Positions 1 through 64,000 of a DNA stretch of 64,000 nucleotides are shown in pieces. The position numbers and the translations under genes are program-made. A model generated the notes under the pieces. The model searched no databases. It saw nothing but the letters and a program-made list of their open reading frames with translations, and was not told the DNA's origin. How positions within the stretch are numbered: the stretch's first letter is position 1; every line of letters starts with the position of its first letter. This stretch comes from Candidatus Omnitrophota bacterium (GTDB taxonomy: Bacteria; Omnitrophota; Gorgyraeia; Zapsychrales; Zapsychraceae), in NCBI GenBank assembly GCA_035292445.1, contig DATDQB010000013.1, positions 82,132-146,131 of the forward strand. The letters run 5' to 3'.

Positions 1-3000
1 AGCATCCACACCTTTGACTTGCCTGTAGCTTCATCATACACAACGGTAAATTCCATATCCTGAACGTCGCGCCTGTTTTCCTCCAAATAAGCACCGATAA
101 GCCGGATATGTTTGGCCACCTCCAATAAACGTTCCATCAACCGATCGAAATTCAGGATTTCTTCCTTCCCTAAACTGCCATCGACAACTGCCTCTCCTTG
201 GGCATTGAAAGCAAAATCGATATTAAACTCTTTTGTCCCATCCCCCATGTCTCTGGTATGGGCAACACCTGTACCGGAATAATCGTTCAGATTTCCCAAA
301 ACCATTGATTGAATAGTAACGGCCGAACGTCCTTGTTCCGCCGTTAAGGGCGGATCCTGATTTGCTCTATAAACAATGGCCCGTTCATTATTGCTTGATC
401 TCATAACGGCCACAACCGCCCCTACCACCTGCTCATCAATATCCTGTGGAAACTCCAAACCTCTATCAGCCAATATCTGCTTAAACGTTCTAATAAGTTC
501 TTTTTGGGCTTCGACAGAAAGTCGGCTCTGATTCGATACCCCTTCTCTTTCAAGCATCCTTTCTTTCACCAACTTAAAATTGACCGGACTATTATCAACT
601 TCTTCTTCGATACCTAAGACCGTTTGACCGTACATTTCAATAGCGCGGGCATAACTTCCCCAGGCGCTTCTCTCATTGGTCGCTTCAACCAAAGCTTCAA
701 CCGTTTCATCGTTAAGACCTAAATTTAAGACCGTTTCCATCATGCCCGGCATGGACTCTGGGGCCCCGGAACGGACAGAAACGAGATGAGGAATGCCTTC
801 TCCCTTTCTAGCCCCCCACACCGTTCCCATGGACTGCGCTTGAACTCGAACAAGTTGTTTAATACGTTCTACAAGTTCGGATGATAATTTTCCTGTCTCA
901 CCCTCCTCAAAATGTAGCGTCTGCTCTGTGGCTACCGTCCCGGCCAGAGGAACGCTAATCGGATATTTACCGGCTAAAACATCTTCTCTTGTAATGCCAA
1001 ATCTTGCTAACCATGCCGGATCATCGGCATGGGCCTTTTGCCACTCTAAAAATGCTCTTGCATCATCATGGGCCATTTCAGCTAAATTGGCGCCCTTTCC
1101 TCCCAATACCATCTTCATTTTCACATTCCCTTTAGGCAGCTGGCGATCGATATCGGCGCCATAGTTGCCAACAAAATAAATCGGCGGATGCTCATCCCCC
1201 TCGAACGCCTCGGTGCCGGCGAGCATAGCGGAATCTTCCGGAACAAAAGCGCTCAAGCTCACCCCAATGGGCAACCCCCGCTTGTTCGGCCAAAGCATGG
1301 GTTCTCTGGTGGTCTTCAAACCGGCAAGAACAACTGCCAAATGATATTCTTCGTAAGGCAATATATACTGACCAGGCCAATGCGTTCCCTGATAGGCCGG
1401 AGCCAGCGTCTGCTCCAGCGCCATGGGTTGATTGATATCATTAGGAACCTCCTCAACCAATTGGTTAGCGCGCGGCTTGTGCAGCTCCAAAAGCCGCATG
1501 TGGTAATTCGGCCTGCCGGGTTCTTTTTCTATCCATCGCCTGAGGAAATTAATGAAATCAGCGGCAACCACATAACCAGGGAGCAAACGTCCCTGCGGTT
1601 CATCATCGCTGTACGAACCCTCAAATTGGGAAATGACCAACTGTGTCAACATCTCTTCATCGGAAGGAATATCATTTTCTTTTATGCCCAACTTTAATAA
1701 CGCTGCCGTTAAACGCGAGCGATCAACGGATTGAACGGCGCGACGAATAATTTCTCTGGCCTGATCTCTATCCTTTATTTTTAAACGTCTTTCATGAGGA
1801 ATAAACTCCTCGGTGTGGACAAAATCATCTTTGTCATAACCGCTAAGACCTATGGCATCCAATCGAGCCTTTAAATCCTCATTAAAATCTTCCGGGTCCG
1901 TAACATCGGCCCACATCACAATAACATGCAGCCCCTCAATGCCATCAAACTCCGCCATGGTGTCACGTTCCCGCCCCAAGGCCGCTTCATTGAAATCGGA
2001 AACCACAACCACCAACGGATGCGTTTTCAGATTCTTTCCGCGATCGGTGTACTTAAGAATATAACGGGTAACATCCCTTGCCAATTGAGCATCTCCGGAT
2101 CCCATATTGAAGAACCCGACAGACTGTTTATTTAAAGGTGTATTGTGATAAAGGTCGCGCACAAAGGTAAGAATACCGTCTTTAGTAATCTCTCCCGTCT
2201 CTTCATCAAATTCTCCCATATACGCATGATGCGCGCCGGAGGAACCCCAGATATCTTTGACCCGCCCGAATCGTCCCATGTGTTCATCGCTGTTTAGATT
2301 CAGCCGATTGGGATCACCGAACAAAAAATCCTCGAGATGAGCATCAATCAATGAATAAGCATCTGTCACGCCGTAAGAAGTGACTTTATCAAAAAAGGCT
2401 CTTCCCTTGTCTGTCAGGCTTACGAGTTGTTTATCAGCTTTAACAAGACCCTGCGCGTGCAGAAGCCGGAAAGCCTCATAAATAAAACCTTTGTTAAACT
2501 GTGCCGGCAGACGATCAAAAAAGAGATACCCGTTTTCATCAAACAACTCAAGAATGGAAGGGCCGATCTTGCTGATGATCCGATTTTCTATATTAAAAAA
2601 AGGCATCCCTAAAGAAACCATGACAGGGCTCATGAGCATTCCAATAAAATAGGAATGGATATGAATCAGGCCGCGCTGCAGGACAGGCATGGGCAACTGC
2701 GAAGAAAGCTTGGGTAAAACGATTTTGACCATTTCTAAATCTTGTTGATCCAACTCACTGGCAAGAATATTAAATATTTCAGAATATTCACTGTAATTTT
2801 TCTTCTTTAAGCGTTCAATAACACGTGTATATCTTTCGACCTTATCAACCAACTCTATAAATTCATCGTACGCCTTATGCACATCATCGCCTTTCCTTAT
2901 TGGCGGCCCCCGGCGAAAATAATCATGATATTCCAAAGCATTGGCTATGGCCCCATCAAAGGTTTCTAAATAACCCACTTTCGCCAGCTCGACCATCAAC

Positions 3001-4793
3001 CATCCCAAGTCCGTCAAGGCGACCTGTGTATCTTCATAGGCTGGTTTCATGCGCACAAGCCCCAAATGGGCCATATTCTCAAAAGCGCCGTAGATGTAAG
3101 CAAGATTTTCCTCACGGCCCTGGACCACTTCTTTGATCGAAACAAATCGGGAAGATCCGGGTTGGCCAAAACGGCTATCAAAGATTCCTTGTTGAGCCAG
3201 CGTATGCACGATGGGAACGCCTTTTTGCCCGTTGATATGCCGGAATAACGGATAAAGAACGTCCCTGGCCTGACTGATATTAACCCTGCCATCCAGGGCA
3301 ATACCCAGGCGGTCATGACGGCGTTGGGCCTCCCGAAGAGACATCAGTATGCCATCGATCTGGCGCTGTAAACGATCCCAATCTTCTCTTTCGCTTTCTT
3401 TATCAACTGTTGAAATGTCTCGTTGTAATCGAGTCAACCGACCACTTAACTCTCGAACCTCTCGTCCCATCCGCTCATGTTCCGCGACTAAAGTTACATA
3501 GGGCGCTGTCCTTAAGTTTTCATCGGCCGTCGCTTGAACCGTCATGGCATTGTCCAATTGAATATAAGGACCCGCCCTCAACGCTTCATACTCAGTCAAG
3601 TCTGGACGTACGCCTAAGAGCCCTACCGTAATACTATGAATGGACCCGTGGGCCAGCTGAGCGGCATCTGCCGGTGTCAGCTCTTCCACGCCAATAGGCG
3701 TGATTTCAGGCACAATCTTTGCCCCACCGGAGAAATACTTTCTGGGAATGATCTCTTGAGTGGCCGGGTCGTAATCTTCTTTGATAAAATCGTACACGCC
3801 TTTTTGGAAGGCCTGGAGATACTGCTCGTAAATTTTCTGCTTGGCCTGCGGGTCATCCGTATCAACGCCTTTGGTCTTGTTCTGATCGACATAAACTTTG
3901 GAAAGAATACTTTCTTTGAGAGTTTCCTTGTACCACGTGGCCAGAATGACGGCGTTATAGATCTGGCGCAAACCGGCGAAGGTCTTGCCCTCATTGATCT
4001 CTTTCTCGATCTCAGGAAGAACAATTTCTCGCATAATTTGAGTCATCAGTCGTCGGTCATCAGTCGTCAGATTTTCATGCGTTGACTGAAGACTGATGTC
4101 TGATGTCTGATGACTGATAGCTAAATAATCCTCTTCCAACATGACCTTCAGATGGCTGGCAACGATATAAGCGCTGCCTTGATGCTCCAAGACAACAGCC
4201 TTGTCCGGCACGATCCACACCTTGTTAAAAGTATTCATCGGGATGTCGGTCGTGCCGAATTTCTCAAAAGCTTTTTTGTGGACGCGTTTCCAGAATTCTT
4301 TGCCTAAATCATCTTCCGGATAGATCAGGGAAGCCGTCAGCTGTTTTAAAAGATAATCCTGACTCAAAAGATCGCGGCCCATTTCGGTGACACCGAAGGA
4401 TTCCGGAACAATACGACCTTTTTCGTAAGGTGAGAGATTAACCCAAAGCTCATCTTCCGGAACCGTTAAGGAGGCCAGAAAATATTTAATCAATCTGCTC
4501 GCTTCAACCCGCAAGGCTTCGCCCTCCAGGTTTTCATCGCCTGTATCAACAATAAAATCGAATTCAAGAGGATTGGTAGGATTCGGCGTGATGCCTTTAA
4601 TCAGAGCGGGCGTAAATCCGGGGCTTAGGGCGACCATGGTTCCGGGTGCTGGCAAGCTGAACATCCCCGGCGCGGGTAGAGATTGCGCAAAGGCCGTTGG
4701 CGGCGGAATAATAGCGCTTAAAAGAAAGCTGGCGCAAATGAAAGCGCAGAAAAGACGGTAAGCTAAAGATTTTTTGTATTGTGGATGAAACAT
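1..4793 (-). CDS. Giant multi-module secreted protein, paralog A. Start codon at 4793; ORF leaves the window at nt 1 (more than 1597 aa here). Signal peptide, conserved N-module, unknown middle module, then a pyruvate,phosphate dikinase-like module (nt ~1245 to 1 and beyond).
   Basis: Hand translation of the minus strand from ATG at 4793 gives MFHPQYKKSLAYRLFCAFICASFLLSAIIPPPTAFAQ-SLPAPGMFSLPAPGTMVAL..., then a block closely matching the N-termini of the 5097..12530, 14589..27587 and 27900..31268 ORFs (TVPEDELWVNLSPYEK, TEMGRDLLSQDYLLKQLTASLIYPE, NTFNKVWIVPDKA, PEIEKEINEGKTFAGLRQIYNAVILATWYK, IPRKYFSGG). I saw no in-frame stop down to nt 1. The ORF track omits it because its stop lies outside the window. 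The downstream module carries PPDK hallmarks: MVLGGKGANLAEM, HLVSVRSGAPESMPGMMETVLNLGLND, AIVYRANQDPPLTAEQ, GTGVAHTRDMGDG, DMEFTVVYDE. A Shine-Dalgarno-like AAGGGCAGGA lies upstream of the ATG. Confidence 0.75.
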   Translation of the reverse strand, partial: MFHPQYKKSLAYRLFCAFICASFLLSAIIPPPTAFAQSLPAPGMFSLPAPGTMVALSPGFTPALIKGITPNPTNPLEFDFIVDTGDENLEGEALRVEASRLIKYFLASLTVPEDELWVNLSPYEKGRIVPESFGVTEMGRDLLSQDYLLKQLTASLIYPEDDLGKEFWKRVHKKAFEKFGTTDIPMNTFNKVWIVPDKAVVLEHQGSAYIVASHLKVMLEEDYLAISHQTSDISLQSTHENLTTDDRRLMTQIMREIVLPEIEKEINEGKTFAGLRQIYNAVILATWYKETLKESILSKVYVDQNKTKGVDTDDPQAKQKIYEQYLQAFQKGVYDFIKEDYDPATQEIIPRKYFSGGAKIVPEITPIGVEELTPADAAQLAHGSIHSITVGLLGVRPDLTEYEALRAGPYIQLDNAMTVQATADENLRTAPYVTLVAEHERMGREVRELSGRLTRLQRDISTVDKESEREDWDRLQRQIDGILMSLREAQRRHDRLGIALDGRVNISQARDVLYPLFRHINGQKGVPIVHTLAQQGIFDSRFGQPGSSRFVSIKEVVQGREENLAYIYGAFENMAHLGLVRMKPAYEDTQVALTDLGWLMVELAKVGYLETFDGAIANALEYHDYFRRGPPIRKGDDVHKAYDEFIELVDKVERYTRVIERLKKKNYSEYSEIFNILASELDQQDLEMVKIVLPKLSSQLPMPVLQRGLIHIHSYFIGMLMSPVMVSLGMPFFNIENRIISKIGPSILELFDENGYLFFDRLPAQFNKGFIYEAFRLLHAQGLVKADKQLVSLTDKGRAFFDKVTSYGVTDAYSLIDAHLEDFLFGDPNRLNLNSDEHMGRFGRVKDIWGSSGAHHAYMGEFDEETGEITKDGILTFVRDLYHNTPLNKQSVGFFNMGSGDAQLARDVTRYILKYTDRGKNLKTHPLVVVVSDFNEAALGRERDTMAEFDGIEGLHVIVMWADVTDPEDFNEDLKARLDAIGLSGYDKDDFVHTEEFIPHERRLKIKDRDQAREIIRRAVQSVDRSRLTAALLKLGIKENDIPSDEEMLTQLVISQFEGSYSDDEPQGRLLPGYVVAADFINFLRRWIEKEPGRPNYHMRLLELHKPRANQLVEEVPNDINQPMALEQTLAPAYQGTHWPGQYILPYEEYHLAVVLAGLKTTREPMLWPNKRGLPIGVSLSAFVPEDSAMLAGTEAFEGDEHPPIYFVGNYGADIDRQLPKGNVKMKMVLGGKGANLAEMAHDDARAFLEWQKAHADDPAWLARFGITREDVLAGKYPISVPLAGTVATEQTLHFEEGETGKLSSELVERIKQLVRVQAQSMGTVWGARKGEGIPHLVSVRSGAPESMPGMMETVLNLGLNDETVEALVEATNERSAWGSYARAIEMYGQTVLGIEEEVDNSPVNFKLVKERMLEREGVSNQSRLSVEAQKELIRTFKQILADRGLEFPQDIDEQVVGAVVAVMRSSNNERAIVYRANQDPPLTAEQGRSAVTIQSMVLGNLNDYSGTGVAHTRDMGDGTKEFNIDFAFNAQGEAVVDGSLGKEEILNFDRLMERLLEVAKHIRLIGAYLEENRRDVQDMEFTVVYDEATGKSKVWM

Positions 4794-4924
4794 AAATCCT
4801 GCCCTTTTGTGAATAGTTAATAGTAAATCGTAAATAGTACAATACACAATTAACTATTGATCATTAACTATAAACGACTATTTCTTTTTGGGATTGAATG
4901 CAGTGCTTCCGGATGGAAATGATT

Positions 4925-4940
4925 ATCCGTTTTACCGTGG
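4925..4940. promoter_or_regulatory. Conserved CCGTGGCAGGAT 12-mer ~135 nt upstream of the gene A start. The same 12-mer lies at 27839..27850 upstream of gene C, and a related CGTGGCAATGAT at ~31327 upstream of gene D.
   Basis: Exact 12-mer shared by two 5' leaders, plus a related 10/12 copy in a third. Function unknown: it could be an operator, a leader-RNA element, or chance. Confidence 0.25.
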
Positions 4941-5096
4941 CAGGATTTTTTGAATAATTATCTATTGATAATTATGACTAAATTATATCACGCGAAAAGG
5001 CAATTGCAAGCCCGGGAAAGGGTTTTCTTTTTATATAACATGTTGATATTAAATAAGTTGTGTGAATGTTGAAAAAAATCAGGATAAATAAAAGAA

Positions 5097-8000
5097 TTAA
5101 TTCAAGAGGCTGACCTTTTCAGGTTCTTTGGCTTGGACGTCAGGATTCAATCCAAATTCGTTTTCCTCTTCTTCCCCGCCCAATCCCAACAATAACGGCA
5201 GGTTCGTGACCGGTGTCACGTTAATGATGATGGGAATAAAGCCTTCGATGTGCATCTGTTGGATGGGCTGCTGGTTCATCGGCAGCGGAATGCCTTTGTC
5301 ATCGCGTTTAATTTGCAAATCTAAAAGTGCGGGGTTCAGATCGATACCACCGACCGGCCCCTGGTCTTGCGCCAACTGGGCGCCATCGGCTGGGCCTATA
5401 GCTCCTTCAACAGCACCTTTTAATTGAACAATAGTAAACGGCTTCGCCAAAATACCCAAATAATCTGAGGAACCCGCTACTTCGGCAGAAGGCGCTCCTT
5501 CATAATAACCGGACATGAGCTGCACCTTGATGCCGGGATGATTCCTGACAACATGGTCTGCCAGACTAAATCCGGTTTCATCCGGCATCACAATATCCGA
5601 TAAGACTAACACAAATTCCTGCTGAGATAATTGCTCTCTTGCTTCGGCGGCACTGGAAACAACCGTTACTTGATAACCAGCTCGCTCCAAAATCCGTCGG
5701 GCTACATTGCCCACAGATGCTTCATCATCCACCACGAGAACCCGCCGTGTTACCATCGCATTATCACCGTGGACGAAATCAGCTTCTATAAACCCACGTA
5801 ACGTTTCGCCGAAGGCTTCATCTTTTGAAATGACCCGCTTGATATCACCGGGCGACGCGGCTTGACGGTACAATTCCTTGGATGCTGTATCCCCAGCCCC
5901 AAAATCTCCAGACATCAAGATGACCGGAATATTGGGGAAATTAACATCCGCGACCCTTAGATCTGCCAGCGCTCTCGTTAATGCTATACCGCTGATCCGC
6001 GGCATGTTCAGATCTGTTAATATACCTGCAAAACGTGTCGGATTAGCTCGAATAATATCTAAGGCTATTTTCCCATCTTGGGCAACAACAACTCGGTAAC
6101 CCAGGCCTTCTAACATCTCTTTAAAATCTTCTCTTAAACCCGCATTGTCCTCGACAAGCAAAATCTCGCCCGTCACCATGGCTTGATCGGCGGATCCGAA
6201 GACTTCAGCGGCCATGGCCGAATCTCCAGAAACACTTCTTTGATTTCCGTCTCGATCAAAATAATAAAAATGCGTTTGTTGCCTCACATCTATTATAAAG
6301 ACAATAGGATAAACAAAAGCCCTGCCGCCAACATGACTGACATAAAATTCCCGCCTCTCGTTCACGGCCCTTAAAACACCCTCGCGTTCAACAAGAATGG
6401 AATCCGGAATCACGGCTTCCTTCAGAGGAAGCTCTTCCCCTAATTGGGCCAATATAACGCCCATTTTCTTGACCATTTCAGAATAAGCTTTAACGATAAA
6501 TCGAATATTGAGTAATTCGACCGGCCTTCTTAAAACAGAAAGATTCGCTTCCGTAACGTTCTGGATATCCATCGACTCTAACTCTCGCGTTGCTTCACTG
6601 ATGGTGGTGAGCAATTCATCGTCCTGAATTTGCGCATCCAGGGCGATATCTGACACTTTAGTGTAAACATTTTCTATCGATGATTTCTGCGCCCCCCTAT
6701 CTCCTCTGGTTTGACCGCGTAAAACTCTATCAGCCGCGATGTATTGTTTCATAATATCCGCGAACCTTAACAATTGTTCTCTTACTTCCGGGACGTCTTG
6801 AACACCGACGCCATAAAATGTAGCGCGAAGCTTCCTCGCCCGCTCAAAATCTTGGTCCCCTATCATCGCCGCGTCAGCCACTTGCGAGTCTGTCGAGACG
6901 TCGCTTGATAAAGCTTCTAATTGTGTTTCGACCATAGGAATATATTTAGTAATATCGGTTGCACTTAATAATAAAACCTGTGCTTGTAAAGCTAACCTTT
7001 CAGCTAATCCAAAATTCTGCGACTTTTGTTCAGCTATCCCTTCTTTCGTGACATTCGATGTGATCTGCGTATAAAATCGGATCGCTTGAGAAGTTCCTGA
7101 AGGGCGGATAGTGATATGATTTCTGCTATTAGTAAACGGGACCCCTGGCTCCAACGCTTCATCATCAAGAAAGAATCTAATGCCTTCATCCGGAAAACCT
7201 TCATAATGCTGAGCGTCATAACGCCCGGATTTGAATTCGACCGCGCCAATAATTCTTTGGCCAGATAAGACCCAAGGATTATCGGTTTGCGCCCGCGCAT
7301 TCGCTTCTTGCATCCATTCTTGAGCCTTCCTTAATAATTTAATTTTCTCCGTAATACCTTCAGCGCCTTCGAACGAGCCCACACGGGGCAAAGGCTTATT
7401 GGCTGTTGCATAATGACCGATCTGCATATAAATATCATCCAATAATTCGAATATCATTGTGCCCCGTTCTTTGGCGTAAGCTGCCACCTCTAACGCCAGG
7501 ATACCCGCAAAAACACCGTCTTTATCATTAACATGCCCGTCATCGGCTAAGATCTCTCCTTCGGCAACTGGCCCCCCCATAATGGAATAACCATTGGACT
7601 CTTCCTGCGATCCCTCATTGGTTAAACCCCGTTCACGCATCCTTTCAGCATACTGAGCTTGATACGTCATTCCCACCCATGCACGACGGCCGCTTAGATA
7701 ATCTCCCCTGTTCTCTTTTCCTGTCACATCCAACATCTCTCCGAGAGCTTGAACCCCGAACAAAGCCGCCACTTCCTCGATAGCATCTGTTGTAACATGG
7801 CTTAAACTAACAAAATGCTGCTGGGGATTCTCTAATAATCCCAGTTCTTTCTTTCTCATAAGCCTATACCATGTTAACAATGTCCAAAGATCATTTGCCG
7901 ACAATAAGCGATATTTGCCGAATAACTGCTGTTGGCTCTCAGGTACTTTGACAATCAGCCCTAAACGATCCGCATCGGGATCCGTTCCGATCAAGACATC

Positions 8001-11000
8001 TAACTGATCGAAAGCTTCCTGGCCATGCTCGGCTATAAATTCTTTTACAGCAATGTCCGCCGAAATCGAATCGCCGGGATCAGGCTGTTCTCCCCAACCA
8101 AAAGCCGGGAACAACCCGTCCAATTCCTGTAATTTTGAAATGACTTTATAATCCGTAAAACCTAACTCGGACAACAATCTGGGAACCGCTTTATTGCCCG
8201 ATCCGTTAAATGCCGAAAAGCCGATTCTTAAATTACCCGCTTGTTTTTGAACAACATCATTATCAATAATAAATTTTTTGACCTGCTCCGCATGCAACGT
8301 ATGCATGTCAATTAAATTGCCCGGCCTGCTGACATCAACTCCTTTATAATCCTTACCGTCAACGGGTGTTGCTCCGCCCAGCCATATTAATCGGCCCTCA
8401 CCAGCTTCTTCTAATGCTTTTAACTTGATATCAGCTACCGTTGTAGCATTGATAGCTTTTAAAACTTCATTCTTCATGCTTTGGGGTAACTGGGCTCCCG
8501 TGTTGTTGGTAATTTTATATCCATTGTACTGGCTTGGATTATGGCTGGCTGAGATAAGAATGCCGATATCCGCCCGAACAGCTTGTGTTGTGACACCAAA
8601 AGATAATTCCGGGAACGGGCTTGCTTCATCAAACAAATAAACAGTAAATGGATAATCCTCGCTAGACTGCCCAATAAAACTTTGTGCGATCATCTCGGCA
8701 AACTGCTCACCGGCGATCCGGCTGTCAAAGCCAATGGCGACTTTATGAAATCCGTTTGCTTTCATGTAATTGATGACACCCGCGGTGTATCGTAAAAGAA
8801 CAATATCATTGATCGTATTCGGCCCCTTCAGGATACCTGCGCCGGGCCCATAGGTTTTAAGCTCACGTAATTCATCCTCCGTTAACGCCGCTAATCCCCG
8901 AATACCAGCGGTTCCGAAGACGATATTTTGCCGAAACACTTCAACTAAATCCTTCCATCGCTCTTCCTGTATCGCTTTCAGTATTGCCACCTGTGTTTGT
9001 GGAGAAATCCTCTCGATATCAGGATTCGTTGCCCAAGCTTGGAGGTTGGGAAATGTTTCAGCAAGGGCTTTATTGAATATTTCATCGGTGATCCTTCCTT
9101 CACTATGTTGTTCTCTTAAGTAGTCCTCAATGCTACCTTTTGCAGAAGCAACCACCGAATTTCGACTCACCAGCATTGCGCGATCGGGTGAAAAGATCTC
9201 AACCTCACCTTGCTGATCAATCTTTAGACTGATATTTCTTAGAATCAATCTCCCATCATCGGTTTTCTCAAAAATACCTGCATATCGAGCATCATTAAGG
9301 TCAACTATTTCTTTAAATTCACTGGCAATCGTGACACTCCCTTCCAAGACCGCTCTTTGTAAATGCACCCGGCCGGCGATGCTTAATTCATCCAAATTCG
9401 TCATATCCGTGCCATCTAAAGCCCGAATGGCATTTTCCACATCCTCATAATACGGATCCATTGCTCCAAACCCCGGAAGATGCGGCGCGGCATTGTTGAC
9501 TAAAACACCGTTTGCGGCATCCACGCTAAAATGACCGGTGTGCGCATAAAGAATATGATCAAACGCGTATTTGGTCGGGGTAAAAAAATTGGTACGGTTT
9601 TGCGGGTCAACATTAACCATATAAAGAAGCCGCTTAAAACCATATTTGTTGTCCTCCAACAAAGCGCGCACCCTCTCGTCATCGGTCGTAGTCACAAAAG
9701 CATTTAAATTTAAAAGAGCCGAACCCATGGCTCCCTCCAACTGTTTAACGCTTCGCCCCTCTTTTATTTTTGAATTACCAATCAAATCAGGCGTAACAAT
9801 CTCATTAAATTTCTCGCGGCCGATAATCTCCAACAAATCTTTTAAGAAAGGCTGAAGCACGCTGTAATTCATAACAGCGACATTGGTATTAAAAAGCTGT
9901 CCGCCAGGCTCTCCTTGCGTTAAACCCATCTCATAAAACAGCTGTTTTTGCTCGTCAGTCACTTGAGCTAATTCAAGGATTTGCGGTGCCGACTTGCCAT
10001 TAGGCAGCACTTGCCGGCCCAATTGTCCTCCCTTTTTATCCAACGGCGTTTTAGTGGTTGTAATCATAACAATAGGGATTTTATTAGTGACCATCCAGCC
10101 AATAATATAATTGTCGGGAACATTGTTGACCCCATCACCGTTATAAACGCTGCGGATTAACGCTTGGCCGTCTGTTGGTAAATCGACCGTTAAAGCGTCC
10201 TGTAAGGCCATTGAACCTAATTGCCCATGCCCGCCCGGTGCCGTAAAATCAGTGGTTAGCTCACCCGTTTCGATATCGATGACGGGTAATGAAGCCTGTT
10301 CAATCATGCGTTGGCCAAGTTCTATGCCCGGCGTTTCCTCAATCACCTGACGATAAGTTCTTCTTTGCGAAGCGGGAATAGATTGGTCGATACGGTCAAA
10401 TAGATAAATCGTTTCACCAAGAAAATGCGTCATTGGGCCGATACTCTCTTCATTAACCAACTCTTGAATAACCAAATTGGCGAATTGACCCTGTTGGGCG
10501 GCTTTAATGGCTCGAATATATTTTAATTCTGTGATGCTGACCAATTCCGTAACTGTTATGGGTTGGCCGCTTTCATCATGTCCTTGCATCTGCACTTCAA
10601 AGAATAAATCCATTGATTTGGCGCCTAACTGAGACCGTCCCGTAAGTCGCAGTAAATAATCTTTGCGTTTAACGCTCGTTCCCAAACCACCATCCATCGG
10701 ATTGGCCAAAACAATTGATTGCGCCGCGGCTTGTGCGTAGGCAGGGTTATCAGCAATTTGCGTCGTATAGCCCATTTCCCCTAATTCTTCTTTTCTTTGA
10801 TCAGAAGTCAATAAAGCAGATGGAAAAAAATTACCGCCAATCTTCAATGATTGCTCTTGTTGTGAAGAGCTTTTCGAGCGGACATATTTAGCGTAAAGAC
10901 CCGCCATATAGGAACGATCGAACCCAGCCAGGCCTAATGGGGCAACAAAGGCTTCAAATTCGGCTAGTGAAAGCATCGCCCGGTCGGTAGGAGCGCTGGC

Positions 11001-12530
11001 CTGCAATCTCTCTCTGGCCCGGCCGAGCCTTAATATATCGTTGGCAAACTGGGTAAGCTTTTCCCTGGCCTGTCTTCTGACCTGGGCATTCCCTTCACGT
11101 GTGTCTCTTTCGGCTAGCAGGGCGGCGGCTTCGATCCTGGCGGTTAATCCATCGATTTCTTCAAGGTTATAACGGTTCTCTCTTAGACCCCGCCGCTCCT
11201 GTTGTGTTAAAGTATTATCTGCCAACATCGACTGGTCGGAACCAATAGTAGCCATAGCTCCCGTTGCCCTTTGTGCCTCGGCAACACCGTTTATTCCGAC
11301 CTCGTTCAAGGCAACCGTTACGCGCTCTGTTTCTCCGTGGTCAACCACGGCGGCAACAAAATCCGTAACTCTGCCGCGCTGCTCTGGCCTTAAAACCTCC
11401 TGGCTTGCTTTAATACTCTCGAAACTCATCATCGCCCGGTCAATAACGTATCCGCCGGAGAAATATTTGCGCGGGATCACCTCTTGGGTGGCGGGGTCGT
11501 AATCTTCCTTGATATATTCATAAACGCCTGTCTTGAACGCTTCCAGATATTGGCTGTAAATCTTCTCTTTAATGGACTTATCCTCAATATCGATGCCGAC
11601 AATTTTGTTCTGGTCGACATACACTTGGCCCAAGAGGGATTCTTTCAGATTCTCCTTGAACCAGATCGCAAGAAGCAACGAATTCGTGATCTGTCTTAAG
11701 GCGGCAAAGGTCTTGCCTTCATTGACTTCCTTTTCAATTTCGGGGATCAAGACCTCGCGAACGACCTGGGAGCTGACCTCATTAATGGCCTCGACATCTT
11801 TGTTGGCCAGCATGTCGGTGCCGAACTTTTCGCTGCCGATATTCTCCTGTAACGCAACGTAATCCTCTTCCAGCATGACGCGCATGTGGCTTTCGATGAC
11901 ATACGCCGTTCCCTGATGTTCATAAATGGTCGCTTTATCCGGCAGGATCCAAACTTTATTGAAGGTGTTAACAGGAATATCTTTTGTCCCGTACAACTCA
12001 AAAGCCTTCTTGTAAACACGATCCCAGAACTCTTTGCCCAAGTCTTTTTCCGGATAGATCAATGAAGCGGTCAATTGTTTCAAGATATAATCTTGGGCCA
12101 AAAGATCGCGGCCCATCTCCGTTTGGCCGAATTTTTCCGAGATGATCCGGTTCTTTTCATAAGGGGAAAGGTTGACCCACAGCTCATCTTCGGGAACCGT
12201 TAAGGAGGCCATGAAATATTTGATGAGCTTGTTGGCCTCCATGCGTAACTCTTCGCCTTCTATCTTGTCATCACCTGTATTGACCAAAAAATCGAATTGC
12301 AAAGGATTTTCGGGATTAAGCGTTAGACCGATGATCATGGCAGGCGTATAACCCGGGCTCACGGAAACCATTGTTCCGGGTGCGGGAAGATTCAAAATGG
12401 TTTGCGGATTGATCTGGGCGAAACTGGCTTGCGGCGGAAGAATGAGGCTTGAAATAAATGAAGCGGAAATAAGAACCGAAAGGAGCTTTCTTAAAAATGA
12501 ATTTTCGCAGGTATGCAGGTACTTAAACAT
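5097..12530 (-). CDS. Giant multi-module secreted protein, paralog B (2477 aa): signal peptide, conserved N-module, UDP-sugar pyrophosphorylase-like module, phosphohexomutase module, unknown module, two CheY-like receiver domains, conserved C-module.
   Basis: A 7.4 kb uninterrupted ORF. The N-terminus MFKYLHTCENSFLRKLLSVLISASFISSLILPPQASFAQ looks like a signal peptide. UDPGP-like motifs: NPMDGGLGTSVKRKDY and ITTTKTPLDKKGGQL. Alpha-D-phosphohexomutase motifs: IVFGTAGIRG and SASHNPSQYNGYK. Two REC domains: EILLVEDNAG...ILTDLNMP...VILMSGD and RRVLVVDDEAS...VLSDIVMPDETG...KVQLMSGY. The C-terminus is VGGIDLNPALLDLQIKRDDKGIPLP...GFIPIIINVTPVTNLPLLLG. Confidence 0.85.
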   Translation of the reverse strand: MFKYLHTCENSFLRKLLSVLISASFISSLILPPQASFAQINPQTILNLPAPGTMVSVSPGYTPAMIIGLTLNPENPLQFDFLVNTGDDKIEGEELRMEANKLIKYFMASLTVPEDELWVNLSPYEKNRIISEKFGQTEMGRDLLAQDYILKQLTASLIYPEKDLGKEFWDRVYKKAFELYGTKDIPVNTFNKVWILPDKATIYEHQGTAYVIESHMRVMLEEDYVALQENIGSEKFGTDMLANKDVEAINEVSSQVVREVLIPEIEKEVNEGKTFAALRQITNSLLLAIWFKENLKESLLGQVYVDQNKIVGIDIEDKSIKEKIYSQYLEAFKTGVYEYIKEDYDPATQEVIPRKYFSGGYVIDRAMMSFESIKASQEVLRPEQRGRVTDFVAAVVDHGETERVTVALNEVGINGVAEAQRATGAMATIGSDQSMLADNTLTQQERRGLRENRYNLEEIDGLTARIEAAALLAERDTREGNAQVRRQAREKLTQFANDILRLGRARERLQASAPTDRAMLSLAEFEAFVAPLGLAGFDRSYMAGLYAKYVRSKSSSQQEQSLKIGGNFFPSALLTSDQRKEELGEMGYTTQIADNPAYAQAAAQSIVLANPMDGGLGTSVKRKDYLLRLTGRSQLGAKSMDLFFEVQMQGHDESGQPITVTELVSITELKYIRAIKAAQQGQFANLVIQELVNEESIGPMTHFLGETIYLFDRIDQSIPASQRRTYRQVIEETPGIELGQRMIEQASLPVIDIETGELTTDFTAPGGHGQLGSMALQDALTVDLPTDGQALIRSVYNGDGVNNVPDNYIIGWMVTNKIPIVMITTTKTPLDKKGGQLGRQVLPNGKSAPQILELAQVTDEQKQLFYEMGLTQGEPGGQLFNTNVAVMNYSVLQPFLKDLLEIIGREKFNEIVTPDLIGNSKIKEGRSVKQLEGAMGSALLNLNAFVTTTDDERVRALLEDNKYGFKRLLYMVNVDPQNRTNFFTPTKYAFDHILYAHTGHFSVDAANGVLVNNAAPHLPGFGAMDPYYEDVENAIRALDGTDMTNLDELSIAGRVHLQRAVLEGSVTIASEFKEIVDLNDARYAGIFEKTDDGRLILRNISLKIDQQGEVEIFSPDRAMLVSRNSVVASAKGSIEDYLREQHSEGRITDEIFNKALAETFPNLQAWATNPDIERISPQTQVAILKAIQEERWKDLVEVFRQNIVFGTAGIRGLAALTEDELRELKTYGPGAGILKGPNTINDIVLLRYTAGVINYMKANGFHKVAIGFDSRIAGEQFAEMIAQSFIGQSSEDYPFTVYLFDEASPFPELSFGVTTQAVRADIGILISASHNPSQYNGYKITNNTGAQLPQSMKNEVLKAINATTVADIKLKALEEAGEGRLIWLGGATPVDGKDYKGVDVSRPGNLIDMHTLHAEQVKKFIIDNDVVQKQAGNLRIGFSAFNGSGNKAVPRLLSELGFTDYKVISKLQELDGLFPAFGWGEQPDPGDSISADIAVKEFIAEHGQEAFDQLDVLIGTDPDADRLGLIVKVPESQQQLFGKYRLLSANDLWTLLTWYRLMRKKELGLLENPQQHFVSLSHVTTDAIEEVAALFGVQALGEMLDVTGKENRGDYLSGRRAWVGMTYQAQYAERMRERGLTNEGSQEESNGYSIMGGPVAEGEILADDGHVNDKDGVFAGILALEVAAYAKERGTMIFELLDDIYMQIGHYATANKPLPRVGSFEGAEGITEKIKLLRKAQEWMQEANARAQTDNPWVLSGQRIIGAVEFKSGRYDAQHYEGFPDEGIRFFLDDEALEPGVPFTNSRNHITIRPSGTSQAIRFYTQITSNVTKEGIAEQKSQNFGLAERLALQAQVLLLSATDITKYIPMVETQLEALSSDVSTDSQVADAAMIGDQDFERARKLRATFYGVGVQDVPEVREQLLRFADIMKQYIAADRVLRGQTRGDRGAQKSSIENVYTKVSDIALDAQIQDDELLTTISEATRELESMDIQNVTEANLSVLRRPVELLNIRFIVKAYSEMVKKMGVILAQLGEELPLKEAVIPDSILVEREGVLRAVNERREFYVSHVGGRAFVYPIVFIIDVRQQTHFYYFDRDGNQRSVSGDSAMAAEVFGSADQAMVTGEILLVEDNAGLREDFKEMLEGLGYRVVVAQDGKIALDIIRANPTRFAGILTDLNMPRISGIALTRALADLRVADVNFPNIPVILMSGDFGAGDTASKELYRQAASPGDIKRVISKDEAFGETLRGFIEADFVHGDNAMVTRRVLVVDDEASVGNVARRILERAGYQVTVVSSAAEAREQLSQQEFVLVLSDIVMPDETGFSLADHVVRNHPGIKVQLMSGYYEGAPSAEVAGSSDYLGILAKPFTIVQLKGAVEGAIGPADGAQLAQDQGPVGGIDLNPALLDLQIKRDDKGIPLPMNQQPIQQMHIEGFIPIIINVTPVTNLPLLLGLGGEEEENEFGLNPDVQAKEPEKVSLLN

Positions 12531-12843
12531 AGATAATCTTTATCTAATATTAATATTAATTAAATTTAGAGGTTAATAAAAGTCTATCATAAGAATATAT
12601 AAAATCAAGCTTGGATAGGCCAATAATTTATTATAAGATATTGATATTAAATGAGTTATGTATTGACTAAAAATTTTTGCCTTAAAAACCTAATTGTCCC
12701 CTGAGCTTGCTTCATGGCACTCCGCTATCATTCAAAGCCGATCTTCGATGCACCTGCAATCCTATGCAAAAAGCAAATCATCCTTTACATCAAAAAAAAT
12801 GTCTGGTAATATGAGTCGCCGTTAAGAAAATTTCGTTAATTAA

Positions 12844-12918
12844 CGTCCCTGTAGCTCAGGTTGGATAGAGCATTTGCCTTCTAAGCAAAGGGTCGCACGT
12901 TCGAATCGTGCCAGGGAC
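12844..12918 (+). tRNA. tRNA-Arg (anticodon TCT)
   Basis: Clean cloverleaf: acceptor GTCCCTG/CAGGGAC, D-arm GCTC-AGGTTGGATA-GAGC, anticodon stem TTTGC/GCAAA with loop CTTCTAA (anticodon TCT), T-arm GCACG-TTCGAAT-CGTGC, discriminator A. CCA is not encoded. Confidence 0.85.
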
Positions 12919-12999
12919 ATTCTTTCTTAGTATATGCTATGCCCTGCCCCGACGCGCTATTACATAGCGGTCGGGGTCCCGACCGAGGTGAAACCGAGC

Positions 13000-13074
13000 G
13001 TCGGGATAGCTCAGGTTGGATAGAGCATTTGCCTTCTAAGCAAAGGGTCGCACGTTCGAATCGTCCCGGGGTCA
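13000..13074 (+). pseudogene. Degenerate tRNA-Arg-like copy. Its 57-nt core (D-arm to T-arm) is identical to the upstream tRNA-Arg, but its acceptor-stem strands (GTCGGGA ... CGGGGTC) cannot pair and its T-stem has one mismatch.
   Basis: The core TAGCTCAGGTTGGATAGAGCATTTGCCTTCTAAGCAAAGGGTCGCACGTTCGAATCGT is repeated exactly. The 5' strand GTCGGGA instead pairs with the upstream TCCCGAC to form a separate hairpin. I could not fold a canonical cloverleaf. Confidence 0.5.
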
Positions 13075-13086
13075 TTTTCTTTAACC

Positions 13087-14058
13087 ATGAAGATAAAACC
13101 CATCTATCGATTCTTTATATGGCTCGCCTTCATCGGCCTCGTTATCCTGGCCTTCCTGGCCTATTACTTCCAGAACCATGAAAAAGACCTCTTCCTTGCC
13201 GCCCTGCGGTCTTCTCTCGACCAAGGCATCAGCGCTTCCGATGTCGATTATGATTTCCCCTTCGGGTTCAGCTTGGATGACTTCCAGATCGAAGGCGTCG
13301 TTCAGGCAAAAAAATTAAGCGCCCAGCTTGACCCGCGTTCTTTCATAGAAAAAAAGATCATCCTTAGCCAGATGACCCTTCACCAGCCTATTATCACCTG
13401 GCGTAAAGAAAAAAAGGCGGCCGCTATCGCGGAAAATCAAAATGTTTCCAACGGGCCTTCGGTTGGCACCCCGAAAACGATCCCCCAGGAGGCATCAAAA
13501 CTTATTATCAAGCAGCTGCGCATAAAAAACGGCCGTTTCCATTTTGCCGATGAATCGGCCATCCCGGCCCTTTCCTTTAAGCTGGATAATCTCCAGATGA
13601 AAATCGAAGACCTTATTTTTCCGCTGTCTCCAACGGCAACCACCTTTCAATTGAAAGCCAATCTGATCAAAGAAAACGCCCCGGTTTCGGGCAGCGTTGT
13701 GCAAAGTAACGGCTGGATCGATCTGGCCAAAAAAGACCTGGATGGAACTCTTCTTATCATTGAATCGGACGGTAAGACCGGCTTAAGCGCCCATGCGATC
13801 TCAAAAAACAACGATTTAAACGTCGAAGGCAAGATCAAGGCGCAAAACTTGTTCAAACAGTCCGGCGAAAATCCATTGGAGACGACTGTGGATAATATCG
13901 TCCTTAACACCTTATCGAATATGGGCATCGAGATCGGTGCAAGTTTTTCCTTTAATACCAAACTCGATGATTTTCGCATCGAACAGATCTCTTTCTCAGG
14001 AAGCGTCTCCACTCATGAGGTTCCCGCAACCGAGCCGATGAATCCTGTTGCGCCGTAG
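13087..14058 (+). CDS. Membrane protein with an AsmA-family-like N-terminal region (323 aa): one N-terminal TM helix, then a periplasmic beta-rich region.
   Basis: The N-terminus MKIKPIYRFFIWLAFIGLVILAFLAYYF is a single TM helix. The architecture resembles the start of the 1033-aa AsmA-like protein at 31606. The gene is on the opposite strand to the giant genes and sits just after the tRNA-Arg pair. Confidence 0.55.
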   Translation: MKIKPIYRFFIWLAFIGLVILAFLAYYFQNHEKDLFLAALRSSLDQGISASDVDYDFPFGFSLDDFQIEGVVQAKKLSAQLDPRSFIEKKIILSQMTLHQPIITWRKEKKAAAIAENQNVSNGPSVGTPKTIPQEASKLIIKQLRIKNGRFHFADESAIPALSFKLDNLQMKIEDLIFPLSPTATTFQLKANLIKENAPVSGSVVQSNGWIDLAKKDLDGTLLIIESDGKTGLSAHAISKNNDLNVEGKIKAQNLFKQSGENPLETTVDNIVLNTLSNMGIEIGASFSFNTKLDDFRIEQISFSGSVSTHEVPATEPMNPVAP

Positions 14059-14172
14059 GGAATTTGTGATAGAATTCTGAACGTTAGTTGGTGGGTGCCC
14101 TGACTTCTCTTTAAAAAAATTATGGTAGTCAGGACTACCACCATTTTCTCTAAAATTTAAATTGTGGTAAAT

Positions 14173-14250
14173 GGTGGGTGTAGCGCAGCTGGTTAGCGCA
14201 CAAGATTGTGGATCTTGTGGTCGCGGGTTCGAATCCCGTCACCCACCCCA
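14173..14250 (+). tRNA. tRNA-His (anticodon GTG) with genomically encoded G-1 and 3' CCA
   Basis: G-1, then acceptor GTGGGTG/CACCCAC, discriminator C, CCA encoded. D-arm GCGC-AGCTGGTTA-GCGC. Anticodon stem CAAGA/TCTTG with loop TTGTGGA (anticodon GTG). T-arm GCGGG-TTCGAAT-CCCGT with one G-U pair. Confidence 0.85.
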
Positions 14251-14386
14251 TATTAAAAATCCCAAGACACAAGATACAAAAAAACCAAACAATATCCAAA
14301 TTTCAATATTCAATTTCCAAACAGTTTGGTCATTTGAATTTGTAATTTTGTATTTGTTTGTATCTTGTTTCTTGTATCTTGGAAAT

Positions 14387-14423
14387 TAAAAAGGCGGTCT
14401 CCTTACGGAAACCGCCTTTTTTG
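14387..14423. terminator. Bidirectional rho-independent terminator serving tRNA-His (plus strand) and giant gene C (minus strand)
   Basis: AAAAAGGCGGTCTCCTTACGGAAACCGCCTTTTTT: a 6-bp GC stem (GGCGGT/ACCGCC) flanked by an A-run upstream and a T-run downstream. Confidence 0.7.
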
Positions 14424-14588
14424 CATTGCTTCTTAACCTACCGTGGCAGAGTTTTAAGGTGCTGCCCCTTGCCACCTTATTACCCACGGAGAATTTAAGA
14501 AGGTGCCCCACATTCGTTTGCGTCCTTCGTCACTCTTCCTTCGTCCATCGTGACACGATTAACGAAGGACGATAGACGAGGGACGAAC

Positions 14589-17500
14589 TTATCCTTTAAA
14601 TATCGCTATCCTATCCAACACATCCCTCAGCGTGAACTTGCGCATCGAAAGCGCTGGCGCTTTCTCTTCCTCATCCTGTGCCTGCTCGATCGGTTCATCC
14701 GGAATAAAATCTGCGATTCCCAACAGCATCGGCATATTATTGATCGGCGCGATGTTAATGATCACGGGAATAAACCCGTCAATATGAATATTTTGCAGCG
14801 GTTGCATCTCAACCGGCAGCGGAATGCCGCGGCCGTCGCGCTTAATTTGCAGGTTAAGAAGCGCCGGGTTCAAATCAATACCGCCGACCGGCGTTGTTTC
14901 TTGAGCTGTTACAGCTCTATCAATGCCGGCCGATGATGAGACGTCCTCTTCCTCTGAAGGAAAGTTGACAATTAATTGACCTTCCAAAAATTCACGGATA
15001 ATCCTTCTAAATTTAATCTCCCGCACCTTAAAATCTCTTGCCGAGTTTATGTGGGTTGCTCTTGTCAGATCTCCTTTTGAATAAAGATCCGGCGCATCTT
15101 CGCTTAGCGGGGTGCTCAATTCTTTACCATCAAGATAATGGATCAACCGGGCGAGGAGCCCGACGCGATCGCCAAATAATTCTTCATCGCCCATTTCTTC
15201 CAGTAAATCCTCGGCGATCTCCCAAGCTTCCGCAGGCGTCAGCATCGCGCCGTCGCCCTGCTCCGTCATGGCGGCATCGATGCTGACAATTGTATGATCG
15301 ACTTCCACCGGGAAGATCTCGGCTTTCAGTTCATTTCCAACGTTATAAATCTTAATCACCACGGATGTTTGGCCGCCTTCCGTTGCCTGCGTTCCAGTTT
15401 GACCAAAAACCCAATCATTGGCTATGACAGTAAAAATACCAACAACATCGCCTTTTACATCTTGTTCCGTAAAAAATTTTTGCCCATTAAGAATTGCTCC
15501 GGCATCACCATAGCTTTCCCGTATAACACGAAGCTCGGATGCCTCAGCTAACTTAAAATTATAGCGTTCGGAAAGGTCAGGCAATTCTTCTCCAGCAGCG
15601 TTTTTATTCATTTTGGCGTTATAAACCCGAACCCCGGCCACAGCGCCGATATATTTTGCGGCACCGGCAATCGCTAAGTTCATAAATCCTTCGGCCGAAC
15701 CGCCAACGGTTATAACTGTTTTGTGGACACCATAAGAACGCCCTGTTGCGGCCTCATAAAGAGCCGGTGTTAACGTCGCCCTTAACCCATGTGCAACAGT
15801 TCCATCCTGAAGCGTCTTTTGAACAACGCTCACACCTTGTATTCCATATTCTTGCTTAACCTCTTCAATGGCTCGTACAAAAGCAGTTTCTCGTTTACGG
15901 TTCATCACGATAATCTCTTCCTGAACTTGCGAGAGTTCTTGTCTACGAATAGCGGCCAAAAACTTAAGGTACGCCAAAATGCCTTCTTTAGGGTGAGCCG
16001 CATATAATTCAGGATCGTAAAGATGGTATTTTTCCCCACCCACTTCAACAGCGGCTGCCCTTAACGCGTCGGCATCTTCACCCACATTCGTAATAAACTG
16101 ATGAACGTATCCATCGGGGACGTTTCCTAAATCGCGCACACCGCGCCCGACAACAATATCGCTATTGGCTCCCGCCTCATTTTCCGGAGCTTCCTCCAAG
16201 GATCTGTTGCCAGAATTGGTGACAAACTGATTAGTCCCTTCGACCACGTCGATAATGGCATCAAGAATCGGATAATACCGGCCATTTTCGCTTAGGTAGA
16301 ATTCATCGCCACGGTCAATGGCCGCTTTAATGGCTTCGACTTCGTGTTGGATCAAGTTAGGCATAATGACTTCATTGGATTTTAAGCTTTCCGCCACTTC
16401 ATCCCGGCCGAAACCTTCGGAAACACGAACCATCATAATGATACCCAGTTCTTTGATAGTCCGTTCAAAAATCCTTTTGGCGAAACCATCGACCACATCT
16501 GTAATGGCCGTTTGCATTCTTTTTAATTCATCTTTGGCAATGGTTCCTTCTTTCCCCAAAACCATTATTGCTACTTCCGCAAATTCGCCCCTTTGCGTCG
16601 TTTGATGAAGTTGAGTAAATAACAATGCGATCTGCGTCCGCTGCTCAGATGTATCAGAGACACTTTTAACAACATCTAAAATTTTTTGATAAGCACCTCG
16701 TAAACCAAGAGCGGTTAATTTGGCGGCCGTGTGTGTTGTCAATATAACAGGCAACTCATCACGAATGGCGCGTAATCTCGTTGCTTCTTCTTTGTTTGGC
16801 TGTGCCGCCATCGCGGCGTCAAAATCCCTAATCATCTGCCCTAACTGTTCATTATCAATGTTGACCTGGACCATCCGGCCATAAACATCAACACGGGCAA
16901 CGAAGGCCTCAACGCCGATGCGCTCAATTAACGCATCGTACTCATCCATGACACCTAAGCTGGCTGCCTGGATCCTGAAGGAGGCGCGGACGAACTCGTT
17001 CTGCGCCGCTTGTTCGTTAACAAAATCCCCATTAAGGACCGTTAAAGCGGTCTCCTTGGAAGCCCTAGAGAAGGAAGCAGCATAGCGCCAAGGCGCTCCC
17101 ACCCGCTTCGCTTCTTTCACAATGGCATTTAAATTGCGGGCCGCCTGATCAGCGGTCTGCCCCCCTGATAAAAAGACAATCGTGCCTAATTCCGGAGGAA
17201 GACTATCCATATGCACGGCAACAGTCGCTCTAGCCACTTCTTCGGGTGTATCTTTAGGCGCTTTATCACCCGAGGTGACCATGCTCACTTTAATCGCGCT
17301 GCCTTTCAAATCAACCCCTAGGCGGCTGGCGGCTTCCGTATAAACCTTAAGAATACGCCTGTTCGCCTCTGCGCTGGCTTCAATATCATGAGAGCCTTTA
17401 ATCAACACCTCTGGCTCAGGCGTTGGGACCCTTCCTAATAACTGAACATCTAAAACATGTTGGGCCAACATCTCCATATTCGCTTCGATATTACGTTGCG

Positions 17501-20500
17501 TCGGAAGACCAGCATCTGTATCAATCGTAAATGTTTGACGGAATTTATCGGCATGAGATGTGGGTATCATATCCATAATCGCACGAAGGTTATCGATCCC
17601 CAAACCTTTTGGTTTAGAGAGCTTCTCGGGATCAAGGCCTTCACGGCTTGGCCGAGGGCTCTGTGTATCATCATCGATACCCCGATCAGTTTTATGGATA
17701 ATGCTTATCCCTCTTCCTTCCACGTGGGTGGCTAAAAGAGGCTTGTCTTCATCATCCACATAGCTGACGGATTCATCCTGGACAATAATGCCGCCAAAGA
17801 CATACTGGATGCCTGGGGCGGTATAGAACATCCTTCTCATTCTTTCGCGAAGAAGATAGTTCGCGCCGTCGACTTTATCAGCATCCGGATAAGCCTTTGC
17901 ATCCACTATCTTAAAACCGTATCTTTTAAGAAGTGCATTGCCTGTTGATGGAGACCCATCCGAAGCAAAGTAGTTACGGCCTCGCCCCGTCAGGCTTTGT
18001 ACTCTTTCACGAAGAAGGGTTTTTTGGACATCCGTCAACATCGCGTGATCTTCGTCTTCCGGGGGGTATTCCGAAATTGGTCTAGGCGGTAACACCTGGG
18101 TAGCGCCTGTGTCTAAATCATCTACTTCTTCCTGTTCTCCATCGACTACGGTGCCTACAGGGTTGGGGTCGCGGTTAATTTCATCCATTACTTGGAGCAA
18201 GCCTAAACCTAAACCTGAATTGACAATCAATGCTATAACGTCATCTTCACTACTCTCTCCCAATGAAAGAAGTCGATCATAGGCATCCTTGACCATGATT
18301 CTTCCAGCTAATAAATCTTCCAGAATTCGGTCAGCCGCCATCATGGCGCTGTCGCCAGAAAGCAATTGCTCACCCTGACCAATAAGACGATTGATTCGAG
18401 CTCTTTTTTCATTAAGCTCGGATGATCCCAATTCATCCGATAATTGGCCTATCTCCAAAAGAATCGCCCTTTGTCCAGCTCTCAATATATAGAGTTCGTT
18501 CTCGATGTCTTGTGCCGGTTCGGGATAAAAGGTTTCAGGTGCAGCGAAGCGCTCCTCAATGTGATCAAGGCTGACATCCTCCAAGGGAAAAGCGACCTCA
18601 TCTGCTCCTTCCAAAGGCCTGATGCGACTGATCGCTCTCTTGAGCAACCCTTCTATCGTATGTCGGTCGGTTGTAAGTTGGGCTATCTGTTGCGCAATTG
18701 AACTTCTTTCCTCTGGTCCATCTTTGAGGCTACGCTCCCTGGTCCTTAATTGTGTAATACGGGTTCTTACGCCTATCAAGGAAATTCGCAATTTGTTGAT
18801 AAGATCCGCCAATTCATTAACAGACAGATCATGTTGTAACGCCGTTTCTTTTTCTGCAATCTGTCTATGTATTTCTCCCATTAAATCATCTTTGGCTTTT
18901 AATCCGGCCCGGTCTTTCATGGTATCGCCTTTACCACCCTCAAATGATATGGCGGCAGTTTCCCCTATAGCAACCGATGTCATGAATTCCAGCCCTCTGT
19001 TGCCGGCAAAAACCTGCGGGTTGATCGACATGCCGCTTTTTTGCTTACGGCCGATCTCTTGCCACTGGGCCAGCCCGTCCATACCGTCCCTTAAATATCC
19101 CCCTTTACCGTCAGTCCCTTGCAAAAACTGCATGGTAGCGGCGTGTAGGAATGTGGATCCGCCGTAGGTGATAAAATTGAACTGGGAATATTTTCCCTGT
19201 TCCGGCAGAAATGCCTTTCTTTCTTCCGGCGTCATTAGACGACTCCCATCCTCGGTTTTGGCAAGCGGCCAATAAAAGGACGGCGACGTGTTATTTGCTT
19301 TTATTCTGGTTGTCGCATCCAGTAAACCCACGGCATCATCATGAGCTAGGTCTAACTCTTGAAGCGCTTTTAAGGCATATGAATAACTGTCCGGATCAAC
19401 TGGCCGGTTATTGTGATATGTTTCGATAATTTTCTCTACCTGAGTTTTAATTCGATCTCGAAAAGCCTGATCAAATCTTTCAAGAATTTCGTCATACCAG
19501 CCTTCGGCAAACAATAAGCGTCTGGCTTCCGCATCCAGGGCGGTTGACCACTGCTTGACTTCGCCAATATGCGGATGGTGCTGCTCAAACCAAGAAATGT
19601 CCGTATATGGCAAGGCTGATTTGGAACGGGCAATGGCCATTTCCATGCCGCTATTGATCATCCAAATGGTACGGCTTCTCTTCTCTACCGAACGGGTGAG
19701 CTGGAAATCCCATAATACGTTGATCGTGCCTGAGAAAGCTTCAGGCGCTTCATCCACCAACTGGATTTGACTGCTGTCGATGAGGCGAATTCCGATCTCT
19801 CTGGCCTTTGCTTTTACCAGATCGAAAAATCTTACGTCTCTTTCATAAGGTATAGCCGCAACAAAAGCTCTCCATTCTTCAACCGTCATACCAATCTTAT
19901 CCTGATTTGCGGCGATAGTTCTTGCCACAATTTCATCGATCGTCAAAAGATTGGCCATGATCTTCCATTGATTATGGACCTTTTGTAATTCGGAAGCCTC
20001 TAGCCCTGATTGATTGGCAGCCGTGATAACATCTTGATAGGTTTGGACCCTACCTTTGCTATCGTGAATCAAAGGTATATACTTCTGCCAGTCAGATCTA
20101 AACCGGGTGATTGTTGCCGCTATCTTTTCAGCCGGCATTTTTTTGGCAACCAGGTCTTTTTCCAATGCTTTGACTGCTTCTTCCAGACGTTCAGCTTCAT
20201 CGGCCTCAGTAACACCAAGAATAAATTTCTGATCACGTCCGTCATCATGGCCCGTGATCCATTCGGCCGATTCGGCATCGGTCCGGGCAACGATCAACGT
20301 ATTAAGACCCATGCGGTCAAACTCAAAACGGGCCTCAAGAAGTGTTTTGATCCAATGATCCGTACTATCGAGGACTTTGCCGCTCATATGCCCGCACATT
20401 TTACATCCGTGAGCTTGATCTTCAATGTGGACTGCGGCGATATGTGTTTCTTCCTCGCCCATTGACAGAACCCTTCGTGCCATCTCCTGGACCTTTAAAT

Positions 20501-23500
20501 GTCCTTCGTCAAAATCAACAAAGATAGGCACGTAGAAATCAACCGGTCTAACAAGAGAACGTTGTTCAGGCGTCATTTGGGCCCTGGCGATCTCCTGATA
20601 AATGGCATGCCATGTATTTAGCTTTGAGATCCTGGCAGCCAGTATACCCAAATAATCATATTGGTCCCGGGCACGGTCTCCTTTGCCTCTGAGCATTTGT
20701 GCATCCCATCCACCCAGATAATAGCCTTCAATATGCTTAAACAAATTCTGTTGCAGAAGAGCGAATATAATGCCGGATCTTTCTTTGAAAGCGTCATCGA
20801 TCCTTTCGTAATATTCCTGCTTTACATTCTCCATCATGGAGAACGAATCCTGAATAACACCCGTTTCAGCATCGATGAAGCCTAATGATGCTAAATGATT
20901 ATACAGGGCATCAACTTCATAATCATAAGCCACATCTAATAATTTTGTCTTTGTGATAGGTTCGGCTTGAAGAATTTCGGATACAGCCATGGCTTCGGCC
21001 ATCAATTCATTGCTAGGGCCGAAGGTATCGATGGATTTTACATCCCTGAAATACCTTCGCAGCTTGCCATTAAATTTCTCGGCCATATGGTTGGCGATCG
21101 ACCATGTTCTTAAAACAGGGCCTTGCGCAGCCGCGACTTTTTCTGCGCTCCAAACACGCTTGATCCAGCGGCCTTCGGCTCTTTGCTGGTTCCATCGCTC
21201 CTGCATGATTTGCGCTCGTTCTTCTAAAGAAGCCACCATCGCCGCATCGCCGCCCATGCGGGCAACCATGCCGCCTTCAGGTCCGGGTATATTCATCTGG
21301 GCAACTAACGCTTCATATCGCGCCAACACTTCAGGGCTAAGCGCCCCTGTGAAACGCTCTTTCCCCACCTCGATCATAGCCCACACGTCTCTTAATCGGC
21401 TTGAAACTGTCCCTTTCACATCTCCAAAGGTCGGCACCTCGTTATAGCGTTCTTCAGGATCTCTGGAACGGGCCCATTCCTCATCATTCTTGTCTTTTAT
21501 TTTTTCCCATCTTTTAATTAATCCCGCCAATTCATCTGGAAGTCTGGCAAGTTGCTCGATAGCCGATTTTCTATCCACACGATTGAGCTTATCGACACTC
21601 ACCTCTTTGCCTAAAAGAGCCGCTAAAAACGCTAATTCTTTCTCAGCCCTATCAAGATCCGCTTCTACTTGCGCTTCATACATCCCGCCTGGAAGCGCTC
21701 TGTCATATTGCGCTTTAAATCCTGCGACGCTCTGTAATAACCAATTAAAATACTCCTCGGCAACGGCCCTAGCATCCACCGCCATCGCCGCGTCACCTTC
21801 TTTGGGAGTTCCCTTCTGATCTCTCTCCCTCAATGACGCTATTATACCTCTCATATGTTTTTCAGAAGCAGCGGGTTCTTCCGGTACTAACTCACCACTT
21901 AAAGGATCTCCCCTGACAAACCTGGGTCCAAGTTCCGGCGCCCTATCTTTATCGCTGGCCGCCATCGCCGCGGCTGAAGTTAGTGAAGTTATCCTTTCCC
22001 GTATCTCTCGAATGGCCAGTTCGGTTTGTTCCTTTTCACCTTCCAGCCCCTCGACAATGACGACCTGATCTTGATATTCCACTAATTCATTTCCAATTTG
22101 TCCTAAACGCTTTTCCAGTTCTGCGATGGCACCTCGAAGCTCATCCGCCGTTCGGTATCCTTCCTCGCTGGTAAGAACGGCTTCTAAAATCCTGACCGCC
22201 CCCATCGCATTATCAATGCTGTCATCCCATTGCGCTCTTGTCCGATCAATTGTTTCCTCAAGCACTCTTTCCTCTTCCAATAAAGACGGTAAATCACCAA
22301 TGTCTCCATCTTCATATTTTGCTTTTTCTATTCTTTCTCTAACTTGAGCAAGTCGATCAATCGCGCGAAACCATTCTTTTTGGGCAGACTCATCCCCCAC
22401 CATCGCCGCGTCGATTGGTTCTTGAGAAGTCCCGCCTCTTTTTCCAAGGTGACCCATTTTTTTACGTTGAGTAAAAAGTATATCCCCTGCCGCGGCGTCA
22501 ACGGCCCGAAACATATTATCAAATGTTTCCCCATAAGCTAATTCGGCGATACGATGAGGATCCATCCGTAATTTATCCAATCTTTCAAATCCAACACTGT
22601 CCAAATTTTGTAGAATACTCGATTCAGGATAGTAGCTTCTTCTTCGCGAGTCATCGAAATCGGCTATTTTACTCAAAATATAACTGTTAGAAGCCTCTTC
22701 ACTTTGTAATCGATCTCTGAATCGGTATAAGACCCTCCTTCGCTCTGGCTCCATTAAACTTAAATAATCTAACGCCCTTGTAACTTTATCTCTTAACTGT
22801 AAATCATCAAACTGGGAAACAAAACGTTTTGCATTCTTCGGAAATTGATTACTAATACGCATAGCCCGAAAGTCTAGGGAAATCATACCTTCAATGACCG
22901 AATAGTCCTCAATCCTATCCAAAAGGATCCGTGTTGAGAAATAATCAGACAGGATCATAGCTTCAAAGATATCGGCATCCCTGTATCTTTCTGTTACCGC
23001 CATCGCCGCGTCGGTTTCCGCCACAGAGACAACCGTCTTTTCAACAAGTCTTTCTAAAGTCTCCGTAACTTCTTTAATTTTGCGTTGCAGGGGTCCTATT
23101 TTATCTTGATCATAAGCGGCAAGGGTTCTGAAGCTCAAAACGTCACCGGAACTGCGAGGTATTAAGATTCGGTAAAAGGTCTGAATCGCTTCTTGGGCTG
23201 TCGTTAAAGGTACATTTTGACCGCCTGAATCTCGAATGGCCCTTTGAAGCGTTTGAATCATCTCCAACAACCCAACCCCTTCTTCTCTGATTCTAGCGTC
23301 TTCAAAAGCTACTACCATTTCTTTAAGTTCTTCCAATTGCGCCGCCACCATCGCCGCGTCACCTTCTTTGGGAGTTCCCTTCTGATCTCTCTCCCTCAAT
23401 GACGCTATCATGTCTGTCATATGTTCTATAGAAGCAGGTTCTTCAGGTACTATCTCACCAGTTAAAGAATCTCTCCTGGCAACCCTGGGCCCCAATTCCG

Positions 23501-26500
23501 GCGCCCTGTCATCTGACTTTCCAGCCGCCATCGCCGTGTCGATATAATTCCCATCACGTAGCGCATTGGCTATTTTTTCAAGCTGCTCTTCAATAATTGA
23601 ATTTGACGCCTCCTCGCCTTGAGGATTAAAAGGAGCATACCCCGCAGCAACCGTTTGTAATCTTTCTTGCAAATTCAAAAGTTCTGCTCTCGTCAACACG
23701 CCGCTTTCCACTCGAATCTCTTCTTCCGGCGTCAACATCGCCGCATCGGCAAGCTGGAACGGAGCAAATAAAATTCGCCGATCATACAGGTTGTCCGCAT
23801 TATCGTGGATAGCAAAAAATCGTTTCAACTTTCTTTTTACATCAATTAATGTTCTGTCATCAAGGGTTGTGTTAAAAACAATGGATTCATGAAGCACCAT
23901 ATTCTTTGAAGTGATAATGCTTTTATTGATTTCTCTGGCAATGGCGATATCTTCATCGCTAAATCCCGATTCCATATATCTGGCCTGGGTATTTCTAGCG
24001 ACTTCATCCATAATTTGGCTTAAATATTCCCATGTAATGATTGTGCCTGTATCTGGGCCTTCCTGCACCTTGGCCCCCGATTTAATCAACGTCCACAGCC
24101 AATATTGGGCTTTCTTGGCCGTAGCTAAATCAAACATGGTTCTTCCGCCATTATGCAAGTTGTCTACGGCAACAGCCGCTCCTTGTTTTCGATAACCTAG
24201 CGTATATGTCAGCAGTTCATATAAGTTCTTATATATTTCAGCTCTCGCTATATTTCCCTCTGGAACATGTAATAAATCGGCATATAACCCTTCATTATAA
24301 ACAGGCGGCGCCACTTCCATTTCTTCAACATCGGCTCGGAAGATTTCGTTTTCTTTGGGAATGGCGATTGGTGTCGCTGCCCAAGCTTGAAGTTTGCCTT
24401 GTTTGCGTTCATCTATTTTGTCACCTATAAATCCTGTGGTAGCTATTTCATCCGCGGCCGGGTCCATCGGCGCTCCATCTGGATATCTGCGTGAGGTCAT
24501 TCCCGTCCACATGCCGCCTTCAGGATGAACACCGCGTTTTTTACTGGCCGATAAATTAAGGCCTGTATAAGGTCTAAACGGTTTGTCTTTCATGCCTATT
24601 TTATCCAATCCCGGCCATACGCGTTTCTTCAAAAACCAAGCGAGTCGTATCGCTGAAGCACCCCAATCCCAACGTCCATCATTCGAAAACTTGATATGAT
24701 GGCGGCCTGCCCAGAACATTAATTCCAGCATTAATGTCGCCTCTTCGACTTCATGCATAAAAATAAGATTGATCTCTTCTTTAAGACCTAAAAACTCCTT
24801 TGTTTCAATGGCCGTCTCCACAAACAATTTTACTTCTTCCCAATGCTCCAATTTCGGCACAACAATATCAATGCCTTGTCTCGGATCGGCTTCTAAAGCC
24901 TCGAAATTAGGTTCAACATAATACGCCAAGTCTCTCATCATCATTGATACCGGCATACCCTTATAGGATTCATGCCGTGACCACAATTGCAATCCGCTTG
25001 GCCTTTTTGTTACTGTCGGCCAATATTTCCTGGGTAATACTCTATAAATTTTATTTTTGTCTCCATGTTTTACGCTCTTGAGTCTTCCGTTAATAATATC
25101 GGCACCGATTTGGTGTTCGGCAAACCTTTTGTCACTATCTATTCCAGCGGCATCTTCATCGTCACCAAAGATTCTTACAGGTCTCATCGCTTCTATATAT
25201 TCAGCTATCGCTGGATTACCCTCAATAATTGCTATGATTTCTTCATCAGTTTTTTCCTTTAAACTTATTCCAAACTTCTTTTCCACTTCATCCAATACAT
25301 TTGACCCAAACGCACTCAAGGCAAAAAATAGATTCCATGGACCTGACAATATGCCGCCTGCTTTTGTTAACCTTTCTGGCGCTTCGTCGACTTTCCAATC
25401 CCCTTCTAATATTTCACGCACGGTCAAAGTATTTCCATACGCATCGCTCACCTTATCATCCATATTAGGAATATAAGAATTTTCTCCGCGCTCAGCCGCG
25501 TTTATTCTTTCCCCGCGTTTCTTTAATAACTCGAGCTGCCGCTCGCCGAACTTCTCCATTAAATGCGCTATTAATGCCTGGCTTCGCGGATTTATGATTT
25601 TTCCACTTCCGACATCTCCTTCAAATTCGCTTAAATCTACGGCCTGTCCTTTTTGATCCAACACCTCTCTAATATCTAAATCCTCTACGCCCGCCACCAT
25701 CGCCGCATCGCTGGTCGTCAGCAGCCGGATGTGATCAGGCTTATCTGAATAGTCATCGAATAGTAATGCCTCATTGCGGATGAACGGAACAATATAGGCG
25801 TGAGACGATTGGAACTGCACTTTCGGTTTAACGAGCATGATCTGGCCTTGATTCGCGGGGACATCTTCCCGGCGGAACACGGGCAGCTTATCAAAGTCAG
25901 GATGGACAACAATTCTTGATGCCAGAGAGCGCGCGACCCTTTCAATGATATCCTGGTATCCTTTTAAACGTTTATAGTCATCCGATATGGTTGGTATCCT
26001 GCCCAGAACAACATCTAATATGCTCCAGTAAATTTGATAATCAATAAGGTCTTGAGCTTCTCTGTAAACGGAATTAAACCTACCATTGACTTGACTGATG
26101 GCAGAGTGAACTCTTCGACGGACTATGGTAATGGTATTTAAATGGCCTTCCGTAATGGGAGTGATCCCGTGGCGTTCCGCCACCTCCAATAACTCCTTTA
26201 GATCATCCGCATTCGGCGGTTCTTCTCGCCATATTTCCGGCCTGCGCGCAAGACGCTGCTGGCGCTCAGCATCCGTTGCGGTGGACGGATCTGTAATGAC
26301 CGCCTGGTCGGCCAACCGGCTGCTAGCCTCATCGACCGCCAATTGGGCGCTGTCACCGGCAATTGTTTCTAATAAATCAACATCCGTATCAAAAAAACGG
26401 CCCGTGGGGGAAGAAGCATTGATAACCTGCTGTTGGACAGCCTCAGGAAATTGGCCTAAATCGCCTTCTATTTCGGCTACCAACATCGCCATGTCCCTGC

Positions 26501-27587
26501 CATCAACGCCCCCTGAGAAATATTTACGCGGGATGATGTCTTTTGTCGCCGGGTCATAGTCTTCCCTAATAAAGTTATAGACGCCTTTCTTGAAGGCATC
26601 GAGGTATTGCTCATAGATCTTATTCTTGGCGTCCTTATCTTCAATATCAATGCCGCGGATCTTGTTTTTGTCCACGTAAACCTGGCCTAAAAGAGAATTT
26701 TTCAGGTTCATCTTGTACCACGTCGCCAAGATCATGGAACTGTAGATCTGGCGTAAACTGGCAAACGTCTTGCCTTCATTGACTTCCTTTTCGATCTCGG
26801 GGATAACAACATCCTTAAGAATCTGGGATTGGATGGAGCTCATTTCAGTCGTCAGTCGTCGGTCGTCAGTCGTCAGTAACTGATGACTGACGTCTGATGT
26901 CTGATGACTTAATGCCAAATAGTCTTCCTCCAGCATGACCTTCAAATGGCTTTCAACGACAAAAGCGGTGCCGTTATTTTCATACACCAGCGCGCGGTCA
27001 GGGACGATCCATACCTTATTAAAGGTATTCATCGGGATGTTGGTCGTGCCGAATTTCTCGTAGGCCTTATCTTTGACGCGTTGCCAGAATTCTTTGCCCA
27101 GCTCCTGATCGGGGTGGATCAAAGACGCCGTCAATTGTTTGAGGATATAATCCTGCGCTAAAAGGTCGCGGCCCATTTCGGTCGTACCAAAAGCTTGGGG
27201 AATGATACGGTCTTTCTCATAAGGGGAAAGATTTACCCAGAGTTCTTTTTCGGGAACGGTCAGGGAAGCCAAGAAGTATTTAACTAATCTATTCGCTTCT
27301 TCGCGAAGCTCTTCGCCCTCGAGGCTCGTATGGCCAGTATCAACAATAAAATTAAAATGTAGGGGATTAACGGGATCGATCGTGATGCCTTTGACCATGG
27401 CCGGCATAAAGCCAGGGCTTGGGGAAACCATCACCCCCGGAGCCGGTAAATTAAGATATGTGGGTACGCCTTGGGCGTAAACGGATGCAGGCGGCGTGAC
27501 AGAGCTAAAGATAAAGGTAAAGGCGATAAAAGCGGATAAACCTTTGTGGAATCGGGTATTTCTTCTTCGCTCGAGAAAGCTTATCAT
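14589..27587 (-). CDS. Giant multi-module secreted protein, paralog C (4332 aa): signal peptide, conserved N-module, unknown modules, malate synthase-like module, repeated linker modules, isocitrate lyase module, unknown and coiled-coil region, class I fructose-bisphosphate aldolase module, possible GlpX-like module, conserved C-module.
   Basis: A 13 kb uninterrupted ORF with AGGGGGA upstream of the ATG at 27587 and signal peptide MISFLERRRNTRFHKGLSAFIAFTFIFSSVTPPASVYAQ. Malate synthase motif: HHIKFSNDGRWDWGASAIRLAW. ICL signature: HIEDQAHGCKMCGHMSGKVL plus LIVARTDAESAEWITG and YYLGGWDAQ. Class I FBA motifs: GRGRNYFASDGSPSTG, LKGSAIKVSMVTSGD (Schiff-base Lys context) and IVFLSGGQTADQAARNLNAIVKEAKRVGAPWRYAASFSRA. 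The C-terminus is VGGIDLNPALLNLQIKRDGRGIPLP...GFIPVIINIAPINNMPMLLGI. Confidence 0.85.
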   Translation of the reverse strand: MISFLERRRNTRFHKGLSAFIAFTFIFSSVTPPASVYAQGVPTYLNLPAPGVMVSPSPGFMPAMVKGITIDPVNPLHFNFIVDTGHTSLEGEELREEANRLVKYFLASLTVPEKELWVNLSPYEKDRIIPQAFGTTEMGRDLLAQDYILKQLTASLIHPDQELGKEFWQRVKDKAYEKFGTTNIPMNTFNKVWIVPDRALVYENNGTAFVVESHLKVMLEEDYLALSHQTSDVSHQLLTTDDRRLTTEMSSIQSQILKDVVIPEIEKEVNEGKTFASLRQIYSSMILATWYKMNLKNSLLGQVYVDKNKIRGIDIEDKDAKNKIYEQYLDAFKKGVYNFIREDYDPATKDIIPRKYFSGGVDGRDMAMLVAEIEGDLGQFPEAVQQQVINASSPTGRFFDTDVDLLETIAGDSAQLAVDEASSRLADQAVITDPSTATDAERQQRLARRPEIWREEPPNADDLKELLEVAERHGITPITEGHLNTITIVRRRVHSAISQVNGRFNSVYREAQDLIDYQIYWSILDVVLGRIPTISDDYKRLKGYQDIIERVARSLASRIVVHPDFDKLPVFRREDVPANQGQIMLVKPKVQFQSSHAYIVPFIRNEALLFDDYSDKPDHIRLLTTSDAAMVAGVEDLDIREVLDQKGQAVDLSEFEGDVGSGKIINPRSQALIAHLMEKFGERQLELLKKRGERINAAERGENSYIPNMDDKVSDAYGNTLTVREILEGDWKVDEAPERLTKAGGILSGPWNLFFALSAFGSNVLDEVEKKFGISLKEKTDEEIIAIIEGNPAIAEYIEAMRPVRIFGDDEDAAGIDSDKRFAEHQIGADIINGRLKSVKHGDKNKIYRVLPRKYWPTVTKRPSGLQLWSRHESYKGMPVSMMMRDLAYYVEPNFEALEADPRQGIDIVVPKLEHWEEVKLFVETAIETKEFLGLKEEINLIFMHEVEEATLMLELMFWAGRHHIKFSNDGRWDWGASAIRLAWFLKKRVWPGLDKIGMKDKPFRPYTGLNLSASKKRGVHPEGGMWTGMTSRRYPDGAPMDPAADEIATTGFIGDKIDERKQGKLQAWAATPIAIPKENEIFRADVEEMEVAPPVYNEGLYADLLHVPEGNIARAEIYKNLYELLTYTLGYRKQGAAVAVDNLHNGGRTMFDLATAKKAQYWLWTLIKSGAKVQEGPDTGTIITWEYLSQIMDEVARNTQARYMESGFSDEDIAIAREINKSIITSKNMVLHESIVFNTTLDDRTLIDVKRKLKRFFAIHDNADNLYDRRILFAPFQLADAAMLTPEEEIRVESGVLTRAELLNLQERLQTVAAGYAPFNPQGEEASNSIIEEQLEKIANALRDGNYIDTAMAAGKSDDRAPELGPRVARRDSLTGEIVPEEPASIEHMTDMIASLRERDQKGTPKEGDAAMVAAQLEELKEMVVAFEDARIREEGVGLLEMIQTLQRAIRDSGGQNVPLTTAQEAIQTFYRILIPRSSGDVLSFRTLAAYDQDKIGPLQRKIKEVTETLERLVEKTVVSVAETDAAMAVTERYRDADIFEAMILSDYFSTRILLDRIEDYSVIEGMISLDFRAMRISNQFPKNAKRFVSQFDDLQLRDKVTRALDYLSLMEPERRRVLYRFRDRLQSEEASNSYILSKIADFDDSRRRSYYPESSILQNLDSVGFERLDKLRMDPHRIAELAYGETFDNMFRAVDAAAGDILFTQRKKMGHLGKRGGTSQEPIDAAMVGDESAQKEWFRAIDRLAQVRERIEKAKYEDGDIGDLPSLLEEERVLEETIDRTRAQWDDSIDNAMGAVRILEAVLTSEEGYRTADELRGAIAELEKRLGQIGNELVEYQDQVVIVEGLEGEKEQTELAIREIRERITSLTSAAAMAASDKDRAPELGPRFVRGDPLSGELVPEEPAASEKHMRGIIASLRERDQKGTPKEGDAAMAVDARAVAEEYFNWLLQSVAGFKAQYDRALPGGMYEAQVEADLDRAEKELAFLAALLGKEVSVDKLNRVDRKSAIEQLARLPDELAGLIKRWEKIKDKNDEEWARSRDPEERYNEVPTFGDVKGTVSSRLRDVWAMIEVGKERFTGALSPEVLARYEALVAQMNIPGPEGGMVARMGGDAAMVASLEERAQIMQERWNQQRAEGRWIKRVWSAEKVAAAQGPVLRTWSIANHMAEKFNGKLRRYFRDVKSIDTFGPSNELMAEAMAVSEILQAEPITKTKLLDVAYDYEVDALYNHLASLGFIDAETGVIQDSFSMMENVKQEYYERIDDAFKERSGIIFALLQQNLFKHIEGYYLGGWDAQMLRGKGDRARDQYDYLGILAARISKLNTWHAIYQEIARAQMTPEQRSLVRPVDFYVPIFVDFDEGHLKVQEMARRVLSMGEEETHIAAVHIEDQAHGCKMCGHMSGKVLDSTDHWIKTLLEARFEFDRMGLNTLIVARTDAESAEWITGHDDGRDQKFILGVTEADEAERLEEAVKALEKDLVAKKMPAEKIAATITRFRSDWQKYIPLIHDSKGRVQTYQDVITAANQSGLEASELQKVHNQWKIMANLLTIDEIVARTIAANQDKIGMTVEEWRAFVAAIPYERDVRFFDLVKAKAREIGIRLIDSSQIQLVDEAPEAFSGTINVLWDFQLTRSVEKRSRTIWMINSGMEMAIARSKSALPYTDISWFEQHHPHIGEVKQWSTALDAEARRLLFAEGWYDEILERFDQAFRDRIKTQVEKIIETYHNNRPVDPDSYSYALKALQELDLAHDDAVGLLDATTRIKANNTSPSFYWPLAKTEDGSRLMTPEERKAFLPEQGKYSQFNFITYGGSTFLHAATMQFLQGTDGKGGYLRDGMDGLAQWQEIGRKQKSGMSINPQVFAGNRGLEFMTSVAIGETAAISFEGGKGDTMKDRAGLKAKDDLMGEIHRQIAEKETALQHDLSVNELADLINKLRISLIGVRTRITQLRTRERSLKDGPEERSSIAQQIAQLTTDRHTIEGLLKRAISRIRPLEGADEVAFPLEDVSLDHIEERFAAPETFYPEPAQDIENELYILRAGQRAILLEIGQLSDELGSSELNEKRARINRLIGQGEQLLSGDSAMMAADRILEDLLAGRIMVKDAYDRLLSLGESSEDDVIALIVNSGLGLGLLQVMDEINRDPNPVGTVVDGEQEEVDDLDTGATQVLPPRPISEYPPEDEDHAMLTDVQKTLLRERVQSLTGRGRNYFASDGSPSTGNALLKRYGFKIVDAKAYPDADKVDGANYLLRERMRRMFYTAPGIQYVFGGIIVQDESVSYVDDEDKPLLATHVEGRGISIIHKTDRGIDDDTQSPRPSREGLDPEKLSKPKGLGIDNLRAIMDMIPTSHADKFRQTFTIDTDAGLPTQRNIEANMEMLAQHVLDVQLLGRVPTPEPEVLIKGSHDIEASAEANRRILKVYTEAASRLGVDLKGSAIKVSMVTSGDKAPKDTPEEVARATVAVHMDSLPPELGTIVFLSGGQTADQAARNLNAIVKEAKRVGAPWRYAASFSRASKETALTVLNGDFVNEQAAQNEFVRASFRIQAASLGVMDEYDALIERIGVEAFVARVDVYGRMVQVNIDNEQLGQMIRDFDAAMAAQPNKEEATRLRAIRDELPVILTTHTAAKLTALGLRGAYQKILDVVKSVSDTSEQRTQIALLFTQLHQTTQRGEFAEVAIMVLGKEGTIAKDELKRMQTAITDVVDGFAKRIFERTIKELGIIMMVRVSEGFGRDEVAESLKSNEVIMPNLIQHEVEAIKAAIDRGDEFYLSENGRYYPILDAIIDVVEGTNQFVTNSGNRSLEEAPENEAGANSDIVVGRGVRDLGNVPDGYVHQFITNVGEDADALRAAAVEVGGEKYHLYDPELYAAHPKEGILAYLKFLAAIRRQELSQVQEEIIVMNRKRETAFVRAIEEVKQEYGIQGVSVVQKTLQDGTVAHGLRATLTPALYEAATGRSYGVHKTVITVGGSAEGFMNLAIAGAAKYIGAVAGVRVYNAKMNKNAAGEELPDLSERYNFKLAEASELRVIRESYGDAGAILNGQKFFTEQDVKGDVVGIFTVIANDWVFGQTGTQATEGGQTSVVIKIYNVGNELKAEIFPVEVDHTIVSIDAAMTEQGDGAMLTPAEAWEIAEDLLEEMGDEELFGDRVGLLARLIHYLDGKELSTPLSEDAPDLYSKGDLTRATHINSARDFKVREIKFRRIIREFLEGQLIVNFPSEEEDVSSSAGIDRAVTAQETTPVGGIDLNPALLNLQIKRDGRGIPLPVEMQPLQNIHIDGFIPVIINIAPINNMPMLLGIADFIPDEPIEQAQDEEEKAPALSMRKFTLRDVLDRIAIFKG
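21780..21985 (-). repeat. Internal ~200-nt direct repeat within giant gene C, copy 1; the other copy is at 23340..23550 (~88% identical). Each encodes a duplicated ~65-aa linker segment.
   Basis: CCATCGCCGCGTCACCTTCTTTGGGAGTTCCCTTCTGATCTCTCTCCCTCAATGACGCTAT... occurs at both loci. The protein copies are AAMAASDKDRAPELGPRFVRGDPLSGELVPEEPAASEKHMRGIIASLRERDQKGTPKEGDAAMAVD and TAMAAGKSDDRAPELGPRVARRDSLTGEIVPEEPASIEHMTDMIASLRERDQKGTPKEGDAAMVAA. Confidence 0.8.
26845..26925 (-). repeat. Hairpin-forming short tandem repeat (TCAGTCGTCAG/CTGATGTCTGATG units) inside the N-module of gene C; a homologous insertion sits at 4050..4125 in gene A.
   Basis: Gene C has CAGTCGTCAGTCGTCGGTCGTCAGTCGTCAGTAACTGATGACTGACGTCTGATGTCTGATGACT. 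Gene A has GTCATCAGTCGTCGGTCATCAGTCGTCAG...CTGAAGACTGATGTCTGATGTCTGATGACTGAT. Both are imperfect inverted repeats built from 8-11-nt units. They encode SDVSHQLLTTDDRRLTTEMSS and SDISLQSTHENLTTDDRRLMTQ, which are absent from paralogs B and D at the same position. Confidence 0.7.
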
Positions 27588-27899
27588 TTTTTATTCCCCC
27601 TAAGATTTAAAAATTGTTCCCGCAATTGTATTTTCATCGTTACCAGTGATTTGAACCATCGAAAGCGTTTTCCCGCATCAGTTTAAAAAATGGCCGCACA
27701 AAATAAAGGACCGTGCAACCAAACAAGCGAAGGCACACGAAAAGCCTCAATGCTCGTCGAGAATTAAAAATAAACTGTGATATTAGGAAAACAACTTTTC
27801 AGGAGGACATTTACATCGGGTCAGATCGACCCCCGTGGCAGGATAAATAAACGTCTCTCAACAACTCTTATTGTTGCCACAAATATAACACAACAAAAT

Positions 27900-30800
27900 T
27901 TACCTGTCAAGCCCTAATTCTTGCTGCATGTTCAGATCGCGTTCCACCCGCGTGATCACCGGCTCAAAGCCACCAAGGTTTAAATTTTCAATGGTGGAGG
28001 CTGCAATCGTCATTTGGACGCCGTTCCCCTCCCGCTGAACGACCAAATTCAACATAGCCATATTCAAATCAATACCACCCCTACTATCCCTGTTACCCGT
28101 ATCAAGCTGGGCCATGCCGCGCCCTATAACCTGAGCCATATTAGAAATTAGCCTCTGCTCTCTGATACGAGCCAATGAATCGGCAGAGATATTCGGTCTT
28201 TGCTGTAATACTGATAACAACCTTTCTTCTCCCCCATCAAAGGCTTGGGGATTATTTCTAGCTAAATCGCCAAAAGCGGTCACGATAGGTTCAAAATCAA
28301 TCGATTGAATACCACTGGCACTCATAACTTGTTCAGCCATGGGTCTAAAGACATCTTGGAAGACTTGGGGATTGGCTATATTTTGCGGCATCAATCTTAA
28401 GAGGGTATCCGACTGCTGCCTCGCGCTGGAAACCTCTCCAAATTGCCGAACCACAAAAGCGTTCGAAGCCTTTTCCGCGGTTTCAGGAGCGGCTCCTACT
28501 TCACGTAGGCCTGCTTGAAATTCGCTTAACGAACGTAGCGCTGCTGGATTTCTTTCGGCTAGTTGCGCAACCTGGCCGGGCAATGCCTGGATTTCCTCAG
28601 ATGTAAATCGAAGACCGAATTGAGACACCTCTGGCGCCCGTAAAGAGTCCCTATAATCATCTTCAAAGGCCTGCCCCATAGCCGCCTCTACAACAACACG
28701 GGCAAGTGTAGGGTTATAGCTCATCCGATCCCCAGCAGAAGAGGATTCAGCAACCGCCTGGTAAATCCGCCCAGACAGCCCTTCGCTATTATCTATAACA
28801 ATACCTGCCATTCTTTGGGCAAGCGGCTCAGCCACGTTCAAACTCCGTAATTCGGTCAAATAAGTGCTTCTTAAGCCATCGCGGTCTCCCAAGAGCTCAG
28901 GCTTGGCAAGGACATTCACTAATGCCTGCGCCGCCGGCTGGGCTTCCGATGGGTTAAGAGGGGTTGTCCGATTAAGCGCCTCGGCTACATTAATAACATT
29001 CGTTCGTTGATCTCCAACCAACGCAAATCGCGTCGAAGAACTGGCCAAATGGCTATCAACACCTTTGAATTCCTCCGCTTGCCCGGCCAAATTATTAATC
29101 CGGTCAATAACTTCTTTGGTAGCGACCCGGCTCGCCAAATTACGGACAGAATCTTCAGGCATCTGCGGCTGCGCGATCCTTAAGCCTTCGGTTATTTTTT
29201 GCTCGAGTTGATCCAATGACCCATATTCGCGTAAATTTTGCATTACAGGTGTAACAGCTGCAATTTCATCTTCATTAAAATTATCCGTCTGCAAAGCGGA
29301 CGTCACAATGCTTTGCATACGCGGCTGATTGACGGCGTAAAGAACAGGCATAACGGATATTTGCATATTGAATTGATAACGGCCCTGGGTTTGGTCGGCC
29401 ACTTCGCGCATGGTATCCAAATCCGAGGCAATTCTTGCGGCAGTAACAGCCGTCGGCCGGTCGATGCCCTCCCTTTCCAAGCCAGCGGTAATGGCCGCTT
29501 CGTATTGAATAGGCGTTGAGAAAGCTTCCGGTGATTGCGTCCTAAGGCGTGTTATGACTTGAGCTGTTGTTGCCGCTACAGATCGGGCTTGGGCAGGTTC
29601 GATTTCTCCTTCTCCTATTAATCTATTCGCTACGCTCGCGCTATACGCATTGCCGGCTAATTGTTGATTGGCAGCAATACCGCTGGCGACATCAACTAAT
29701 ACCGGCTGAGGCGTTGAGCGTTCAAAAACCGTTTGGGCTAAAGATGGCAGGCTCTTTTCGACCGTAGGGAGTGTTTGTTGGGAGATCCCTCGAGAGCTTA
29801 AAACACTCATAATCTCTTGAGTGGTACTTCGCGGCGCCCGGCGTAACGTGTCCCCCACTATACCCACCACTAAACTAATTTCTTCCTGCGGCACTCCTTG
29901 CTGCCCTAAAGAACGCCCAAGCTCGGCATTAAAAGAAGGAGCGTTTGTCCTAAGAACGGCAGCCATATTAGGCAAAGTGATGCCCATGTCTTGTGCGGCG
30001 TTTGGTTCCCGGTTTCCCAAGGCGAAAGAGACTCTTGCAACCCTTTCAGGGTTAGTCGTGGCTCTTTCCAACAGCCTATTGACCGAAGTCATCATAGCCT
30101 CATCAAGGCCGGCTTGGGCCAAGGGTACTTCTGCGGAAACCTGCGTTGTCCCTGCCCGAACGACTTGAGCCGCTCGATCCCCCGCAAAACCTCCCGAATA
30201 ATACCGCTTCGGCACCAAAGAAAATGTCTCCAAATCAAATTCTTTTGTCGTATACTCATAAGCTCCCTGCTGGAATGTCTCCAGATATTTATCAAAAATC
30301 TTTTCTTTAACCGCCCTGTCTTGTGTGTCTACGCCTTCAATTTTATTCTTATCGACATACACTTGGCTTAAAAAACTCTCTTTCAAATTTTGTTTATACC
30401 ACGTTGCCAGAATCATGGCATTGTAAATCTGCCTTAAATTGGCGAAATTCTCCCCTTCATTGACTTCTTTTTCAATTTCCGGAACAATGACTTCCCTGAC
30501 AACATTACTGGCAATAGCATTGATCTTCTTGACGTCATCTTCCTGCATCCGGTCCGTGCCGAATTTCTTATTATCCATATTTTCCTTTAATCCCAAATAA
30601 TCTTCCTCTAGCATCACTTTTAAATGGCTGTCCAAAACAATGGCGTTGTTACCTCTTTCTAAAACAACCGCTTGATCAGGGACAATCCAAATCTTGTTAA
30701 ATGTGTTCATCGGTATGTCAGAAGCGCCGTAGAGCTCGTTGGCTTTGCTTTGGACTTTTTGCCAGAACTCTTTTCCTAACTGATTTTCGGGATACATTAA

Positions 30801-31268
30801 AGATGCGGTGAGCTGCTTGAGAATATAATCCTGGGCTAAAAGGTCGCGCCCCATTTCTGTATACCCGAGATTTCTGGGAATAATCCGATCTTCTTCATAG
30901 GGAGAAAGATTAACCCATAACTCCTCTGAAGGAACGGTAAGAGCTGCCAGAAAATATTTGACAAGCTTATCAGCCTCTTCTTTCAGGGCATCTCCATCAA
31001 TATTCACATCACCCGTATCGATAATAAAATCGAATTTTAATGCATCGTCGGAGTTGACGGTTATCGCCTTAATAAGAGGTGGCGTGAATATTGGACTTTG
31101 GGTAAGCAATGTCCCCGGCGTGGGTAGCTGCAGGGCGCTGGAACCGACGGTTTGAGCGGAACTAAGATAGGGAGTTAAAACAAGGTGGCAGGAGAAACAA
31201 AGCACTGTTAAACAGCTTAAAAATCGAAAGCCTGGTTTGCTTCTTTTTCTTCGGGATAAAACTTCCAT
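27900..31268 (-). CDS. Giant-family paralog D (1122 aa), the minimal member: signal peptide, conserved N-module, ~700-aa low-complexity Ala/Gln/Ser/Thr-rich region, conserved C-module.
   Basis: GAGGA/GGTGGA lies upstream of the ATG at 31268. Signal peptide: MEVLSRRKRSKPGFRFLSCLTVLCFSCHLVLTPYLSSAQ. The N-module shares TVPSEELWVNLSPYEEDRIIP, TEMGRDLLAQDYILKQLTASLMYPE and PEIEKEVNEGENFANLRQIYNAMILATWYK with the other paralogs. The C-terminus is GGIDLNMAMLNLVVQREGNGVQMT...GGFEPVITRVERDL. Confidence 0.8.
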   Translation of the reverse strand: MEVLSRRKRSKPGFRFLSCLTVLCFSCHLVLTPYLSSAQTVGSSALQLPTPGTLLTQSPIFTPPLIKAITVNSDDALKFDFIIDTGDVNIDGDALKEEADKLVKYFLAALTVPSEELWVNLSPYEEDRIIPRNLGYTEMGRDLLAQDYILKQLTASLMYPENQLGKEFWQKVQSKANELYGASDIPMNTFNKIWIVPDQAVVLERGNNAIVLDSHLKVMLEEDYLGLKENMDNKKFGTDRMQEDDVKKINAIASNVVREVIVPEIEKEVNEGENFANLRQIYNAMILATWYKQNLKESFLSQVYVDKNKIEGVDTQDRAVKEKIFDKYLETFQQGAYEYTTKEFDLETFSLVPKRYYSGGFAGDRAAQVVRAGTTQVSAEVPLAQAGLDEAMMTSVNRLLERATTNPERVARVSFALGNREPNAAQDMGITLPNMAAVLRTNAPSFNAELGRSLGQQGVPQEEISLVVGIVGDTLRRAPRSTTQEIMSVLSSRGISQQTLPTVEKSLPSLAQTVFERSTPQPVLVDVASGIAANQQLAGNAYSASVANRLIGEGEIEPAQARSVAATTAQVITRLRTQSPEAFSTPIQYEAAITAGLEREGIDRPTAVTAARIASDLDTMREVADQTQGRYQFNMQISVMPVLYAVNQPRMQSIVTSALQTDNFNEDEIAAVTPVMQNLREYGSLDQLEQKITEGLRIAQPQMPEDSVRNLASRVATKEVIDRINNLAGQAEEFKGVDSHLASSSTRFALVGDQRTNVINVAEALNRTTPLNPSEAQPAAQALVNVLAKPELLGDRDGLRSTYLTELRSLNVAEPLAQRMAGIVIDNSEGLSGRIYQAVAESSSAGDRMSYNPTLARVVVEAAMGQAFEDDYRDSLRAPEVSQFGLRFTSEEIQALPGQVAQLAERNPAALRSLSEFQAGLREVGAAPETAEKASNAFVVRQFGEVSSARQQSDTLLRLMPQNIANPQVFQDVFRPMAEQVMSASGIQSIDFEPIVTAFGDLARNNPQAFDGGEERLLSVLQQRPNISADSLARIREQRLISNMAQVIGRGMAQLDTGNRDSRGGIDLNMAMLNLVVQREGNGVQMTIAASTIENLNLGGFEPVITRVERDLNMQQELGLDR

Positions 31269-31440
31269 TCCACCAGTCCTCGTTTATAGAAAACAATTCT
31301 TTTTTCTGGGAGGATTCACAAGAACCTTATCGTGGCAATGATTTTCTATGGTGTAAATATAACATTATTAATAATTACTGTCAATGAGGCCATCAGAGGC
31401 GGCGCCATAGAAAGATCGAGGACGAATATTATTTAAATGG

Positions 31441-31514
31441 TCGGGGCGGGGGGATTCGAACCCACGACCCCTTGCTCCCAAAGCAAGTGCGCTAGCCAGC
31501 TGCGCTACGCCCCG
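31441..31514 (-). tRNA. tRNA-Pro (anticodon TGG)
   Basis: The reverse complement folds with acceptor CGGGGCG/CGCCCCG, D-arm GCGC-AGCTGGCTA-GCGC, anticodon stem CTTGC/GCAAG with loop TTTGGGA (anticodon TGG) and a T-loop TTCGAAT. The T-stem has one non-Watson-Crick pair. Confidence 0.8.
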
Positions 31515-31605
31515 TTATATTTTTTGAATAGTGGCGCTTAGTATATCATTGGGTTTTGAAATTTGCAATTACTGTAAAATTACCCACTTATGCTATAATA
31601 CCGCC

Positions 31606-34600
31606 ATGCGAAAACGGATTATATTTATCTTATTGTCCCTGTTAATGTTAGGCACCATCGCCTTCTTCTACGTCCAAAACATCCTCATCCCCATTAAAGT
31701 AAAACAGTTTATCGAAGAAAAGGCCCAAGATTACTTAAAAAGAAAGATCGAAATCGCCGACATCCAATTCAAGCCCTTCCAGGGCTTTCGATTCATCAAT
31801 ATAAAGATCTATGAAAAAGACGCCCCTGAGACACTGTTTTTCTTCGCGGATGAAGTGCGTTTTCAGATCCTCTTCGCGGCCTTCTTTCAACATAAGACGT
31901 TGATCGTACCTTCCCTCCAGTTGGTCAAACCCACCCTGCATTTGACGCGCGATGAAACCGGCGCCTGGAACATCGCTGACCTTCTCAATCTTAAACAAGC
32001 CAAAGACGAGCGGATGGAGTACACCTTCTTCGTACGAAAATTCATCCTGGAGAAGGCAACCGCCGACTATGCCGATCACAGCAAGGATACAAAATTCTTT
32101 GAATCGTACGAAAACATTGATCTTGATGCGGCCATTTCTTTCGACCGCTCCATCCATTACGAAATAGCCGTTGACCTTCCCATAAGAAAGGCCCGCCTTA
32201 AATCAACAGGAACCATTGCCGCGGCAACCAAAAAGATATCTGCACAGCTGGCGCTTGATAATTTCCCGCTTTCCGATTACGTCAGTTTATTGACAAACGA
32301 CCAAAACCTCACCATGAAAGACACTTTTGTGACAACGCCCGATCTCACCATGAACTATCAAAACAATAGCCTGGACATCAAAGCAAGCCTTAAATTCCCC
32401 TCCTTCTTCCTTAAATATGCCGACGGACAGATCTCCGGCCCCTTTGATATTACCAACGCAAACTTTAAACATGAAAATAACGTACTGTATCTCTCGGGGA
32501 CCTTCAGCTCAGCGCAAGCTGTCTTCAAAAAATCCAATCTGTTTTTGTCCTCCCCCCTGTCATTAACGCTTAAAGCCTTAAGCTTGAAAAATAAAGAAAT
32601 AAAAATGTTGGCGGATTTGACCCTCAACAACGCCCAATTCTCGTGGTCGGAAAATAAATCCGTGCGCGGCCAGCTGATGATCCAGGACATCCGGCTCGAT
32701 AAAGCGCAAAGCAGCTCTCTCACGTGGCAGAAAGCGGTCTTGGAATCGGCTGAATTGATCTACGAAGACCGGTTAACTTTCAAGGGAAACCTTCTCATGG
32801 ATAAGCTCTCCTTGACCCATCAAAGCGATGACTTATCCATTGACGTACCTTTCCGTATTACAAAAGCGGATTGTGCGGTCGGCGAAGATAAGATCATCCA
32901 TTCCGACGTCTTGGCAAGAAAATTCCAGGGCCGCATCAAAGGCCGAAAATTGTACATCGATACCCTTGTTGACCTGCCCAACATGGAAATCCTCTTTGGC
33001 CAATTCCAGCGATTCCTCGGCAGCCCCAACATCGAGCTTCATACGATATTGGACCTTGGGCAAATAACGCCGCCTCTTTATAAAGGAAGCGTTACACTTA
33101 GCGATGTTTTGTTGGAAGGCATGAAGCCGGTCGGTGACATCACTCGGCTCACGGGAAAAGTATCTTTCGACAATGACGTCTTCTCCAGCGAGCAGCTGAG
33201 TTTCCGCGCCTTGGATAGCGATTTTCATGCTTCGGGCCAATGGTTCAATTCACAAAACCCAACAGCCGATATTCAACTTTCAACCGATAAAATTGATCTG
33301 TCACAACTGGCAAAGGTGTATCCGCCGCTAAAAGAAGATTATCAACTGATTCCTTCCGGGCCCGCTGCCATCGCCGCTAGTTATCAGGGACCTTTGTCTC
33401 CTTTCTCCGCAGGGTATCTTATGTTGGAATCACAATTGACAGGGGCCCATCTGGTATGGCAAAAGGGAAATAAAAAATTTTCCGACGTTTCAGGCCGGTT
33501 AACCCTTGGCAACGACCAGTTGATCTGGAAAAACCTCACCTTTGCCGTCGATGGCCAAACGTATAAAATGGAGGGCTCATTGAGCCGGCTGAAAACGCCT
33601 ATCATAGAAACCACCATTCAAAACGAACAGCTTGATGCCAAAACCATCCTTGCCTACATGGACCAAAGCTTTCGCGTTGATTCACTTAAGGGGCGGTATT
33701 TATCGTCAAGCTTTAATTTGAGCGGGGAATTCGGTTTCAATCGAAACGTCCGTTTGGAAGGAGACGGTGTTTTGAACCTGGAAGACCTGGCGGCATCACC
33801 GGGGCCGCTATCTCAACACATAAAAACGCTCCATCCGTTGGGCAGCCTGATGTGGAAAGGCTCATTCCTGGGCAATGCCGGTGATTGGAAAACCTCCGCA
33901 GTTAATGTGTCCGCTCAAACAAAGGCCATGAGATTATTCCATTACCCGATCGATAACGTAAACATCAATTTCAAACAAAAAAATCAATCCGTGCATGCGC
34001 TTTTAATGACGGCCAGCGTGTATGAGGGGCCGTTGAATATCGAGGCCAATATCGATCTCTCCAAAGACGGCGCGCCTTTCCAATCCACCACCAGCCTGGC
34101 GGACATGAACCTGACCGCTTATCGAAAGGATAAAAAGACAAAAAATGTGCATCTTTCCGGAAAATTGACGTGCGAATTCAATCTAAAAGGTGAACTGCTC
34201 GATCAGCCCAGCTACCAGGGAATAGGTTATTTCGCCATTACGGAAGCTTATCTGGGACAGCTTGTCCCACAGCTGAATGAAGCCATTTACACCGAGGCCA
34301 ACGCGGATTTTGTGATTAAGAACCGAAAAATAATCACCGAAAATGCCATGATCATTAGCAAAACCGTCGATCTTCTTGCCCAGGGATGGGTCGATTTTGA
34401 TAAAAATATCGACCTCGACATCACACCCGCCTTAAAACAAATCCAAAGAATCGATACCGGTTCCATCAAGATCGATCCCGCCACGTTTTTGACGCAGGCC
34501 GTCAGCCTTAAAATGACTGGAACTCTGGATAACCCAATCAAAAAAATCAACACCTCTGCCAGTAAGGTGTTCAAAAACACAACCGGTGTGATAAAGGAAG

Positions 34601-34632
34601 GGATTGGGAGTATTTTGGAGGAAATATTTTAG
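31606..34632 (+). CDS. AsmA-family outer-membrane biogenesis protein (TamB/YhdP-like): N-terminal TM anchor plus a long periplasmic beta-rich domain.
   Basis: The 1033-aa ORF at 31531..34632 likely starts at the internal ATG 31606 (MRKRIIFILLSLLMLGTIAFFYVQNILIPIK), because 31531 abuts tRNA-Pro. It has a single N-terminal TM helix, then the repetitive Ser/Thr/Asn/Gly-rich beta-strand pattern typical of the AsmA family. Confidence 0.6.
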   Translation: MRKRIIFILLSLLMLGTIAFFYVQNILIPIKVKQFIEEKAQDYLKRKIEIADIQFKPFQGFRFINIKIYEKDAPETLFFFADEVRFQILFAAFFQHKTLIVPSLQLVKPTLHLTRDETGAWNIADLLNLKQAKDERMEYTFFVRKFILEKATADYADHSKDTKFFESYENIDLDAAISFDRSIHYEIAVDLPIRKARLKSTGTIAAATKKISAQLALDNFPLSDYVSLLTNDQNLTMKDTFVTTPDLTMNYQNNSLDIKASLKFPSFFLKYADGQISGPFDITNANFKHENNVLYLSGTFSSAQAVFKKSNLFLSSPLSLTLKALSLKNKEIKMLADLTLNNAQFSWSENKSVRGQLMIQDIRLDKAQSSSLTWQKAVLESAELIYEDRLTFKGNLLMDKLSLTHQSDDLSIDVPFRITKADCAVGEDKIIHSDVLARKFQGRIKGRKLYIDTLVDLPNMEILFGQFQRFLGSPNIELHTILDLGQITPPLYKGSVTLSDVLLEGMKPVGDITRLTGKVSFDNDVFSSEQLSFRALDSDFHASGQWFNSQNPTADIQLSTDKIDLSQLAKVYPPLKEDYQLIPSGPAAIAASYQGPLSPFSAGYLMLESQLTGAHLVWQKGNKKFSDVSGRLTLGNDQLIWKNLTFAVDGQTYKMEGSLSRLKTPIIETTIQNEQLDAKTILAYMDQSFRVDSLKGRYLSSSFNLSGEFGFNRNVRLEGDGVLNLEDLAASPGPLSQHIKTLHPLGSLMWKGSFLGNAGDWKTSAVNVSAQTKAMRLFHYPIDNVNINFKQKNQSVHALLMTASVYEGPLNIEANIDLSKDGAPFQSTTSLADMNLTAYRKDKKTKNVHLSGKLTCEFNLKGELLDQPSYQGIGYFAITEAYLGQLVPQLNEAIYTEANADFVIKNRKIITENAMIISKTVDLLAQGWVDFDKNIDLDITPALKQIQRIDTGSIKIDPATFLTQAVSLKMTGTLDNPIKKINTSASKVFKNTTGVIKEGIGSILEEIF

Positions 34633-34668
34633 GGAAATACAAATGTAGGGGCAACCCTTGCGGTTGCC

Positions 34669-35307
34669 CTATAAAGGGCGGGTGCGAGACCCGCCCCTAC
34701 AAAAATATTCATTCAATATTTTTTTAATTTTCCTAAACGCGCGGGCCCGATGGCTTATCTTGGTTTTAATGGAAGGGTCCAACTGGCCGAAAGTCTTGTT
34801 ATATTGGGGAAGGTAAAATAAGGGGTCGTAGCCAAAACCGTTTTTCCCCTTGGAACGAAGATCGATCAATCCGCTACAACTGCCACTGACAACATCAATG
34901 ATCCGGTTCCCGTCCACCAAAGCGGCGAAGCAGCGGTAACGCGCGTTTCTTTTCTTAAGCGGGACTCTTTTAAGGCAGCGAAGAAGCTTCAGGTTATTCT
35001 TCCGGTCGGTCGCATTCTCCCCCGAGAAGCGGGCGGAATAGATGCCTGGTTTGTTGCCGAGGGCCTTGACCTCAAGCCCTGAATCCTCACCGAGGGTTAA
35101 TTTCTTCGTATAAAACGCGATTGTTGCCGCTTTTTTGAGCGCGTTCTGGGCAAATGTTTTTCCGTCTTCATCGACCCTTGGAGCGCTGGGGTAATCGACA
35201 AGAGAGGTGATCTTTATGCCTAAATCGGCAAGCAATTCTTTGATCTCACGCAGCTTCCCCTTGTTTGTCGTCGCCACAACCAGTTCTTGCACGTTAGAAC
35301 TCCACAC
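34669..35307 (-). CDS. rdgB: Non-canonical purine NTP pyrophosphatase (RdgB/Ham1 family)
   Basis: [17 protein letters not shown]...[19 protein letters not shown]...FGYDPLFY are Ham1-family motifs. The gene is 3'-adjacent to rph, which is the usual gene order. Confidence 0.8.
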
Positions 35308-36016
35308 CCTTCAAGTGCTTTTTCTGCAACGTGATAAGCCGCTTGATCCCTTTTTTGGCCAACGCAAGCAGCTGGTCCAATTCTTTCTTGGAAAATGAGC
35401 TCTTTTCCGCTGTTCCCTGGACCTCAATGAAATTGCCCTGCCCCACCATGACGACATTCATATCCATATCGGCTTTGGAGTCTTCCTCATAATTCAGATC
35501 GAGCGCCATTTGGCCCTTAATAATGCCGACGCTGACAGCGGCGACATAATCTTTAAGAGGGATGGTCGCGATCAAACCGTCTTTTTTCATCTTTCTAAAC
35601 GCCAAAGCCAAGGCGATAAACCCTCCCGTGATGGCGGCGGTCCGGGTACCTCCGTCGGCCTGGATAACATCACAGTCAATATTTATCGTGCGCTCCCCCA
35701 ACTGGTCCAAGGCCACCACCCCTCTTAACGAACGGCCAATCAGCCTTTGGATCTCGAACGTCCGCCCCGATTGAAAAATTTTTTCCCGGCGCATACGTGT
35801 ATTGGTCGAGCGCGGGAGCATGCCGTATTCGGCAGTCACCCAGCCTGTGCCCGATCCCTTCAAAAAAGGCGGCACACTTTCTTCCACCGAGGCGGTGCAG
35901 ATCACGCGCGTTTCCCCAAAACTGATCAAACAAGAGCCTTCGGCATGTTTATTATAATCTTTCACAACCGCAATCTTGCGCAACTGCTTATGATTGCGGC
36001 CATCATGTCTTGACAT
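35294..36016 (-). CDS. rph: Ribonuclease PH
   Basis: [41 protein letters not shown]...[11 protein letters not shown]. Length ~240 aa. Confidence 0.85.
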
Positions 36017-36030
36017 TGAAAGCCTTTCTT

Positions 36031-36435
36031 TTATCGTTTCCTTCTTTTATATTCCGCCGTAACGGTTGTCCCTATCCCCCCGCGCGGGTTCATCACCACT
36101 TCGATCTTCGCCCACCGCGGCTGGCACGCCTTGACAAAATCTTCCAGGATCTTATTGGTCAGATGCTCATGAAATATCCCGACGTTTCGGTAAGCCACCA
36201 GGTATAATTTGAACGATTTTAATTCGATGCACAGCTTATGGGGGCCATACGTCAGATTAATGATCGCAAAATCTGGCAGCCCTGTTTTGGGGCAGATGCA
36301 GGTAAACTCGGACGTGTTCAGATGAACGGCATAATCTTTATGCGGATATTTGTTACTGAACACTTCCATGTCGGGAAGTATTAACGAATTAATATTTTCC
36401 TGCAAGCCTTCATAACTCGACTGGTGTTTCGGCAT
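36031..36435 (-). CDS. queF: NADPH-dependent 7-cyano-7-deazaguanine (preQ0) reductase, unimodular type
   Basis: The [19 protein letters not shown]...[10 protein letters not shown] QueF motif (Cys plus E-x-K-S-F-K-L-Y). 134 aa. Confidence 0.8.
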
Positions 36436-36492
36436 TTATTCTCCTTGCTATTTAATATAAAAGTACGGGCGACCCGCCGGGTCGCCCCTACA

Positions 36493-37182
36493 TCATCTTA
36501 ATTTCATAAATTTATGGACCTGTGGCAAAATGCGGACATTATTTAATCGTTTTAAACAAAGATCCTGAAATTCCAAACATTTTTTCATGACGCCGTTTTT
36601 CAACTCATAAGTGTTAGGCTGCAAAATAAAAAGGACATCGGGGTCTATACCGGCAACCAGTTGAACGCAGCGTCCAATATCTTCCTTATCGGTGTCGCTA
36701 CTGATGACTGTTTTGATAAAAACATCTTTTTGGCGGGCCAATTTCAGAAAAGATTCGTGCTCTTTCCAGAAAGGCTGGCATTTGGTTGAGCTCGGCAACT
36801 TTATATCCATGGCGATGGTGTCAATGCCGTCTATGACCATGCCCAGCGCCTGTGGCAAGACGCCGTTGGTTTCTAGGTAGGACTTTAACCCTTCTTTTTT
36901 AAGCGCGGGCAACATACCCTTAATAAACTCCGCCTGAAGAAGCGGCTCACCCCCGGTCAAACTGACCGACTCACAGCCCGCTTTAAGTGCGCGCACACGA
37001 TCCATGATCTCATCCAGCGTCATTTCTTTGAAATTTCTGACGGTATCCCCGATAGAGTTGGGTGTGTCGCACCAAACGCAGTGCATATTGCATTCAAAAA
37101 AACGCACAAACACCTGTTTGATGCCGGCGTATTTGCCTTCACCCTGGATGGACTGGAATATTTCAAGAACCTTGGCTTTCAT
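36493..37182 (-). CDS. queE: 7-carboxy-7-deazaguanine synthase (radical SAM)
   Basis: FFECNMHCVWCDTP radical-SAM cluster motif with the QueE N-terminus (KVLEIFQSIQGEG). Overlaps queC by 4 nt. Confidence 0.8.
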   Translation of the reverse strand: MKAKVLEIFQSIQGEGKYAGIKQVFVRFFECNMHCVWCDTPNSIGDTVRNFKEMTLDEIMDRVRALKAGCESVSLTGGEPLLQAEFIKGMLPALKKEGLKSYLETNGVLPQALGMVIDGIDTIAMDIKLPSSTKCQPFWKEHESFLKLARQKDVFIKTVISSDTDKEDIGRCVQLVAGIDPDVLFILQPNTYELKNGVMKKCLEFQDLCLKRLNNVRILPQVHKFMKLR

Positions 37183-37844
37183 TTTAAGATCGGGTCTTTG
37201 GACCCCGCTTCCTCAAATCCTTTTTGCCTCAACCGGCAGCTTTCACAAACTCCGCACGGAGTTTTGCCACCCTGATAACAGGACCATGTTCTTTCATAAG
37301 GCACTTTCAACCGTTTCCCCAACCGAACGATCTGCGCTTTCGTTTTACGGACCAACGGGGCGATGATCTTGATGGGGCTTCCCTCCACCCCTGATTTCAT
37401 CCCCGAGCGGACAACTTGCTCAAAAGATCTAAAAAATTGCGGCCGGCAATCCGGATAACCCGAGTAATCAATGGCATTGGCCCCGATAAAAACGGCCCTA
37501 GCACCGATCGCCTCCGCGTAGGATACGGCAAAACTCAAAAAAATGATATTGCGCGCCGGCACATAGGTCGACGGGATCTTTTGAGGGTCGATCTTCTTTC
37601 GCGTGGGAAGCCGCATCCTTTTATCCAACAACGATGAACCCCGCCACGGCAGTGAAATGCCAACCAGCCGATAATCACAGCCTGCTTGGGCGGCGATCCG
37701 CTTGGCCGCCTCGATCTCCTTACGGTGGCGCTGGCCGTAATTAAATATCAAACAATGCGGCGTATAACCCGAATGTTTCGCGTAATAAAGGATCGTTGCT
37801 GAATCCAATCCTCCGGAAAGTAATACGACCGCTTTCTTACTCAT
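37179..37844 (-). CDS. queC: 7-cyano-7-deazaguanine synthase
   Basis: KKAVVLLSGGLDSAT PP-loop and a C-terminal Zn-binding Cys cluster, CYQGGKTPCGVCESC. Confidence 0.85.
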   Translation of the reverse strand: MSKKAVVLLSGGLDSATILYYAKHSGYTPHCLIFNYGQRHRKEIEAAKRIAAQAGCDYRLVGISLPWRGSSLLDKRMRLPTRKKIDPQKIPSTYVPARNIIFLSFAVSYAEAIGARAVFIGANAIDYSGYPDCRPQFFRSFEQVVRSGMKSGVEGSPIKIIAPLVRKTKAQIVRLGKRLKVPYERTWSCYQGGKTPCGVCESCRLRQKGFEEAGSKDPILK

Positions 37845-38199
37845 AATACGTCACGCTCGATGTATCGGATTCCCAAACCCTGACCTTACTGATCTTAAGC
37901 GGCACGATTTCTTTGGCAAAATGCTTATAAACGTATTTGGCTATATTTTCCGTCGTGGGGTTATCCCTCTTAAAATACTCCAGGTCATTCAAGCAAACAT
38001 GGTCCAATGGCTTTAAGAATGCCTTTAACTTCTTTTTTATATCTTGAAAATCGATCACCATTCCGATTTTATCCAACGACCCGCTCAAAACCGTTACCTC
38101 GATCTTCCAGGTATGGCCGTGCAGGTTCTTGCACGGGCCCTCATAACCGGGAAGAAAATGGGCAGAGGCGATATGGTCGCAAACGGATAACTCAAACAT
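37837..38199 (-). CDS. queD: 6-carboxy-5,6,7,8-tetrahydropterin synthase (PTPS family)
   Basis: CDHIASAHFLPGYEGPCKNLHGHTWKIEV is the PTPS/QueD motif (Cys and His-x-His). 120 aa. Confidence 0.8.
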   Translation of the reverse strand: MFELSVCDHIASAHFLPGYEGPCKNLHGHTWKIEVTVLSGSLDKIGMVIDFQDIKKKLKAFLKPLDHVCLNDLEYFKRDNPTTENIAKYVYKHFAKEIVPLKISKVRVWESDTSSVTYYE

Positions 38200-38200
38200 C

Positions 38201-39043
38201 TTAGACTCCCTTTATCGTCTGAACATGGTCGATATCAAAGCCGAGAAAAGTACGGGCGATCTTTTTGAATTGCTGGGGCTTATCGCTGATGAGGAACTTA
38301 ACCTTTCCCCTGCTATGTTTGCGGTTCACCAATCCGAGCCGGCTTAAGGTATCTTTGACTTCACTGGCGACCTCTTTGGCCGAATCGATCAACGTGACTT
38401 TCTGCCCCATTGTCTTTCTTAATGTGTTCTTTAAAAGAGGATAATGCGTACAACCCAAAATCAACGTATCCACCTTACGCTTCTTTAACGCCTGCAGATA
38501 ACTGTCGGCGACATCAAGAGCGATTCTTTTGTTGAACCATCCTTCCTCGACCAAAGGGACGAACATGGGGCACGCCTGGGTGAACACCTGGGCGCTTTTT
38601 CTAAAGCGCTTGATGGTTTTAGGGTACTGGCCGCTGGCGATGGTTGCGGAAGTCGCGATAACGCCTACTCTATTATTACGCGTCTGGCTCGTCGCTTTTT
38701 TGGCGCTGGGGACAAGCACGCCGAGAATAGGAAGGGAAAAATTCCTCTTTAAAATGGGCATCGCATAACTCGAGCAGGAATTACAGGCCACCACCACGCA
38801 CTTGACTTTATGCTTTAAAAGGATCCTCGTATTTTCTTTTGAGAAACGGATAATGGTCTCTTTGGATTTGGTCCCGTAAGGCACGCGGGCGGTATCGCCG
38901 AAGTAAACGATATTCTCAAAAGGAAGTTGCCGGCGCAGTTCCTTGACGACCGTTAACCCTCCGAGGCCTGAATCAAAAACGCCGATGGCAAAGTTGCGCT
39001 TATTGGCTGTTGATATAATCAAGGATACCCCTGGCCAAGGCAT
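38201..39043 (-). CDS. murI: Glutamate racemase
   Basis: IGVFDSGLGGLTVVKEL...VVACNSCSS...LGCTHYP. The start codon is uncertain; the ORF overlaps the upstream amidase end. Confidence 0.8.
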   Translation of the reverse strand: MPWPGVSLIISTANKRNFAIGVFDSGLGGLTVVKELRRQLPFENIVYFGDTARVPYGTKSKETIIRFSKENTRILLKHKVKCVVVACNSCSSYAMPILKRNFSLPILGVLVPSAKKATSQTRNNRVGVIATSATIASGQYPKTIKRFRKSAQVFTQACPMFVPLVEEGWFNKRIALDVADSYLQALKKRKVDTLILGCTHYPLLKNTLRKTMGQKVTLIDSAKEVASEVKDTLSRLGLVNRKHSRGKVKFLISDKPQQFKKIARTFLGFDIDHVQTIKGV

Positions 39044-40043
39044 GCGCCAACTTTTGGCGATAGCCTTTATCTTTTAAAAGTTTCTCCTCTTTGGGATTGC
39101 TCAAATAACCCACTTCCACCAGAATGGCTGGGATTAACGTATTGCGCAAAACAAAAAAACGGCTCGTCTTAGCGCCGAGATTCTTTGCCTTTACATAACC
39201 AGCCGCCTGTTGTGATAACTCCTGGGCCAATTGGACTGATTGCCCCTGTTTATATGTATAGAGCATATCCCCGACAATGCTTTTTAAATTTTCATCGCTT
39301 TGATGCATCGATAACTGCCGATACAGCGTTTCTTGGTTTTCCTGCCGCTGGAGATCGTTGAGCTCAAAAAAATCCAAATCCTTCAAAGAATAGACCTCGA
39401 TGCCATTGACGCTTCTTCTGTCGTGAGCATTGGCATGGATACTCACAAAAAGATCGGCCTTCGACTCGCTGGCTAAAACCGTCCGGTCCTTCAAGGAAAT
39501 AAACTCATCCGTACGCCTGGTCATAACCACCTTGATGCCATGGCGCTCCAAGATCTGTTTGAATTTCTGCGCAATGTCCAAAACAACCGTCTTTTCGTAT
39601 AACCGGGAAGCGCCGATCGCACCGGGATCCTTTCCCCCATGGCCCGCATCAACGACCACCTTTCTAATCTTTCTTATGGAAAAATCTTCTTTACGGGAAA
39701 TCTGTTGCAGTAGCCGGTCCGTCACTTTTTCTTTAAAATCCGCCGGAACAATGACGGCACCGCGCTGAAGCTTTAAAGGCGCGCTTAAGACCACCTTTTC
39801 GTCATCGACCAGAACAATATCACTGCCGACCATCGCGTTGGCTGTCCCCGCCCCCCCATAAAGAAAGATCGCCTGAGAAACGGAATCCAGGCTGAAACTA
39901 ATATTATGTCGGTCGCACAGCTCTTTTAAAGACAGCTCTGCGGAAACAGCAGGCACCTTCTTGGAAGGCCGCGCCGTCGCACATCCTGCCAACAGGCACA
40001 CGCACAGAATAACGACGACATGCTTGAACGAATCTTTTCTCAT
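39000..40043 (-). CDS. N-acetylmuramoyl-L-alanine amidase (AmiC-like, Amidase_3) with an N-terminal lipoprotein-type signal and a possible AMIN domain
   Basis: VVVDAGHGGKDPGA...DLFVSIHANA...GIEVYS are Amidase_3 motifs. The N-terminus is VVILCVCLLAGC. Confidence 0.75.
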   Translation of the reverse strand: MRKDSFKHVVVILCVCLLAGCATARPSKKVPAVSAELSLKELCDRHNISFSLDSVSQAIFLYGGAGTANAMVGSDIVLVDDEKVVLSAPLKLQRGAVIVPADFKEKVTDRLLQQISRKEDFSIRKIRKVVVDAGHGGKDPGAIGASRLYEKTVVLDIAQKFKQILERHGIKVVMTRRTDEFISLKDRTVLASESKADLFVSIHANAHDRRSVNGIEVYSLKDLDFFELNDLQRQENQETLYRQLSMHQSDENLKSIVGDMLYTYKQGQSVQLAQELSQQAAGYVKAKNLGAKTSRFFVLRNTLIPAILVEVGYLSNPKEEKLLKDKGYRQKLAHALARGILDYINSQ

Positions 40044-40048
40044 ACCTT

Positions 40049-41608
40049 TTATGGTGAAATCGTATTGACCGTCAGAAACACGATGATTTCCGTATTACGT
40101 AATTGCTCTCCCTCGCTTTGAAACGCAAAGCCCAGTATCGGTAAATCGCCCAATAAGGGAATTTTCCGCAAGGACTTGACAAATACTTCCTTTAGCATAC
40201 TTCCGATAACGATCGTCGCCCCGTTTTCCACCTCCATGATAACCGGTTCCTGGGCTTTTTCCTCGGCCAGGAGCCCTCGCTCTCTTTCCTCGCCATCGCC
40301 AATACCGGGTAAAACACGAGTTGCGCTTTTGATAATATCGGCCCCCATGGCAACGCTTCGTATAAGAATATTTTTTCTCGGTTTCTGCTGGCCATTTTCA
40401 TCGACAACGACATAAACGGAAGGCTGGATTTCAACGGTAATCGCGTTATCCTCCTGCCATTGGGGGCTCAAAACAAATTTAACATCCCCCTCTCTTAATT
40501 CAAATCCTACCTGCGTATGATCCTCTTCTACGCGCGCAATCTCCTGCACGGGAATAAGAAATTGGGCCTTACCGTTACTTTGGGTCATTAATTCATCGAC
40601 AAAAACCGTCTTAATGGCTCCGACGGTTTCCAGTGCCTCCGTTAAAATAACCAGATCTTCGGCCGAGATGGTCCCCATGCTGATTTTGTTCTCTTCCACG
40701 GCCAAGCGAGGGGTATCAAAGACATCGAAAGGCAGGCTTTGATAGGTGGAAACGATCGCTTCCCAATCGACTCCCGTTTCATGCTCGTCGCTTAAGATAA
40801 TCTGAATCACTTTGACATCGATCTGGATTTCTTTGACAGTATCCAAGATCCTGATCAATCGTTCGATCTCCTGGACATTCGAGAGCCTGTCAGTCACCAG
40901 CAAGCTATTTTTTTCCGCATTGACTTCCACCCTGCCGACTTTGGCCGTCAATTTCTCGGTGACCTTCTTGGCCACCTCGGCGGCGTCCGCATTTTGAAGA
41001 GCGATCTCTTTACTTTCCATAGGCACATCCAGCTCTTTAATGACCTTTTCCATCGATGCCAACGTGTCCGGGTGGTCTATCAGAATGAATGAATTGGTTT
41101 CTTCGTTATAGATAATCTTGCCAGAAGGGGTTTTCAGCTGATTTAAAGTGTCCATCAAATCCTGCGCTTTAAGATAGACCAGCGGGATAATACGTGTCTG
41201 GATTTTTTTACCGAATGCCTGACCGTACTGTTGCTCAAAAACGCTTTCAGGCATGACACGGATGCTTTTTTGCTCTTTGCCGTCAATCATCTCTGTTCCC
41301 TCGCTAAAAGCCAGATCGAGCTTCTCTAAGATAATTCTTAAGGCACTGAGCACATCAATATCTGTCAGGAAAATGTCCACCCGGCCCCGGATCTCTCCCT
41401 CAACCTTTATGGGATAAGAGCTCTTTTGGGAAATCTTTTGTAATACCTCGCTGATGTCGGCCCCTTCCGCTTCCAGGATTTCAATATAACCTCCGTCCCT
41501 TAACTCCAGCGTGACGGAAGGATCCTTCAGCTCTTGAGCTTTAAGAGGCCCTGGGCACCAGATAAAAACATTCATCAACAAAAATGTAACTAGATAAATA
41601 TTTCTCAT
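40049..41608 (-). CDS. Secretin-family outer-membrane channel (GspD/PilQ/CpaC-like), 519 aa from the internal Met
   Basis: Two Secretin_N-like repeats (IIPLVYLKAQDLMDTLNQL...NSFILIDHPDTLASMEKVIKELD and IALQNADAAEVAKKV...NSLLVTDRLSNVQEIERLIRILD) and a secretin C-domain ending KIPLLGDLPILGFAFQSEGEQLRNTEIIVFLTVNTI. The start is likely the internal MRNIYLVTFLLMNVF signal peptide. Confidence 0.7.
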   Translation of the reverse strand: MRNIYLVTFLLMNVFIWCPGPLKAQELKDPSVTLELRDGGYIEILEAEGADISEVLQKISQKSSYPIKVEGEIRGRVDIFLTDIDVLSALRIILEKLDLAFSEGTEMIDGKEQKSIRVMPESVFEQQYGQAFGKKIQTRIIPLVYLKAQDLMDTLNQLKTPSGKIIYNEETNSFILIDHPDTLASMEKVIKELDVPMESKEIALQNADAAEVAKKVTEKLTAKVGRVEVNAEKNSLLVTDRLSNVQEIERLIRILDTVKEIQIDVKVIQIILSDEHETGVDWEAIVSTYQSLPFDVFDTPRLAVEENKISMGTISAEDLVILTEALETVGAIKTVFVDELMTQSNGKAQFLIPVQEIARVEEDHTQVGFELREGDVKFVLSPQWQEDNAITVEIQPSVYVVVDENGQQKPRKNILIRSVAMGADIIKSATRVLPGIGDGEERERGLLAEEKAQEPVIMEVENGATIVIGSMLKEVFVKSLRKIPLLGDLPILGFAFQSEGEQLRNTEIIVFLTVNTISP

Positions 41609-41726
41609 AATAGTACTATTCAAATTAATATTTATGGAAAGTAGTGCCCCTATTTTTATACAAGGAAAGAAAACTGTCAAGCTTCATTTAAGAATCCCCC
41701 TTTAAAACGCCTTTAATCCGAGCGGT

Positions 41727-43001
41727 TCATCTGTTTTCTCTATTTTGCAGGAGTTTTTGCCTGATTGGGAGGGCTTCCCGGTAACGGCCTAATTTCTCTA
41801 AGACCGCGGCCTTCGTGTCCAGAAAGATCTTATCGTCCGGAAAATAAGATAGCGCCTCGTTAATGGCTTCCAGCGCGGCATCGATATTCTGGTTTTCCTC
41901 CAAATAAAGATGCGCCAGCTCGTGGTGCGCATCGGCCAAATCCGGCTCTTTTTCGATAGCTTGATGCAATAATTCCACCTTTTGGACGAAGTTTAATTGA
42001 TCAAAATTCGCCTGGTATCGAACATACGCCGGGTTGGAGACCATCATCATAATGGCAGGAATAAAGGTCACGGCGGCGTTATAAACATAATGCATCACGC
42101 AACTGGCGATCGTGGATCGGGTCCACGCCCGCATGAGCGTCAACGTAAACCCGATAAGCGCGATCATCACAAGTGCGAGCCAATCCCCCCAATATTGCCC
42201 CACATGCAAAACAGCGAAAGACAAAGAAATAACGATGATGGTGAATTTGCTTCCCTTTAGCTGCCGCAACACATGGAAAAGATATCCGCGGAAAATGATC
42301 TCCTCGACCAGCGGGGCCACGCCAACGGCCATCAAGAGAAAGACCAAAAGAATGTACGAAGACTGCGTTTCACTGATGATCTCGCCAAGAGGCGTTGAGG
42401 GCGTTATTTCCCGGGCAAAAACGATAAAAACGGATAAAACGGCGAACCCCAACCCCGCCAAAGACGGCAAAACAAATAATTTTAAGAAACCGTTGGGCCC
42501 TCTGATGAAACCCACATTATAAAAGAATCCCTTGTCAGAAAATCTGCGACTGGCCTCATAAACCAATACCAAAAGAAGGATCGAAGAGCCGACCGCGGAA
42601 AATATCATCTCGCCTAACAACGAGTCGAAATCAAGGACGGATTCGAAATAAACCCCCACCAACGTGGATATGATCCCACCGCCGAGAATCCACATCAAAA
42701 CCACGCCGAAAGCGTCAGCCGCCAGATGAAACCGCTGTTGTCTTTGGCCCAGGGCTGCCACAAACTTGAATCGCTTGATAAGATAATACGGCAAGAAAAC
42801 AAAGAAAACCACGATAGCCAACGCCTGCGCTTTTTCTTGGGCCAAAATCAATACAAGGACAATAAAAAACGCCAGCAAGGCAAGATAAGCATTTCTCAAA
42901 TAAAAATTCTCTGTGAATAAACGCTCATCTTCTTTTTTTAAAAAACGCGCATCAAAGAAAACGACCAAAAGAAGCAGGCTTAAGGCTAAGATAAGCATCA
43001 T
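41727..43001 (-). CDS. CPBP-family intramembrane metalloprotease (CAAX protease/Abi-like) with a C-terminal TPR-like tail
   Basis: A multi-TM protein with the EEIIFRGYLF motif and downstream His. The start at 43001 gives an ATGA overlap with the upstream rsm gene's stop. The C-terminal ~70 aa (LHQAIEKEPDLADAHHELAHLYLEEN...) look TPR-like. Confidence 0.65.
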   Translation of the reverse strand: MMLILALSLLLLVVFFDARFLKKEDERLFTENFYLRNAYLALLAFFIVLVLILAQEKAQALAIVVFFVFLPYYLIKRFKFVAALGQRQQRFHLAADAFGVVLMWILGGGIISTLVGVYFESVLDFDSLLGEMIFSAVGSSILLLVLVYEASRRFSDKGFFYNVGFIRGPNGFLKLFVLPSLAGLGFAVLSVFIVFAREITPSTPLGEIISETQSSYILLVFLLMAVGVAPLVEEIIFRGYLFHVLRQLKGSKFTIIVISLSFAVLHVGQYWGDWLALVMIALIGFTLTLMRAWTRSTIASCVMHYVYNAAVTFIPAIMMMVSNPAYVRYQANFDQLNFVQKVELLHQAIEKEPDLADAHHELAHLYLEENQNIDAALEAINEALSYFPDDKIFLDTKAAVLEKLGRYREALPIRQKLLQNRENR

Positions 43002-43933
43002 AACCTCTGTAGTTTGGCGATAAAAAACGCGTCCCAAAGCCTGTCGGGCCGGATACGGGCACAGGCGCTCACCAAGGAGTTATATTTTTTATTTTTCCAC
43101 TCCTTAAGGGCGGGATAAACCGGTGCGCCGGTAATTTGAATATGTTCCGGATGGACAGCGCCGTCCATTTTACGCAGGACCCAATCGATGACCCCTTCGT
43201 TTTCCTCCGGAGCAAAGGTACACGTGGAATAAACCAACGTCCCGCCCGGCTTCAACAATTGACACCCGCGCAATAAAAGGCCTTTTTGCTTCTTCTGCAT
43301 TTCCTTTATCTTTCGCAGGCTCCAATAAGCGAATGTTTCGGGATCATTGGTATCGAAACGGCCCTCGCTGCTGCAGGGGGCGTCCACGAGCACCTTGTCA
43401 AATAGCAAGTCCTTGGGCCGATAGCGCCTGCCGTCGAAACGCTTGCACTCAACGTTTATAACCCCTAAAATCCCTAGAACTGACTTTAATTTGTAAAAAC
43501 GCGATGGGACGGGCTCGATAGCAACGATGCGGCCCTGACTGTTCATCATCGCCGCTATCAGGCTCGTCTTGCTTCCCGGCGCCGCGCACAGATCCAAAAC
43601 AGCCTCCCCCGGCTTAGGGTCCAGGATCTTCACGGCCGCTATGCTGGATAAATTCTGAAAATATACCTTCCCCTCTTTGATCAAATCCGATTGAAGAAGC
43701 CTTTGCCGTTCTTGAGCGGAAACCGTCAAGACCTCATCAAAAACAGGATGTTCCTGAAAAGGAATTTGATTCTTTCTTAAAATATCCAAAACGGTTGATT
43801 TGGCTGCCTTTAACAGATTGATACGAACGGACCATTGTTCCTTTGGGGAAAGGCTGGCCAACACATCCTTTCCATCTTCGGCAGGAATAATAGCGTCTAA
43901 GCGTTGCAAAAACTGTTCGGGGAATAAAGACAT
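42998..43933 (-). CDS. NOL1/NOP2/Sun-family RNA cytosine-C5 methyltransferase (RsmB/RsmF-like)
   Basis: LDLCAAPGSKTSLIAAMM (SAM-binding), DKVLVDAPCSSEG and TLVYSTCT (catalytic Cys motifs). Confidence 0.75.
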   Translation of the reverse strand: MSLFPEQFLQRLDAIIPAEDGKDVLASLSPKEQWSVRINLLKAAKSTVLDILRKNQIPFQEHPVFDEVLTVSAQERQRLLQSDLIKEGKVYFQNLSSIAAVKILDPKPGEAVLDLCAAPGSKTSLIAAMMNSQGRIVAIEPVPSRFYKLKSVLGILGVINVECKRFDGRRYRPKDLLFDKVLVDAPCSSEGRFDTNDPETFAYWSLRKIKEMQKKQKGLLLRGCQLLKPGGTLVYSTCTFAPEENEGVIDWVLRKMDGAVHPEHIQITGAPVYPALKEWKNKKYNSLVSACARIRPDRLWDAFFIAKLQRL

Positions 43934-44015
43934 TTTTAAAAATCGAGAATATTAATAGTTCTAGATTGAATGTCCATTATATATAGATTATACTTAATTC
44001 ACCAGAGGGATTTTC

Positions 44016-45263
44016 ATGCCCAACCCACTCCAAAAGATGACAAACCGCCGTGGCCAGCACGTCATGGAATATTCGATTGTTCTTATTATCACCATGGTGG
44101 CCATGATGATCGCCCTTCCTCATGTCATGCGAGGCTGGAACGCCAACATGAAAGGATGGGAAGACTCCGCCATTGATTCTCTCGAAGACCCCCTCTTGGA
44201 AGCGCCTGTTGTCACCTCATTGCCCGGTTGCGCCTGCAACTGGTCTATGCCCCTTGGTTGCGGCAATGGCTCTTGTTCTCGACAACAAATGGCTAGTCAA
44301 TGTATTTGTAATCCTCCTGGTTGCGGCTCAACAAATCTTACACTAAATTGCACGGAAGGAACTTATCAATGCCCTTGCGATTCGACATGCTGCGAACCTT
44401 GGCAGCCGACGGGCCTTTGCGGTGCCGCTGCCAATCCTCCTTGCCTGACCGGAGAGATGCGAAAAACACGCCTTTGTGGTTGCAACCCCACACCCCAATC
44501 GCAATGCCTGCCCGATCCGGCATGTACATTCGCCTGCCAAGGCATTAACGGAAATCCTCCCGGGATAGACCAGCCACTGAATTCGCAAGAATGCCCAAAC
44601 TATGAGAGTTGTCTGAGCCAAAATAGGAGGAATGTTTTGGTGGACGCTTGTAGCGGAGGGTGCGACCATTGCGAATATATTTGTACTGCTCCCTTTTTTG
44701 CCAATAATAACCAGTGCACAACCTGCCCCATCGGTAAAGTTTTTCAAGGGGTTTGTACTACCGGCCAATGCCAATACACGACAGCCTGTTCCGGAGGGAC
44801 GTGTCAAACAGTCGGCGCTCCGCCGCCGCTACCGCCACCTACATGCGGCACAAATGGCTTACCCTGTTGTACAGGTAACGTTTGCAATGCCGGTCTACTT
44901 TGCAGCAATGGGACTTGTATACCATGCGGCAATCCGAGTGAAGCCTGTTGTACTGGGAGCGTTTGTTTTTCTAGCACATGCATTAATGGTACCTGTGTAT
45001 GCGGCGATCCCGGCCAGTCGTGTTGTGCGGGCGGCGTTTGCAATAGCGGCTTAAGTTGTAATAGCAGTTATCTTTGTTCATGCGGCGACATTGATGAAGA
45101 TTGTTGTAGCGGTGGTACTTGTAACGGAGCTCTTCAATGTAACGGCGTTGGTAAATGCTGCCCCATCACTTATACCGGTTACTGCAGTATAAGCAGAAAT
45201 TGTTGCGAGGTCGATCTCGACTGCCCTCCATCCGAATCCTGCGTATATATCCCCCTTCCATAA
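44016..45263 (+). CDS. Secreted Cys-rich repeat protein with an Flp-type (class III) prepilin-like leader
   Basis: AGAGGGA lies 8 nt upstream of the ATG. The N-terminus RRGQHVMEYSIVLIITMVAMMIAL fits the Flp G/XXXXEY motif plus a hydrophobic helix. The remainder is ~15% Cys, with ~25-aa repeats (CCTGNVCNAGLLCSNGTCIPCG, CCTGSVCFSSTCINGTCVCG, CCAGGVCNSGLSCNSSYLCSCG, CCSGGTCNGALQCNGVGKCC) and a PPPLPPP linker. Confidence 0.7.
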   Translation: MPNPLQKMTNRRGQHVMEYSIVLIITMVAMMIALPHVMRGWNANMKGWEDSAIDSLEDPLLEAPVVTSLPGCACNWSMPLGCGNGSCSRQQMASQCICNPPGCGSTNLTLNCTEGTYQCPCDSTCCEPWQPTGLCGAAANPPCLTGEMRKTRLCGCNPTPQSQCLPDPACTFACQGINGNPPGIDQPLNSQECPNYESCLSQNRRNVLVDACSGGCDHCEYICTAPFFANNNQCTTCPIGKVFQGVCTTGQCQYTTACSGGTCQTVGAPPPLPPPTCGTNGLPCCTGNVCNAGLLCSNGTCIPCGNPSEACCTGSVCFSSTCINGTCVCGDPGQSCCAGGVCNSGLSCNSSYLCSCGDIDEDCCSGGTCNGALQCNGVGKCCPITYTGYCSISRNCCEVDLDCPPSESCVYIPLP

Positions 45264-45360
45264 CTCTAATTAAATATTCCTGATAAGAACGCCTGTCTTT
45301 TAAGGTAAAAAATTATAGCTGGCGGGGCGGTGTTCTGGATAGAAAACAGTTTAATGTTAA

Positions 45361-45810
45361 TTATTGTGCCGGCCAAGCGCCGACCGTATACCAATATTCA
45401 TAACCCCATGGGTCGTCGCCATTCGTGTCACGAAAACACACTTCAACCTGAAACACTACCCTTCTGGAGGAGGAATCCATACCTGCGGAACCCATAATCC
45501 TTATACTTCCAAGGTCATAATGGTGGTCACCGTTATTAAACCTGAAATGCCACGCCCGTAATGCGACAATAGGTTCGCCAACCAAGGCTTGATTAAAATC
45601 CACTATCTCGGGCTGAGTAATACACGGCGTGTTGGACCCAACATTGGTCCAGGGACGATGCAGCTCTTTTACTACGGGCGCATAAGGGATGCAAACCGGT
45701 TGTTGGGCGCATGTTTCGCGGGGAATTAAATAATCTCCTATGGAGCACAAAATGGAGATGATCAAACAGGAAAGGATAATATAATAAACATTTTTATTCA
45801 ACTTCTTCAT
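45361..45810 (-). CDS. Small secreted protein, paralog 1 of a 3-gene tandem family
   Basis: Starts at the internal MKKLNKNVYYIILSCLIISILC signal. Shares C-x-x-A-Q-x-C after the signal, a central DHHYDLGSIRIMGSAG-type block and a C-terminal W-x-A-Q with the two neighbouring ORFs. Confidence 0.55.
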   Translation of the reverse strand: MKKLNKNVYYIILSCLIISILCSIGDYLIPRETCAQQPVCIPYAPVVKELHRPWTNVGSNTPCITQPEIVDFNQALVGEPIVALRAWHFRFNNGDHHYDLGSIRIMGSAGMDSSSRRVVFQVEVCFRDTNGDDPWGYEYWYTVGAWPAQ

Positions 45811-45817
45811 ATCCACT

Positions 45818-46243
45818 TTATTGCCACCTTGCGATAACATAATGGGAACTAAACGCCATATTATCGTCATCATTACCGTCGTTAAGGCAACCTTGGGAAG
45901 TAAAATATACCTGAGATTGGTTAGAACCGGGAGCGGACATAAAGACTCTCATCTCATCTAGGTGATGGTCATTGCTCGTCGAATACCTTACTTCAAATCC
46001 CGCAGATGCCAACCACACATCAAGGCCGATACCTCCGCCTGCGGACACATAGGTCGGATTTGGATTTGGGGAGGCACAGCCCCCACCACTGCTCCCGCCC
46101 ACTACGCCATATGTGGCCGTAGGTCGAATCGTTGTGCAAGATTGGGCTTGTACACAATCAGGGACCTGAAGCTCATAGGCAAGGCTTATGGCAAAGATTA
46201 AAAATAATGATAAGAGTAATATACCCAATTTACGAATTTTCAT
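45818..46243 (-). CDS. Small secreted protein, paralog 2
   Basis: MKIRKLGILLLSLFLIFAISLA signal; CVQAQSC; DHHLDEMRVFMSAPGS; C-terminal ARWQ. Confidence 0.55.
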   Translation of the reverse strand: MKIRKLGILLLSLFLIFAISLAYELQVPDCVQAQSCTTIRPTATYGVVGGSSGGGCASPNPNPTYVSAGGGIGLDVWLASAGFEVRYSTSNDHHLDEMRVFMSAPGSNQSQVYFTSQGCLNDGNDDDNMAFSSHYVIARWQ

Positions 46244-46288
46244 TCTTTATCGATCCTTCTTTACCTAAAAAAATACTTACCATTCATG

Positions 46289-46750
46289 TTATTGCCAAGC
46301 ATAAAGAACAAAATAGACCTGATATTCGTGCGCATTATCGACGTTATCGTCATGTAAACAAACGTCAATATTAAACATGATGGTGCTCCCAGACGCCCGC
46401 AAAGTGCTATAATCTATCATCGTCCTTGCCCTTTTTAAATGTTCATCACCGGAAGCGGTATAATGCAAATACCAGCCTGTTAATGCCAAAACATAATTTC
46501 TCGGATTATCGGTAAACGTGAATCCGGGCCAACTTTTGTTGACCGACGCAACGACGCAGGCCTGAGAAGAGTTCCAGGACGTCCGGCCCGTCCACCAGTA
46601 TTCCACATAAGGATACACGTTATAACACGTTTGGGCATTGACACAGCGCGGGGTTTTAAAATCATAGAAAAAATAGACGGCAGCGATGACAAGAATCGAC
46701 AAAACAAAAAAAAGAAAGGATTGCTTTTTTTGTTTTTTATTTATATCCAT
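46289..46750 (-). CDS. Small secreted protein, paralog 3
   Basis: N-terminal TM/signal (FLFFVLSILVIAAVYFF); CVNAQTC; DEHLKRARTMIDYSTLRASGS; C-terminal YAWQ. Confidence 0.55.
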   Translation of the reverse strand: MDINKKQKKQSFLFFVLSILVIAAVYFFYDFKTPRCVNAQTCYNVYPYVEYWWTGRTSWNSSQACVVASVNKSWPGFTFTDNPRNYVLALTGWYLHYTASGDEHLKRARTMIDYSTLRASGSTIMFNIDVCLHDDNVDNAHEYQVYFVLYAWQ

Positions 46751-46819
46751 ATGATTATAATAGTCTTTGTATAAGTATAAATCATCTCTTTATATAATAC
46801 AATAACATCAACCCCTCAC

Positions 46820-47987
46820 ATGAAAAAGCATAACTTCAATTATTTAAACCAGTTGCAAGAAATTCTATTTCGACCCGTTGATCCTTCTTCCTTATCTCTT
46901 TTCAGGCTTTTTTTCGGTCTTATATTAGGCTGGTACGCTTTTCACCATATTGGGGCAAACTTGATCCACATCAAATATATCGATACCCATTTCCACTTTT
47001 CTTTATGGGGGCGGAGCATTTTGTGTCCCTGGATTGCCTGCGCAACCCCCAGCTGCGCCTTAAACCGATCCCTTTCTGGAACATCCTGATTCTCAGGGCC
47101 CAAATTGTCATTGTTTATTTCTTTGCCGGGATAGCCAAAATAAGCAAGGATTATTTGGACGGGCGCCAACTGCGCAGCCTTCTAATCAGCGATGATAGAT
47201 TGCCATTTCTGCAGTCCTTTGTATCGACAGAGTGGGGCATAACCTTATTTGTTTATAGCGGATTATTCATCGACTTACTCATCGGTTTTTTCTTGTGCTA
47301 CAAACCCACAAGGCCTTTAGCATTTTTTGTTGCCGTTATTTTTCATATAACCAACAAGTTGTTTTTCGACATCGATATTTTCCATCATTTCATGATCGCC
47401 ACCCTCATTCTTTTTGTCAAACCCGATGAACCCAGAAGGCTTTTGTATAAAATATTAAACTTTTTTAAAAAAACGGCTTGAAACCGCCCGTGTTTGAGGC
47501 CGGCTCGAAGAGCCCCCACAGATTATCCCGCCCTTTAATCAGCGCCTTCTTATTTTTATACCTGATGATCCAAGTCCTTCTGCCGTGGCGACATTTGCTC
47601 TATAAAGGCGATGTGAACTGGACGCGGGAGGGGCATCGCTTTGCATGGCGTTTAAAATCCAACGTTGTCGGCGGCGTCATGAGCATTATCGCCGTAGATC
47701 CTTCGACCGGTCAAATCACTCCCATTATTCCGTTCGATGACATCAGCCCGGAACAATACGTCCTCATGATTTATACCCCAGATATGTTATTGCAATATGT
47801 GCATTATCTTAAGGAAAAATTGGAAAAGCAGGGCATGAAAAATCCCATTATTAAAGTCGACGGCAAAATATCGGTCAACCGCAGGCCTTTCCATCCCTAC
47901 ATTGATAGAAATGTGAATCTTGCGGAAGAAAAATACAGGCTTTTTTCTTCCGCCGACTGGATCCTCCCCCCGCCGCCTGATCTTTAA
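46820..47987 (+). pseudogene. HTTM-domain (vitamin K-dependent gamma-carboxylase-like) membrane protein, split over three reading frames by two frameshifts at homopolymer runs
   Basis: The pieces 46820..47089, 47005..47481 and 47478..47987 lie in three different frames. Together they carry HTTM hallmarks: FRLFFGLILGWYAFHHI and NWTREGHRFAWRLKS. The frame changes coincide with GGGGG (~47018) and TTTTTTAAAAAAA (~47461-47473). Confidence 0.5.
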
Positions 47988-47989
47988 AT

Positions 47990-48024
47990 AAAAAAGGCAA
48001 CCTTTTTGGGGTTGCCTTTTTTAC
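47990..48024. terminator. Bidirectional rho-independent terminator between the convergent HTTM gene and the inositol-lipid operon
   Basis: AAAAAAGGCAACCTTTTTGGGGTTGCCTTTTTT: a GGCAACC/GGTTGCC stem with an A-run and a T-run. Confidence 0.65.
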
Positions 48025-48043
48025 TGTTAATATCACAAACGCT

Positions 48044-48268
48044 TTACGTCTGTTCGCTTTTCAAGACGCCTCTCAATTTTGTCGCAATCTTCGCATAGCC
48101 ATAACCCATAATAAAAATGAGCAAACCGATGAGGACCTGTGTGAAATCCTGATTAACCACATGAATGAATAACACCAGTACCCCTAAGAAAATGATAAAG
48201 ACACCGCTGCGGTAACAGGTACGACTTAAATTATCCAGCGCTTTGGCATTTTGCTCTTTCATAAACAT
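48044..48268 (-). CDS. Small membrane protein (74 aa, 2 predicted TM helices), last gene of the MIPS operon
   Basis: The ORF has hydrophobic helices FIIFLGVLVLFIHVV and LIGLLIFIMGYGYA. Confidence 0.35.
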   Translation of the reverse strand: MFMKEQNAKALDNLSRTCYRSGVFIIFLGVLVLFIHVVNQDFTQVLIGLLIFIMGYGYAKIATKLRGVLKSEQT

Positions 48269-48306
48269 CCTCCCTTGTTAATAACATTCAGTATAACATC
48301 AATCAC

Positions 48307-48516
48307 TTATTTCTTCCTCATATATTTAAAAAAACTCCACAGGCAAATAAGCTGGGACGCAACAATGACGATGGCCACATATCCATGGAACCAAGAAACG
48401 AACGTTATAGTGGAGGCCATATGAACGACGAACAAAAAGGAAAAGAAAGCAAAGCACAAACCCCACAGCTCGGCTCGGGTGACAGGGTTGGGTGAGGGGT
48501 CCTGCGGTTTAGTCAT
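48307..48516 (-). CDS. Small membrane protein (69 aa, 2 TM helices)
   Basis: The ORF overlaps the MIPS stop by 8 nt. Helices: LWGLCFAFFSFLFVV and VAIVIVASQLICLWSFF. Confidence 0.35.
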   Translation of the reverse strand: MTKPQDPSPNPVTRAELWGLCFAFFSFLFVVHMASTITFVSWFHGYVAIVIVASQLICLWSFFKYMRKK

Positions 48517-49825
48517 AATACTCCATGCCTAAATGGGTAATGAGGTCTTCCCCCCGTAAATAACGCAGGGTGTTTTTAAGTTTCATCAGCTGAATGAAAA
48601 GGTCATGCTCCGGATAAAGCTGCGGTGCTGTCATAGGGCTTTTGAAATAAAACGACAGCCATTCCTGGATACCGCGCATACGAGCGCGCTGGGCCAAGTC
48701 CATAAAAAGGACCAAATCCAAAACAATGGGAGCCGCCAAAATACTGTCGCGGCAAAGAAAATTCATTTTTATCTGCATCGGATAACCGAGCCAGCCGCGG
48801 ATATCGATATTATCCCAGCTTTCTTTGTTATCCCCACGCGGCGGATAATAATTGATGCGCACTTTATGGTAATAGTCTTTGTAAAGCTGCGGATAAAGCT
48901 TGGGCTGCAGGATATAATCCAACACGGAAAGCTTGCTCTCCTCCTTGGTCTTAAATGACATCGGGTCATCAAGGACCTCTCCGTCTCGATTGCCGAGGAT
49001 ATTGGAGGAATACCAGCCGTCCAAGCCTAACATCCTTGCCTTAAGCATGGGAGCAATGGCTGTCTTGAGCATCGTTTGCCCGCTTTTAAAATCTTTACCA
49101 GAGACCGGAACATTCTTTTTTCTGGCCAAATCAACAAGCGCGGGAATATCAACGGTCAGATTCGGTGCGCCGTTGGCAAAAGGAACGCCACACTTAATAG
49201 CGGCATACGCATAAATCATGCTGGGGGCGATGGCTTCGTGATTGTTCTCCATTGCTTTTTCAAAGGCCTTGAGCGTTTCATGCACCGGCTGACGCTCCAG
49301 GTAGATTTCCGTCGAACCGCACCAAACCATGACCATCCGTTCCAGCTTGTTCTGCTTTTTGAATTTCTCGATATCATCAATCAGGGCTTCGGCCTGTTCA
49401 CGCTTGCTCTTTTCTTTCTTGACATGCGTTCCATGGATACGGCTGACATACTTTTGACTGAAAACCGCCTTCCAGGGCTTGATCGCCTCCAGCTGAGGGC
49501 GCAGTTTATCGATCAGGCCGATCTCCAACACACCGGCCTTGACCGCGGAAATATACGCATCGTCGGGGATCGGATCCCAAGAACCGAAGACCATATCCGA
49601 CAAATCAGCTAACGGAACAAATTCTTTGATGGGAACAACGCGGTTGTCCGTACGTTTTCCTAGCCGGACGGTACTTAATTGGGTCAAGGAACCTATCGGC
49701 AGGGCCAACCCTCTTTTGATAGCTTCAACTCCGGCGATAAAAGTCGTTGAAACCGCCCCTAACCCGGGAAGCAAAACGCCCAGCTTGCCTTTAGGCTCAA
49801 GGATCTTAATCTTCGTCTCTTTCAC
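48509..49825 (-). CDS. myo-Inositol-1-phosphate synthase (MIPS/Ino1 family)
   Basis: GKDFKSGQTMLKTAIAPMLKARMLGLDGWYSSNILGNRDGEVL matches the conserved MIPS core (SGQTK...SYNHLGNNDG region). NGAPNLTVDIPALVDLA. 438 aa. Confidence 0.75.
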   Translation of the reverse strand: MKETKIKILEPKGKLGVLLPGLGAVSTTFIAGVEAIKRGLALPIGSLTQLSTVRLGKRTDNRVVPIKEFVPLADLSDMVFGSWDPIPDDAYISAVKAGVLEIGLIDKLRPQLEAIKPWKAVFSQKYVSRIHGTHVKKEKSKREQAEALIDDIEKFKKQNKLERMVMVWCGSTEIYLERQPVHETLKAFEKAMENNHEAIAPSMIYAYAAIKCGVPFANGAPNLTVDIPALVDLARKKNVPVSGKDFKSGQTMLKTAIAPMLKARMLGLDGWYSSNILGNRDGEVLDDPMSFKTKEESKLSVLDYILQPKLYPQLYKDYYHKVRINYYPPRGDNKESWDNIDIRGWLGYPMQIKMNFLCRDSILAAPIVLDLVLFMDLAQRARMRGIQEWLSFYFKSPMTAPQLYPEHDLFIQLMKLKNTLRYLRGEDLITHLGMEYYD

Positions 49826-50420
49826 TTAAGTTTCCTTCCGTTCGTTTCCATGTGTAGTAAATTCGGTCCAATGCCGTGAAGTGTGTGGCGAAAGCGAGGA
49901 TCCACAGCGCCGGGACAATTGCTCCAAACAATCCGCCGATGCAAATTATGAGAATCCTCTCCGGCCGCTCGATCATGCCGACATCACAATGCCTGATGAG
50001 GCTCTCGGCCCGGGCCTTGGTATAACTGGTCAAAAAAGAACCGGCAATCACCGCCAGTGTCAGTAGGACATAATCGGCCTGATTGGCCTTGGCGAAATGG
50101 ACCGTCAGGCCACCAAAGATCAGAAAATCGGAATAACGGTCGATCACCGAATCAATAAAAGCGCCGAATTTGGAAGTTTTATTGGAGCTTCTGGCCAGGG
50201 AGCCGTCCAGCATATCGAAAATCCCGGCAAACAAAATGACCAAAGAACCGCTGGAGAAGTGGCCATGGGCGTACAAGATACAGCCTAAAATATTCACCAA
50301 AAACCCCGTCATGGTCAACTGATGGGGGGTCACGTTATAGCGGTCCAAGCCTACCCCAATTTCGTTGACAACCGCTTTGACGGGCTGATAAATAAGATCC
50401 CTTAGCCTTGCCTTTGTCAT
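49806..50420 (-). CDS. CDP-alcohol phosphatidyltransferase family protein; from context a phosphatidylinositol-phosphate or archaetidylinositol-phosphate synthase-like enzyme
   Basis: DMLDGSLARSSNKTSKFGAFIDSVIDRYSD fits the CDP-OH_P_transf motif D-G-x2-A-R-x8-G-x3-D-x3-D. A multi-TM protein that overlaps the MIPS start. Confidence 0.7.
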   Translation of the reverse strand: MTKARLRDLIYQPVKAVVNEIGVGLDRYNVTPHQLTMTGFLVNILGCILYAHGHFSSGSLVILFAGIFDMLDGSLARSSNKTSKFGAFIDSVIDRYSDFLIFGGLTVHFAKANQADYVLLTLAVIAGSFLTSYTKARAESLIRHCDVGMIERPERILIICIGGLFGAIVPALWILAFATHFTALDRIYYTWKRTEGNLSERDED

Positions 50421-50544
50421 AACCTCTTAACCTTTAAAGAATAATGAAGCATTTTAGTATGAGTTACCGCAAAAAACAAGCAAATAAAAAGGCCTGCCCG
50501 AGATAAATCGGACAAGCCTTTTGAGCCATGAGAAAAGGCAGATT

Positions 50545-50808
50545 TTATTTTTTGGCTTTTGAGGTTTCTTCTTGTTGTTGGACTAATTCTTCAGCATGGC
50601 GTAAATACTCCTTGCTGGGTTCATAGCCTTTTTCCTCAGCCTCTTCTTTGCTAATACGCTCCACTCCTTCCACTTGAGAAAAACGGCTATTTTCCGGATG
50701 GTACTTCTTGCCGTTTTTCGTGACGTAGACCCATTCAGCAAAACACACGCTCGTAAGCATGGCCGAGGTGATAAGCCCCAAAAACAGAACTTTCAACGCT
50801 CTTTTCAT
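50545..50808 (-). CDS. Small secreted protein (87 aa), unknown function
   Basis: Signal peptide MKRALKVLFLGLITSAMLTSVCFA, then a charged Lys/Glu-rich tail. Confidence 0.4.
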   Translation of the reverse strand: MKRALKVLFLGLITSAMLTSVCFAEWVYVTKNGKKYHPENSRFSQVEGVERISKEEAEEKGYEPSKEYLRHAEELVQQQEETSKAKK

Positions 50809-50922
50809 ACGATCGCCTCCTTTCTATTCAACGCACTATTTTTGGGGAAATAACGGCTATTCGGGGGGATGATACAGTATAGACAAGGTACCACATATTT
50901 GATTTTTTGTCAAATATTTTGA

Positions 50923-51921
50923 TTATTGTGAAATAAGCGCTTTGGTCGCTTCTTTGGCAAAATAAGTGAAGATGATCCCTGCCCCGGCTCTTTTAATAGC
51001 AACCAACACCTCAAGCATGGCCGCCTTTTCATCCACCCATTTCATCTTGGCAGCCGCCTTGATCATGGCGTATTCGCCGCTGACATTGTAGGCGGCAACG
51101 GGTACATGGACTGCTTCACGGACGGCACGGATCACATCCAAATATGGCAATGCAGGTTTCACCATCACGATATCCGCCCCTTCTTCGACATCCAGCTTAG
51201 CTTCGCGGATGGCCTCCTGGATATTGGCAGGGTCCATTTGGTAAGTTTTTTTATCACCGGCTTTAGGTGCCGAATTGAGCGCATCGCGAAAAGGGCCATA
51301 AAAGGCTGAGCAATATTTTGCCGCGTAAGAAAGGATTCCCACATCTTCAAATCCATTTTGATCAAGTGCTTGACGGATAAATCCTACGCGCCCGTCCATC
51401 ATATCCGATGGAGCGACAATATCGGCCCCGGCTTTGGCCTGGGCGAGTGCCATGTCGGCCAAAATGGGAAGCGTTTCATCGTTAAGTATTTTGCCGTCTT
51501 TGACCAACCCATCGTGCCCATCGCTGGAATAAGGGTCCATCGCCACATCCGTGATGACCAACAACTCCGGCAATTTATCCTTCAACGCTTTTATAGCCTG
51601 CTGCAGCAACCCATTAGGATTTTTACTTTCGGTTGCCCTTTTGTCCTTTAATTTCTCATCAATGGCCGGGAATAACGCGACCGCAGGGATCCCTAAAGAA
51701 AACGCCTCTTTGGCCTCTTTCACAAGTTGATCAATACTAAGCCGGTAATACTCCGGCATCGAAGAAATGGCGATCCTTTTATCCTTTCCATCGACAACAA
51801 ACAACGGATAAACAAAATTATCCGGTGCAAGAACCGTTTCACGGACAAGCCGGCGCATTGATTCGCTTTTACGGTTTCTTCTGGGCCGCTGGGGTAATGT
51901 CACGTTATTTTTTGAAGCCAT
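50923..51921 (-). CDS. hemB: Porphobilinogen synthase (delta-aminolevulinate dehydratase)
   Basis: RPRRNRKSESMRRLVRE...YPLFV...VMVKPALPYLDVIRAVRE...SGEYAM. 332 aa. Confidence 0.85.
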   Translation of the reverse strand: MASKNNVTLPQRPRRNRKSESMRRLVRETVLAPDNFVYPLFVVDGKDKRIAISSMPEYYRLSIDQLVKEAKEAFSLGIPAVALFPAIDEKLKDKRATESKNPNGLLQQAIKALKDKLPELLVITDVAMDPYSSDGHDGLVKDGKILNDETLPILADMALAQAKAGADIVAPSDMMDGRVGFIRQALDQNGFEDVGILSYAAKYCSAFYGPFRDALNSAPKAGDKKTYQMDPANIQEAIREAKLDVEEGADIVMVKPALPYLDVIRAVREAVHVPVAAYNVSGEYAMIKAAAKMKWVDEKAAMLEVLVAIKRAGAGIIFTYFAKEATKALISQ

Positions 51922-52372
51922 GGCTTAATGCTTTCATCCGTTCATTAAAATCCGTGTTGAGTTTCCGGCATTCTTCGTCCAAGACACCGAAGCGCACATG
52001 AACTCCGGCTTGTTTGAGGATCTCAATGCCGCGGCCTTGATGCTGCGGATTCGGGTCAATGGTACCGACGATCACTTCCTTGATCCCGGAGGTGATGATG
52101 GCCTTGGTGCAAGGGCCTGTTTTTCCCACGCTCGAGCAAGGCTCAAGGGTGACATAAAGCCGCGCCCCTTCTTTGGGGATGCGGCCTAAATGGCTAAGGG
52201 CATTCACTTCCGCATGCGCAGCGCCCGCCTTTTCATGAAAACCTTTGGCGACGATTCCTTCGCCTTCAACGATGACGCAGCCGACGATAGGATTGGGGAA
52301 CGTTTTTCCCTCACCCTTTATCGCCTCTTCGATGGCAAGGCGCATCCATTGCGCGTCGTTTGTTTGAGGCAT
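51905..52372 (-). CDS. CMP/dCMP-type zinc deaminase; matches the RibD deaminase domain but lacks the reductase domain
   Basis: NPIVGCVIVEGEGIVAKGFH...AHAEVNAL...TLEPCSSVGKTGPC. Only 155 aa. Confidence 0.65.
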   Translation of the reverse strand: MPQTNDAQWMRLAIEEAIKGEGKTFPNPIVGCVIVEGEGIVAKGFHEKAGAAHAEVNALSHLGRIPKEGARLYVTLEPCSSVGKTGPCTKAIITSGIKEVIVGTIDPNPQHQGRGIEILKQAGVHVRFGVLDEECRKLNTDFNERMKALSHGFKK

Positions 52373-52374
52373 GG

Positions 52375-52995
52375 TTAGAAAAGTACGTCTTGGTTAGCTT
52401 CGGCGATCTTAAAGTTCGGCTTCGTCACACCGAACTCTTTAAAAATATCTTGAGGAGTGGTGAATCCCTGCTTAATAGCCAAATCCAACAAACGAGTGAT
52501 GACCGTCACCGTTAATTTGACATCCGCGAGCGCGCGGTGCGTTTCCTGGACATTAGCGCCAAAGTATTGGGCCAGATTCTGCAGCCGATACGTGCTTAAT
52601 TGAGGCAAGAGCCGTTTGGCCATCTTGATCGTATCAATGGCGGGGGTCGTGTCTTTTAATTTACGCCCTATCAAAGAAAGCTCGTAGCATAAAAAATCCA
52701 GATCGAATTTGATATTATGGCCGGCCAAAGGGGTCCCACCGATAAAATCGATCATTTTAGGAAGGAATTCCTGGGCCGTCGGAGCATCGATGAGCATGTC
52801 ATCGCTTATGTGATTGATGCGCTGCGCCTCAAGCGGGATGGACCGTTGAGGATTGATCAAAGACTCGATGGTGGCAACGACCTTCCCTTCTTTGACCTTG
52901 ATGGCAGCGATTTCGATGACCCTATCGCCCTCCAGCGGTGAGAGGCCCGTTGTTTCCACGTCAAAAACAACGCATTCGATCTGATCGACTCTCAT
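52375..52995 (-). CDS. DnaQ-like 3'-5' exonuclease (DEDDh family)
   Basis: CVVFDVETTGL (Exo I), LAGHNIKFDLDFL (Exo II), HRALADV (Exo III). The start was moved to the internal ATG at 52995, directly after the metE stop. Confidence 0.7.
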   Translation of the reverse strand: MRVDQIECVVFDVETTGLSPLEGDRVIEIAAIKVKEGKVVATIESLINPQRSIPLEAQRINHISDDMLIDAPTAQEFLPKMIDFIGGTPLAGHNIKFDLDFLCYELSLIGRKLKDTTPAIDTIKMAKRLLPQLSTYRLQNLAQYFGANVQETHRALADVKLTVTVITRLLDLAIKQGFTTPQDIFKEFGVTKPNFKIAEANQDVLF

Positions 52996-55316
52996 CTGGT
53001 TGCGCCTACTTTTTCCCTCATGGTCTTGGCGGATTCCACCATGTTCTTGAGCGATGGGATAACCTCGTCCCACTGGCGTGTCTTTAGCCCGCAGTCAGGG
53101 TTGACCCAAATATTCTCGACCGGCAAGACCTCCTCGGCCTTATCGAGCAATTCATCGATCTCTTTCTTGGTAGGGACGCGCGGTGAATGGATGTCATAAA
53201 CACCGGGGCCGATCTCGTTGGGGTATTTGAAATTGACGAAAGCATCCAGCAATTCCATTTTGGAACGCGAGGTTTCAATGGAGATAACATCCGCGTCCAT
53301 AGCTGCGATGGATTTAATGATGTCGTTGAACTCCGAGTAACACATATGGGTGTGTATTTGCGTTTCATCCTTAACGCCGCTGGAACTTAACCGGAAAGAA
53401 TCCACCGCCCATTTCAAATAATCGTTCCAGTCGGAACGCCGCAATGGTAACCCCTCTCGGATGGCTGGCTCATCGATTTGAATAGCGGCGATACCCGCCC
53501 TTTCCAGATCGACCACTTCATCGCGGATGGCTAAGGCGATCTGTTTGACGGTTGCCTCCCGCGGTTGGTCATCGCGCACAAAACTCCATTGGGAGATCGT
53601 CACAGGGCCGGTCAACATGCCCTTCATCGGTTTTTTCGTCAATGACTGGGCGAATTTCGACCAGCGCACCGTCATCGGTTGGGGCCGTGAAACATCGCCG
53701 TATATAAAAGGCGGTTTCACATATCGCGAGCCGTAGCTTTGGACCCAGCCGTTTTGCGTGAAGGCAAAACCGTCCAGTTGTTCCCCGAAATATTCCACCA
53801 TGTCATTGCGTTCAAATTCGCCATGGACGTACATATCAATGTCAATCTCATCCTGGACCTTGATGGCGTTTTTGATCTCGTCTTCCATGTATTTTTCATA
53901 CTGCTTTTGGGTGATGTCGCCTTTTTTCAGCTTGGCCCTCATGGCGCGTACCTCAACCGTCTGAGGGAACGAACCGATCGTTGTCGTCGGAAAAAGAGGC
54001 AGGTTAAGTTTTTCGTGCTGGACCCTCTTGCGCTTGACGAAAGATGATTTTCGCTGCAGGTCTTTTGTCTTAACGGCGCTCAGGCGCTTTTTGACCGCCT
54101 GATTATGGATGCGTTTGCTTTCCCGCCTGGATTGCAGGGCCTTTTTGTTCTTTTCCAAAACCGATTTGTCGGCTTTACCGGCCAGAATGTCGGCCAGATC
54201 TTTGATCTCTCTAAGTTTTTCTTCGGCAAAGCTGAGCCAGCTCTTCAATTCTTCATCCAATTCATTCTCATTCCTTAAAGTGTTCGGCGAATGGATCAAG
54301 GAACAGGAGCTCGCCACGATCAATAAAGCATTGCCCAACTTTTCCTGGGCTCTCTTTAGAAACTTCAATGACTTCTCATGATCATTCTTCCAAATGTTCC
54401 TTCCATCAACGACACCCAACGAAAGCGCCTTTCCTTTGGGGAATTTGGAGAGGACCCCTTCCAGATCGTTGCCCGCGCGCACGCAATCGATGTGGAACCC
54501 TTCGACCGGAAGGCTTAAGAACGTTTCCAGATTATCTCTTAGATCCCCGAAATACGTCGTGATGATGACCTTTAAGGACGGAACGCTTTCTTTGATCTTC
54601 GCGTAAGATTTCTTTAAAGCCTGCTTTTGTTCGTCGGTCAGATCCAACGCAAAAATAGGCTCATCGATCTGCGCCCATTCAGCGCCCAAGGAAGCCAGCT
54701 TTTTAAGGACCTCGATATAAACGGGAAGGACCTTATCCAATAACGTAAAGCGGTTAAAATCAGGATTCTTTTCATCATGCACCTTACCGAGGGTCAGGTA
54801 TGTCACCGGCCCGATGAGAATCGGCCGCGTCTTAATGCCCGACTCCAGCGCTTCTTTGAATTCATCAAAAACCTTTGCGGCCGAAAGTTTGAATTTCGTC
54901 TGGGAAGTGAACTCGGGGACAATGTAATGGTAGTTGGTGTCGAACCATTTGGTCATCTCGCAGGCGGTCGCGTCAACCTTATCCGCCCCGCTTTCGCGCG
55001 GGCCGCGAGCCATCAAAAATAAAGTCTCAAGGTTAATATCGGCGCCGTCCCATTTGAACCGTGCGGGGACATTGCCCAGTAAACAGCTCATGTCCAATAC
55101 TTGATCGTAGAGGCTGAAATCATTTGATGGGATGATATCAATGCCGAGGCTTTTTTGTAAATTCCAATTCTTCTTGCGTATGTCCCGGCCCGTTGCCAGA
55201 AGGTCGTTCTTGGAGATCTCGCCTTTCCAAAAACTCTCCGTGGCTTTTTTAAGCTCTCTTTTTTCGCCTATGCGCGGGTATCCTAAAACGGCTGTCTTTA
55301 TCGTGTTGGTTGCCAT
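52992..55316 (-). CDS. metE: Cobalamin-independent methionine synthase
   Basis: LGYPRIGEKRELKKATESFW at the N-terminus, then UroD-like N- and C-terminal halves with TTIGSFPQT and HTHMCYSEFN. The start is likely MATNTIKT (55316), which has a GGGAGA SD; an upstream ATG at 55343 is also possible. Confidence 0.85.
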   Translation of the reverse strand: MATNTIKTAVLGYPRIGEKRELKKATESFWKGEISKNDLLATGRDIRKKNWNLQKSLGIDIIPSNDFSLYDQVLDMSCLLGNVPARFKWDGADINLETLFLMARGPRESGADKVDATACEMTKWFDTNYHYIVPEFTSQTKFKLSAAKVFDEFKEALESGIKTRPILIGPVTYLTLGKVHDEKNPDFNRFTLLDKVLPVYIEVLKKLASLGAEWAQIDEPIFALDLTDEQKQALKKSYAKIKESVPSLKVIITTYFGDLRDNLETFLSLPVEGFHIDCVRAGNDLEGVLSKFPKGKALSLGVVDGRNIWKNDHEKSLKFLKRAQEKLGNALLIVASSCSLIHSPNTLRNENELDEELKSWLSFAEEKLREIKDLADILAGKADKSVLEKNKKALQSRRESKRIHNQAVKKRLSAVKTKDLQRKSSFVKRKRVQHEKLNLPLFPTTTIGSFPQTVEVRAMRAKLKKGDITQKQYEKYMEDEIKNAIKVQDEIDIDMYVHGEFERNDMVEYFGEQLDGFAFTQNGWVQSYGSRYVKPPFIYGDVSRPQPMTVRWSKFAQSLTKKPMKGMLTGPVTISQWSFVRDDQPREATVKQIALAIRDEVVDLERAGIAAIQIDEPAIREGLPLRRSDWNDYLKWAVDSFRLSSSGVKDETQIHTHMCYSEFNDIIKSIAAMDADVISIETSRSKMELLDAFVNFKYPNEIGPGVYDIHSPRVPTKKEIDELLDKAEEVLPVENIWVNPDCGLKTRQWDEVIPSLKNMVESAKTMREKVGATR

Positions 55317-55469
55317 CTTGTTTCTCCCGTTCATTTTCTTCATTTTCTCTCAAGGAGAAAATGAACGAGGCTCGCCCGCCTTAGGCGGGCGGCCTTACAC
55401 TATTATTAAAATTTATTATAAAAGTCTATCAGGTTATATCAATAAATCAAGTCCCTTTTCTATAGGAAA

Positions 55470-56930
55470 TTATCCTTTTTTGACCTGCCAGCTTGACCCA
55501 CCTAACGCATCCTGGATCTCGATCCCCAGCTCGGCCAATTCTTGACGCAGCTGATCGGCTTTGGAAAAATCTTTCCCGGCACGGGCCTGGTTGCGCTCAT
55601 TGAATTTTTTCTCGATCTCCTTCACATCAAGCCCCTTTTGCTTGAGCAACATGCCATCCAGTTTCCTTAAAAATTCCTGAAATGATTCTTGAAACAATGA
55701 CATCATGGCCCCATAGGGAAGGATCCAGTCCTTAAAGGCTTTTGCGACGGCTTTCATGGACGGGTTTGGTTTGGGGTTCTTCAGCAAAAGTGCATTAAAA
55801 GCGCGCACCACATCGAATATCTTGGCGAAAACGGCCGGCGTGTTAAAATCATCATCCATCGCCTCTTCCAGTTGTTGAGTTGATTCCTTAAGAGCTTTGA
55901 CGAACGAGCTGTCGAGGCTCCCCTCTTTGACATCCGCTCCGATCAAGCTTTCAGCGGCAGCTAACGCCGAATAGATCCTTGCCAACGCAGCGACAGCCTG
56001 CTGGATCTGCGCATCCGCCAGGCTCAAGGGTGAGCGATAATGGACACTCAACATCATATACTTGAAAATCTCAGCGTTATATTTATTCAAAAATTCGCGC
56101 GCCGTCACGACGTTACCCAACGACTTGGACATCTTGGTATCACCGAAATTAACAAAGTTATTATGCATCCAATAGCGTACAAACGGCTTATCCGTTGCCC
56201 CTTCGCTTTGGGCAACCTCATTTTCATGATGAGGGAAAATAAGATCGATCCCGCCGCCATGAATATCGATCGTGTCGCCTAAAAGCGTTTTGGCCATAAC
56301 GGAACATTCGATGTGCCATCCCGGACGGCCGCGCCCCCAAGGTGAATCCCACGAAGGCTCATTCTCTTTGGAAGGCTTCCATAACACGAAATCCAATGGA
56401 TTCTTCTTGCGCGGGTCCACTTCGACGCGCTGACCGATCTGCAGTTCATCCAGATTTTTATGGCTTAACTTGCCGTATTCTTTAAAACTGTCCACCGAAT
56501 AGAAAACCTCCCCGCCTATCACATACGCTTTCTTCTTATCAATTAACGTCTTGATAACCTCGATCATTTGCTGGATATAGTCGGTCGCCCGGGGGTTGTG
56601 ATCATGCGCTCTCAGCTTTAACGCCTTAAAGTCCCTCTCATATTCCCTGATATACATCGCACTGATTTCCTGGGCGCTTTTGCCTTCCTGATTGGCGCGG
56701 TTGATGATCTTATCATCAATATCGGTATAGTTATAAGCGAAATTGGCCTTGTAGCCACCGTGCTCCAGCCAGTTGCGCACCAGATTGAAGAAAACGGCCC
56801 CGCGGAAATTGCCGACATGAAGGACGTCATAAACGGTGGGCCCGCAGACGTACATCGTCACTTTGCCCGCCTTCAAAGGTTTAAATTCCTCTTCTTTGCG
56901 TTTTAAGGTATTGTAGATCTTAAGGGCCAT
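55470..56930 (-). CDS. cysS: Cysteinyl-tRNA synthetase
   Basis: MYVCGPTVYDVLHVGNFRG (HIGH region), KMSKSLGN, and the Zn-binding CxxC...H context. Confidence 0.85.
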   Translation of the reverse strand: MALKIYNTLKRKEEEFKPLKAGKVTMYVCGPTVYDVLHVGNFRGAVFFNLVRNWLEHGGYKANFAYNYTDIDDKIINRANQEGKSAQEISAMYIREYERDFKALKLRAHDHNPRATDYIQQMIEVIKTLIDKKKAYVIGGEVFYSVDSFKEYGKLSHKNLDELQIGQRVEVDPRKKNPLDFVLWKPSKENEPSWDSPWGRGRPGWHIECSVMAKTLLGDTIDIHGGGIDLIFPHHENEVAQSEGATDKPFVRYWMHNNFVNFGDTKMSKSLGNVVTAREFLNKYNAEIFKYMMLSVHYRSPLSLADAQIQQAVAALARIYSALAAAESLIGADVKEGSLDSSFVKALKESTQQLEEAMDDDFNTPAVFAKIFDVVRAFNALLLKNPKPNPSMKAVAKAFKDWILPYGAMMSLFQESFQEFLRKLDGMLLKQKGLDVKEIEKKFNERNQARAGKDFSKADQLRQELAELGIEIQDALGGSSWQVKKG

Positions 56931-57771
56931 TTTTTACTTTCGCTTGATTCTTCGTTGTTATAAAAAATCCTATGCCGAAAACGATCATCACAAGGCACAA
57001 CAATTGCCCCAGGCTCAAAGCTTGGATGACAAAACCGATATGCTCATCCGGCTGGCGGAAGAATTCGATGGCAAACCGTACGATGCCGTAACCCATGATG
57101 TAAATGCTGAACATCGCCCCATCGAACAGCTTTTTCTTACGAAGCGGCCAGAGGATCAAGAACAGAACAATGCCTTCGAAAAAAGCTTCATAAAGCTGCG
57201 AGGGGTGCCTTAATTCATAGCTGGGGGCGTACGGAAAATACATGCCCCACCACTTCTGGGTCAGCCGCCCGTACAATTCGCCGTTCAAGAAATTACCGAG
57301 CCGCCCGAAGGTGTATCCCAACGGGAACGCCGGAACTATAAATTCGATCAACTTCATACCGTTCAACCCGTGGCGACGGCAAAAAAGCATTGTCGCGGCA
57401 ACGCCGCCGATCAACCCGCCGTGATACGACATGCCGCTGATGCCGAAATAAGCCTGGCCATCGATCGTCTGAACCGGCCAGAAGACCTCCAAAGGATGAA
57501 TCATGAAATAAGCGGCATTATAAAAGAACGCGTAGCCTAAACGCGCGCCCAGCAAGACGCCGATGATCGCCCACGTCGTGTAATCATCAATGATCTTCTT
57601 TGTGAACGGCCCTTCCTGATTTTTGAGGCGATAAAGAATGAGCGCGTAGACGGCCAGGAAGGAAAATAAATACATGAGCCCGTAATAACGGATCTGCACG
57701 ACCCCCAACTGTAAAAAAACCGGATCGATATCTTCCGGTAAATGCTGCCACCAATTAATGAATTGTTCCAT
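56920..57771 (-). CDS. lgt: Prolipoprotein diacylglyceryl transferase
   Basis: YGLMYLFSFLAVYALI...HGGLIGG...GRLGNFLNGELYGR. Confidence 0.85.
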   Translation of the reverse strand: MEQFINWWQHLPEDIDPVFLQLGVVQIRYYGLMYLFSFLAVYALILYRLKNQEGPFTKKIIDDYTTWAIIGVLLGARLGYAFFYNAAYFMIHPLEVFWPVQTIDGQAYFGISGMSYHGGLIGGVAATMLFCRRHGLNGMKLIEFIVPAFPLGYTFGRLGNFLNGELYGRLTQKWWGMYFPYAPSYELRHPSQLYEAFFEGIVLFLILWPLRKKKLFDGAMFSIYIMGYGIVRFAIEFFRQPDEHIGFVIQALSLGQLLCLVMIVFGIGFFITTKNQAKVKNGP

Positions 57772-57780
57772 ATGAATTGA

Positions 57781-58014
57781 TTATTTCTTTTGTTCCGGAA
57801 CAGGGTCAAATCCGTAACTGCCCCACGGGTGGCACCGGCCGATCCTTTTAACAGACATCCAACCGCCATTGATGATGCCGTGAGCGTCAATGGCTTCTTT
57901 CGCGTATTGAGAGCATGATGGGATATGCCGGCAGTTCATGGGGAATAAAGGGGAAATCAACCTTTGATAGATCCCGATAATACAAAAAATAAAAGATTTA
58001 AGAACTTTTCTCAT
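57781..58014 (-). CDS. yidD: Membrane protein insertion efficiency factor YidD
   Basis: YQRLISPLFPMNCRHIPSCSQYAKEAIDAHGIINGGWMSVKRIGRCHPW. Confidence 0.8.
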   Translation of the reverse strand: MRKVLKSFIFCIIGIYQRLISPLFPMNCRHIPSCSQYAKEAIDAHGIINGGWMSVKRIGRCHPWGSYGFDPVPEQKK

Positions 58015-58261
58015 TTAGCAAGATCAATTCATCGATTAATAAAATCGGGATGTTGTCCCGGATAGGATAAAGGCAGCTGCGGTCGCCTTTGCGGAACAAT
58101 CCTCCATCGATATTCTTGGAAACGCGCTCCTTGGCCCTGTTGAGCAACTTTCCTTGCCGGATCAGATCGTTCACCTGAGCGACCGTTTGCTTATCGGCCA
58201 ACTCCAAATCCTTTTTTGTCTCGGGACAAGCAAGAATGCTTAATAACGTTTTATCGATCAT
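57998..58261 (-). CDS. Trm112-like small protein (UPF0434/YcaR family)
   Basis: LLSILACPETKKDL...ELILLNE. 87 aa. Confidence 0.6.
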   Translation of the reverse strand: MIDKTLLSILACPETKKDLELADKQTVAQVNDLIRQGKLLNRAKERVSKNIDGGLFRKGDRSCLYPIRDNIPILLIDELILLNEKSS

Positions 58262-58270
58262 ATCAAGCTC

Positions 58271-58621
58271 CTAGGGTTCCAATGGGATCAATTTTACGCC
58301 TGTTTCCGGGTCATATTCCAGATCGCCGCTATAACGCTTTCCTGTTGCCGGCGAATATTTGATGTTGATGTTTTTCCCTTCCAGCGACTCGCTGATGGCT
58401 TCAACGGCCGTCTGCGCTTCCTCATCCGATTGAAGCTTCTTGGCGACCTCTCTCATCTTTTCCTCATCCATATCCTGCTGGGAAATGGACCCGGCCACCG
58501 CCCCCAACGCGCTTACCGCTTCCTGGGGCGTTTCTTTTTCCGATATTTTTATTGAAGCGCATCCAGCCAGTAACGCCAACACTAATATTACACCGCTAAA
58601 GTTTTGTCGGGTTAGGCGCAT
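58271..58621 (-). CDS. Lipoprotein, unknown function
   Basis: Lipobox [11 protein letters not shown] after the [12 protein letters not shown] signal. The start was moved to the internal Met. Confidence 0.5.
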
Positions 58622-59069
58622 CGCCGTAGACTTTCTTCGGATCGAAAACTTTCTCGGTCTCTTCAAACTTTAATTTGACGGCTCCCTTATCTTTCTTGAC
58701 GCTGCGATAAAAACAAGAACGGTAACCCACATGGCAACTGGCGCCGCCTTGAACGTCCACTCTTAACCAGACACAATCCTGGTCGTCGTCAATCCTTAAT
58801 TCCTTGACCTTCTGCACCAAACCGCTGGTCGCCCCCTTGTGCCAGAGGGTCTTGCGGCTGCGGCTGTAATAGACCGCTTCATTCAATTCAATGGTTTTCG
58901 CTAAAGCCTCCGCGTTCATATACGCGTGCATGAGAAGCTCGCCCGACTTATAATCCGTCGTGACGACCGGGATCAATCCGTCTTTATCGAACTTGGGGGC
59001 AAGCTCATTGCCCTCTTCGACCTGCTCCACCGTTTTTCGCTGCGCAAAAATATCTTCAGGTTTCGTCAT
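58596..59069 (-). CDS. hisI: Phosphoribosyl-AMP cyclohydrolase
   Basis: [26 protein letters not shown]...[17 protein letters not shown]...[24 protein letters not shown]. Confidence 0.8.
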
Positions 59070-59082
59070 GACAATCTCCCAT

Positions 59083-59634
59083 CTATTTTTTTCTGGCTTC
59101 TACCGCCGTCTTTTCCTCTTCAAAATCTTTGTAAAGCAAGCTCGGTTGTACGCCTTTGTTATTCTGATACTTGCTGCTTTTATATTCGACATAATCGCCT
59201 TCGATCGTGTGATAAAAGATCTGGCAGATCTCAACGCCCGGATAGATCCGGATAGGTTTGACGCAGAACATCTCAAGCGTCCAATAACCGCAAAACCCGA
59301 CGTCCCCGAATCCGGCGGTCACGTGCACGAACAAGCCCAACCGTCCGATCGAGGAACGGCCTTCCAGCATGGGAACGGTCGTATGCGTGCGCGTGTATTC
59401 CACGGTGCGGCCAAGGTACAATTTACCGGTCTCAAGCAATAACCCCTCATCGGGGATGGTGATCATATGCGCCCTGTTGGGCTTTTTCATATCCAGCACG
59501 TCCTCATCGTAAATAAGGACCTCGTTATGCAAACGCAAGTTATAACTGTTGGTATTAAGCTGTTTTTCATTAAAGGGATCAATATATATTTCTTTGTTAA
59601 GCCTTTTTTTGATTTCCATTCCAGAGAGGATCAT
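59083..59634 (-). CDS. dcd: dCTP deaminase
   Basis: [12 protein letters not shown]...NTNSYNLRL...[14 protein letters not shown]. 183 aa. Confidence 0.75.
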
Positions 59635-59649
59635 GCGTTTAATCCTTTG

Positions 59650-60165
59650 TTAACGAGTTAATTCCCAGGCCAAATGCTGCAATTCCGGCTCGATCAATTT
59701 CTTCCAGGCCAGCTCGACCGCTTGCGGCGAGCCCGGGATTAAGATGACCACTTTATCTTTATAAATACCCGCGGCCGCGCGCGAAAGCATCGCCGCCGCC
59801 CCGACCTGTTCGAAGCTCAACATCCGAAAGATCTCGCCGAAGCCGGGAAGGACTTTCTCAAACCTTTTATGAAGAACATCAAAAGTGCGGTCACGCCGGC
59901 TGATACCCGTCCCGCCGTTAAAAATAATGATCCTTGCCGGCGTCTTGGCAAATTCCTCAAGAACACCTTCGACTTGGGAAGCTTCATCCTTGACGATACG
60001 GTAGGCCACCACTTCATGGCGGGCTTTTTGGATCTGGCGCTTGAGGTATTGCCCGTTTTCATCCGTCTCTTCGCGGCGGGAATCGCTCACCGTCACCAGC
60101 GCGATGGGGATCGTGCCCAGCTGAAGCGCTTTCTTTCTGTGTTCTTCGGAGGAGATTTTAACCAT
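59650..60165 (-). CDS. Molybdenum cofactor biosynthesis protein (MoaB/MogA family)
   Basis: [18 protein letters not shown]...[15 protein letters not shown]. Confidence 0.75.
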
Positions 60166-60179
60166 GAAGACTTATTTAG

Positions 60180-61121
60180 TTATGATAGTCCGCCGGGAAT
60201 GCCTTTACGGATGACCGCAACCGCATTATGGCTGTGCAGGGACTCCCAATGCTCTACCGAAACCACCCAATCCAAAACGCGTTTATCGGCGTTTAAAACC
60301 CTGCTCAAGCGCCGGGTGGCGTGCTCGACGAACATGGGGTTTTGGGCGTTCAAGACCGCAAAGGCCTGCTCATCGACGCGTTTGGCAAAACTTTGCGTCT
60401 CGGTAGGGATCGCTTTTCGGATCAACTCCACCAGATCTTCAACAAAAAATTCCGTGCCGAAGGGAATTTCGACCGTGACCTTCGCTTGCGAACGCTGGCT
60501 GTGCGGTACCGCCATGCCGTTACCTTCACTCGTTAAATTAAGCGCATGTTCCGTTTCATATTGTTTGGACATGCTTAAACTGCATGGGCAGGTGGACGAA
60601 TATTCGTAGTGAGTCGTCAAAAACATGCGGATCTTTCCCTGGCTGTCTTTACGCCCTTCCATTTCGCAGACATAATATTGCCAGCCCTCTTTTGGGCTTT
60701 TAAGAGCCGGTTGCTTAAGGGCATAATTGAACTTAAATTTCAAATAAGCGGCCTTAAAAAGGGATTCATCGTCATTGTCGCGCATATCCCGGCGATAACG
60801 GGTCAGTATCTTCTTAAACAACTGATGACTGACAAACGATTGGTCCGCTTCTTCCTGCAGGATCTCATAAAGGCGGCTCATGTTGATGCCGGCTTTCCCT
60901 TTCGGGAAATGGATATACATGCTGGCGATGCCGTCATGGTTCATGACAGTGCCGTCTTTGTGGCGGAATTTAAGCGGGATGCGGAAACGGTTGATGCCGA
61001 CTTTATCGATATCAAAGCCATAGATATCCGGCATCTTGTGAAAGTCGCTTAATCCACTTCCATCTTTTTCCACTTCTTCTACATCAAACATTCGATCTTC
61101 TGGTGTCATAATGGGCCCCAT
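60180..61121 (-). CDS. folE2: GTP cyclohydrolase I type 2 (FolE2/MptA family)
   Basis: KGKAGINMSRLYEIL and CPCSLSMS...GMAVPHSQRSQAKVTVEIP fit the FolE2 family pattern. Confidence 0.6.
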   Translation of the reverse strand: MGPIMTPEDRMFDVEEVEKDGSGLSDFHKMPDIYGFDIDKVGINRFRIPLKFRHKDGTVMNHDGIASMYIHFPKGKAGINMSRLYEILQEEADQSFVSHQLFKKILTRYRRDMRDNDDESLFKAAYLKFKFNYALKQPALKSPKEGWQYYVCEMEGRKDSQGKIRMFLTTHYEYSSTCPCSLSMSKQYETEHALNLTSEGNGMAVPHSQRSQAKVTVEIPFGTEFFVEDLVELIRKAIPTETQSFAKRVDEQAFAVLNAQNPMFVEHATRRLSRVLNADKRVLDWVVSVEHWESLHSHNAVAVIRKGIPGGLS

Positions 61122-61157
61122 TCGACCTCCCTAAAGACGGCCCGTAAACACGACGCG

Positions 61158-61619
61158 TTATGGATAAAACGTAACACGGTGATCTACAAGCCGTTTATTT
61201 TTGTACACAAACTTGGCTGAGAAAAACTTATCGACTTTCAGCCATTGAAGGAAAAACTTATCGCCTTCCCACAAATTCAAATCCAGCAACTTACCGTCCT
61301 CGACCCACTCAAGATGACCCTCGCTCGATTCGATGAGCGTTCCCGCAAATTTATTCACCGTAAACAAAAATACCAGCCAATCCTCGTTATCCTTAAAAGC
61401 CGGGAACATCATCACCCCACGCAGCCTGGGGTTCCTGATCTTAAGCCCCGATTCCTCTTCGACCTCACGAACGACACATTCTTCAGGCGTTTCCCCCGTC
61501 AGCAACTTTCCGCCCAAACCGTTATACTTTCCCTCATGGACATCGTCTTTTTTCTTGACGCGATGAAGCATCAGCGTTTTTTCGTCGCGCTGGATATAGC
61601 AGAGTGTCGATACATGCAT
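61158..61619 (-). CDS. NUDIX hydrolase (MutT-like)
   Basis: Nudix box GLGGKLLTGETPEECVVREVEEESGL. Confidence 0.75.
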   Translation of the reverse strand: MHVSTLCYIQRDEKTLMLHRVKKKDDVHEGKYNGLGGKLLTGETPEECVVREVEEESGLKIRNPRLRGVMMFPAFKDNEDWLVFLFTVNKFAGTLIESSEGHLEWVEDGKLLDLNLWEGDKFFLQWLKVDKFFSAKFVYKNKRLVDHRVTFYP

Positions 61620-61621
61620 GA

Positions 61622-62797
61622 CTACGAGCGTGCTCGCTTGAGGACAGCGGCAATCGCTTCCTTCGTAAAATAAGGGGCTTGTCTTTTAACCCTGATCATG
61701 TCGTTGATGATAAAGAGCAGCTTGCCCGCGGCATTCTCCAAGCCGGGGATAAAATGTTTCTTTAAGGTGCTTTGTGCAACAGAGGCGTTTTCTTCTTCAA
61801 CCAAAAATGAACGCCCGAATCCAACTTCTTTGAAACCATCCATATCGTTCCCGTTTGGGTGCCCGTCATTTCCGATATAAATCATATCCAGCTGCCGCTT
61901 TTTGTTCGCCGCGCGAGCCAACCGTAACGCATTCAACCGATAATCTTCGATCTCAATTAATTGGCCGTTTTTTCCGAAGACCGCCATGCTTGCCCCGCCG
62001 TTACCGACCAAAATAAAACGATTTTTCAACAGATCTTCAATGCCTTCTTTAACCCTCACGACCGTGCGCTCAAGATTATTGCCCGAGATGAGCATAAACA
62101 CGCCACCCATCCGTAAATATTTATTAAGAGGCTCTTTCGTTGGGCTTTCCTGAAGGGTCGGCATGGTTGTCAATGTCGGGCCGCCATACATCGTGCTGTC
62201 GCCATCCGCCGCAATGATCGTCTTCGATCGAGCCGCATCTATTAAACTACCAGACGTATACCCCATCACTTTCAGCACATGGGCCAGATTCTTCTCAAGA
62301 TATTTGAACGGAAGCGCTTTGTTCACGCCGGCCACATTAAATTCTATGCTGGATCTTCCGGCAAACTTGATGGTAAGCTCGCTTTTCCTGAACCCTTTTT
62401 TAGCCCTTAACCGTTTCAAAGCAGCCATGCGGAAATCTCCCTCAATACCTTTAGAAACTACCTGAGCAGCCCCACCAATTGCTGGAGTACGCCTTATTTC
62501 AATGCGCACAAAATTTTTGATGGCCTCCTCTACACCCTCTCCCATTTCAACCATCCGCTGATCGCTAAAAAAGGAAGGATTCTGCCGAAAATTTTCGGCG
62601 CATTGGCGCATATCGGCGCTTAAATGAGCTAAAACGGCTTTGACGTTTTTCAAAGAACTGTACGGAGATTTCTTCTTGGGGTACCCTAAAAAATCCAAAA
62701 ATAAGCGAATTTCCTCACCAGATGCTTGAATAATCCGTTCAACAGCTTCATCGCTCAAGTAAGTGGAATGGGTTCCCATCTCAGTGCCTCGTTTCAA
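61622..62797 (-). CDS. Hypothetical protein (391 aa), possibly a HAD-like phosphatase fold; function unknown
   Basis: Long intact ORF. IIAADGDSTMYGG and IYIGNDGHPNGNDMDGF weakly resemble HAD motifs I and III. No confident family call. Confidence 0.4.
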   Translation of the reverse strand: MKRGTEMGTHSTYLSDEAVERIIQASGEEIRLFLDFLGYPKKKSPYSSLKNVKAVLAHLSADMRQCAENFRQNPSFFSDQRMVEMGEGVEEAIKNFVRIEIRRTPAIGGAAQVVSKGIEGDFRMAALKRLRAKKGFRKSELTIKFAGRSSIEFNVAGVNKALPFKYLEKNLAHVLKVMGYTSGSLIDAARSKTIIAADGDSTMYGGPTLTTMPTLQESPTKEPLNKYLRMGGVFMLISGNNLERTVVRVKEGIEDLLKNRFILVGNGGASMAVFGKNGQLIEIEDYRLNALRLARAANKKRQLDMIYIGNDGHPNGNDMDGFKEVGFGRSFLVEEENASVAQSTLKKHFIPGLENAAGKLLFIINDMIRVKRQAPYFTKEAIAAVLKRARS

Positions 62798-63055
62798 AAA
62801 TTCATAGAATCTGTCTTTAGAAATAGAGAAGGTTTAAGCGAGAAACTCGGCACTGTTATACCGAGTCCCATTCTTAAAAAAATTTTGGAACGAGGTATCA
62901 GTAAGTACAAAATAGTATCAGTTTCGTTTGGGGTTGTCAATACAATTCACGGGGCGGGCCGAATAGAACAAATCTACTTGAAAACAAAGAGGTTATATCA
63001 ATTTTATAAAATAGACCCTCATCAATTTAAGGGCCTATAAGTAATAATAATTAGA

Positions 63056-63604
63056 TTATTGTAGCGGTATCTCTAAAGAAAGGTCGGCTTTGGCATGGCT
63101 TTCGATTTCCACTTTGACGGTTTCGATCGGCCTTTCTTCATATAACTTTTTGATGAGTTTCGCGTATTTTTCGTTGGGCAACGCTTCTAAAGGACGTCCG
63201 TAACCGGCCTTGACAACGGTCGTATTAAGAAGCACAAAGAAGTCCCCTTCGCCTTCTGAATCAACAACATAATGGACGTCAAAATCATTTGGGAAAATAA
63301 CCTGGTCATTACTGTAACGCGGCTCGAACTTAAACCATACATAGGCAAGGATATTGCCATCGGCATCTGTCTTTTCGACATCATACTCTAAAGCGACCAC
63401 GCTGCCGCTGACCAAAGAGCGTACAAACTCGGCTGCCTCGGCGGCCTTTTCAGGGGGTACGTCAATACCGATCAAACGCACATATTCCCCGTTTAAAGTC
63501 TTTAGCGTCTGCCCATCAACGACCTTTTGGATAAACTGGCCTTCCGCCCAGACAAACGGCGTCAACAAAAAAAATACCCCTATAACCATCAATAATCGCT
63601 TCAT
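63056..63604 (-). CDS. Secreted staphylococcal-nuclease-like (thermonuclease/SNase) protein
   Basis: Signal peptide MKRLLMVIGVFFLLTPFVWA, then VVDGQTLKTLNGEYVRLIGIDVPPE (SNase-like). Confidence 0.55.
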   Translation of the reverse strand: MKRLLMVIGVFFLLTPFVWAEGQFIQKVVDGQTLKTLNGEYVRLIGIDVPPEKAAEAAEFVRSLVSGSVVALEYDVEKTDADGNILAYVWFKFEPRYSNDQVIFPNDFDVHYVVDSEGEGDFFVLLNTTVVKAGYGRPLEALPNEKYAKLIKKLYEERPIETVKVEIESHAKADLSLEIPLQ

Positions 63605-63776
63605 TTTAACCTCTTTTAAGCTCTCTATTTGATACAGAGTAAGTATAAAATAAATACGGGGGTAAAACGGGGATTGGCACCCTCAAAAGGAAAGCGTTTT
63701 CTTCAGATTGGTTACTTAAGGGTGGCTTGCTGAAAGGCTGCCGGAAGGATTGATGTTAAGATGAATGCTTCTATTA

Positions 63777-64000
63777 TTAAATCCATCGTTTGCGCTTAAA
63801 ATAAATGAGCATGGAGGTCCCCATAATCGCCATCAGGCCTAAAATCGAAAAATATCCCCACTCCCACTCCAACTCCGGCATATTCTTAAAATTCATCCCA
63901 TAAATGCCGACGACAAAATTAAGGGGAATAAAGACCGATGTAAAAATGGTAAGAAATTTCATGACCTCGTTCATATGATGGCTGAGGCTCGATAAATAAA
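63777..64000 (-). CDS. corA: Magnesium/cobalt transporter CorA, C-terminal part (the gene continues past the window end)
   Basis: FIPLNFVVGIYGMNFKNMPELEW contains the CorA GMN motif with its two C-terminal TM helices. The reading frame stays open to nt 64000 (…YLSSLSHHMNEVMKF). Confidence 0.8.
   Translation of the reverse strand, partial: YLSSLSHHMNEVMKFLTIFTSVFIPLNFVVGIYGMNFKNMPELEWEWGYFSILGLMAIMGTSMLIYFKRKRWI

Follow-up and report, generated by a model that had tools for sequence, protein, structure and literature searches.

Long proteins that combine several enzymes in one polypeptide have already been described in Omnitrophota. Post-translational cleavage of the giant proteins of this phylum into several products, with a length limit of >30,000 aa, was proposed by West-Roberts et al. 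(bioRxiv 10.1101/2023.11.21.568195), who described an 'Archaeovorin-type' of protein, named TIM, PGI, FBPase, PGM, FBA and PPDK among the enzymes, and stated that the cleavage points are unknown. A 2026 catalogue with a length limit of >=10,000 aa (preprint 10.64898/2026.06.07.730766) contains a class called 'multi-enzyme metabolic cluster'. The protein studied here, encoded by a gene that we refer to as gene C, resembles these long and giant proteins in that it comes from the same phylum, starts with a putative signal peptide and consists of a single polypeptide tiled by diverse, divergent enzymes of cytoplasmic type, with the internal repeats that are common among them. It differs from them in that it is only 4332 aa long and contains no convincing internal transmembrane helices in a hydropathy scan, and none of the Archaeovorin hallmarks (glycosyltransferases, methylases, peptidases, NUDIX, SecA-DEAD and C39) was found in it. 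Furthermore, the gene C family is defined by a common N-domain, a common C-domain and a junction motif, D-x-A-M; text searches of these papers found no mention of either the motif or the shared N- and C-domain family.

Two other systems offer partial parallels. In the MARTX toxins of Vibrio, a variable array of recombining modules, separated by short junctions, lies between N- and C-terminal regions that are conserved. The gene C protein may resemble them in its possible mode of working only, and it differs from them in that it has no Pfam match to RTX/HemolysinCabind or Peptidase_C80, that the surroundings of the gene revealed no type I secretion genes, that the cargo consists of central-metabolic enzymes rather than toxins, and that cleavage is only proposed. 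Bifunctional fusion proteins of malate synthase and isocitrate lyase are found in eukaryotes such as Euglena and nematodes. Gene C likewise encodes both glyoxylate-shunt enzymes on one polypeptide, but here the pair is separated by 833 aa and forms part of a much larger, putatively exported modular protein that also includes an aldolase and further modules.

Gene C belongs to a family of modular multi-enzyme proteins

Gene C is located in a stretch of 64,000 nucleotides, hereafter the window, from a genome named 'Candidatus Omnitrophota bacterium' by NCBI. It is a member of a large, unannotated Omnitrophota family in which a putative signal peptide and a conserved N-domain are followed by variable enzyme modules and a conserved C-domain. 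The 64 loci with the N-domain all came from metagenome-assembled genomes titled Omnitrophota or mislabelled Planctomycetales, and no match to the fold of this domain was found. The window contains three paralogues of gene C (Table 1), and the surrounding genes are AsmA/DUF748-like, tRNA and housekeeping genes.

The 470-kDa product of gene C (HLF18321.1, named 'class I fructose-bisphosphate aldolase') contains, from the N- to the C-terminus, a signal-peptide-like start, the N-domain, malate synthase, isocitrate lyase, class I aldolase and the C-domain. By sequence inspection, the N-terminus consists of a basic n-region, a hydrophobic core and VYA-Q, features that the family consensus retains. 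In gene C, in paralogue A and in the 18 relatives that were scanned, a single polypeptide is made up of many distinct enzyme families, none of which dominates; the enzyme repertoire of the 18 relatives was diverse. Relative L024 has a NUDIX domain. Gene C yielded no match to C39, S8, SecA, glycosyltransferase or dockerin domains, and domain scans detected no protease domain in gene C, its paralogues or the 18 family members.

Table 1. Positions of gene C, its modules, the duplicated unit and the paralogues in the window
Feature	Position	Strand	Residues (aa)	Description
Fourth paralogue	3..4793	minus		Continues past the left end of the window; N-domain, methyltransferase, start of pyruvate phosphate dikinase (PPDK) module; 2 D-x-A-M
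Paralogue A	5097..12530	minus	2477 in total	Gene C-type N- and C-domains; UDP-glucose pyrophosphorylase (UDPGP), phosphoglucomutase (PGM), two response-regulator receivers
Gene C	14589..27587	minus	4332 in total	Uninterrupted 13-kb ORF
C-terminal region	14592..15242	minus	4116-4332	Conserved GGIDLNPALLNLQIKRDG... domain
Class I fructose-bisphosphate aldolase module	16809..18038	minus	3184-3593	Starts directly after DHAM; catalytic motifs kept
Isocitrate lyase module	18342..21236	minus	2118-3082	Starts directly after DAAM (aa 2114-2117); KMCGH active-site motif present
Orphan spacer	21237..23735	minus	1285-2117	Lineage-specific; between malate synthase and isocitrate lyase modules
Identical 61-nt tract, second copy	21782..21842	minus
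Repeat copy 2	21783..21974	minus	1872-1935	AAAM-AASDKDRAPELGPRFVRGDPLSGELVPEEPAASEKHMRGIIASLRERDQKGTPKEG-DAAM
Segment between the copies	21975..23348	minus	1414-1871	Four D-x-A-M-delimited units
Identical 61-nt tract, first copy	23348..23408	minus		Encodes IASLRERDQKGTPKEGDAAM; predicted hairpin and GGUGA 7 nt upstream of AUG
Repeat copy 1	23349..23540	minus	1350-1413	DTAM-AAGKSDDRAPELGPRVARRDSLTGEIVPEEPASIEHMTDMIASLRERDQKGTPKEG-DAAM
Malate synthase module	23736..25697	minus	631-1284	Starts directly after DAAM (aa 627-630)
Hydrophobic signal-peptide-like segment and conserved N-domain	26484..27587	minus	1-368	Ends with PRKYFSGG...DMAM
Paralogue D	27900..31268	minus	1122 in total	Gene C-type N- and C-domains; 1 D-x-A-M

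A recurrent motif marks the module junctions

In the lineage of gene C, a D-x-A-M motif stands at the start of every module. Gene C contains 15 copies of the motif where 0.8 are expected, paralogue A contains 7 where 0.3 are expected, and the four family genes hold 25 of the 29 occurrences in a six-frame translation of the window. None was located inside the Pfam or NCBIfam envelope of an enzyme; the motif always lies outside the enzyme domains. The acyl-CoA dehydrogenase, PPDK and PGM modules of relative L010 are each bracketed by D-x-A-M, and the alignments of gene C to the distant homologue L007 begin at the motif (residue 627 aligned with residue 777, and residue 2114 with residue 1474). 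The methionine of the motif was placed 4 to 5 residues ahead of the start of the receiver-domain profile and at about residue 6 of human aldolase B, and therefore near a native N-terminus.

At the nucleotide level, the junction is usually encoded by GAY-GCG-GCG-ATG-G. The alanine codon of the motif was GCG in 17 of 22 cases, compared to 28% overall, and gene C has 6 occurrences of the 13-mer GAYGCGGCGATGG, with 0 expected. Conservation of the aspartate and the alanine is at the amino-acid level, since their codons vary. Strong enrichment of D-x-A-M is limited to some lineages of the family; the family-wide motif is roughly [D/N]-x-A-[M/L/I]-hydrophobic, and it is also embedded in the start of the C-domain, GGIDL-N-P-A-L-L.

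A junction-to-junction unit is present twice in gene C

A repeat search and blastn identified direct, in-frame repeats at positions 21776-21970 and 23342-23536, and self-comparison of the whole window aligned them with 167 identities over 198 nt (84.3%), two codon-sized indels and an E-value of 3.7e-48. The internal duplication noted in a preliminary description of the locus was thus borne out, with coordinates (21780-21985 and 23340-23550) that were correct to within ~15 nt and an identity, ~88%, that was slightly high. Identity was 91% over the first 96 nt and 84% over the next 81 nt. The repeats start 1566 nt, or 522 codons, apart and both are read in the frame of gene C. Apart from the similarity between the N- and C-domains of the paralogues and between tRNA genes, the window has no other internal nucleotide repeat, and gene C has none besides this pair.

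The encoded peptides of 62 to 63 aa are identical at 45 of 63 residues (71%). They are bounded by D-x-A-M, as previously described, except that the aspartate is replaced by alanine at the upstream edge of copy 2 (AAAM). Nucleotide similarity stops within <=~7 nt of the boundary motifs, and the protein sequences on either side are unrelated. The C-terminal 20 residues are identical between the copies, and DRAPELGPR and VPEEPA are also conserved. A low-confidence structure model presents the unit as a coil, a short helix and a coil, and it is a largely unstructured, charged peptide. Neither the 64 loci from other Omnitrophota nor the large databases contained the peptide.

Both copies are contained in an orphan spacer of 833 aa, which is helical and disordered and is composed of seven small units that each end in D-x-A-M. 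To call the repeated unit a 'linker', as was done earlier, was a guess; within this orphan region it makes up a complete element from one junction to the next. No Pfam match was obtained for the spacer, including the segment between the copies, which was mostly helical in a low-confidence model and for which no homologue was found. A search of 1.84 billion representatives with the spacer gave 0 matches, a weak negative result because the query's own cluster was not returned either.

The order of malate synthase and isocitrate lyase is common to gene C and L007. In L007, DYAM and isocitrate lyase come immediately after the malate synthase module, and the 833 aa of gene C fill exactly the gap between two junction motifs. 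This comparison supports the previous proposal that modules come and go at the junctions. The further suggestion that the repeats serve as recombination substrates found no direct support.

Divergence between the copies is mosaic

Between the copies, dS was ~0.26 and dN 0.19, corresponding to a dN/dS ratio of ~0.74. The differences are unevenly distributed, with 0 of 60 positions adjoining the DAAM codons differing, compared to 30 of 134 (~22%) elsewhere (Fisher's exact test, p = 6.5e-6). The longest exact match is a 61-nt tract that abuts the DAAM codons and contains no synonymous difference in 20 codons, and the diverged part of the unit has ~0.33 differences per synonymous site (pS). The tract is consistent with a gene-conversion tract or with an element that acts at the nucleotide level. 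Of the original reading, recent duplication or ongoing conversion, the duplication stands, probably with later conversion; 'recent' is relative, since a dS of ~0.26 indicates that the duplication is not very recent.

In its in-frame direct repeats, unrelated flanks and mosaic divergence, the locus resembles the intragenic segmental duplications with gene conversion that are a general phenomenon in large modular or repeat proteins. It differs from them in that the limits of the unit are set at both ends by a specific junction motif rather than by a folded repeat domain.

Origin of the repeat

We consider it probable that exactly one junction-to-junction unit (x-A-M, ~58 residues, D-A-A-M) of a modular multi-enzyme protein was duplicated in frame by recombination at the junctions and partly converted later. 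In this family, a varying series of complete enzymes of cytoplasmic type is enclosed by the conserved N-domain, with its putative signal peptide, and the conserved C-domain. The most likely origin of the duplication is unequal or illegitimate recombination at the microhomologies that encode the junctions, a mechanism that would preserve both the reading frame and the boundaries of the modules. After divergence to a dS of ~0.3, gene conversion probably re-homogenised the 61 nt adjoining the downstream DAAM.

The best of the other explanations, which we nevertheless regard as unlikely, is that the repeats are the footprint of an insertion. A block of ~1.4 kb (aa 1414-1871) would have recombined into a pre-existing spacer unit, or a junction-flanked cassette would have moved, leaving the unit repeated on each side like a target duplication. 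The repeats do flank a discrete block of four D-x-A-M units, the entire 833-aa region is missing from L007, and the junction 13-mers supply in-frame microhomology. However, base composition is continuous across the region, the intervening block has no identified homologue that could have served as a donor, and in a single genome such an event looks the same as unequal crossing-over followed by divergence.

The 61-nt tract might instead be kept identical by a function of the RNA, in which a hairpin that includes the Shine-Dalgarno-like GGUGA could direct regulated internal initiation of translation or ribosome pausing at two junctions, the repeat being a duplicated regulatory cassette rather than a neutral linker. 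The absence of synonymous differences from the tract, against the pS of the rest of the unit, would fit such a function. Both copies are predicted to fold alike, with GCGUCAUU pairing with GGUGACGC (dG -19 kcal/mol; z-scores of -2.4 and -2.1 against shuffled sequences), and ordinary genes in the window have GGAGG-like sites 6 to 12 nt upstream of the start codon. These z-scores are modest, however, and two identical copies offer no covariation. Moreover, the other 13 junctions of gene C have neither a Shine-Dalgarno-like element nor this hairpin, true gene starts in the window lack the GAY-NNN-GCN context, and it is as amino acids that the D and A of the motif are fixed while the codons vary. 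We find an RNA-level function improbable.

Even less credible is an ancient duplication whose similarity is maintained by nothing other than purifying selection for the function of the peptide, for example a binding or docking motif that is needed twice. The identical C-terminal residues and the two conserved peptide motifs would be expected in that case, but constraint on the protein cannot explain identity at all synonymous sites of 20 codons, the rest of the unit is nearly unconstrained at its dN/dS, and the peptide is absent from the other Omnitrophota loci and the databases.

An assembly artefact, in which the second copy would be absent from the genome and would have been produced by the collapse or expansion of a repeat or by a chimeric join, is extremely improbable even in a short-read metagenome assembly (k141 contig names). 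The copies differ at 30 positions and two codon-sized indels (16% diverged), share at most 61 nt exactly, which is shorter than the k-mer of the assembler, and lie in frame in an uninterrupted ORF. Both are present in the NCBI MAG, on a contig of 149 kb, in an ENA assembly that differs by one amino acid elsewhere, and in a JGI copy that is truncated, the identical 4332-aa protein being found on three contigs from assemblies that may share overlapping read sets. The earlier description of the locus as 'assembly-prone' was likewise not supported.

Possible processing and implications

Tentatively, and with rather less confidence than in the duplication itself, we propose D-x-A-M as a candidate proteolytic site, at which an exported polyprotein would be cut, probably before or at the methionine, into enzymes and small spacer peptides. 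In that case the duplicated unit, with one such site on each side, would be a spacer that can be released.

A broader proposal is more speculative, and we think it doubtful as a whole: that D-x-A-M is the cleavage point of the multi-enzyme proteins of Omnitrophota, that cuts in an exported polyprotein at every junction release native-like central-metabolic enzymes, starting with methionine, outside the cytoplasm of the producer, for example in a host or prey cell, and that the junction 13-mer doubles as an in-frame microhomology for module shuffling, of which the duplicated 62-aa unit is an example. The enzymes so released would serve the glyoxylate shunt, gluconeogenesis and UDP-glucose synthesis. 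Through the microhomology of the 13-mer, modules and spacers could be duplicated, inserted and lost, and the duplicated unit would represent such shuffling caught in progress.

The duplication in itself is ordinary, and its value lies in breakpoints that fall exactly on a recurrent junction motif, which splits gene C and many of its relatives into complete enzyme modules. Cutting or reshuffling of such proteins may take place at the motif. As a candidate cleavage site, it makes the idea of cleavage testable and would permit a computational division of giant proteins into parts for which structures can be predicted. NCBI names these proteins after one embedded domain, such as 'UTP--glucose-1-phosphate uridylyltransferase' or 'class I fructose-bisphosphate aldolase', and metabolic reconstructions of Omnitrophota may therefore count putatively exported multi-enzyme proteins as ordinary cytoplasmic pathway enzymes.

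An in-frame duplication within gene C

In a blastn comparison of the whole window with itself (E 3.7e-48), a single pair of internal nucleotide repeats was identified in gene C, and the remaining matches were between tRNA genes and between the paralogous N- and C-domains, the conserved ends that bracket the enzyme modules. The gapped search joined the pair in one alignment with 167 identities over 198 positions (84.3%) and 2 codon-sized indels, and a direct-repeat search of positions 14000 to 28000 divided it into 2 adjoining repeat families of 91% and 84% identity. The preliminary description had placed the repeats at 21780-21985 and 23340-23550, which is essentially correct, and had estimated their identity at about 88%, a slightly too high figure for a repeat that is itself real. 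Both copies are read in frame within the 4332-codon ORF on the minus strand, at a spacing of 1566 nt or 522 codons, and the encoded peptides are identical at 45 of 63 residues. The internal duplication noted previously is confirmed, and its interpretation is supported in part: one unit delimited by the D-x-A-M junction motif has truly been duplicated in frame, with a mosaic pattern of divergence.

Coordinates of the features discussed in the text
Feature	Window position (strand)	Gene C residues	Source
Fourth N-domain gene	3-4793 (-)
Gene A	5097-12530 (-)
tRNA-Arg(TCT)	12845-12919
Partial tRNA-Arg copy	13007-13076		Rfam
AsmA/DUF748-like gene	13087-14058
Gene C	14589-27587 (-)
N-domain end (PRKYFSGG)		356-363
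Malate synthase		829-1226	Pfam/NCBIfam
Spacer		1285-2117
Repeat copy 1	23342-23536	1350-1413	blastn
Repeat copy 2	21776-21970	1872-1935	blastn
Repeat family, 91%	21776-21871/23342-23437		direct-repeat search
Repeat family, 84%	21867-21947/23430-23510		direct-repeat search
Longest exact match	21782-21842 = 23348-23408
Isocitrate lyase		2282-2473 and second stretch	Pfam/NCBIfam
Class I fructose-bisphosphate aldolase		3247-3546	Pfam/NCBIfam
514-aa module	15267-16808	3594-4107
C-domain start (GGIDLN)		~4227
Gene D	27900-31268 (-)
AsmA/DUF748-like gene	31531-34632
Secretin and Rce1-like protease genes	40049-43037

Mosaic divergence of the 2 copies

By Nei-Gojobori counting, the copies had a dS of 0.26, a dN of 0.19 and a dN/dS of 0.74, which shows that the duplication is not very recent, contrary to what had been proposed, and that most of the repeat peptide is weakly constrained. 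No differences were observed in the 60 nt ending at the ATG of DAAM, as compared to 30 differences in the remaining 134 aligned positions (Fisher p = 6.5e-6), and the longest exact match covered 61 nt.

The simplest reading of the identical tract is a later gene conversion between the copies. Alternatively, a function at the nucleotide level may keep the 61-nt tract identical: the same hairpin was predicted in both copies (dG -19 kcal/mol, z -2.4 and -2.1, the sample being 2 identical copies), and it includes GGUGA located 7 nt upstream of the AUG. Selection at the protein level is inadequate as a cause, since every synonymous site of 20 codons is identical. The suspicion that the 2 copies are an assembly artefact is very probably unfounded. 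In the database records, the exact gene C protein was found on 3 contigs, and its 90% cluster had 3 members: HLF18321.1, encoded on a 149-kb contig of an NCBI MAG, a protein from ENA with a single residue changed, at position 419, and a 5'-truncated JGI protein. All 3 contained both diverged copies, although the source read sets may overlap; the 61-nt exact match is also shorter than the assembler's k-mer.

The junction motif

Gene C has 15 occurrences of the D-x-A-M motif and gene A has 7, versus 0.8 and 0.3 expected from composition, and the 4 family genes accounted for 25 of the 29 occurrences in all 6 frames of the window. None was found inside the enzyme envelopes called by Pfam and NCBIfam in genes C and A. 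Alignments of gene C with its distant homolog at locus L007 start at the motif, with residue 627 (DAAM) corresponding to residue 777 (DAAM), and residue 2114 (DAAM) to residue 1474 (DYAM). At another locus, L010, 2 family ORFs contained 17 and 10 copies, mostly D-x-A-M-L, which bracket each of the acyl-CoA dehydrogenase, PPDK and PGM modules. D-x-A-M thus marks the limits of the gene C modules, and it is at exactly these points that the modules differ between homologs.

The motif methionine is located 4 to 5 residues before the start of the receiver-domain profile and, in the aldolase module, at about residue 6 of aldolase B; in several modules it occupies the position at which an enzyme on its own would begin. 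D-x-A-M or the variants NSAIL, DRAIL and DKAAL follow shortly after the invariant PRKYFSGG at the end of the N-domain, and the C-domain starts with GGIDL-[N/D]-x-A-[L/M]-L across the family, but strong enrichment of the motif is confined to some lineages. Internal translation starts are unlikely as a general explanation of the motif ATG, given that most junctions lack an SD-like element and that real gene starts in the window lack the D-x-A context.

The codons of the motif are variable, which argues for selection at the protein level, but biased, with GCG used at 17 of 22 sites versus 28% overall and GAC at 12 of 22 versus 27%. Furthermore, the 13-mer GAYGCGGCGATGG occurred 6 times in gene C, with 0 occurrences expected. 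The codon bias fits a putative spread of the junctions by copying.

Modules of gene C and the spacer that contains the repeats

The aldolase module of gene C can be aligned to solved eukaryotic-type aldolases and has retained EPE..L, the context of the Schiff-base lysine (IKVSMVT versus LKPNMVT), FLSGGQ and SFSRA, and KMCGH is present in the isocitrate lyase module. The N-terminus resembles a Sec signal peptide in its basic stretch, hydrophobic core and VYA-Q, and no convincing internal membrane helix was found in a hydropathy scan of the protein. The 514-aa module had no sequence match in Pfam or PDB, for which reason a suspected identity as a GlpX-type FBPase was dropped. Its first ~200 residues resemble residues 1886-2089 of gene A (24% identity, E 4e-4), with the alignment starting at DAAM in both, and the 2 segments may represent an uncharacterised cargo domain common to both proteins.

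At L007, the order is N-domain, triosephosphate isomerase, malate synthase, isocitrate lyase and C-domain, with DYAM and the isocitrate lyase directly after the malate synthase module. In gene C, 833 aa separate the latter 2 modules, and the isocitrate lyase is followed by the aldolase and a further module. This spacer is cut by D-x-A-M into 7 small units and contains both repeat copies. The triosephosphate isomerase of L007 has as its positional counterpart in gene C a 262-aa module without assigned family. The order of malate synthase and isocitrate lyase on one polypeptide is common to gene C and L007:9558-17441, from 2 distant Omnitrophota (31% to 36% identity), which suggests that selection keeps the 2 glyoxylate-shunt enzymes together.

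Pfam searches with each small module at E <= 1 gave only noise and no match to the spacer, and the repeat peptide had no tblastn match in 64 Omnitrophota loci. A word-indexed search of 5.8 billion proteins with residues 1285-1936 returned 8000 candidates, none of them significant, and an exhaustive HMMER search of 1.84 billion representatives with the complete spacer gave no matches, a weak negative in that the cluster of the query was also missed. A metagenome scan with the same region gave a single 38-aa match of 51% identity at locus L066, which we regard as chance. The base composition is continuous across the region, with no break that would point to a foreign origin of the block. A single-sequence model of residues 1285-1940 predicted long helices, and in each repeat unit ~30 residues of coil, a ~15-residue helix and coil up to DAAM, at a pLDDT of 47 that allows only a coarse reading of coil versus helix.

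Paralogs and the wider family

The N-domain is shared with 3 further genes in the window (52% to 63% identity), namely genes A, D and a fourth gene. Genes A and D also encode the C-terminal GGIDLN domain, and the C-terminus of the fourth lies beyond the left end of the window. The cargo consists of UDP-glucose pyrophosphorylase, phosphoglucomutase and 2 receiver domains in gene A, and of a methyltransferase and pyruvate phosphate dikinase in the fourth gene. NCBI has named gene C (HLF18321.1, 4332 aa) "class I fructose-bisphosphate aldolase" and gene A (HLF18319.1, 2477 aa) "UTP--glucose-1-phosphate uridylyltransferase", that is, each multi-enzyme protein with a putative signal peptide after a single embedded domain, and automated reconstructions of Omnitrophota metabolism could be misled by such names.

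The 4 genes follow in a row on the minus strand, with nothing but tRNA genes (Arg, His, Pro) and 2 divergent AsmA/DUF748-like genes between them. A link of the latter to the family was rejected because the association is not conserved across loci, only L009 being syntenic. Between gene A and the neighbouring DUF748-like gene lies a second, partial tRNA-Arg, 160 nt after the first (95.7% identical over 70 nt; 33.5 bits in Rfam, no ARAGORN call), which may represent either a duplicate that has decayed or the scar of an old integration. A secretin gene of the type II/type IV pilus type and a gene for an Rce1-like CAAX-family intramembrane protease with TPR repeats are located ~9 to 12 kb from the cluster. 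No other locus compared had the protease gene, and no link is claimed.

A genome scan identified the N-domain at 64 loci, several per genome, in records titled Omnitrophota or mislabelled "Planctomycetales". In a large protein database, at least 1329 clusters matched at E <= 1e-10, almost all unnamed or hypothetical; no Pfam model covered the N-domain among these clusters, and no NCBIfam model matched the N- or C-domain of genes C, A and D. The cargo of 18 complete or near-complete relatives again consisted of cytoplasmic-type enzymes, including PGI, PEPCK, TIM, FBPase, PGM, 4-alpha-glucanotransferase, enoyl-CoA hydratase, an AMP-binding enzyme, a PLP enzyme and NUDIX, with no protease among the 25 most frequent families.

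Possible processing and spread of the junctions

Across the family, the N-domain closes and the C-domain opens with an invariant Gly-Gly pair, and the 2 pairs thereby bracket the cargo. C39 peptidases cut at double-glycine sites. No C39 domain was seen here, and such domains are present in other Omnitrophota giant proteins according to West-Roberts et al. (bioRxiv 10.1101/2023.11.21.568195). The same authors describe TIM, PGI, FBPase, PGM, FBA and PPDK domains in these proteins, predict them to be extracellular and propose cleavage into several products, with cleavage points stated to be unknown. Among proteins of at least 10 kAA, a 2026 preprint (10.64898/2026.06.07.730766) distinguishes a "multi-enzyme metabolic cluster" class and shows internal repeats to be mostly old and diverged. 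Gene C is related to this kind of protein and is smaller. Term searches of these 2 preprints and of Seymour et al. 2023 (PMC10066038) gave no passage on a junction motif or on a family with common N- and C-domains.

It is conceivable, if somewhat doubtful, that D-x-A-M is a processing site at which modules are released; no protease candidate for this was found in gene C, its paralogs and the 18 relatives scanned. The full version, in which processing is combined with extracytoplasmic delivery and junction-mediated shuffling, is a candidate that we consider unlikely. The closest mechanistic analogy is that to the MARTX toxins, although their defining Pfam domains are absent from gene C and its paralogs.

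The duplication was probably produced by recombination between junction-coding microhomologies, after which gene conversion would have homogenised part of the unit. The codon bias at the junctions also supplies microhomology in frame. The duplication itself is ordinary, and the feature of interest is the junction motif that frames the duplicated unit.

What the first reader, a model, noticed from the sequence alone, without database searches (positions are those of the whole stretch)
28090..30150. Gene D is a minimal family member: the N- and C-modules joined only by ~700 aa of low-complexity sequence
Between the conserved N-module and the GGIDLN tail, gene D has no recognisable enzyme. It is an Ala/Gln/Ser/Thr/Val/Leu-rich, weakly repetitive region (AAQ, SLAQ, NRL... 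themes) with two D-x-A-M-like sites (LDEAMM, VEAAMG). It shows that the shared N- and C-modules form an independent scaffold. It may be the ancestral or structural, stalk-like member.
Basis: seen in the sequence. Interest (0 to 1): 0.55.

Follow-up and report, generated by a model that had tools for sequence, protein, structure and literature searches.

The report
Enzyme-free Omnitrophota protein with helical-bundle array
Gene D is an enzyme-free member of a large, undescribed Omnitrophota protein family, and its ~690-residue middle is not low-complexity filler but an orphan, all-helical region predicted to form about six small helix bundles in a row; it is not the family's minimal member.

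Summary

Three other claims do not hold:
- It is not low-complexity. Its windowed entropy equals that of the folded parts.
- The short AAQ/SLAQ/NRL themes are at chance level.
- It is not disordered or coiled-coil by the simple measures I could run.

AlphaFold2 predicts it as all-alpha. It resolves four confident (pLDDT ~80-95) and two weaker blocks of about five helices each, spaced ~105 aa apart. Sequence similarity between these units is faint but beats the rotation controls.

The region is an orphan. Only itself is found among 5.8 billion proteins and 1.84 billion cluster representatives. A profile of the six units weakly detects one other protein with the same architecture (D2, 1175 aa). 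D2 carries an exact 102-aa tandem duplication.

D is not minimal: complete family members of 549-642 aa have spacers of only 120-234 aa.

Best reading: a Sec-exported, non-catalytic member whose passenger is a fast-evolving string of helix bundles acting as a spacer or binding platform. The function is inferred, not shown.

The parts
27900..31268 (-). Gene D, complete ORF, 1122 aa plus stop codon
   Evidence: ORF list and translation. The identical protein P0001 is annotated as a hypothetical protein of a Candidatus Omnitrophota MAG. The same DNA is seen in three further assemblies.
31152..31268 (-). aa 1-39: basic N-terminus, the only hydrophobic segment, then SSA|QT. This looks like a Sec-type signal peptide; the cleavage site is inferred.
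   Evidence: It is the only Kyte-Doolittle peak above 1.6 in D, and the same holds for A and C. An 'AQ' after the hydrophobic stretch is conserved in the family consensus. No signal-peptide predictor was available.
30189..31151 (-). aa 40-360: conserved N-module, ending in RYYSGG
   Evidence: 52-57% identity to A, B and C. At least 1304 relatives, nearly all labelled Omnitrophota/Omnitrophica. It scores 540 bits against a family HMM whose members score 563 +/- 20. AlphaFold2 gives a confident alpha/beta fold with no PDB match.
29982..30188 (-). aa 361-429: low-confidence extension and linker. It contains DRAA (aa 364-367) where B and C have D-x-A-M, DEAM at aa 389-392, and the strand-like RVSFALG.
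   Evidence: pLDDT 25-47. The weak D/D2 alignment ends in NPERVARVSFALG / NPDKNFTVKFTLG.
29679..29981 (-). Helical unit 1 (aa 430-530; confident block 435-518, five helices)
   Evidence: pLDDT 83-95 in the full-length model, and 64-86 in the single-sequence model.
29349..29678 (-). Helical unit 2 (aa 531-640; confident block 536-625)
   Evidence: pLDDT 83-96. Also confident in the single-sequence model.
29019..29348 (-). Helical unit 3 (aa 641-750; confident block 649-730)
   Evidence: pLDDT 79-92. Also confident in the single-sequence model.
28719..29018 (-). Helical unit 4 (aa 751-850; confident block 753-834)
   Evidence: pLDDT 66-91. A marginal BLAST match links aa 771-818 to gene B aa 4116-4163 (E 0.003).
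28374..28718 (-). Helical unit 5 (aa 851-965). This is the weakest unit. It includes the low-confidence stretch 835-897 with VEAAMG (aa 860-865).
   Evidence: pLDDT 29-73. It is placed as a unit by spacing and by the in-register alignment only.
28089..28373 (-). Helical unit 6 (aa 966-1060). It begins with ANPQVFQD, shared with D2 (ANPQVFED).
   Evidence: pLDDT 64-82. U1 versus U6 is the only individually significant unit pair (z 3.8).
27903..28088 (-). aa 1061-1122: GGIDLN tail, a divergent variant (GFEPVITRVERD...) that lacks the family's PvtnlPlLlG end
   Evidence: The tail HMM gives 47.7 bits for D against 106-117 for B and C, and the alignment stops at model position 68. AlphaFold2 predicts short strands with pLDDT 78-95.
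31356..31384 (-). Promoter-like site TTGACA-17-TATATT (with TG) upstream of D. This is a consensus match only.
   Evidence: The same hexamer pair lies at 27910..27882, upstream of gene B.

Best explanation
Gene D is a non-catalytic member of a large, so far undescribed Omnitrophota protein family. The family layout is: signal-peptide-like N-terminus, a ~320-aa conserved N-module, a variable passenger, and a ~60-aa GGIDLN tail.

In D the passenger is not a linker. It is a fast-evolving tandem array of about six all-helical units of ~100-105 residues, each with roughly five helices, joined by short flexible segments (beads on a string).

Shown or computed:
- the module boundaries;
- the absence of any known domain;
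- normal sequence complexity;
- the all-helical prediction with periodic confident blocks;
- the orphan status of the region;
- the existence of shorter family members;
- a second protein with the same layout that carries a 102-aa unit duplication.

Inferred:
- The protein is exported through Sec.
- The array acts as a passive spacer or binding platform held between the two constant ends, rather than as an enzyme.
- Such arrays grow by unit duplication and diverge quickly.
For: Boundaries and family:
- BLAST of D against A, B and C sets the module boundaries.
- The N-module has at least 1304 relatives.
- A tail profile finds 69 tails.
- D's N-module is intact at 540 bits, against 563 +/- 20 for family members.

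No known domain.

Not low-complexity, disordered or coiled-coil:
- Windowed entropy equals that of the folded parts.
- The charge-hydropathy position is on the folded side in every 100-aa window.
- The longest Pro/Gly-free stretch is 24 aa.
- Hydrophobic periodicity is helix-like.

Structure prediction:
- Two independent AlphaFold2 runs give an all-helical region with the same confident blocks.
- In the full-length run the blocks are at aa 435-518, 536-625, 649-730 and 753-834, with weaker blocks at 898-941 and 966-1052. Spacing is ~105 aa with about five helices each.

Unit similarity:
- The in-register alignment of the six units scores above 100 of 100 residue shuffles (z 3.7).
- It also scores above 80 of 80 independent circular rotations (z 2.9).

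Second protein, D2 (L009 4598..8125, 1175 aa):
- It has an N-module, a 764-aa Ala/Val/Ser-rich middle and a tail with the same GFEPVI variant.
- The D-unit HMM scores 19.9 bits on its middle, against a maximum of 10.1 in 1000 shuffles. With one duplicate copy removed it scores 11.6 against a maximum of 10.4 in 2000 shuffles.
- D2 holds an exact tandem duplication with a period of 102 aa.
Against: - Pairwise similarity between units is mostly not significant: mean z is 0.5, and only U1-U6 stands out.
- Off-diagonal self-matches and lag autocorrelation are within the range of shuffles.
- The column-wise score of the unit alignment is not above shuffles (z 0.4).
- The confident AlphaFold2 blocks rest on almost no alignment depth in this region, and AlphaFold2 can over-predict idealised helices.
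- Units 5 and 6 are weakly predicted.
- D2's N-module is no closer to D (51% identity) than other family members are (56-59%), so a shared subfamily is not established.
- D-middle against D2-middle is no better than block-shuffled controls (z 0.2).
- Iteration of the unit profile recruits no further D2 units.
- D2's duplication is 100% identical at the DNA level and could be an assembly artefact.
- Export is inferred from one hydrophobic segment only.
- No functional evidence exists.
Confidence: 0.5

Rival explanations
1. One reading: the middle is a low-complexity, largely disordered or coiled-coil linker or stalk that merely joins the N- and C-modules.
For: There is no known domain. The composition is biased, rich in A/Q/S/R and poor in K. 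The region is an orphan, as is typical of fast-evolving linkers. About 250 residues of D have pLDDT below 50, including aa 373-435 and 835-897.
Against: No window reaches low-complexity entropy. The region lies on the folded side of the charge-hydropathy boundary in every window, and the longest Pro/Gly-free stretch is 24 aa, which rules out a long coiled coil. Four blocks reach pLDDT 80-95 in two independent predictions.
Confidence: 0.12
2. D is a decaying paralogue. Its middle is the eroded remnant of former cargo, under relaxed selection, with no function of its own.
For: The region is an orphan. GC3 is low: 0.44-0.46 against 0.52-0.62 in housekeeping genes and 0.57-0.59 in the N-modules of B and C. 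The tail is degenerate. D has DRAA where B and C have D-x-A-M.
Against: A 3.4-kb ORF remains intact. The N-module keeps every family-invariant residue and scores within 1.2 sd of the family mean. The enzyme-bearing parts of B and C have the same low GC3, so low GC3 is not specific to D. A second lineage keeps the same architecture at similar length. There is no trace of any enzyme profile even at E = 10.
Confidence: 0.12
3. D is a scaffold in the manner of a cellulosome scaffoldin. Its repeated helix bundles would be docking sites for the enzyme-bearing paralogues A, B and C, for example for their D-x-A-M segments or their tails. This would assemble an exported multi-enzyme complex.
For: D is the first gene of a same-strand cluster D-B-C-A of family members. 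It has about six similar units and no catalytic domain. D-x-A-M is a strongly enriched, unexplained peptide motif in the paralogues: 15 sites against 0.79 expected in B.
Against: There is no direct evidence of any interaction. D2 stands alone, with no paralogue next to it. D and B each have their own promoter-like site. The units are far too divergent from each other to suggest one shared ligand.
Confidence: 0.1
4. The amphipathic helices form an apolipoprotein-like lipid-binding region that works with the neighbouring AsmA-like lipid-transfer proteins.
For: A divergently oriented AsmA/DUF748/YhdP-like gene lies at 31531..34632, and a second DUF748-like ORF at 13087..14058. The helices are amphipathic.
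Against: There is no 11- or 22-residue proline punctuation. AlphaFold2 packs the helices into compact bundles. The D2 locus has no AsmA-like neighbour.
Confidence: 0.04

Closest known systems
Omnitrophota giant multi-domain proteins ('Archaeovorins'; West-Roberts et al. 2023, bioRxiv 10.1101/2023.11.21.568195)
   Same: Same phylum. These are predicted exported or membrane-associated proteins that string together glycolytic-type enzyme domains (FBA, PGM/PMM, PPDK and others) with long helical-repeat regions. D's neighbours B, C and A carry such enzymes.
   Different: D has 1122 aa, not more than 10,000, and has no enzyme, HEAT or TPR match. I did not find the N-module / GGIDLN-tail frame in that paper, in the 2026 Omnitrophota preprint, or by a motif text search.
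Tandem arrays of small helical-bundle domains used as spacers (spectrin repeats of ~106 aa; serum-albumin domains; cyclin-box pairs)
   Same: Repeat length is ~100-105 aa, the units are all-alpha and joined in a row, and sequence identity between units is low. Albumin and cyclin/TFIIB folds are the top, though non-significant, Foldseek neighbours. The spectrin repeat length is from my own knowledge.
   Different: There is no sequence or significant fold match. The predicted units have about five short helices, not three long ones. No homology is claimed.
[not shown]
   Different: Identity is 11-15%. These are nuclear or plastid nucleic-acid-related proteins. The topology match is generic for small bundles. 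Which D unit was matched is not reported.
Passenger-carrier architectures with constant ends and variable middles (autotransporters; T9SS or other C-terminal sorting domains; MARTX-type modular toxins)
   Same: A signal-peptide-like N-terminus, a constant N-terminal module, interchangeable passengers and a short constant C-terminal module, seen family-wide. The comparison systems are recalled from my own knowledge.
   Different: The tail is only ~60 aa, so it cannot form a beta-barrel. There is no Pfam or NCBIfam match to any sorting or translocator domain. No processing protease was identified.

Membership tests
Omnitrophota N-module / GGIDLN-tail family (uncharacterised; no Pfam or NCBIfam model) | Conserved ~320-aa N-module ending in (R/K)xYFSGG | tested here: met
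   52-57% identity to A, B and C. 540 bits against a family HMM whose members score 563 +/- 20. All 33 invariant columns are kept.
Omnitrophota N-module / GGIDLN-tail family (uncharacterised; no Pfam or NCBIfam model) | N-terminal hydrophobic, signal-peptide-like segment followed by a conserved A-Q | tested here: met
   A single hydrophobic peak at aa 13-31, followed by SSAQT. The family consensus is '...PPxxxxAQ'. No dedicated signal-peptide predictor was run.
Omnitrophota N-module / GGIDLN-tail family (uncharacterised; no Pfam or NCBIfam model) | C-terminal GGID(L/F)N ... GFxPVIINITPvtNLPlLLG tail | tested here: inconclusive
   The first two thirds of the tail are present (47.7 bits, E 2e-16). 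The hydrophobic PvtnlPlLlG end is missing; B and C score 106-117 bits.
Omnitrophota N-module / GGIDLN-tail family (uncharacterised; no Pfam or NCBIfam model) | D-x-A-M-(L/V/A) motifs punctuating the passenger region | tested here: inconclusive
   D has one site (DEAM at aa 389) against 0.14 expected. B has 15 against 0.79, C has 7 against 0.21, and D2 has none.
Low-complexity / intrinsically disordered linker | Low local sequence entropy (SEG-type) | tested here: not met
   The minimum 12-aa window entropy is 2.28 bits, and no window falls below 2.2. The means equal those of the N-module and gene B.
Low-complexity / intrinsically disordered linker | Low hydropathy with high net charge, and uniformly low structure-prediction confidence | tested here: not met
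   All 100-aa windows lie on the folded side of the Uversky boundary. Four blocks reach pLDDT 80-95. IUPred-type predictors were not available.
Coiled-coil stalk | Long uninterrupted helices (more than ~50 aa) with heptad periodicity | tested here: not met
   The longest Pro/Gly-free stretch is 24 aa. Predicted helices are 11-37 aa. No dedicated coiled-coil predictor was available.
Tandem helical-bundle repeat array | Periodic, structurally similar units | tested here: met
   Six blocks of about five helices spaced ~105 aa apart, with four of them reproduced in two AlphaFold2 runs. This is a prediction only.
Tandem helical-bundle repeat array | Detectable sequence relationship between units | tested here: inconclusive
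   The in-register alignment beats 100 of 100 shuffles and 80 of 80 rotations. Against this, pairwise z averages 0.5, and the self-dot-plot and autocorrelation are not significant.
Tandem helical-bundle repeat array | Evidence of growth by unit duplication | tested here: met
   Seen in D2, not in D. An exact duplication with a 102-aa period, aa 518-609 = 620-711, with DNA identity 276/276. An assembly artefact is not excluded.
Any known enzyme or Pfam/NCBIfam domain | Profile match at or near the curated threshold, or a significant fold match | tested here: not met
   (best is sCache_3_2 at 16 bits against a cut-off of 28). (best E 0.0034 and 0.024). (best Foldseek E 0.066 and 0.18).
Archaeovorin-type giant proteins | Length above ~10,000 aa with HEAT/TPR/glycosyltransferase domains | tested here: not met
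   D has 1122 aa and none of these domains. The definition is taken from the paper.

The most novel reading that the evidence does not exclude
D-type proteins are the non-catalytic organiser of an exported multi-enzyme system unique to Omnitrophota. Each ~100-aa helix bundle would be a docking site for a D-x-A-M segment or a GGIDLN tail of the enzyme-bearing paralogues. A, B and C would then be assembled on D outside the cytoplasm, as an analogue of the cellulosome scaffoldin built from a new domain.
Probability: 0.07. Interest if true: 0.8.

Novelty: new variant of a known kind. Interest (0 to 1): 0.35.

Why it matters
The family around D has at least 1304 members and is confined to Omnitrophota. 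It combines a signal-peptide-like start and a conserved N-module with central-metabolism enzymes and a constant tail, and it has no name, no profile and no solved relative.

D and D2 show that the two constant ends are kept even when the passenger is purely helical and non-catalytic. This argues that the ends carry the family's common function, such as targeting, anchoring or assembly, and that the middle is freely exchangeable.

D is also a practical handle: it is the smallest protein in this locus in which to test where the N-module and tail send a passenger. On its own, however, an orphan helical array in a hypothetical protein is a modest finding. The stronger open questions concern the family as a whole: the D-x-A-M motif and the apparent export of cytoplasmic-type enzymes.

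Tried and rejected
- Homologues of the middle. The word-indexed search of 5.8 billion proteins found only D itself. A full phmmer scan of 1.84 billion representatives found D plus P0122 (E 1.3e-4). P0122 is a 2072-aa Asp/Ser/Ala-rich tandem-repeat (cadherin-like) protein matched in 13 stretches, rejected as compositional.
- TALE repeat. The Hax3 hit (E 0.0034) was not supported by any repeat test.
- sCache_3_2. It scores 16 bits against a cut-off of 28. I rejected it because the region is predicted all-helical, whereas to my knowledge Cache domains are alpha/beta.
- A 38-aa 'L..L...G(I/V)s.e.A' helix-turn-helix motif that I picked out by eye. A four-seed HMM found only its own seeds, and the S/T-x-x-E feature is a generic helix N-cap.
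- ClpB/ClpC aa ~162-224. These are the only hits of the unit profile in the PDB (E >= 0.024). They match at motif level only and were rejected.
- Synteny. A search with the AsmA-like neighbour in genome contigs returned three distant loci with no N-module gene.
- Polymorphism for dN/dS. The three other assemblies are 100% identical across gene D.
- D-type units in A, B, C or 105 other post-N regions. Only P0017, which is the start of D2, was found.
- Iterating the unit profile recruited no further D2 units.
- The afdb50 fold library was not available.
- Apolipoprotein-like 11/22-mer proline spacing was not seen.
Full report
**What is there.** The finding lies inside one ORF, window 27900..31268 on the minus strand, 1122 aa. 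The identical protein is on record as a hypothetical protein of a Candidatus Omnitrophota MAG (P0001). The same DNA occurs in three other assemblies. BLAST against the three same-strand neighbours gives 52-57% identity over aa ~7-370 and 38-40% over aa 1064-1120. The neighbours are B (14589..27587, 4332 aa), C (5097..12530, 2477 aa) and A (runs off the window start). Nothing significant matches in between. The coordinates are correct.

**Checking the observation: no known domain.**
- Pfam and NCBIfam find isocitrate lyase, malate synthase and class I aldolase in B.
- They find UDP-glucose pyrophosphorylase, phosphoglucomutase and two receiver domains in C.
- They find a methyltransferase and PPDK_N in A.
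- They find nothing in D.
- Even at E = 10, and in sub-fragments, the best hit is sCache_3_2 at 16 bits against a cut-off of 28.
- PDB sequence searches are empty of significant hits.
- So 'no recognisable enzyme' holds.

**Checking the observation: complexity, repeats and motif sites.**
- 'Low-complexity' does not hold. No 12-residue window falls below the 2.2-bit level, and mean windowed entropies equal those of the N-module and of B.
- The composition is biased: A 12.7, R 8.2, S 8.2, Q 7.9 %, with K only 0.9% and no W or C. It is not simple.
- The extra G+C of the region sits in codon positions 1 and 2 (0.60 and 0.46). GC3 is 0.46, so the bias is at the amino-acid level.
- The short themes are too few to mean anything: AAQ 3 times in D (2 in the middle), SLAQ once, NRL twice. 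The best off-diagonal self-matches are reached by 61 of 200 shuffles.
- Of the two 'D-x-A-M-like' sites, only DEAM (aa 389) fits the motif.
- The motif itself is real in the family: 15 sites against 0.79 expected in B, 7 against 0.21 in C, and 32 against 1.5 in 105 other members. The reversed motif is not enriched.
- D has one site and is essentially unpunctuated.

**Folded or not.**
- Every 100-aa window lies on the folded side of the charge-hydropathy boundary.
- The longest stretch without Pro or Gly is 24 residues, which excludes a long coiled coil.
- Hydrophobicity has helix-like periodicity.
- AlphaFold2 on the middle alone, with no alignment, gives an all-helical model of ~34 helices, mean pLDDT 50, with four blocks at 64-90.
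- AlphaFold2 on full-length D used an alignment covering the N-module (about 60-65 sequences deep) and the tail (8 sequences). That alignment has almost no coverage of the middle.
- This second run reproduces the same blocks at higher confidence: aa 435-518, 536-625, 649-730 and 753-834 at pLDDT ~80-95.
- Weaker blocks lie at 898-941 and 966-1052. Low-confidence linkers separate all the blocks.
- The blocks start about every 105 residues and contain about five helices each.

**Fold searches.**
- Foldseek finds nothing significant for either model.
- No enzyme fold appears, and the N-module itself has no structural match.

**Is the periodicity real at sequence level?** Only weakly.
- Pairwise unit comparisons average z 0.5, and only U1-U6 stands out at z 3.8.
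- A lag profile peaks near 105 and ~325 but stays within the range of shuffles.
- The multiple alignment of the six AlphaFold-defined units scores above all 100 residue shuffles (z 3.7).
- As a fairer control for helicity, it also scores above all 80 sets of independently rotated units (z 2.9) and above half-reversed sets.

**An independent line of evidence: D2.**
- An HMM of the six units picked out one protein among A, B, C and 105 family members: P0017, a contig-truncated 609-aa fragment.
- A metagenome scan recovered its full length (L009 4598..8125, 1175 aa, here called D2). It has an N-module, a 764-aa Ala/Val/Ser-rich middle, and a tail with the same unusual GFEPVI(T/S)xVE variant as D.
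- The D-unit HMM scores 19.9 bits on D2's middle. Controls: maximum 10.1 in 1000 shuffles, 6.6 on the reversed sequence, at most 6.1 on block-reversed decoys.
- With one duplicate copy removed, the score is 11.6 against a maximum of 10.4 in 2000 shuffles.
- D2 contains an exact tandem duplication, aa 518-609 = 620-711, with a period of 102 aa and DNA identity of 276/276. Two short-read assemblies break exactly at its edge.
- The period matches D's predicted unit spacing.

**Caveats on D2.**
- D-middle against D2-middle is no better than 25-aa block shuffles, so any similarity lies at the level of local segments and is not colinear.
- Profile iteration recruits nothing more.
- D2's N-module is not especially close to D's (51% identity).
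- The duplication could be an assembly artefact.

**Orphan status.** The middle finds only itself among 5.8 billion clustered proteins. Among 1.84 billion representatives scanned exhaustively it finds itself plus one spurious hit to an Asp/Ser/Ala-rich tandem-repeat protein.

**Family context.**
- The N-module has at least 1304 relatives, almost all labelled Omnitrophota/Omnitrophica.
- A tail profile finds 69 tails.
- Passengers vary widely: NUDIX, ankyrin, phosphoglucose isomerase and others, and many have no Pfam match.
- Eight of the 120 listed relatives have both ends within 549-642 aa, with mutually unrelated spacers of 120-234 aa. D is therefore far from minimal.
- D's N-module is intact at 540 bits, against 563 +/- 20 for the family.
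- D's tail is the aberrant one: 47.7 bits against 106-117, without the PvtnlPlLlG end.
- Where B and C have D-x-A-M directly after SGG, D has DRAA.
- These points, together with growth by unit duplication in D2, argue for a derived form rather than an ancestral one.
- Each family protein has a single hydrophobic segment, at the N-terminus, followed by a conserved A-Q. This looks like a Sec signal peptide, but no predictor was available.

**Literature.** Preprints on Omnitrophota giant proteins report glycolytic-type enzyme domains and PPDK in predicted exported regions. I found no description of this N-module/tail frame, and a text search for the tail motif found nothing relevant.

**Interpretation.**
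- Most likely (about 0.5 for the structural picture, less for the function): D is a non-catalytic family member. Its passenger is a fast-diverging string of about six ~100-residue helix bundles. This would be a spacer or binding platform held between the family's two constant ends and exported with them.
- Rival: a disordered linker (0.12).
- Rival: a decaying paralogue (0.12).
- Rival: a scaffoldin-like docking platform for A, B and C (0.10).
- Rival: a lipid-binding partner of the adjacent AsmA-like genes (0.04).
- What the N-module and tail do is unknown, and that limits any mechanism for D.

**Verdict.** The constant ends around a variable middle, and the absence of an enzyme, hold up. 'Minimal', 'low-complexity' and 'ancestral' do not. 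Interest is modest for D alone. The family-wide features are the more surprising part: the D-x-A-M motif, enzymes placed behind a signal peptide, and an N-module with no structural match.

Noticed in passing
window 14589..27587 (B) and 5097..12530 (C), minus strand; also P0002-P0121: The peptide motif D-x-A-M-(L/V/A) is strongly enriched in the passenger parts. B has 15 sites against 0.79 expected, C has 7 against 0.21, and 105 other members have 32 against 1.5. The reversed motif is not enriched. It sits at domain borders, often within 80 aa after the N-module, and may be a processing or docking site.
   Followed up: partly
window ~5100..5130 (C-terminus of gene C); tails P0143, P0147, P0157, P0165, P0188: Many GGIDLN tails are followed by an acidic stretch and an extreme C-terminal motif '..EPE.(I/V)S.LN', for example KEPEKVSLLN in gene C. 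B and D lack it.
   Followed up: no
window 31356..31384 and 27882..27910, minus strand: The same near-consensus promoter-like site, TTGACA-17-TATATT with an upstream TG, lies before gene D and, overlapping D's stop codon, before gene B.
   Followed up: no
window 31531..34632 (+) and 13087..14058 (+): Two AsmA/DUF748/YhdP-like ORFs on the opposite strand flank or interrupt the D-B-C-A cluster. A secretin gene (40049..41680) and an Rce1-like protease fused to TPR repeats (41727..43037) lie a few kb away.
   Followed up: no
window 14589..27587 (-), gene B aa ~1385-1413 and ~1907-1935: Gene B has a long-range internal duplication with a period of about 520 aa. Near-identical segments '...SLRERDQKGTPKEGDAAM' end at aa 1413 and 1935.
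   Followed up: no
window 30159..31268 versus 26472..27587 and 11415..12530: The GC3 of D's N-module (0.435) is much lower than that of the B and C N-modules (0.57-0.59) and of housekeeping genes (0.52-0.62). The passenger parts of B and C are also low, at 0.44.
   Followed up: no
L009 4598..8125 (+), aa 518-609 and 620-711: D2 carries an exact 92-aa repeat with a 102-aa period, identical at all 276 DNA positions. The NCBI and Logan contigs for the same gene end at the first copy.
   Followed up: yes
[not shown]
   Followed up: partly
window 1..4793 (-), gene A: Gene A, cut by the window start, carries an AprA MT2-like methyltransferase with its winged-helix domain, and a PPDK_N ATP-binding domain, behind the same N-module.
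   Followed up: no

What the first reader, a model, noticed from the sequence alone, without database searches (positions are those of the whole stretch)
45361..46750. Three tandem paralogs of a small secreted protein family next to the Cys-rich pilin-like gene
Three consecutive minus-strand genes (~140-155 aa) share an N-terminal signal or TM segment, C-x-x-A-Q-x-C right after it, a central D-(H/E)-H-(L/Y)-(D/K)...(S/A)-(P/S/L)-(G/A)-S block and a C-terminal (A/V)-x-W-(P/Q/x)-A/W-Q. Paralog 1 most likely starts at the internal Met (45810), not 45873. Tandem triplication suggests diversifying small secreted subunits, possibly minor pilins or chaperone-usher-like partners of the adjacent Flp-leader protein, or a small toxin/immunity-type family.
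Basis: seen in the sequence. Interest (0 to 1): 0.5.

Follow-up and report, generated by a model that had tools for sequence, protein, structure and literature searches.

The report
Three-gene split beta-prism binding module
Three neighbouring genes of an uncultured Omnitrophota bacterium encode related small exported proteins of an undescribed family that elsewhere occurs as one or exactly three copies per protein, so they most likely assemble into one three-part, lectin-like binding unit on the cell envelope.

Summary
Three intact minus-strand genes (A 46289-46750, B 45818-46243, C 45361-45810) are true paralogs (pairwise BLASTP E 1e-6 to 2e-17). The internal Met at 45810 is the better start for C.

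They are not recent, diversifying copies. The same A-B-C order recurs in seven other metagenomic loci, and each position behaves as its own orthologous lineage.

The family has no Pfam, NCBIfam, PADLOC, PHROGs or PDB sequence match. An exhaustive profile search still found 174 relatives. Its signature is G-W...D-H-H...D-x-N-x-D-D. Polypeptides carry one or three modules and never more. The triple form is attached to subtilases, transglutaminase-like proteases and BNR/sortilin propellers.

Best reading (about 0.5): a Sec-exported heterotrimeric binding module. What it binds is unknown.

Neighbours: a Cys-rich Flp-type pilin-like gene lies downstream in 5 of 5 informative loci. A vitamin-K-carboxylase-like HTTM gene lies upstream in 4 of 5, and is a pseudogene here.

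The minor-pilin, chaperone-usher and toxin/immunity readings are unsupported.

The parts
46289..46750 (-). N-terminal basic and hydrophobic helix (residues 1-32). CVNAQTC at 46625-46645. Beta-sandwich module at residues 42-153, with LTGWYLHY (46460-46483), DEH (46439-46447) and CLHDDNVDN (46334-46360).
   Evidence: ORF. Paralogy. AlphaFold pLDDT 91.3 with helix 3-32 followed by 7 strands. A-type orthologs in L006, L007, L014, L015 and L075. Motif coordinates.
45818..46243 (-). Gene B (paralog 2), 141 aa. Signal or anchor at residues 1-22. CVQAQSC at 46136-46156. GGGC (Cys56). DHH at 45962-45970. CLNDGNDDD at 45863-45889. It starts 45 nt after the stop of A.
   Evidence: B-type orthologs are the best-conserved position (30-46% identity). 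NJ bootstrap 0.83.
45361..45810 (-). Gene C (paralog 1), 149 aa from the Met at 45810. CAQQPVC at 45691-45711. LRAWHFRF at 45538-45561. DHH at 45520-45528. CFRDTNGDD at 45412-45438. It starts 7 nt after the stop of B.
   Evidence: Start choice: overlap with B, orthologs and gene calls. This is the most divergent position (25-34% identity between orthologs).
46751..46819 (.). 69-nt divergent intergenic region between gene A and the HTTM-like gene. It holds a promoter-like site for A: TTTATA, 16 nt, TATAAT at 46781-46754 on the minus strand.
   Evidence: Consensus scan, 10 of 12 matches. This is a consensus match only. No intrinsic terminator-like site lies inside 45200-46900, which fits one A-B-C transcript.
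46820..47987 (+). Decayed HTTM / vitamin-K-dependent gamma-carboxylase-like gene (HTTM plus VKGC lumenal domain), transcribed divergently from A. It lies in three reading frames and lacks about 70 residues (59-128 of the intact ortholog).
   Evidence: Pfam HTTM and VKGC_lumenal_dom on three ORFs. tblastn against the intact 463-aa L015 ortholog. DNA is identical in five independent assemblies. Intact copies sit next to the triplet in L006 and L015 (two copies) and a partial copy in L075. It is absent in L014.
44016..45263 (+). Conserved neighbour: a 415-aa Cys-rich protein with an Flp-type leader (RRG/QHVMEY followed by a hydrophobic stretch). It is convergent with gene C, with 97 nt between the stop codons.
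   Evidence: Sequence. 45% identical homolog in the same position in L006. Partial homologs convergent with C in L007, L012 and L076. No Pfam family.
40049..41680 (-). Context only: a secretin gene (PilQ/GspD-like) in the RsmB, CPBP/TPR, secretin, amidase, MurI gene string that is divergent from the Cys-rich Flp-like gene.
   Evidence: NCBIfam and Pfam secretin hits. The same CPBP, secretin, amidase, MurI string lies next to a shorter Flp-like Cys-rich gene in L008, which has no triplet.

Best explanation
A, B and C are the three subunits of one extracytoplasmic, pseudo-threefold beta-sandwich assembly: a 'split' double-layered beta-prism or lectin-like trimer. Each subunit is made with its own N-terminal Sec signal or membrane-anchor helix.

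Shown:
- The three are homologous, and the three-gene cassette and its order are conserved.
- The module belongs to a wider, unannotated family (G-W...D-H-H...D-x-N-x-D-D, with one covarying Cys pair).
- That family occurs as one or exactly three modules per polypeptide.
- The triple module is an accessory domain on secreted hydrolases.
- The module is confidently predicted as a beta-sandwich.

Inferred:
- One A, one B and one C pack around a pseudo-threefold axis, as the three repeats of the single-chain relatives are predicted to do.
- The assembled unit is a binding or targeting module (for glycan, peptide or membrane, possibly using the conserved His/Asp/Asn cluster for a metal or ligand), not an enzyme.
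- In this probably host-dependent nanobacterium it acts at the cell surface, possibly with the adjacent Cys-rich Flp-type pilin-like protein and the nearby secretin.
- Cleavage after the conserved A-Q-(S/T/A/G) would leave the conserved Cys as the first residue. Whether the helix is cleaved or kept as an anchor is not settled.
For: Paralogy: BLASTP E 1e-6 to 2e-17.

Cassette: the same three-gene cassette in the same order is seen in L006, L007, L012, L014, L015 and L076, with a partial copy in L075. No locus of this clade shows one, two or four copies where the DNA is complete.

Positional orthology: within-type identity is 34% against 25.5% between types. NJ bootstrap is 0.87 for A, 0.83 for B and 0.45 for C when L015 is left out.

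Operon-like spacing: gaps of 45 and 7 nt, with no terminator-like site.

Family: 174 hits in an exhaustive profile search. Module number per polypeptide is 3 in 81 proteins, 1 in 58 and 2 in 23. Among the two-module proteins about half show a gap the size of one module, and many of the rest have modules at a protein end, as truncation would give. None has more than 3.

Disulfide: Cys2 and Cys3 covary over 186 modules (55 both, 122 neither, 9 discordant), which points to a disulfide.

Partner domains: the triple module follows Peptidase_S8 or precedes transglutaminase-like domains, and also accompanies Sortilin/BNR and DUF11. That is the behaviour of a targeting or binding module.

Distant members: single-module relatives in other phyla are solitary genes, as expected for homotrimers.
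Against: There is no direct evidence of physical association.

The fused model is an artificial single chain. Its alignment consists of natural three-repeat proteins, so the packing is borrowed from them. pTM 0.88 shows compatibility, not a heterotrimer.

A multimer prediction could not be run, and the model coordinates could not be inspected.

A, B and C do not map one-to-one onto repeats 1, 2 and 3 of the fused forms. The split form therefore arose by gene triplication, not by fission of a fused gene.

The C clade has weak bootstrap support, and the L015 copies do not sort cleanly.

No ligand is known for any member of the family.

The HTTM neighbour, if functionally tied, is not explained by this model.
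Confidence: 0.5

Rival explanations
1. The three are separate lectin-like proteins. Each forms its own homotrimer with a different specificity, giving a small repertoire of binders rather than one heteromer.
For: Distant single-module relatives are solitary genes and must work alone or as homo-oligomers. H-type lectins, the best single-domain structural match, are homotrimers (PMC6048534). A, B and C have type-specific sequence features kept across genomes, which could reflect distinct ligands.
Against: The count of three and the fixed order are strict in every complete locus. This matches the one-or-three rule for modules per polypeptide. The spacing is tight and operon-like. A repertoire would be expected to vary in copy number between genomes that are only 50% identical in RsmB.
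Confidence: 0.2
2. The three form a pilus-associated complex. Anchored by their three N-terminal helices, they would sit at the base or tip of a filament built from the neighbouring Cys-rich Flp-type pilin-like protein and exported through the nearby secretin. [quoted passage not shown]
For: The Cys-rich Flp-leader gene is convergent with C in 5 of 5 informative loci. A secretin gene lies 3.7 kb away. The architecture is an N-terminal hydrophobic helix followed by a beta domain. The best single-domain fold match is the H-type lectin, a fold that CofB uses as a trimer at the pilus tip (PMC6048534). Tad pili are a proposed host-interaction device in Omnitrophota (PMC10066038).
Against: No prepilin-peptidase site is present: there is no conserved Gly before the hydrophobic stretch and no Glu at +5, in any of 17 N-termini read. 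There is no pilin, TadE or TadF Pfam match. The genes are convergent with the Flp-like gene, not co-transcribed with it. Four homologs of the Flp-like gene in other genomes lack the triplet. No Tad ATPase, platform or peptidase gene is in the window.
Confidence: 0.12
3. The three are substrates or partners of the divergently transcribed HTTM / vitamin-K-dependent-carboxylase-like membrane enzyme. The conserved stretch between the helix and the domain (Y-D-x-x-x-P-x-C-x-x-A-Q-x-C) would act as the recognition element, and the acidic D-x-N-x-D-D loop or other residues would be modified.
For: An HTTM plus VKGC-lumenal gene lies head-to-head with gene A in 4 of 5 informative loci, and is duplicated in L015. 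This holds at 50% RsmB identity. Bacterial HTTM enzymes are known or predicted to act with, or on, neighbouring gene products (bioRxiv 10.64898/2026.08.19.745780, which cites MloH).
Against: In this window the HTTM gene is a pseudogene, and in L014 it is absent, while A, B and C stay intact. 54 other HTTM loci (31-42% identity) hold no family member within 6 kb. Single-module and triple-module relatives have no HTTM neighbour. No Gla-domain match and no conserved Glu cluster is present (alignment). The adjacency may be inherited gene order, since the unrelated RsmB is conserved alongside.
Confidence: 0.08
4. The three are a small secreted toxin / immunity or bacteriocin-like set.
For: The proteins are small, carry Cys and have export signals. 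A CPBP (bacteriocin-processing-type) protease gene is nearby.
Against: There are no toxin, immunity or defence family hits in Pfam, NCBIfam, PADLOC or PHROGs. All three share one fold, whereas a toxin and its immunity protein would differ. Relatives are accessory modules on large secreted hydrolases. The cassette is conserved and syntenic rather than mobile or variable.
Confidence: 0.02

Closest known systems
Double-layered beta-prism domains: PCSK9 C-terminal V-domain (CHRD, modules M1-M3) and the APCbeta domain of apicomplexan perforin-like proteins
   Different: No sequence similarity to PCSK9 or APCbeta was detected, and aligned identity is about 6%. The subtilase of P0067 is an ordinary bacterial subtilisin, not a proprotein convertase. 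In the window the three modules are three separate genes, each with its own signal or anchor. The signature motifs (G-W, D-H-H, D-x-N-x-D-D) are not those of CHRD.
H-type lectins (Helix pomatia agglutinin, SLL-2, the discoidin I C-terminal domain; Pfam H_lectin)
   Different: There is no match to the Pfam H_lectin model or to the PDB sequences. Identity is 3-9%. The known proteins are homotrimers of one gene product. Sugar binding has not been tested for any member of the present family.
CofB/TcpB-type minor pilins of type IVb pili (H-type-lectin domain trimer at the pilus tip)
   Same: Both have an N-terminal hydrophobic helix followed by beta-rich domains. In CofB a threefold lectin-fold unit acts as a binding platform next to pilus genes (PMC6048534). 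Here the genes neighbour an Flp-type pilin-like gene and a secretin.
   Different: There is no class III (prepilin) signal and no pilin domain. The window proteins are far smaller (about 150 aa). They are three different chains rather than a homotrimer. This is an analogy only.
Resistin, C1q and TNF-type homotrimers versus their single-chain forms
   Different: The strand topology differs (jelly-roll) and there is no sequence relation.

Membership tests
H-type lectin (Pfam PF09458 H_lectin) | Significant match to the family's sequence model | tested here: not met
   Pfam scan of A, B and C at E<=1 gave no H_lectin hit. The family profiles find no H-type lectin among PDB sequences.
H-type lectin (Pfam PF09458 H_lectin) | Small antiparallel beta-sandwich that superposes on HPA, SLL-2 or discoidin | tested here: inconclusive
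H-type lectin (Pfam PF09458 H_lectin) | Trimer with a GalNAc-binding pocket at subunit interfaces | not testable with these tools
   No multimer prediction, model coordinates or binding data were available. The fused-chain model (pTM 0.88) is only compatible with a threefold arrangement.
Double-layered beta-prism (PCSK9 V-domain / APCbeta type) | Three beta-sandwich subdomains packed with pseudo-threefold symmetry | tested here: met
Double-layered beta-prism (PCSK9 V-domain / APCbeta type) | Three tandem repeats within one polypeptide | tested here: not met
   In the window the modules are three separate genes. The feature is met in 81 relatives.
Double-layered beta-prism (PCSK9 V-domain / APCbeta type) | Detectable sequence homology to CHRD or APCbeta repeats | tested here: not met
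   No PDB sequence hit was found with the single-module or triple-module profiles at E<=10.
Type IV / Flp (class III signal) pilins and minor pilins | Prepilin-peptidase site: Gly at -1 before the hydrophobic segment, with Glu at +5 or G/xxxxEY | tested here: not met
   The N-termini of A, B, C and 14 orthologs were read directly. There is no conserved Gly or Glu. The neighbouring 415-aa protein does carry G/QHVMEY.
Type IV / Flp (class III signal) pilins and minor pilins | Match to pilin, Flp, TadE or N-methylation models | tested here: not met
   No Pfam or NCBIfam hit.
Chaperone-usher fimbrial components | PapD-like chaperone, usher or fimbrial-subunit domains | tested here: not met
Toxin/immunity or anti-phage defence proteins | Match to known toxin, immunity or defence families | tested here: not met
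   Pfam, NCBIfam, PADLOC and PHROGs gave 0 families.
Vitamin-K-dependent carboxylase substrates (Gla proteins) | Gla domain or a conserved cluster of Glu after a propeptide | tested here: not met
   There is no Gla Pfam match and no conserved Glu cluster in the family alignment. Actual modification is not testable here.

The most novel reading that the evidence does not exclude
The cassette is a new kind of host-contact device of ultra-small Omnitrophota. A heterotrimeric, membrane-anchored beta-prism would cap or dock the filament or adhesin made from the adjacent Cys-rich Flp-type protein. In the ancestral state it would be matured by a bacterial vitamin-K-dependent-carboxylase homolog. That would make A, B and C the first candidate natural protein substrates or partners of a bacterial VKGC-like enzyme.
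Probability: 0.1. Interest if true: 0.75.

Novelty: new variant of a known kind. Interest (0 to 1): 0.45.

Why it matters
- It defines a domain family with no entry in Pfam, NCBIfam or the PDB. The family has a clear signature and a one-or-three copy rule.
- It gives a natural example of the same threefold unit built in three ways: one gene, three fused repeats, or three paralogous genes. That is useful for studying how heteromers arise from homomers.
- The module appears to be a common targeting domain of secreted bacterial proteases, including a PCSK9-like subtilase arrangement.
- For Omnitrophota, whose lifestyle is thought to be host-dependent, it flags a conserved surface cassette (triplet, Cys-rich Flp-type protein and a VKGC-like enzyme) as a candidate for host recognition.
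- It offers a concrete place to look for the unknown function of bacterial VKGC homologs.

Tried and rejected
- **Word-indexed homolog search.** The three-sequence profile found only the three proteins themselves. With a 41-sequence profile it returned 17 proteins, mostly from the distant subgroup. Only the exhaustive search opened the family.
- **Locus retrieval with family alignments.** The search for related loci with A3 and A4 failed because no stretch was conserved enough. I used the Cys-rich neighbour and the HTTM neighbour as handles instead.
- **AlphaFold-database fold search.** The library was not available.
- **Foldseek against the PDB.** Nothing significant for the fused model.
- **PDB sequence searches.** Profiles A2, A3 and A8 gave only chance-level hits.
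- **Paired alignment for the fused prediction.** Adding single-module proteins as separate rows misplaced them all on the B segment, so that alignment (A7) was dropped.
- **Gene-fission test.** HMMs of repeats 1, 2 and 3 do not discriminate A, B and C. The idea that A, B and C descend from repeats 1, 2 and 3 of a fused gene was rejected in favour of independent gene triplication.
- **General HTTM link.** 54 HTTM loci hold no family member, so a general link was rejected.
- **Lipoprotein reading of the Cys after A-Q-x.** Rejected on sequence. The residues before the Cys are not a lipobox (Gln at -2), and the Cys lies 10-14 residues beyond the hydrophobic core.
- **Close relation of the relatives' subtilase to PCSK9.** Rejected. 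P0067 matches ordinary subtilisins.
- **Assembly error as the cause of the split HTTM gene.** Rejected. The DNA is identical in five assemblies from different samples.
Full report
**Observation.** The three minus-strand ORFs exist as described: 46289-46750 (153 aa, called A here), 45818-46243 (141 aa, B) and 45361-45873. MAFFT aligns them over their whole length at 24-28% identity. Pairwise BLASTP gives E 2e-17 (A/B), 2e-12 (A/C) and 1e-6 (B/C). The resemblance is homology, not composition.

Each protein begins with a few basic residues and about 20 hydrophobic ones, followed by C-x5-C. In A and B this reads C-x-x-A-Q-x-C. In C it reads C-A-Q-Q-P-V-C. All three then have D-(H/E)-H, C-x-x-D-x-N-x-D-(D/N) and a terminal Trp.

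The third gene is better started at the Met at 45810, giving 149 aa. The longer form overlaps B by 56 nt. Its extra residues have no counterpart in any ortholog. Three of five independent gene calls use the short form.

The gaps between genes are 45 and 7 nt. No terminator-like site lies inside the cluster, and a promoter-like site lies just upstream of A. No further copy exists in the 64-kb window.

**Source.** The DNA is 100% identical to contigs assembled independently from five samples. The one named copy is from a Candidatus Omnitrophota MAG.

**The family.**
- Pfam, NCBIfam, PADLOC, PHROGs and PDB sequence searches gave nothing.
- The word-indexed protein search found only the three proteins themselves.
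- The exhaustive profile search found 174 relatives at E<=1e-3. They fall into three groups:
  - stand-alone proteins of 130-165 aa with the same N-terminal layout as A, B and C;
  - more distant stand-alone proteins with ordinary A-x-A signal peptides (two are named as Zixiibacteriota);
  - proteins of 280-1060 aa that carry the roughly 100-residue module in tandem.
- With an HMM built from 186 module instances, 81 proteins have three modules, 58 have one and 23 have two. About half of the two-module proteins have a gap the size of one module; many of the others have a module at a protein end and are probably truncated. None has more than three.
- Family-wide conserved positions are L-x-G-[WF]-x-[LF]-x-[YF], D-H-H-[IVL] and [LYF]-x-D-x-N-x-D-D. 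The second and third Cys covary (55 both, 122 neither, 9 discordant), which points to a disulfide.
- The triple module sits C-terminal to Peptidase_S8, N-terminal to transglutaminase-like domains, and with Sortilin/BNR propellers or DUF11. One such protein is named 'sialidase family protein' in a Thermoanaerobaculia MAG. This is the behaviour of an accessory binding or targeting module on secreted enzymes.

**The cassette.** Contigs carrying the closest stand-alone relatives show the same three genes in the same order.

| Locus | Upstream of A (divergent) | A | B | C | Downstream of C (convergent) |
|---|---|---|---|---|---|
| window | HTTM-like pseudogene | 153 aa | 141 aa | 149 aa | Cys-rich Flp-like, 415 aa |
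| L006 | intact HTTM, 417 aa | 163 aa | 141 aa | 148 aa | Cys-rich Flp-like, 395 aa |
| L007 | contig end | 150 aa | 139 aa | 146 aa | Cys-rich, partial |
| L012 | contig end | partial | 143 aa | 163 aa | Cys-rich, partial |
| L014 | no HTTM | 151 aa | 139 aa | 151 aa | contig end |
| L015 | two intact HTTM genes | 166 aa | 143 aa | 156 aa | 330 nt, nothing recognised |
| L075 | HTTM, partial | 164 aa | 176-aa family member | contig end | - |
| L076 (L077 is a shorter contig with the same C gene) | contig end | partial | 140 aa | 157 aa | Cys-rich, partial |

- Copies at the same position are more alike (mean 34%, range 22-45%) than copies at different positions (25.5%), including those within one locus (25.4%).
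- NJ bootstrap supports A at 0.87, B at 0.83 and C at 0.45 when the most divergent locus, L015, is left out. With L015 included, support drops and its A and C copies pair together.
- RsmB of the window and L006 organisms is only 50% identical. The triplication and its order are therefore old and maintained. This is not a recent diversifying expansion.
- A, B and C do not correspond to repeats 1, 2 and 3 of the fused forms. The split form arose by gene triplication.
- Distant single-module members are solitary genes.

**Structure.**
- AlphaFold2 of A with a 41-sequence alignment gave pLDDT 91.3, with one helix (residues 3-32) followed by an all-beta domain.
- To test whether three modules could form one unit, I concatenated the mature parts of A, B and C and aligned them with 35 natural three-repeat relatives. 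The model has pLDDT 85.6 and pTM 0.88.
- PCSK9 V-domain and APCbeta are described as double-layered beta-prisms with pseudo-threefold symmetry and inter-layer disulfides. PCSK9's modules are likened to the resistin homotrimer (PMC6294395, PMC9113161).
- Foldseek found nothing significant, so this is a fold-level resemblance only.
- Caveat: the fusion is artificial and the packing signal comes from the natural fused relatives. The result shows that A, B and C are compatible with such a prism, not that they form one.

**Neighbours.**
- *Cys-rich Flp-like gene.* Downstream and convergent lies a 415-aa Cys-rich protein with an Flp-type leader (G/QHVMEY). A homolog sits in the same place in all five loci with informative downstream DNA. 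Four more distant homologs of that protein in GTDB genomes have no triplet within 8 kb. These come from Omnitrophota, Ca. Zapsychrus and one MAG labelled Planctomycetales. In L008 the gene sits next to a CPBP, secretin, amidase, MurI string as in the window.
- *HTTM-like gene.* Upstream and divergent lies an HTTM plus VKGC-lumenal gene. Against the intact L015 ortholog it lacks residues 59-128 and changes frame twice. The DNA is identical in all assemblies, so it is a pseudogene. Intact copies flank the triplet in L006 and L015 (two copies), a partial copy in L075, and none in L014.
- From the HTTM side, 54 metagenomic loci with 31-42% identical HTTM proteins hold no family member. The HTTM link is thus confined to this clade and is dispensable here.
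- No Tad ATPase, platform or prepilin-peptidase gene is in the window.

**Interpretation.** The most economical reading is that A, B and C are three subunits of one exported, pseudo-threefold beta-sandwich unit. It would be a split version of the triple module that other bacteria fuse to secreted hydrolases, and it would serve as a binding module. The conserved His/Asp/Asn cluster is a candidate ligand or metal site.

I put this at about 0.5. The stoichiometry argument (three genes, fixed order, the one-or-three rule) is strong. Physical association and the ligand are inferred.

Rivals:
- three separate homotrimers with different specificities (0.2);
- a pilus-associated complex working with the Cys-rich Flp-type protein, by analogy with the CofB lectin-fold trimer at type IVb pilus tips (0.12; there is no prepilin site and the genes are convergent);
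- substrates or partners of the VKGC-like enzyme (0.08; the enzyme is decayed here and absent in L014);
- toxin/immunity (0.02).

Whether the N-terminal helix is cleaved is open. In the distant relatives the aligned position is an ordinary A-x-A cleavage site. In A and B types, A-Q-(T/S/A/G) precedes the conserved Cys. In C types the -1 residue is often not small, and the hydrophobic core is long enough for an anchor.

**Novelty.** The family is unannotated, and the three-gene form has not, to my knowledge, been described. The fold class and the logic (a threefold binding unit built from one, three fused or three paralogous chains) are known. I therefore rate it a new variant of a known kind, of moderate interest.

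Noticed in passing
window 46820-47987 (+): The HTTM / vitamin-K-dependent gamma-carboxylase-like gene is a pseudogene. It has a deletion of about 70 residues (59-128 of the intact ortholog) and two frame changes. The DNA is identical in five independent assemblies. Related loci keep one or two intact copies (L006, L015) or none (L014).
   Followed up: yes
window 14589-27587 (-) and 5097-12530 (-): Two giant ORFs carry metabolic-enzyme-like domains. The 4332-aa ORF has malate synthase TIM-barrel, isocitrate lyase and class-I aldolase domains. The 2477-aa ORF has UDPGP, phosphoglucomutase I and II and response-regulator receiver domains. These are unusual fusions in a phylum known for very long proteins.
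   Followed up: no
window 44016-45263 (+) with 38201-43933 (-): The Cys-rich Flp-leader gene is divergent from an RsmB, CPBP/TPR protease, secretin, Amidase_3, MurI gene string. The same string without RsmB lies next to a shorter (288-aa) homolog in the Omnitrophota MAG locus L008. No prepilin peptidase or Tad ATPase lies nearby. A role of the CPBP protease in processing is an open idea.
   Followed up: partly
L006 1647-1780 and 2298-2431: Genes A and B of this related locus share an almost identical first 29 residues and also the in-frame sequence upstream of the start codon (CDRR(L/P)RKMKK(S/E)KSYLILLLSIAIIFGLNIIYDFKKP). The rest of the two proteins is about 28% identical. This looks like gene conversion of the 5' ends between paralogs.
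   Followed up: no
P0067, P0164 (metagenomic proteins); L019 3081-6426: Some bacterial subtilases carry the triple module directly after the Peptidase_S8 domain, the same layout as PCSK9. In a Zixiibacteriota contig a solitary single-module gene lies next to a 766-aa Peptidase_S8 gene.
   Followed up: partly
window 27900-31268 (-): A 1122-aa ORF with no Pfam family at E<=1e-3. It lies next to a 1033-aa AsmA/DUF748/YhdP-like gene at 31531-34632.
   Followed up: no
window 48044-48268 (-) and 48307-48516 (-): Two small predicted membrane proteins (74 and 69 aa) lie between the HTTM pseudogene and the myo-inositol-1-phosphate synthase gene. In L014 the 74-aa homolog directly abuts gene A where the HTTM gene is missing.
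   Followed up: no
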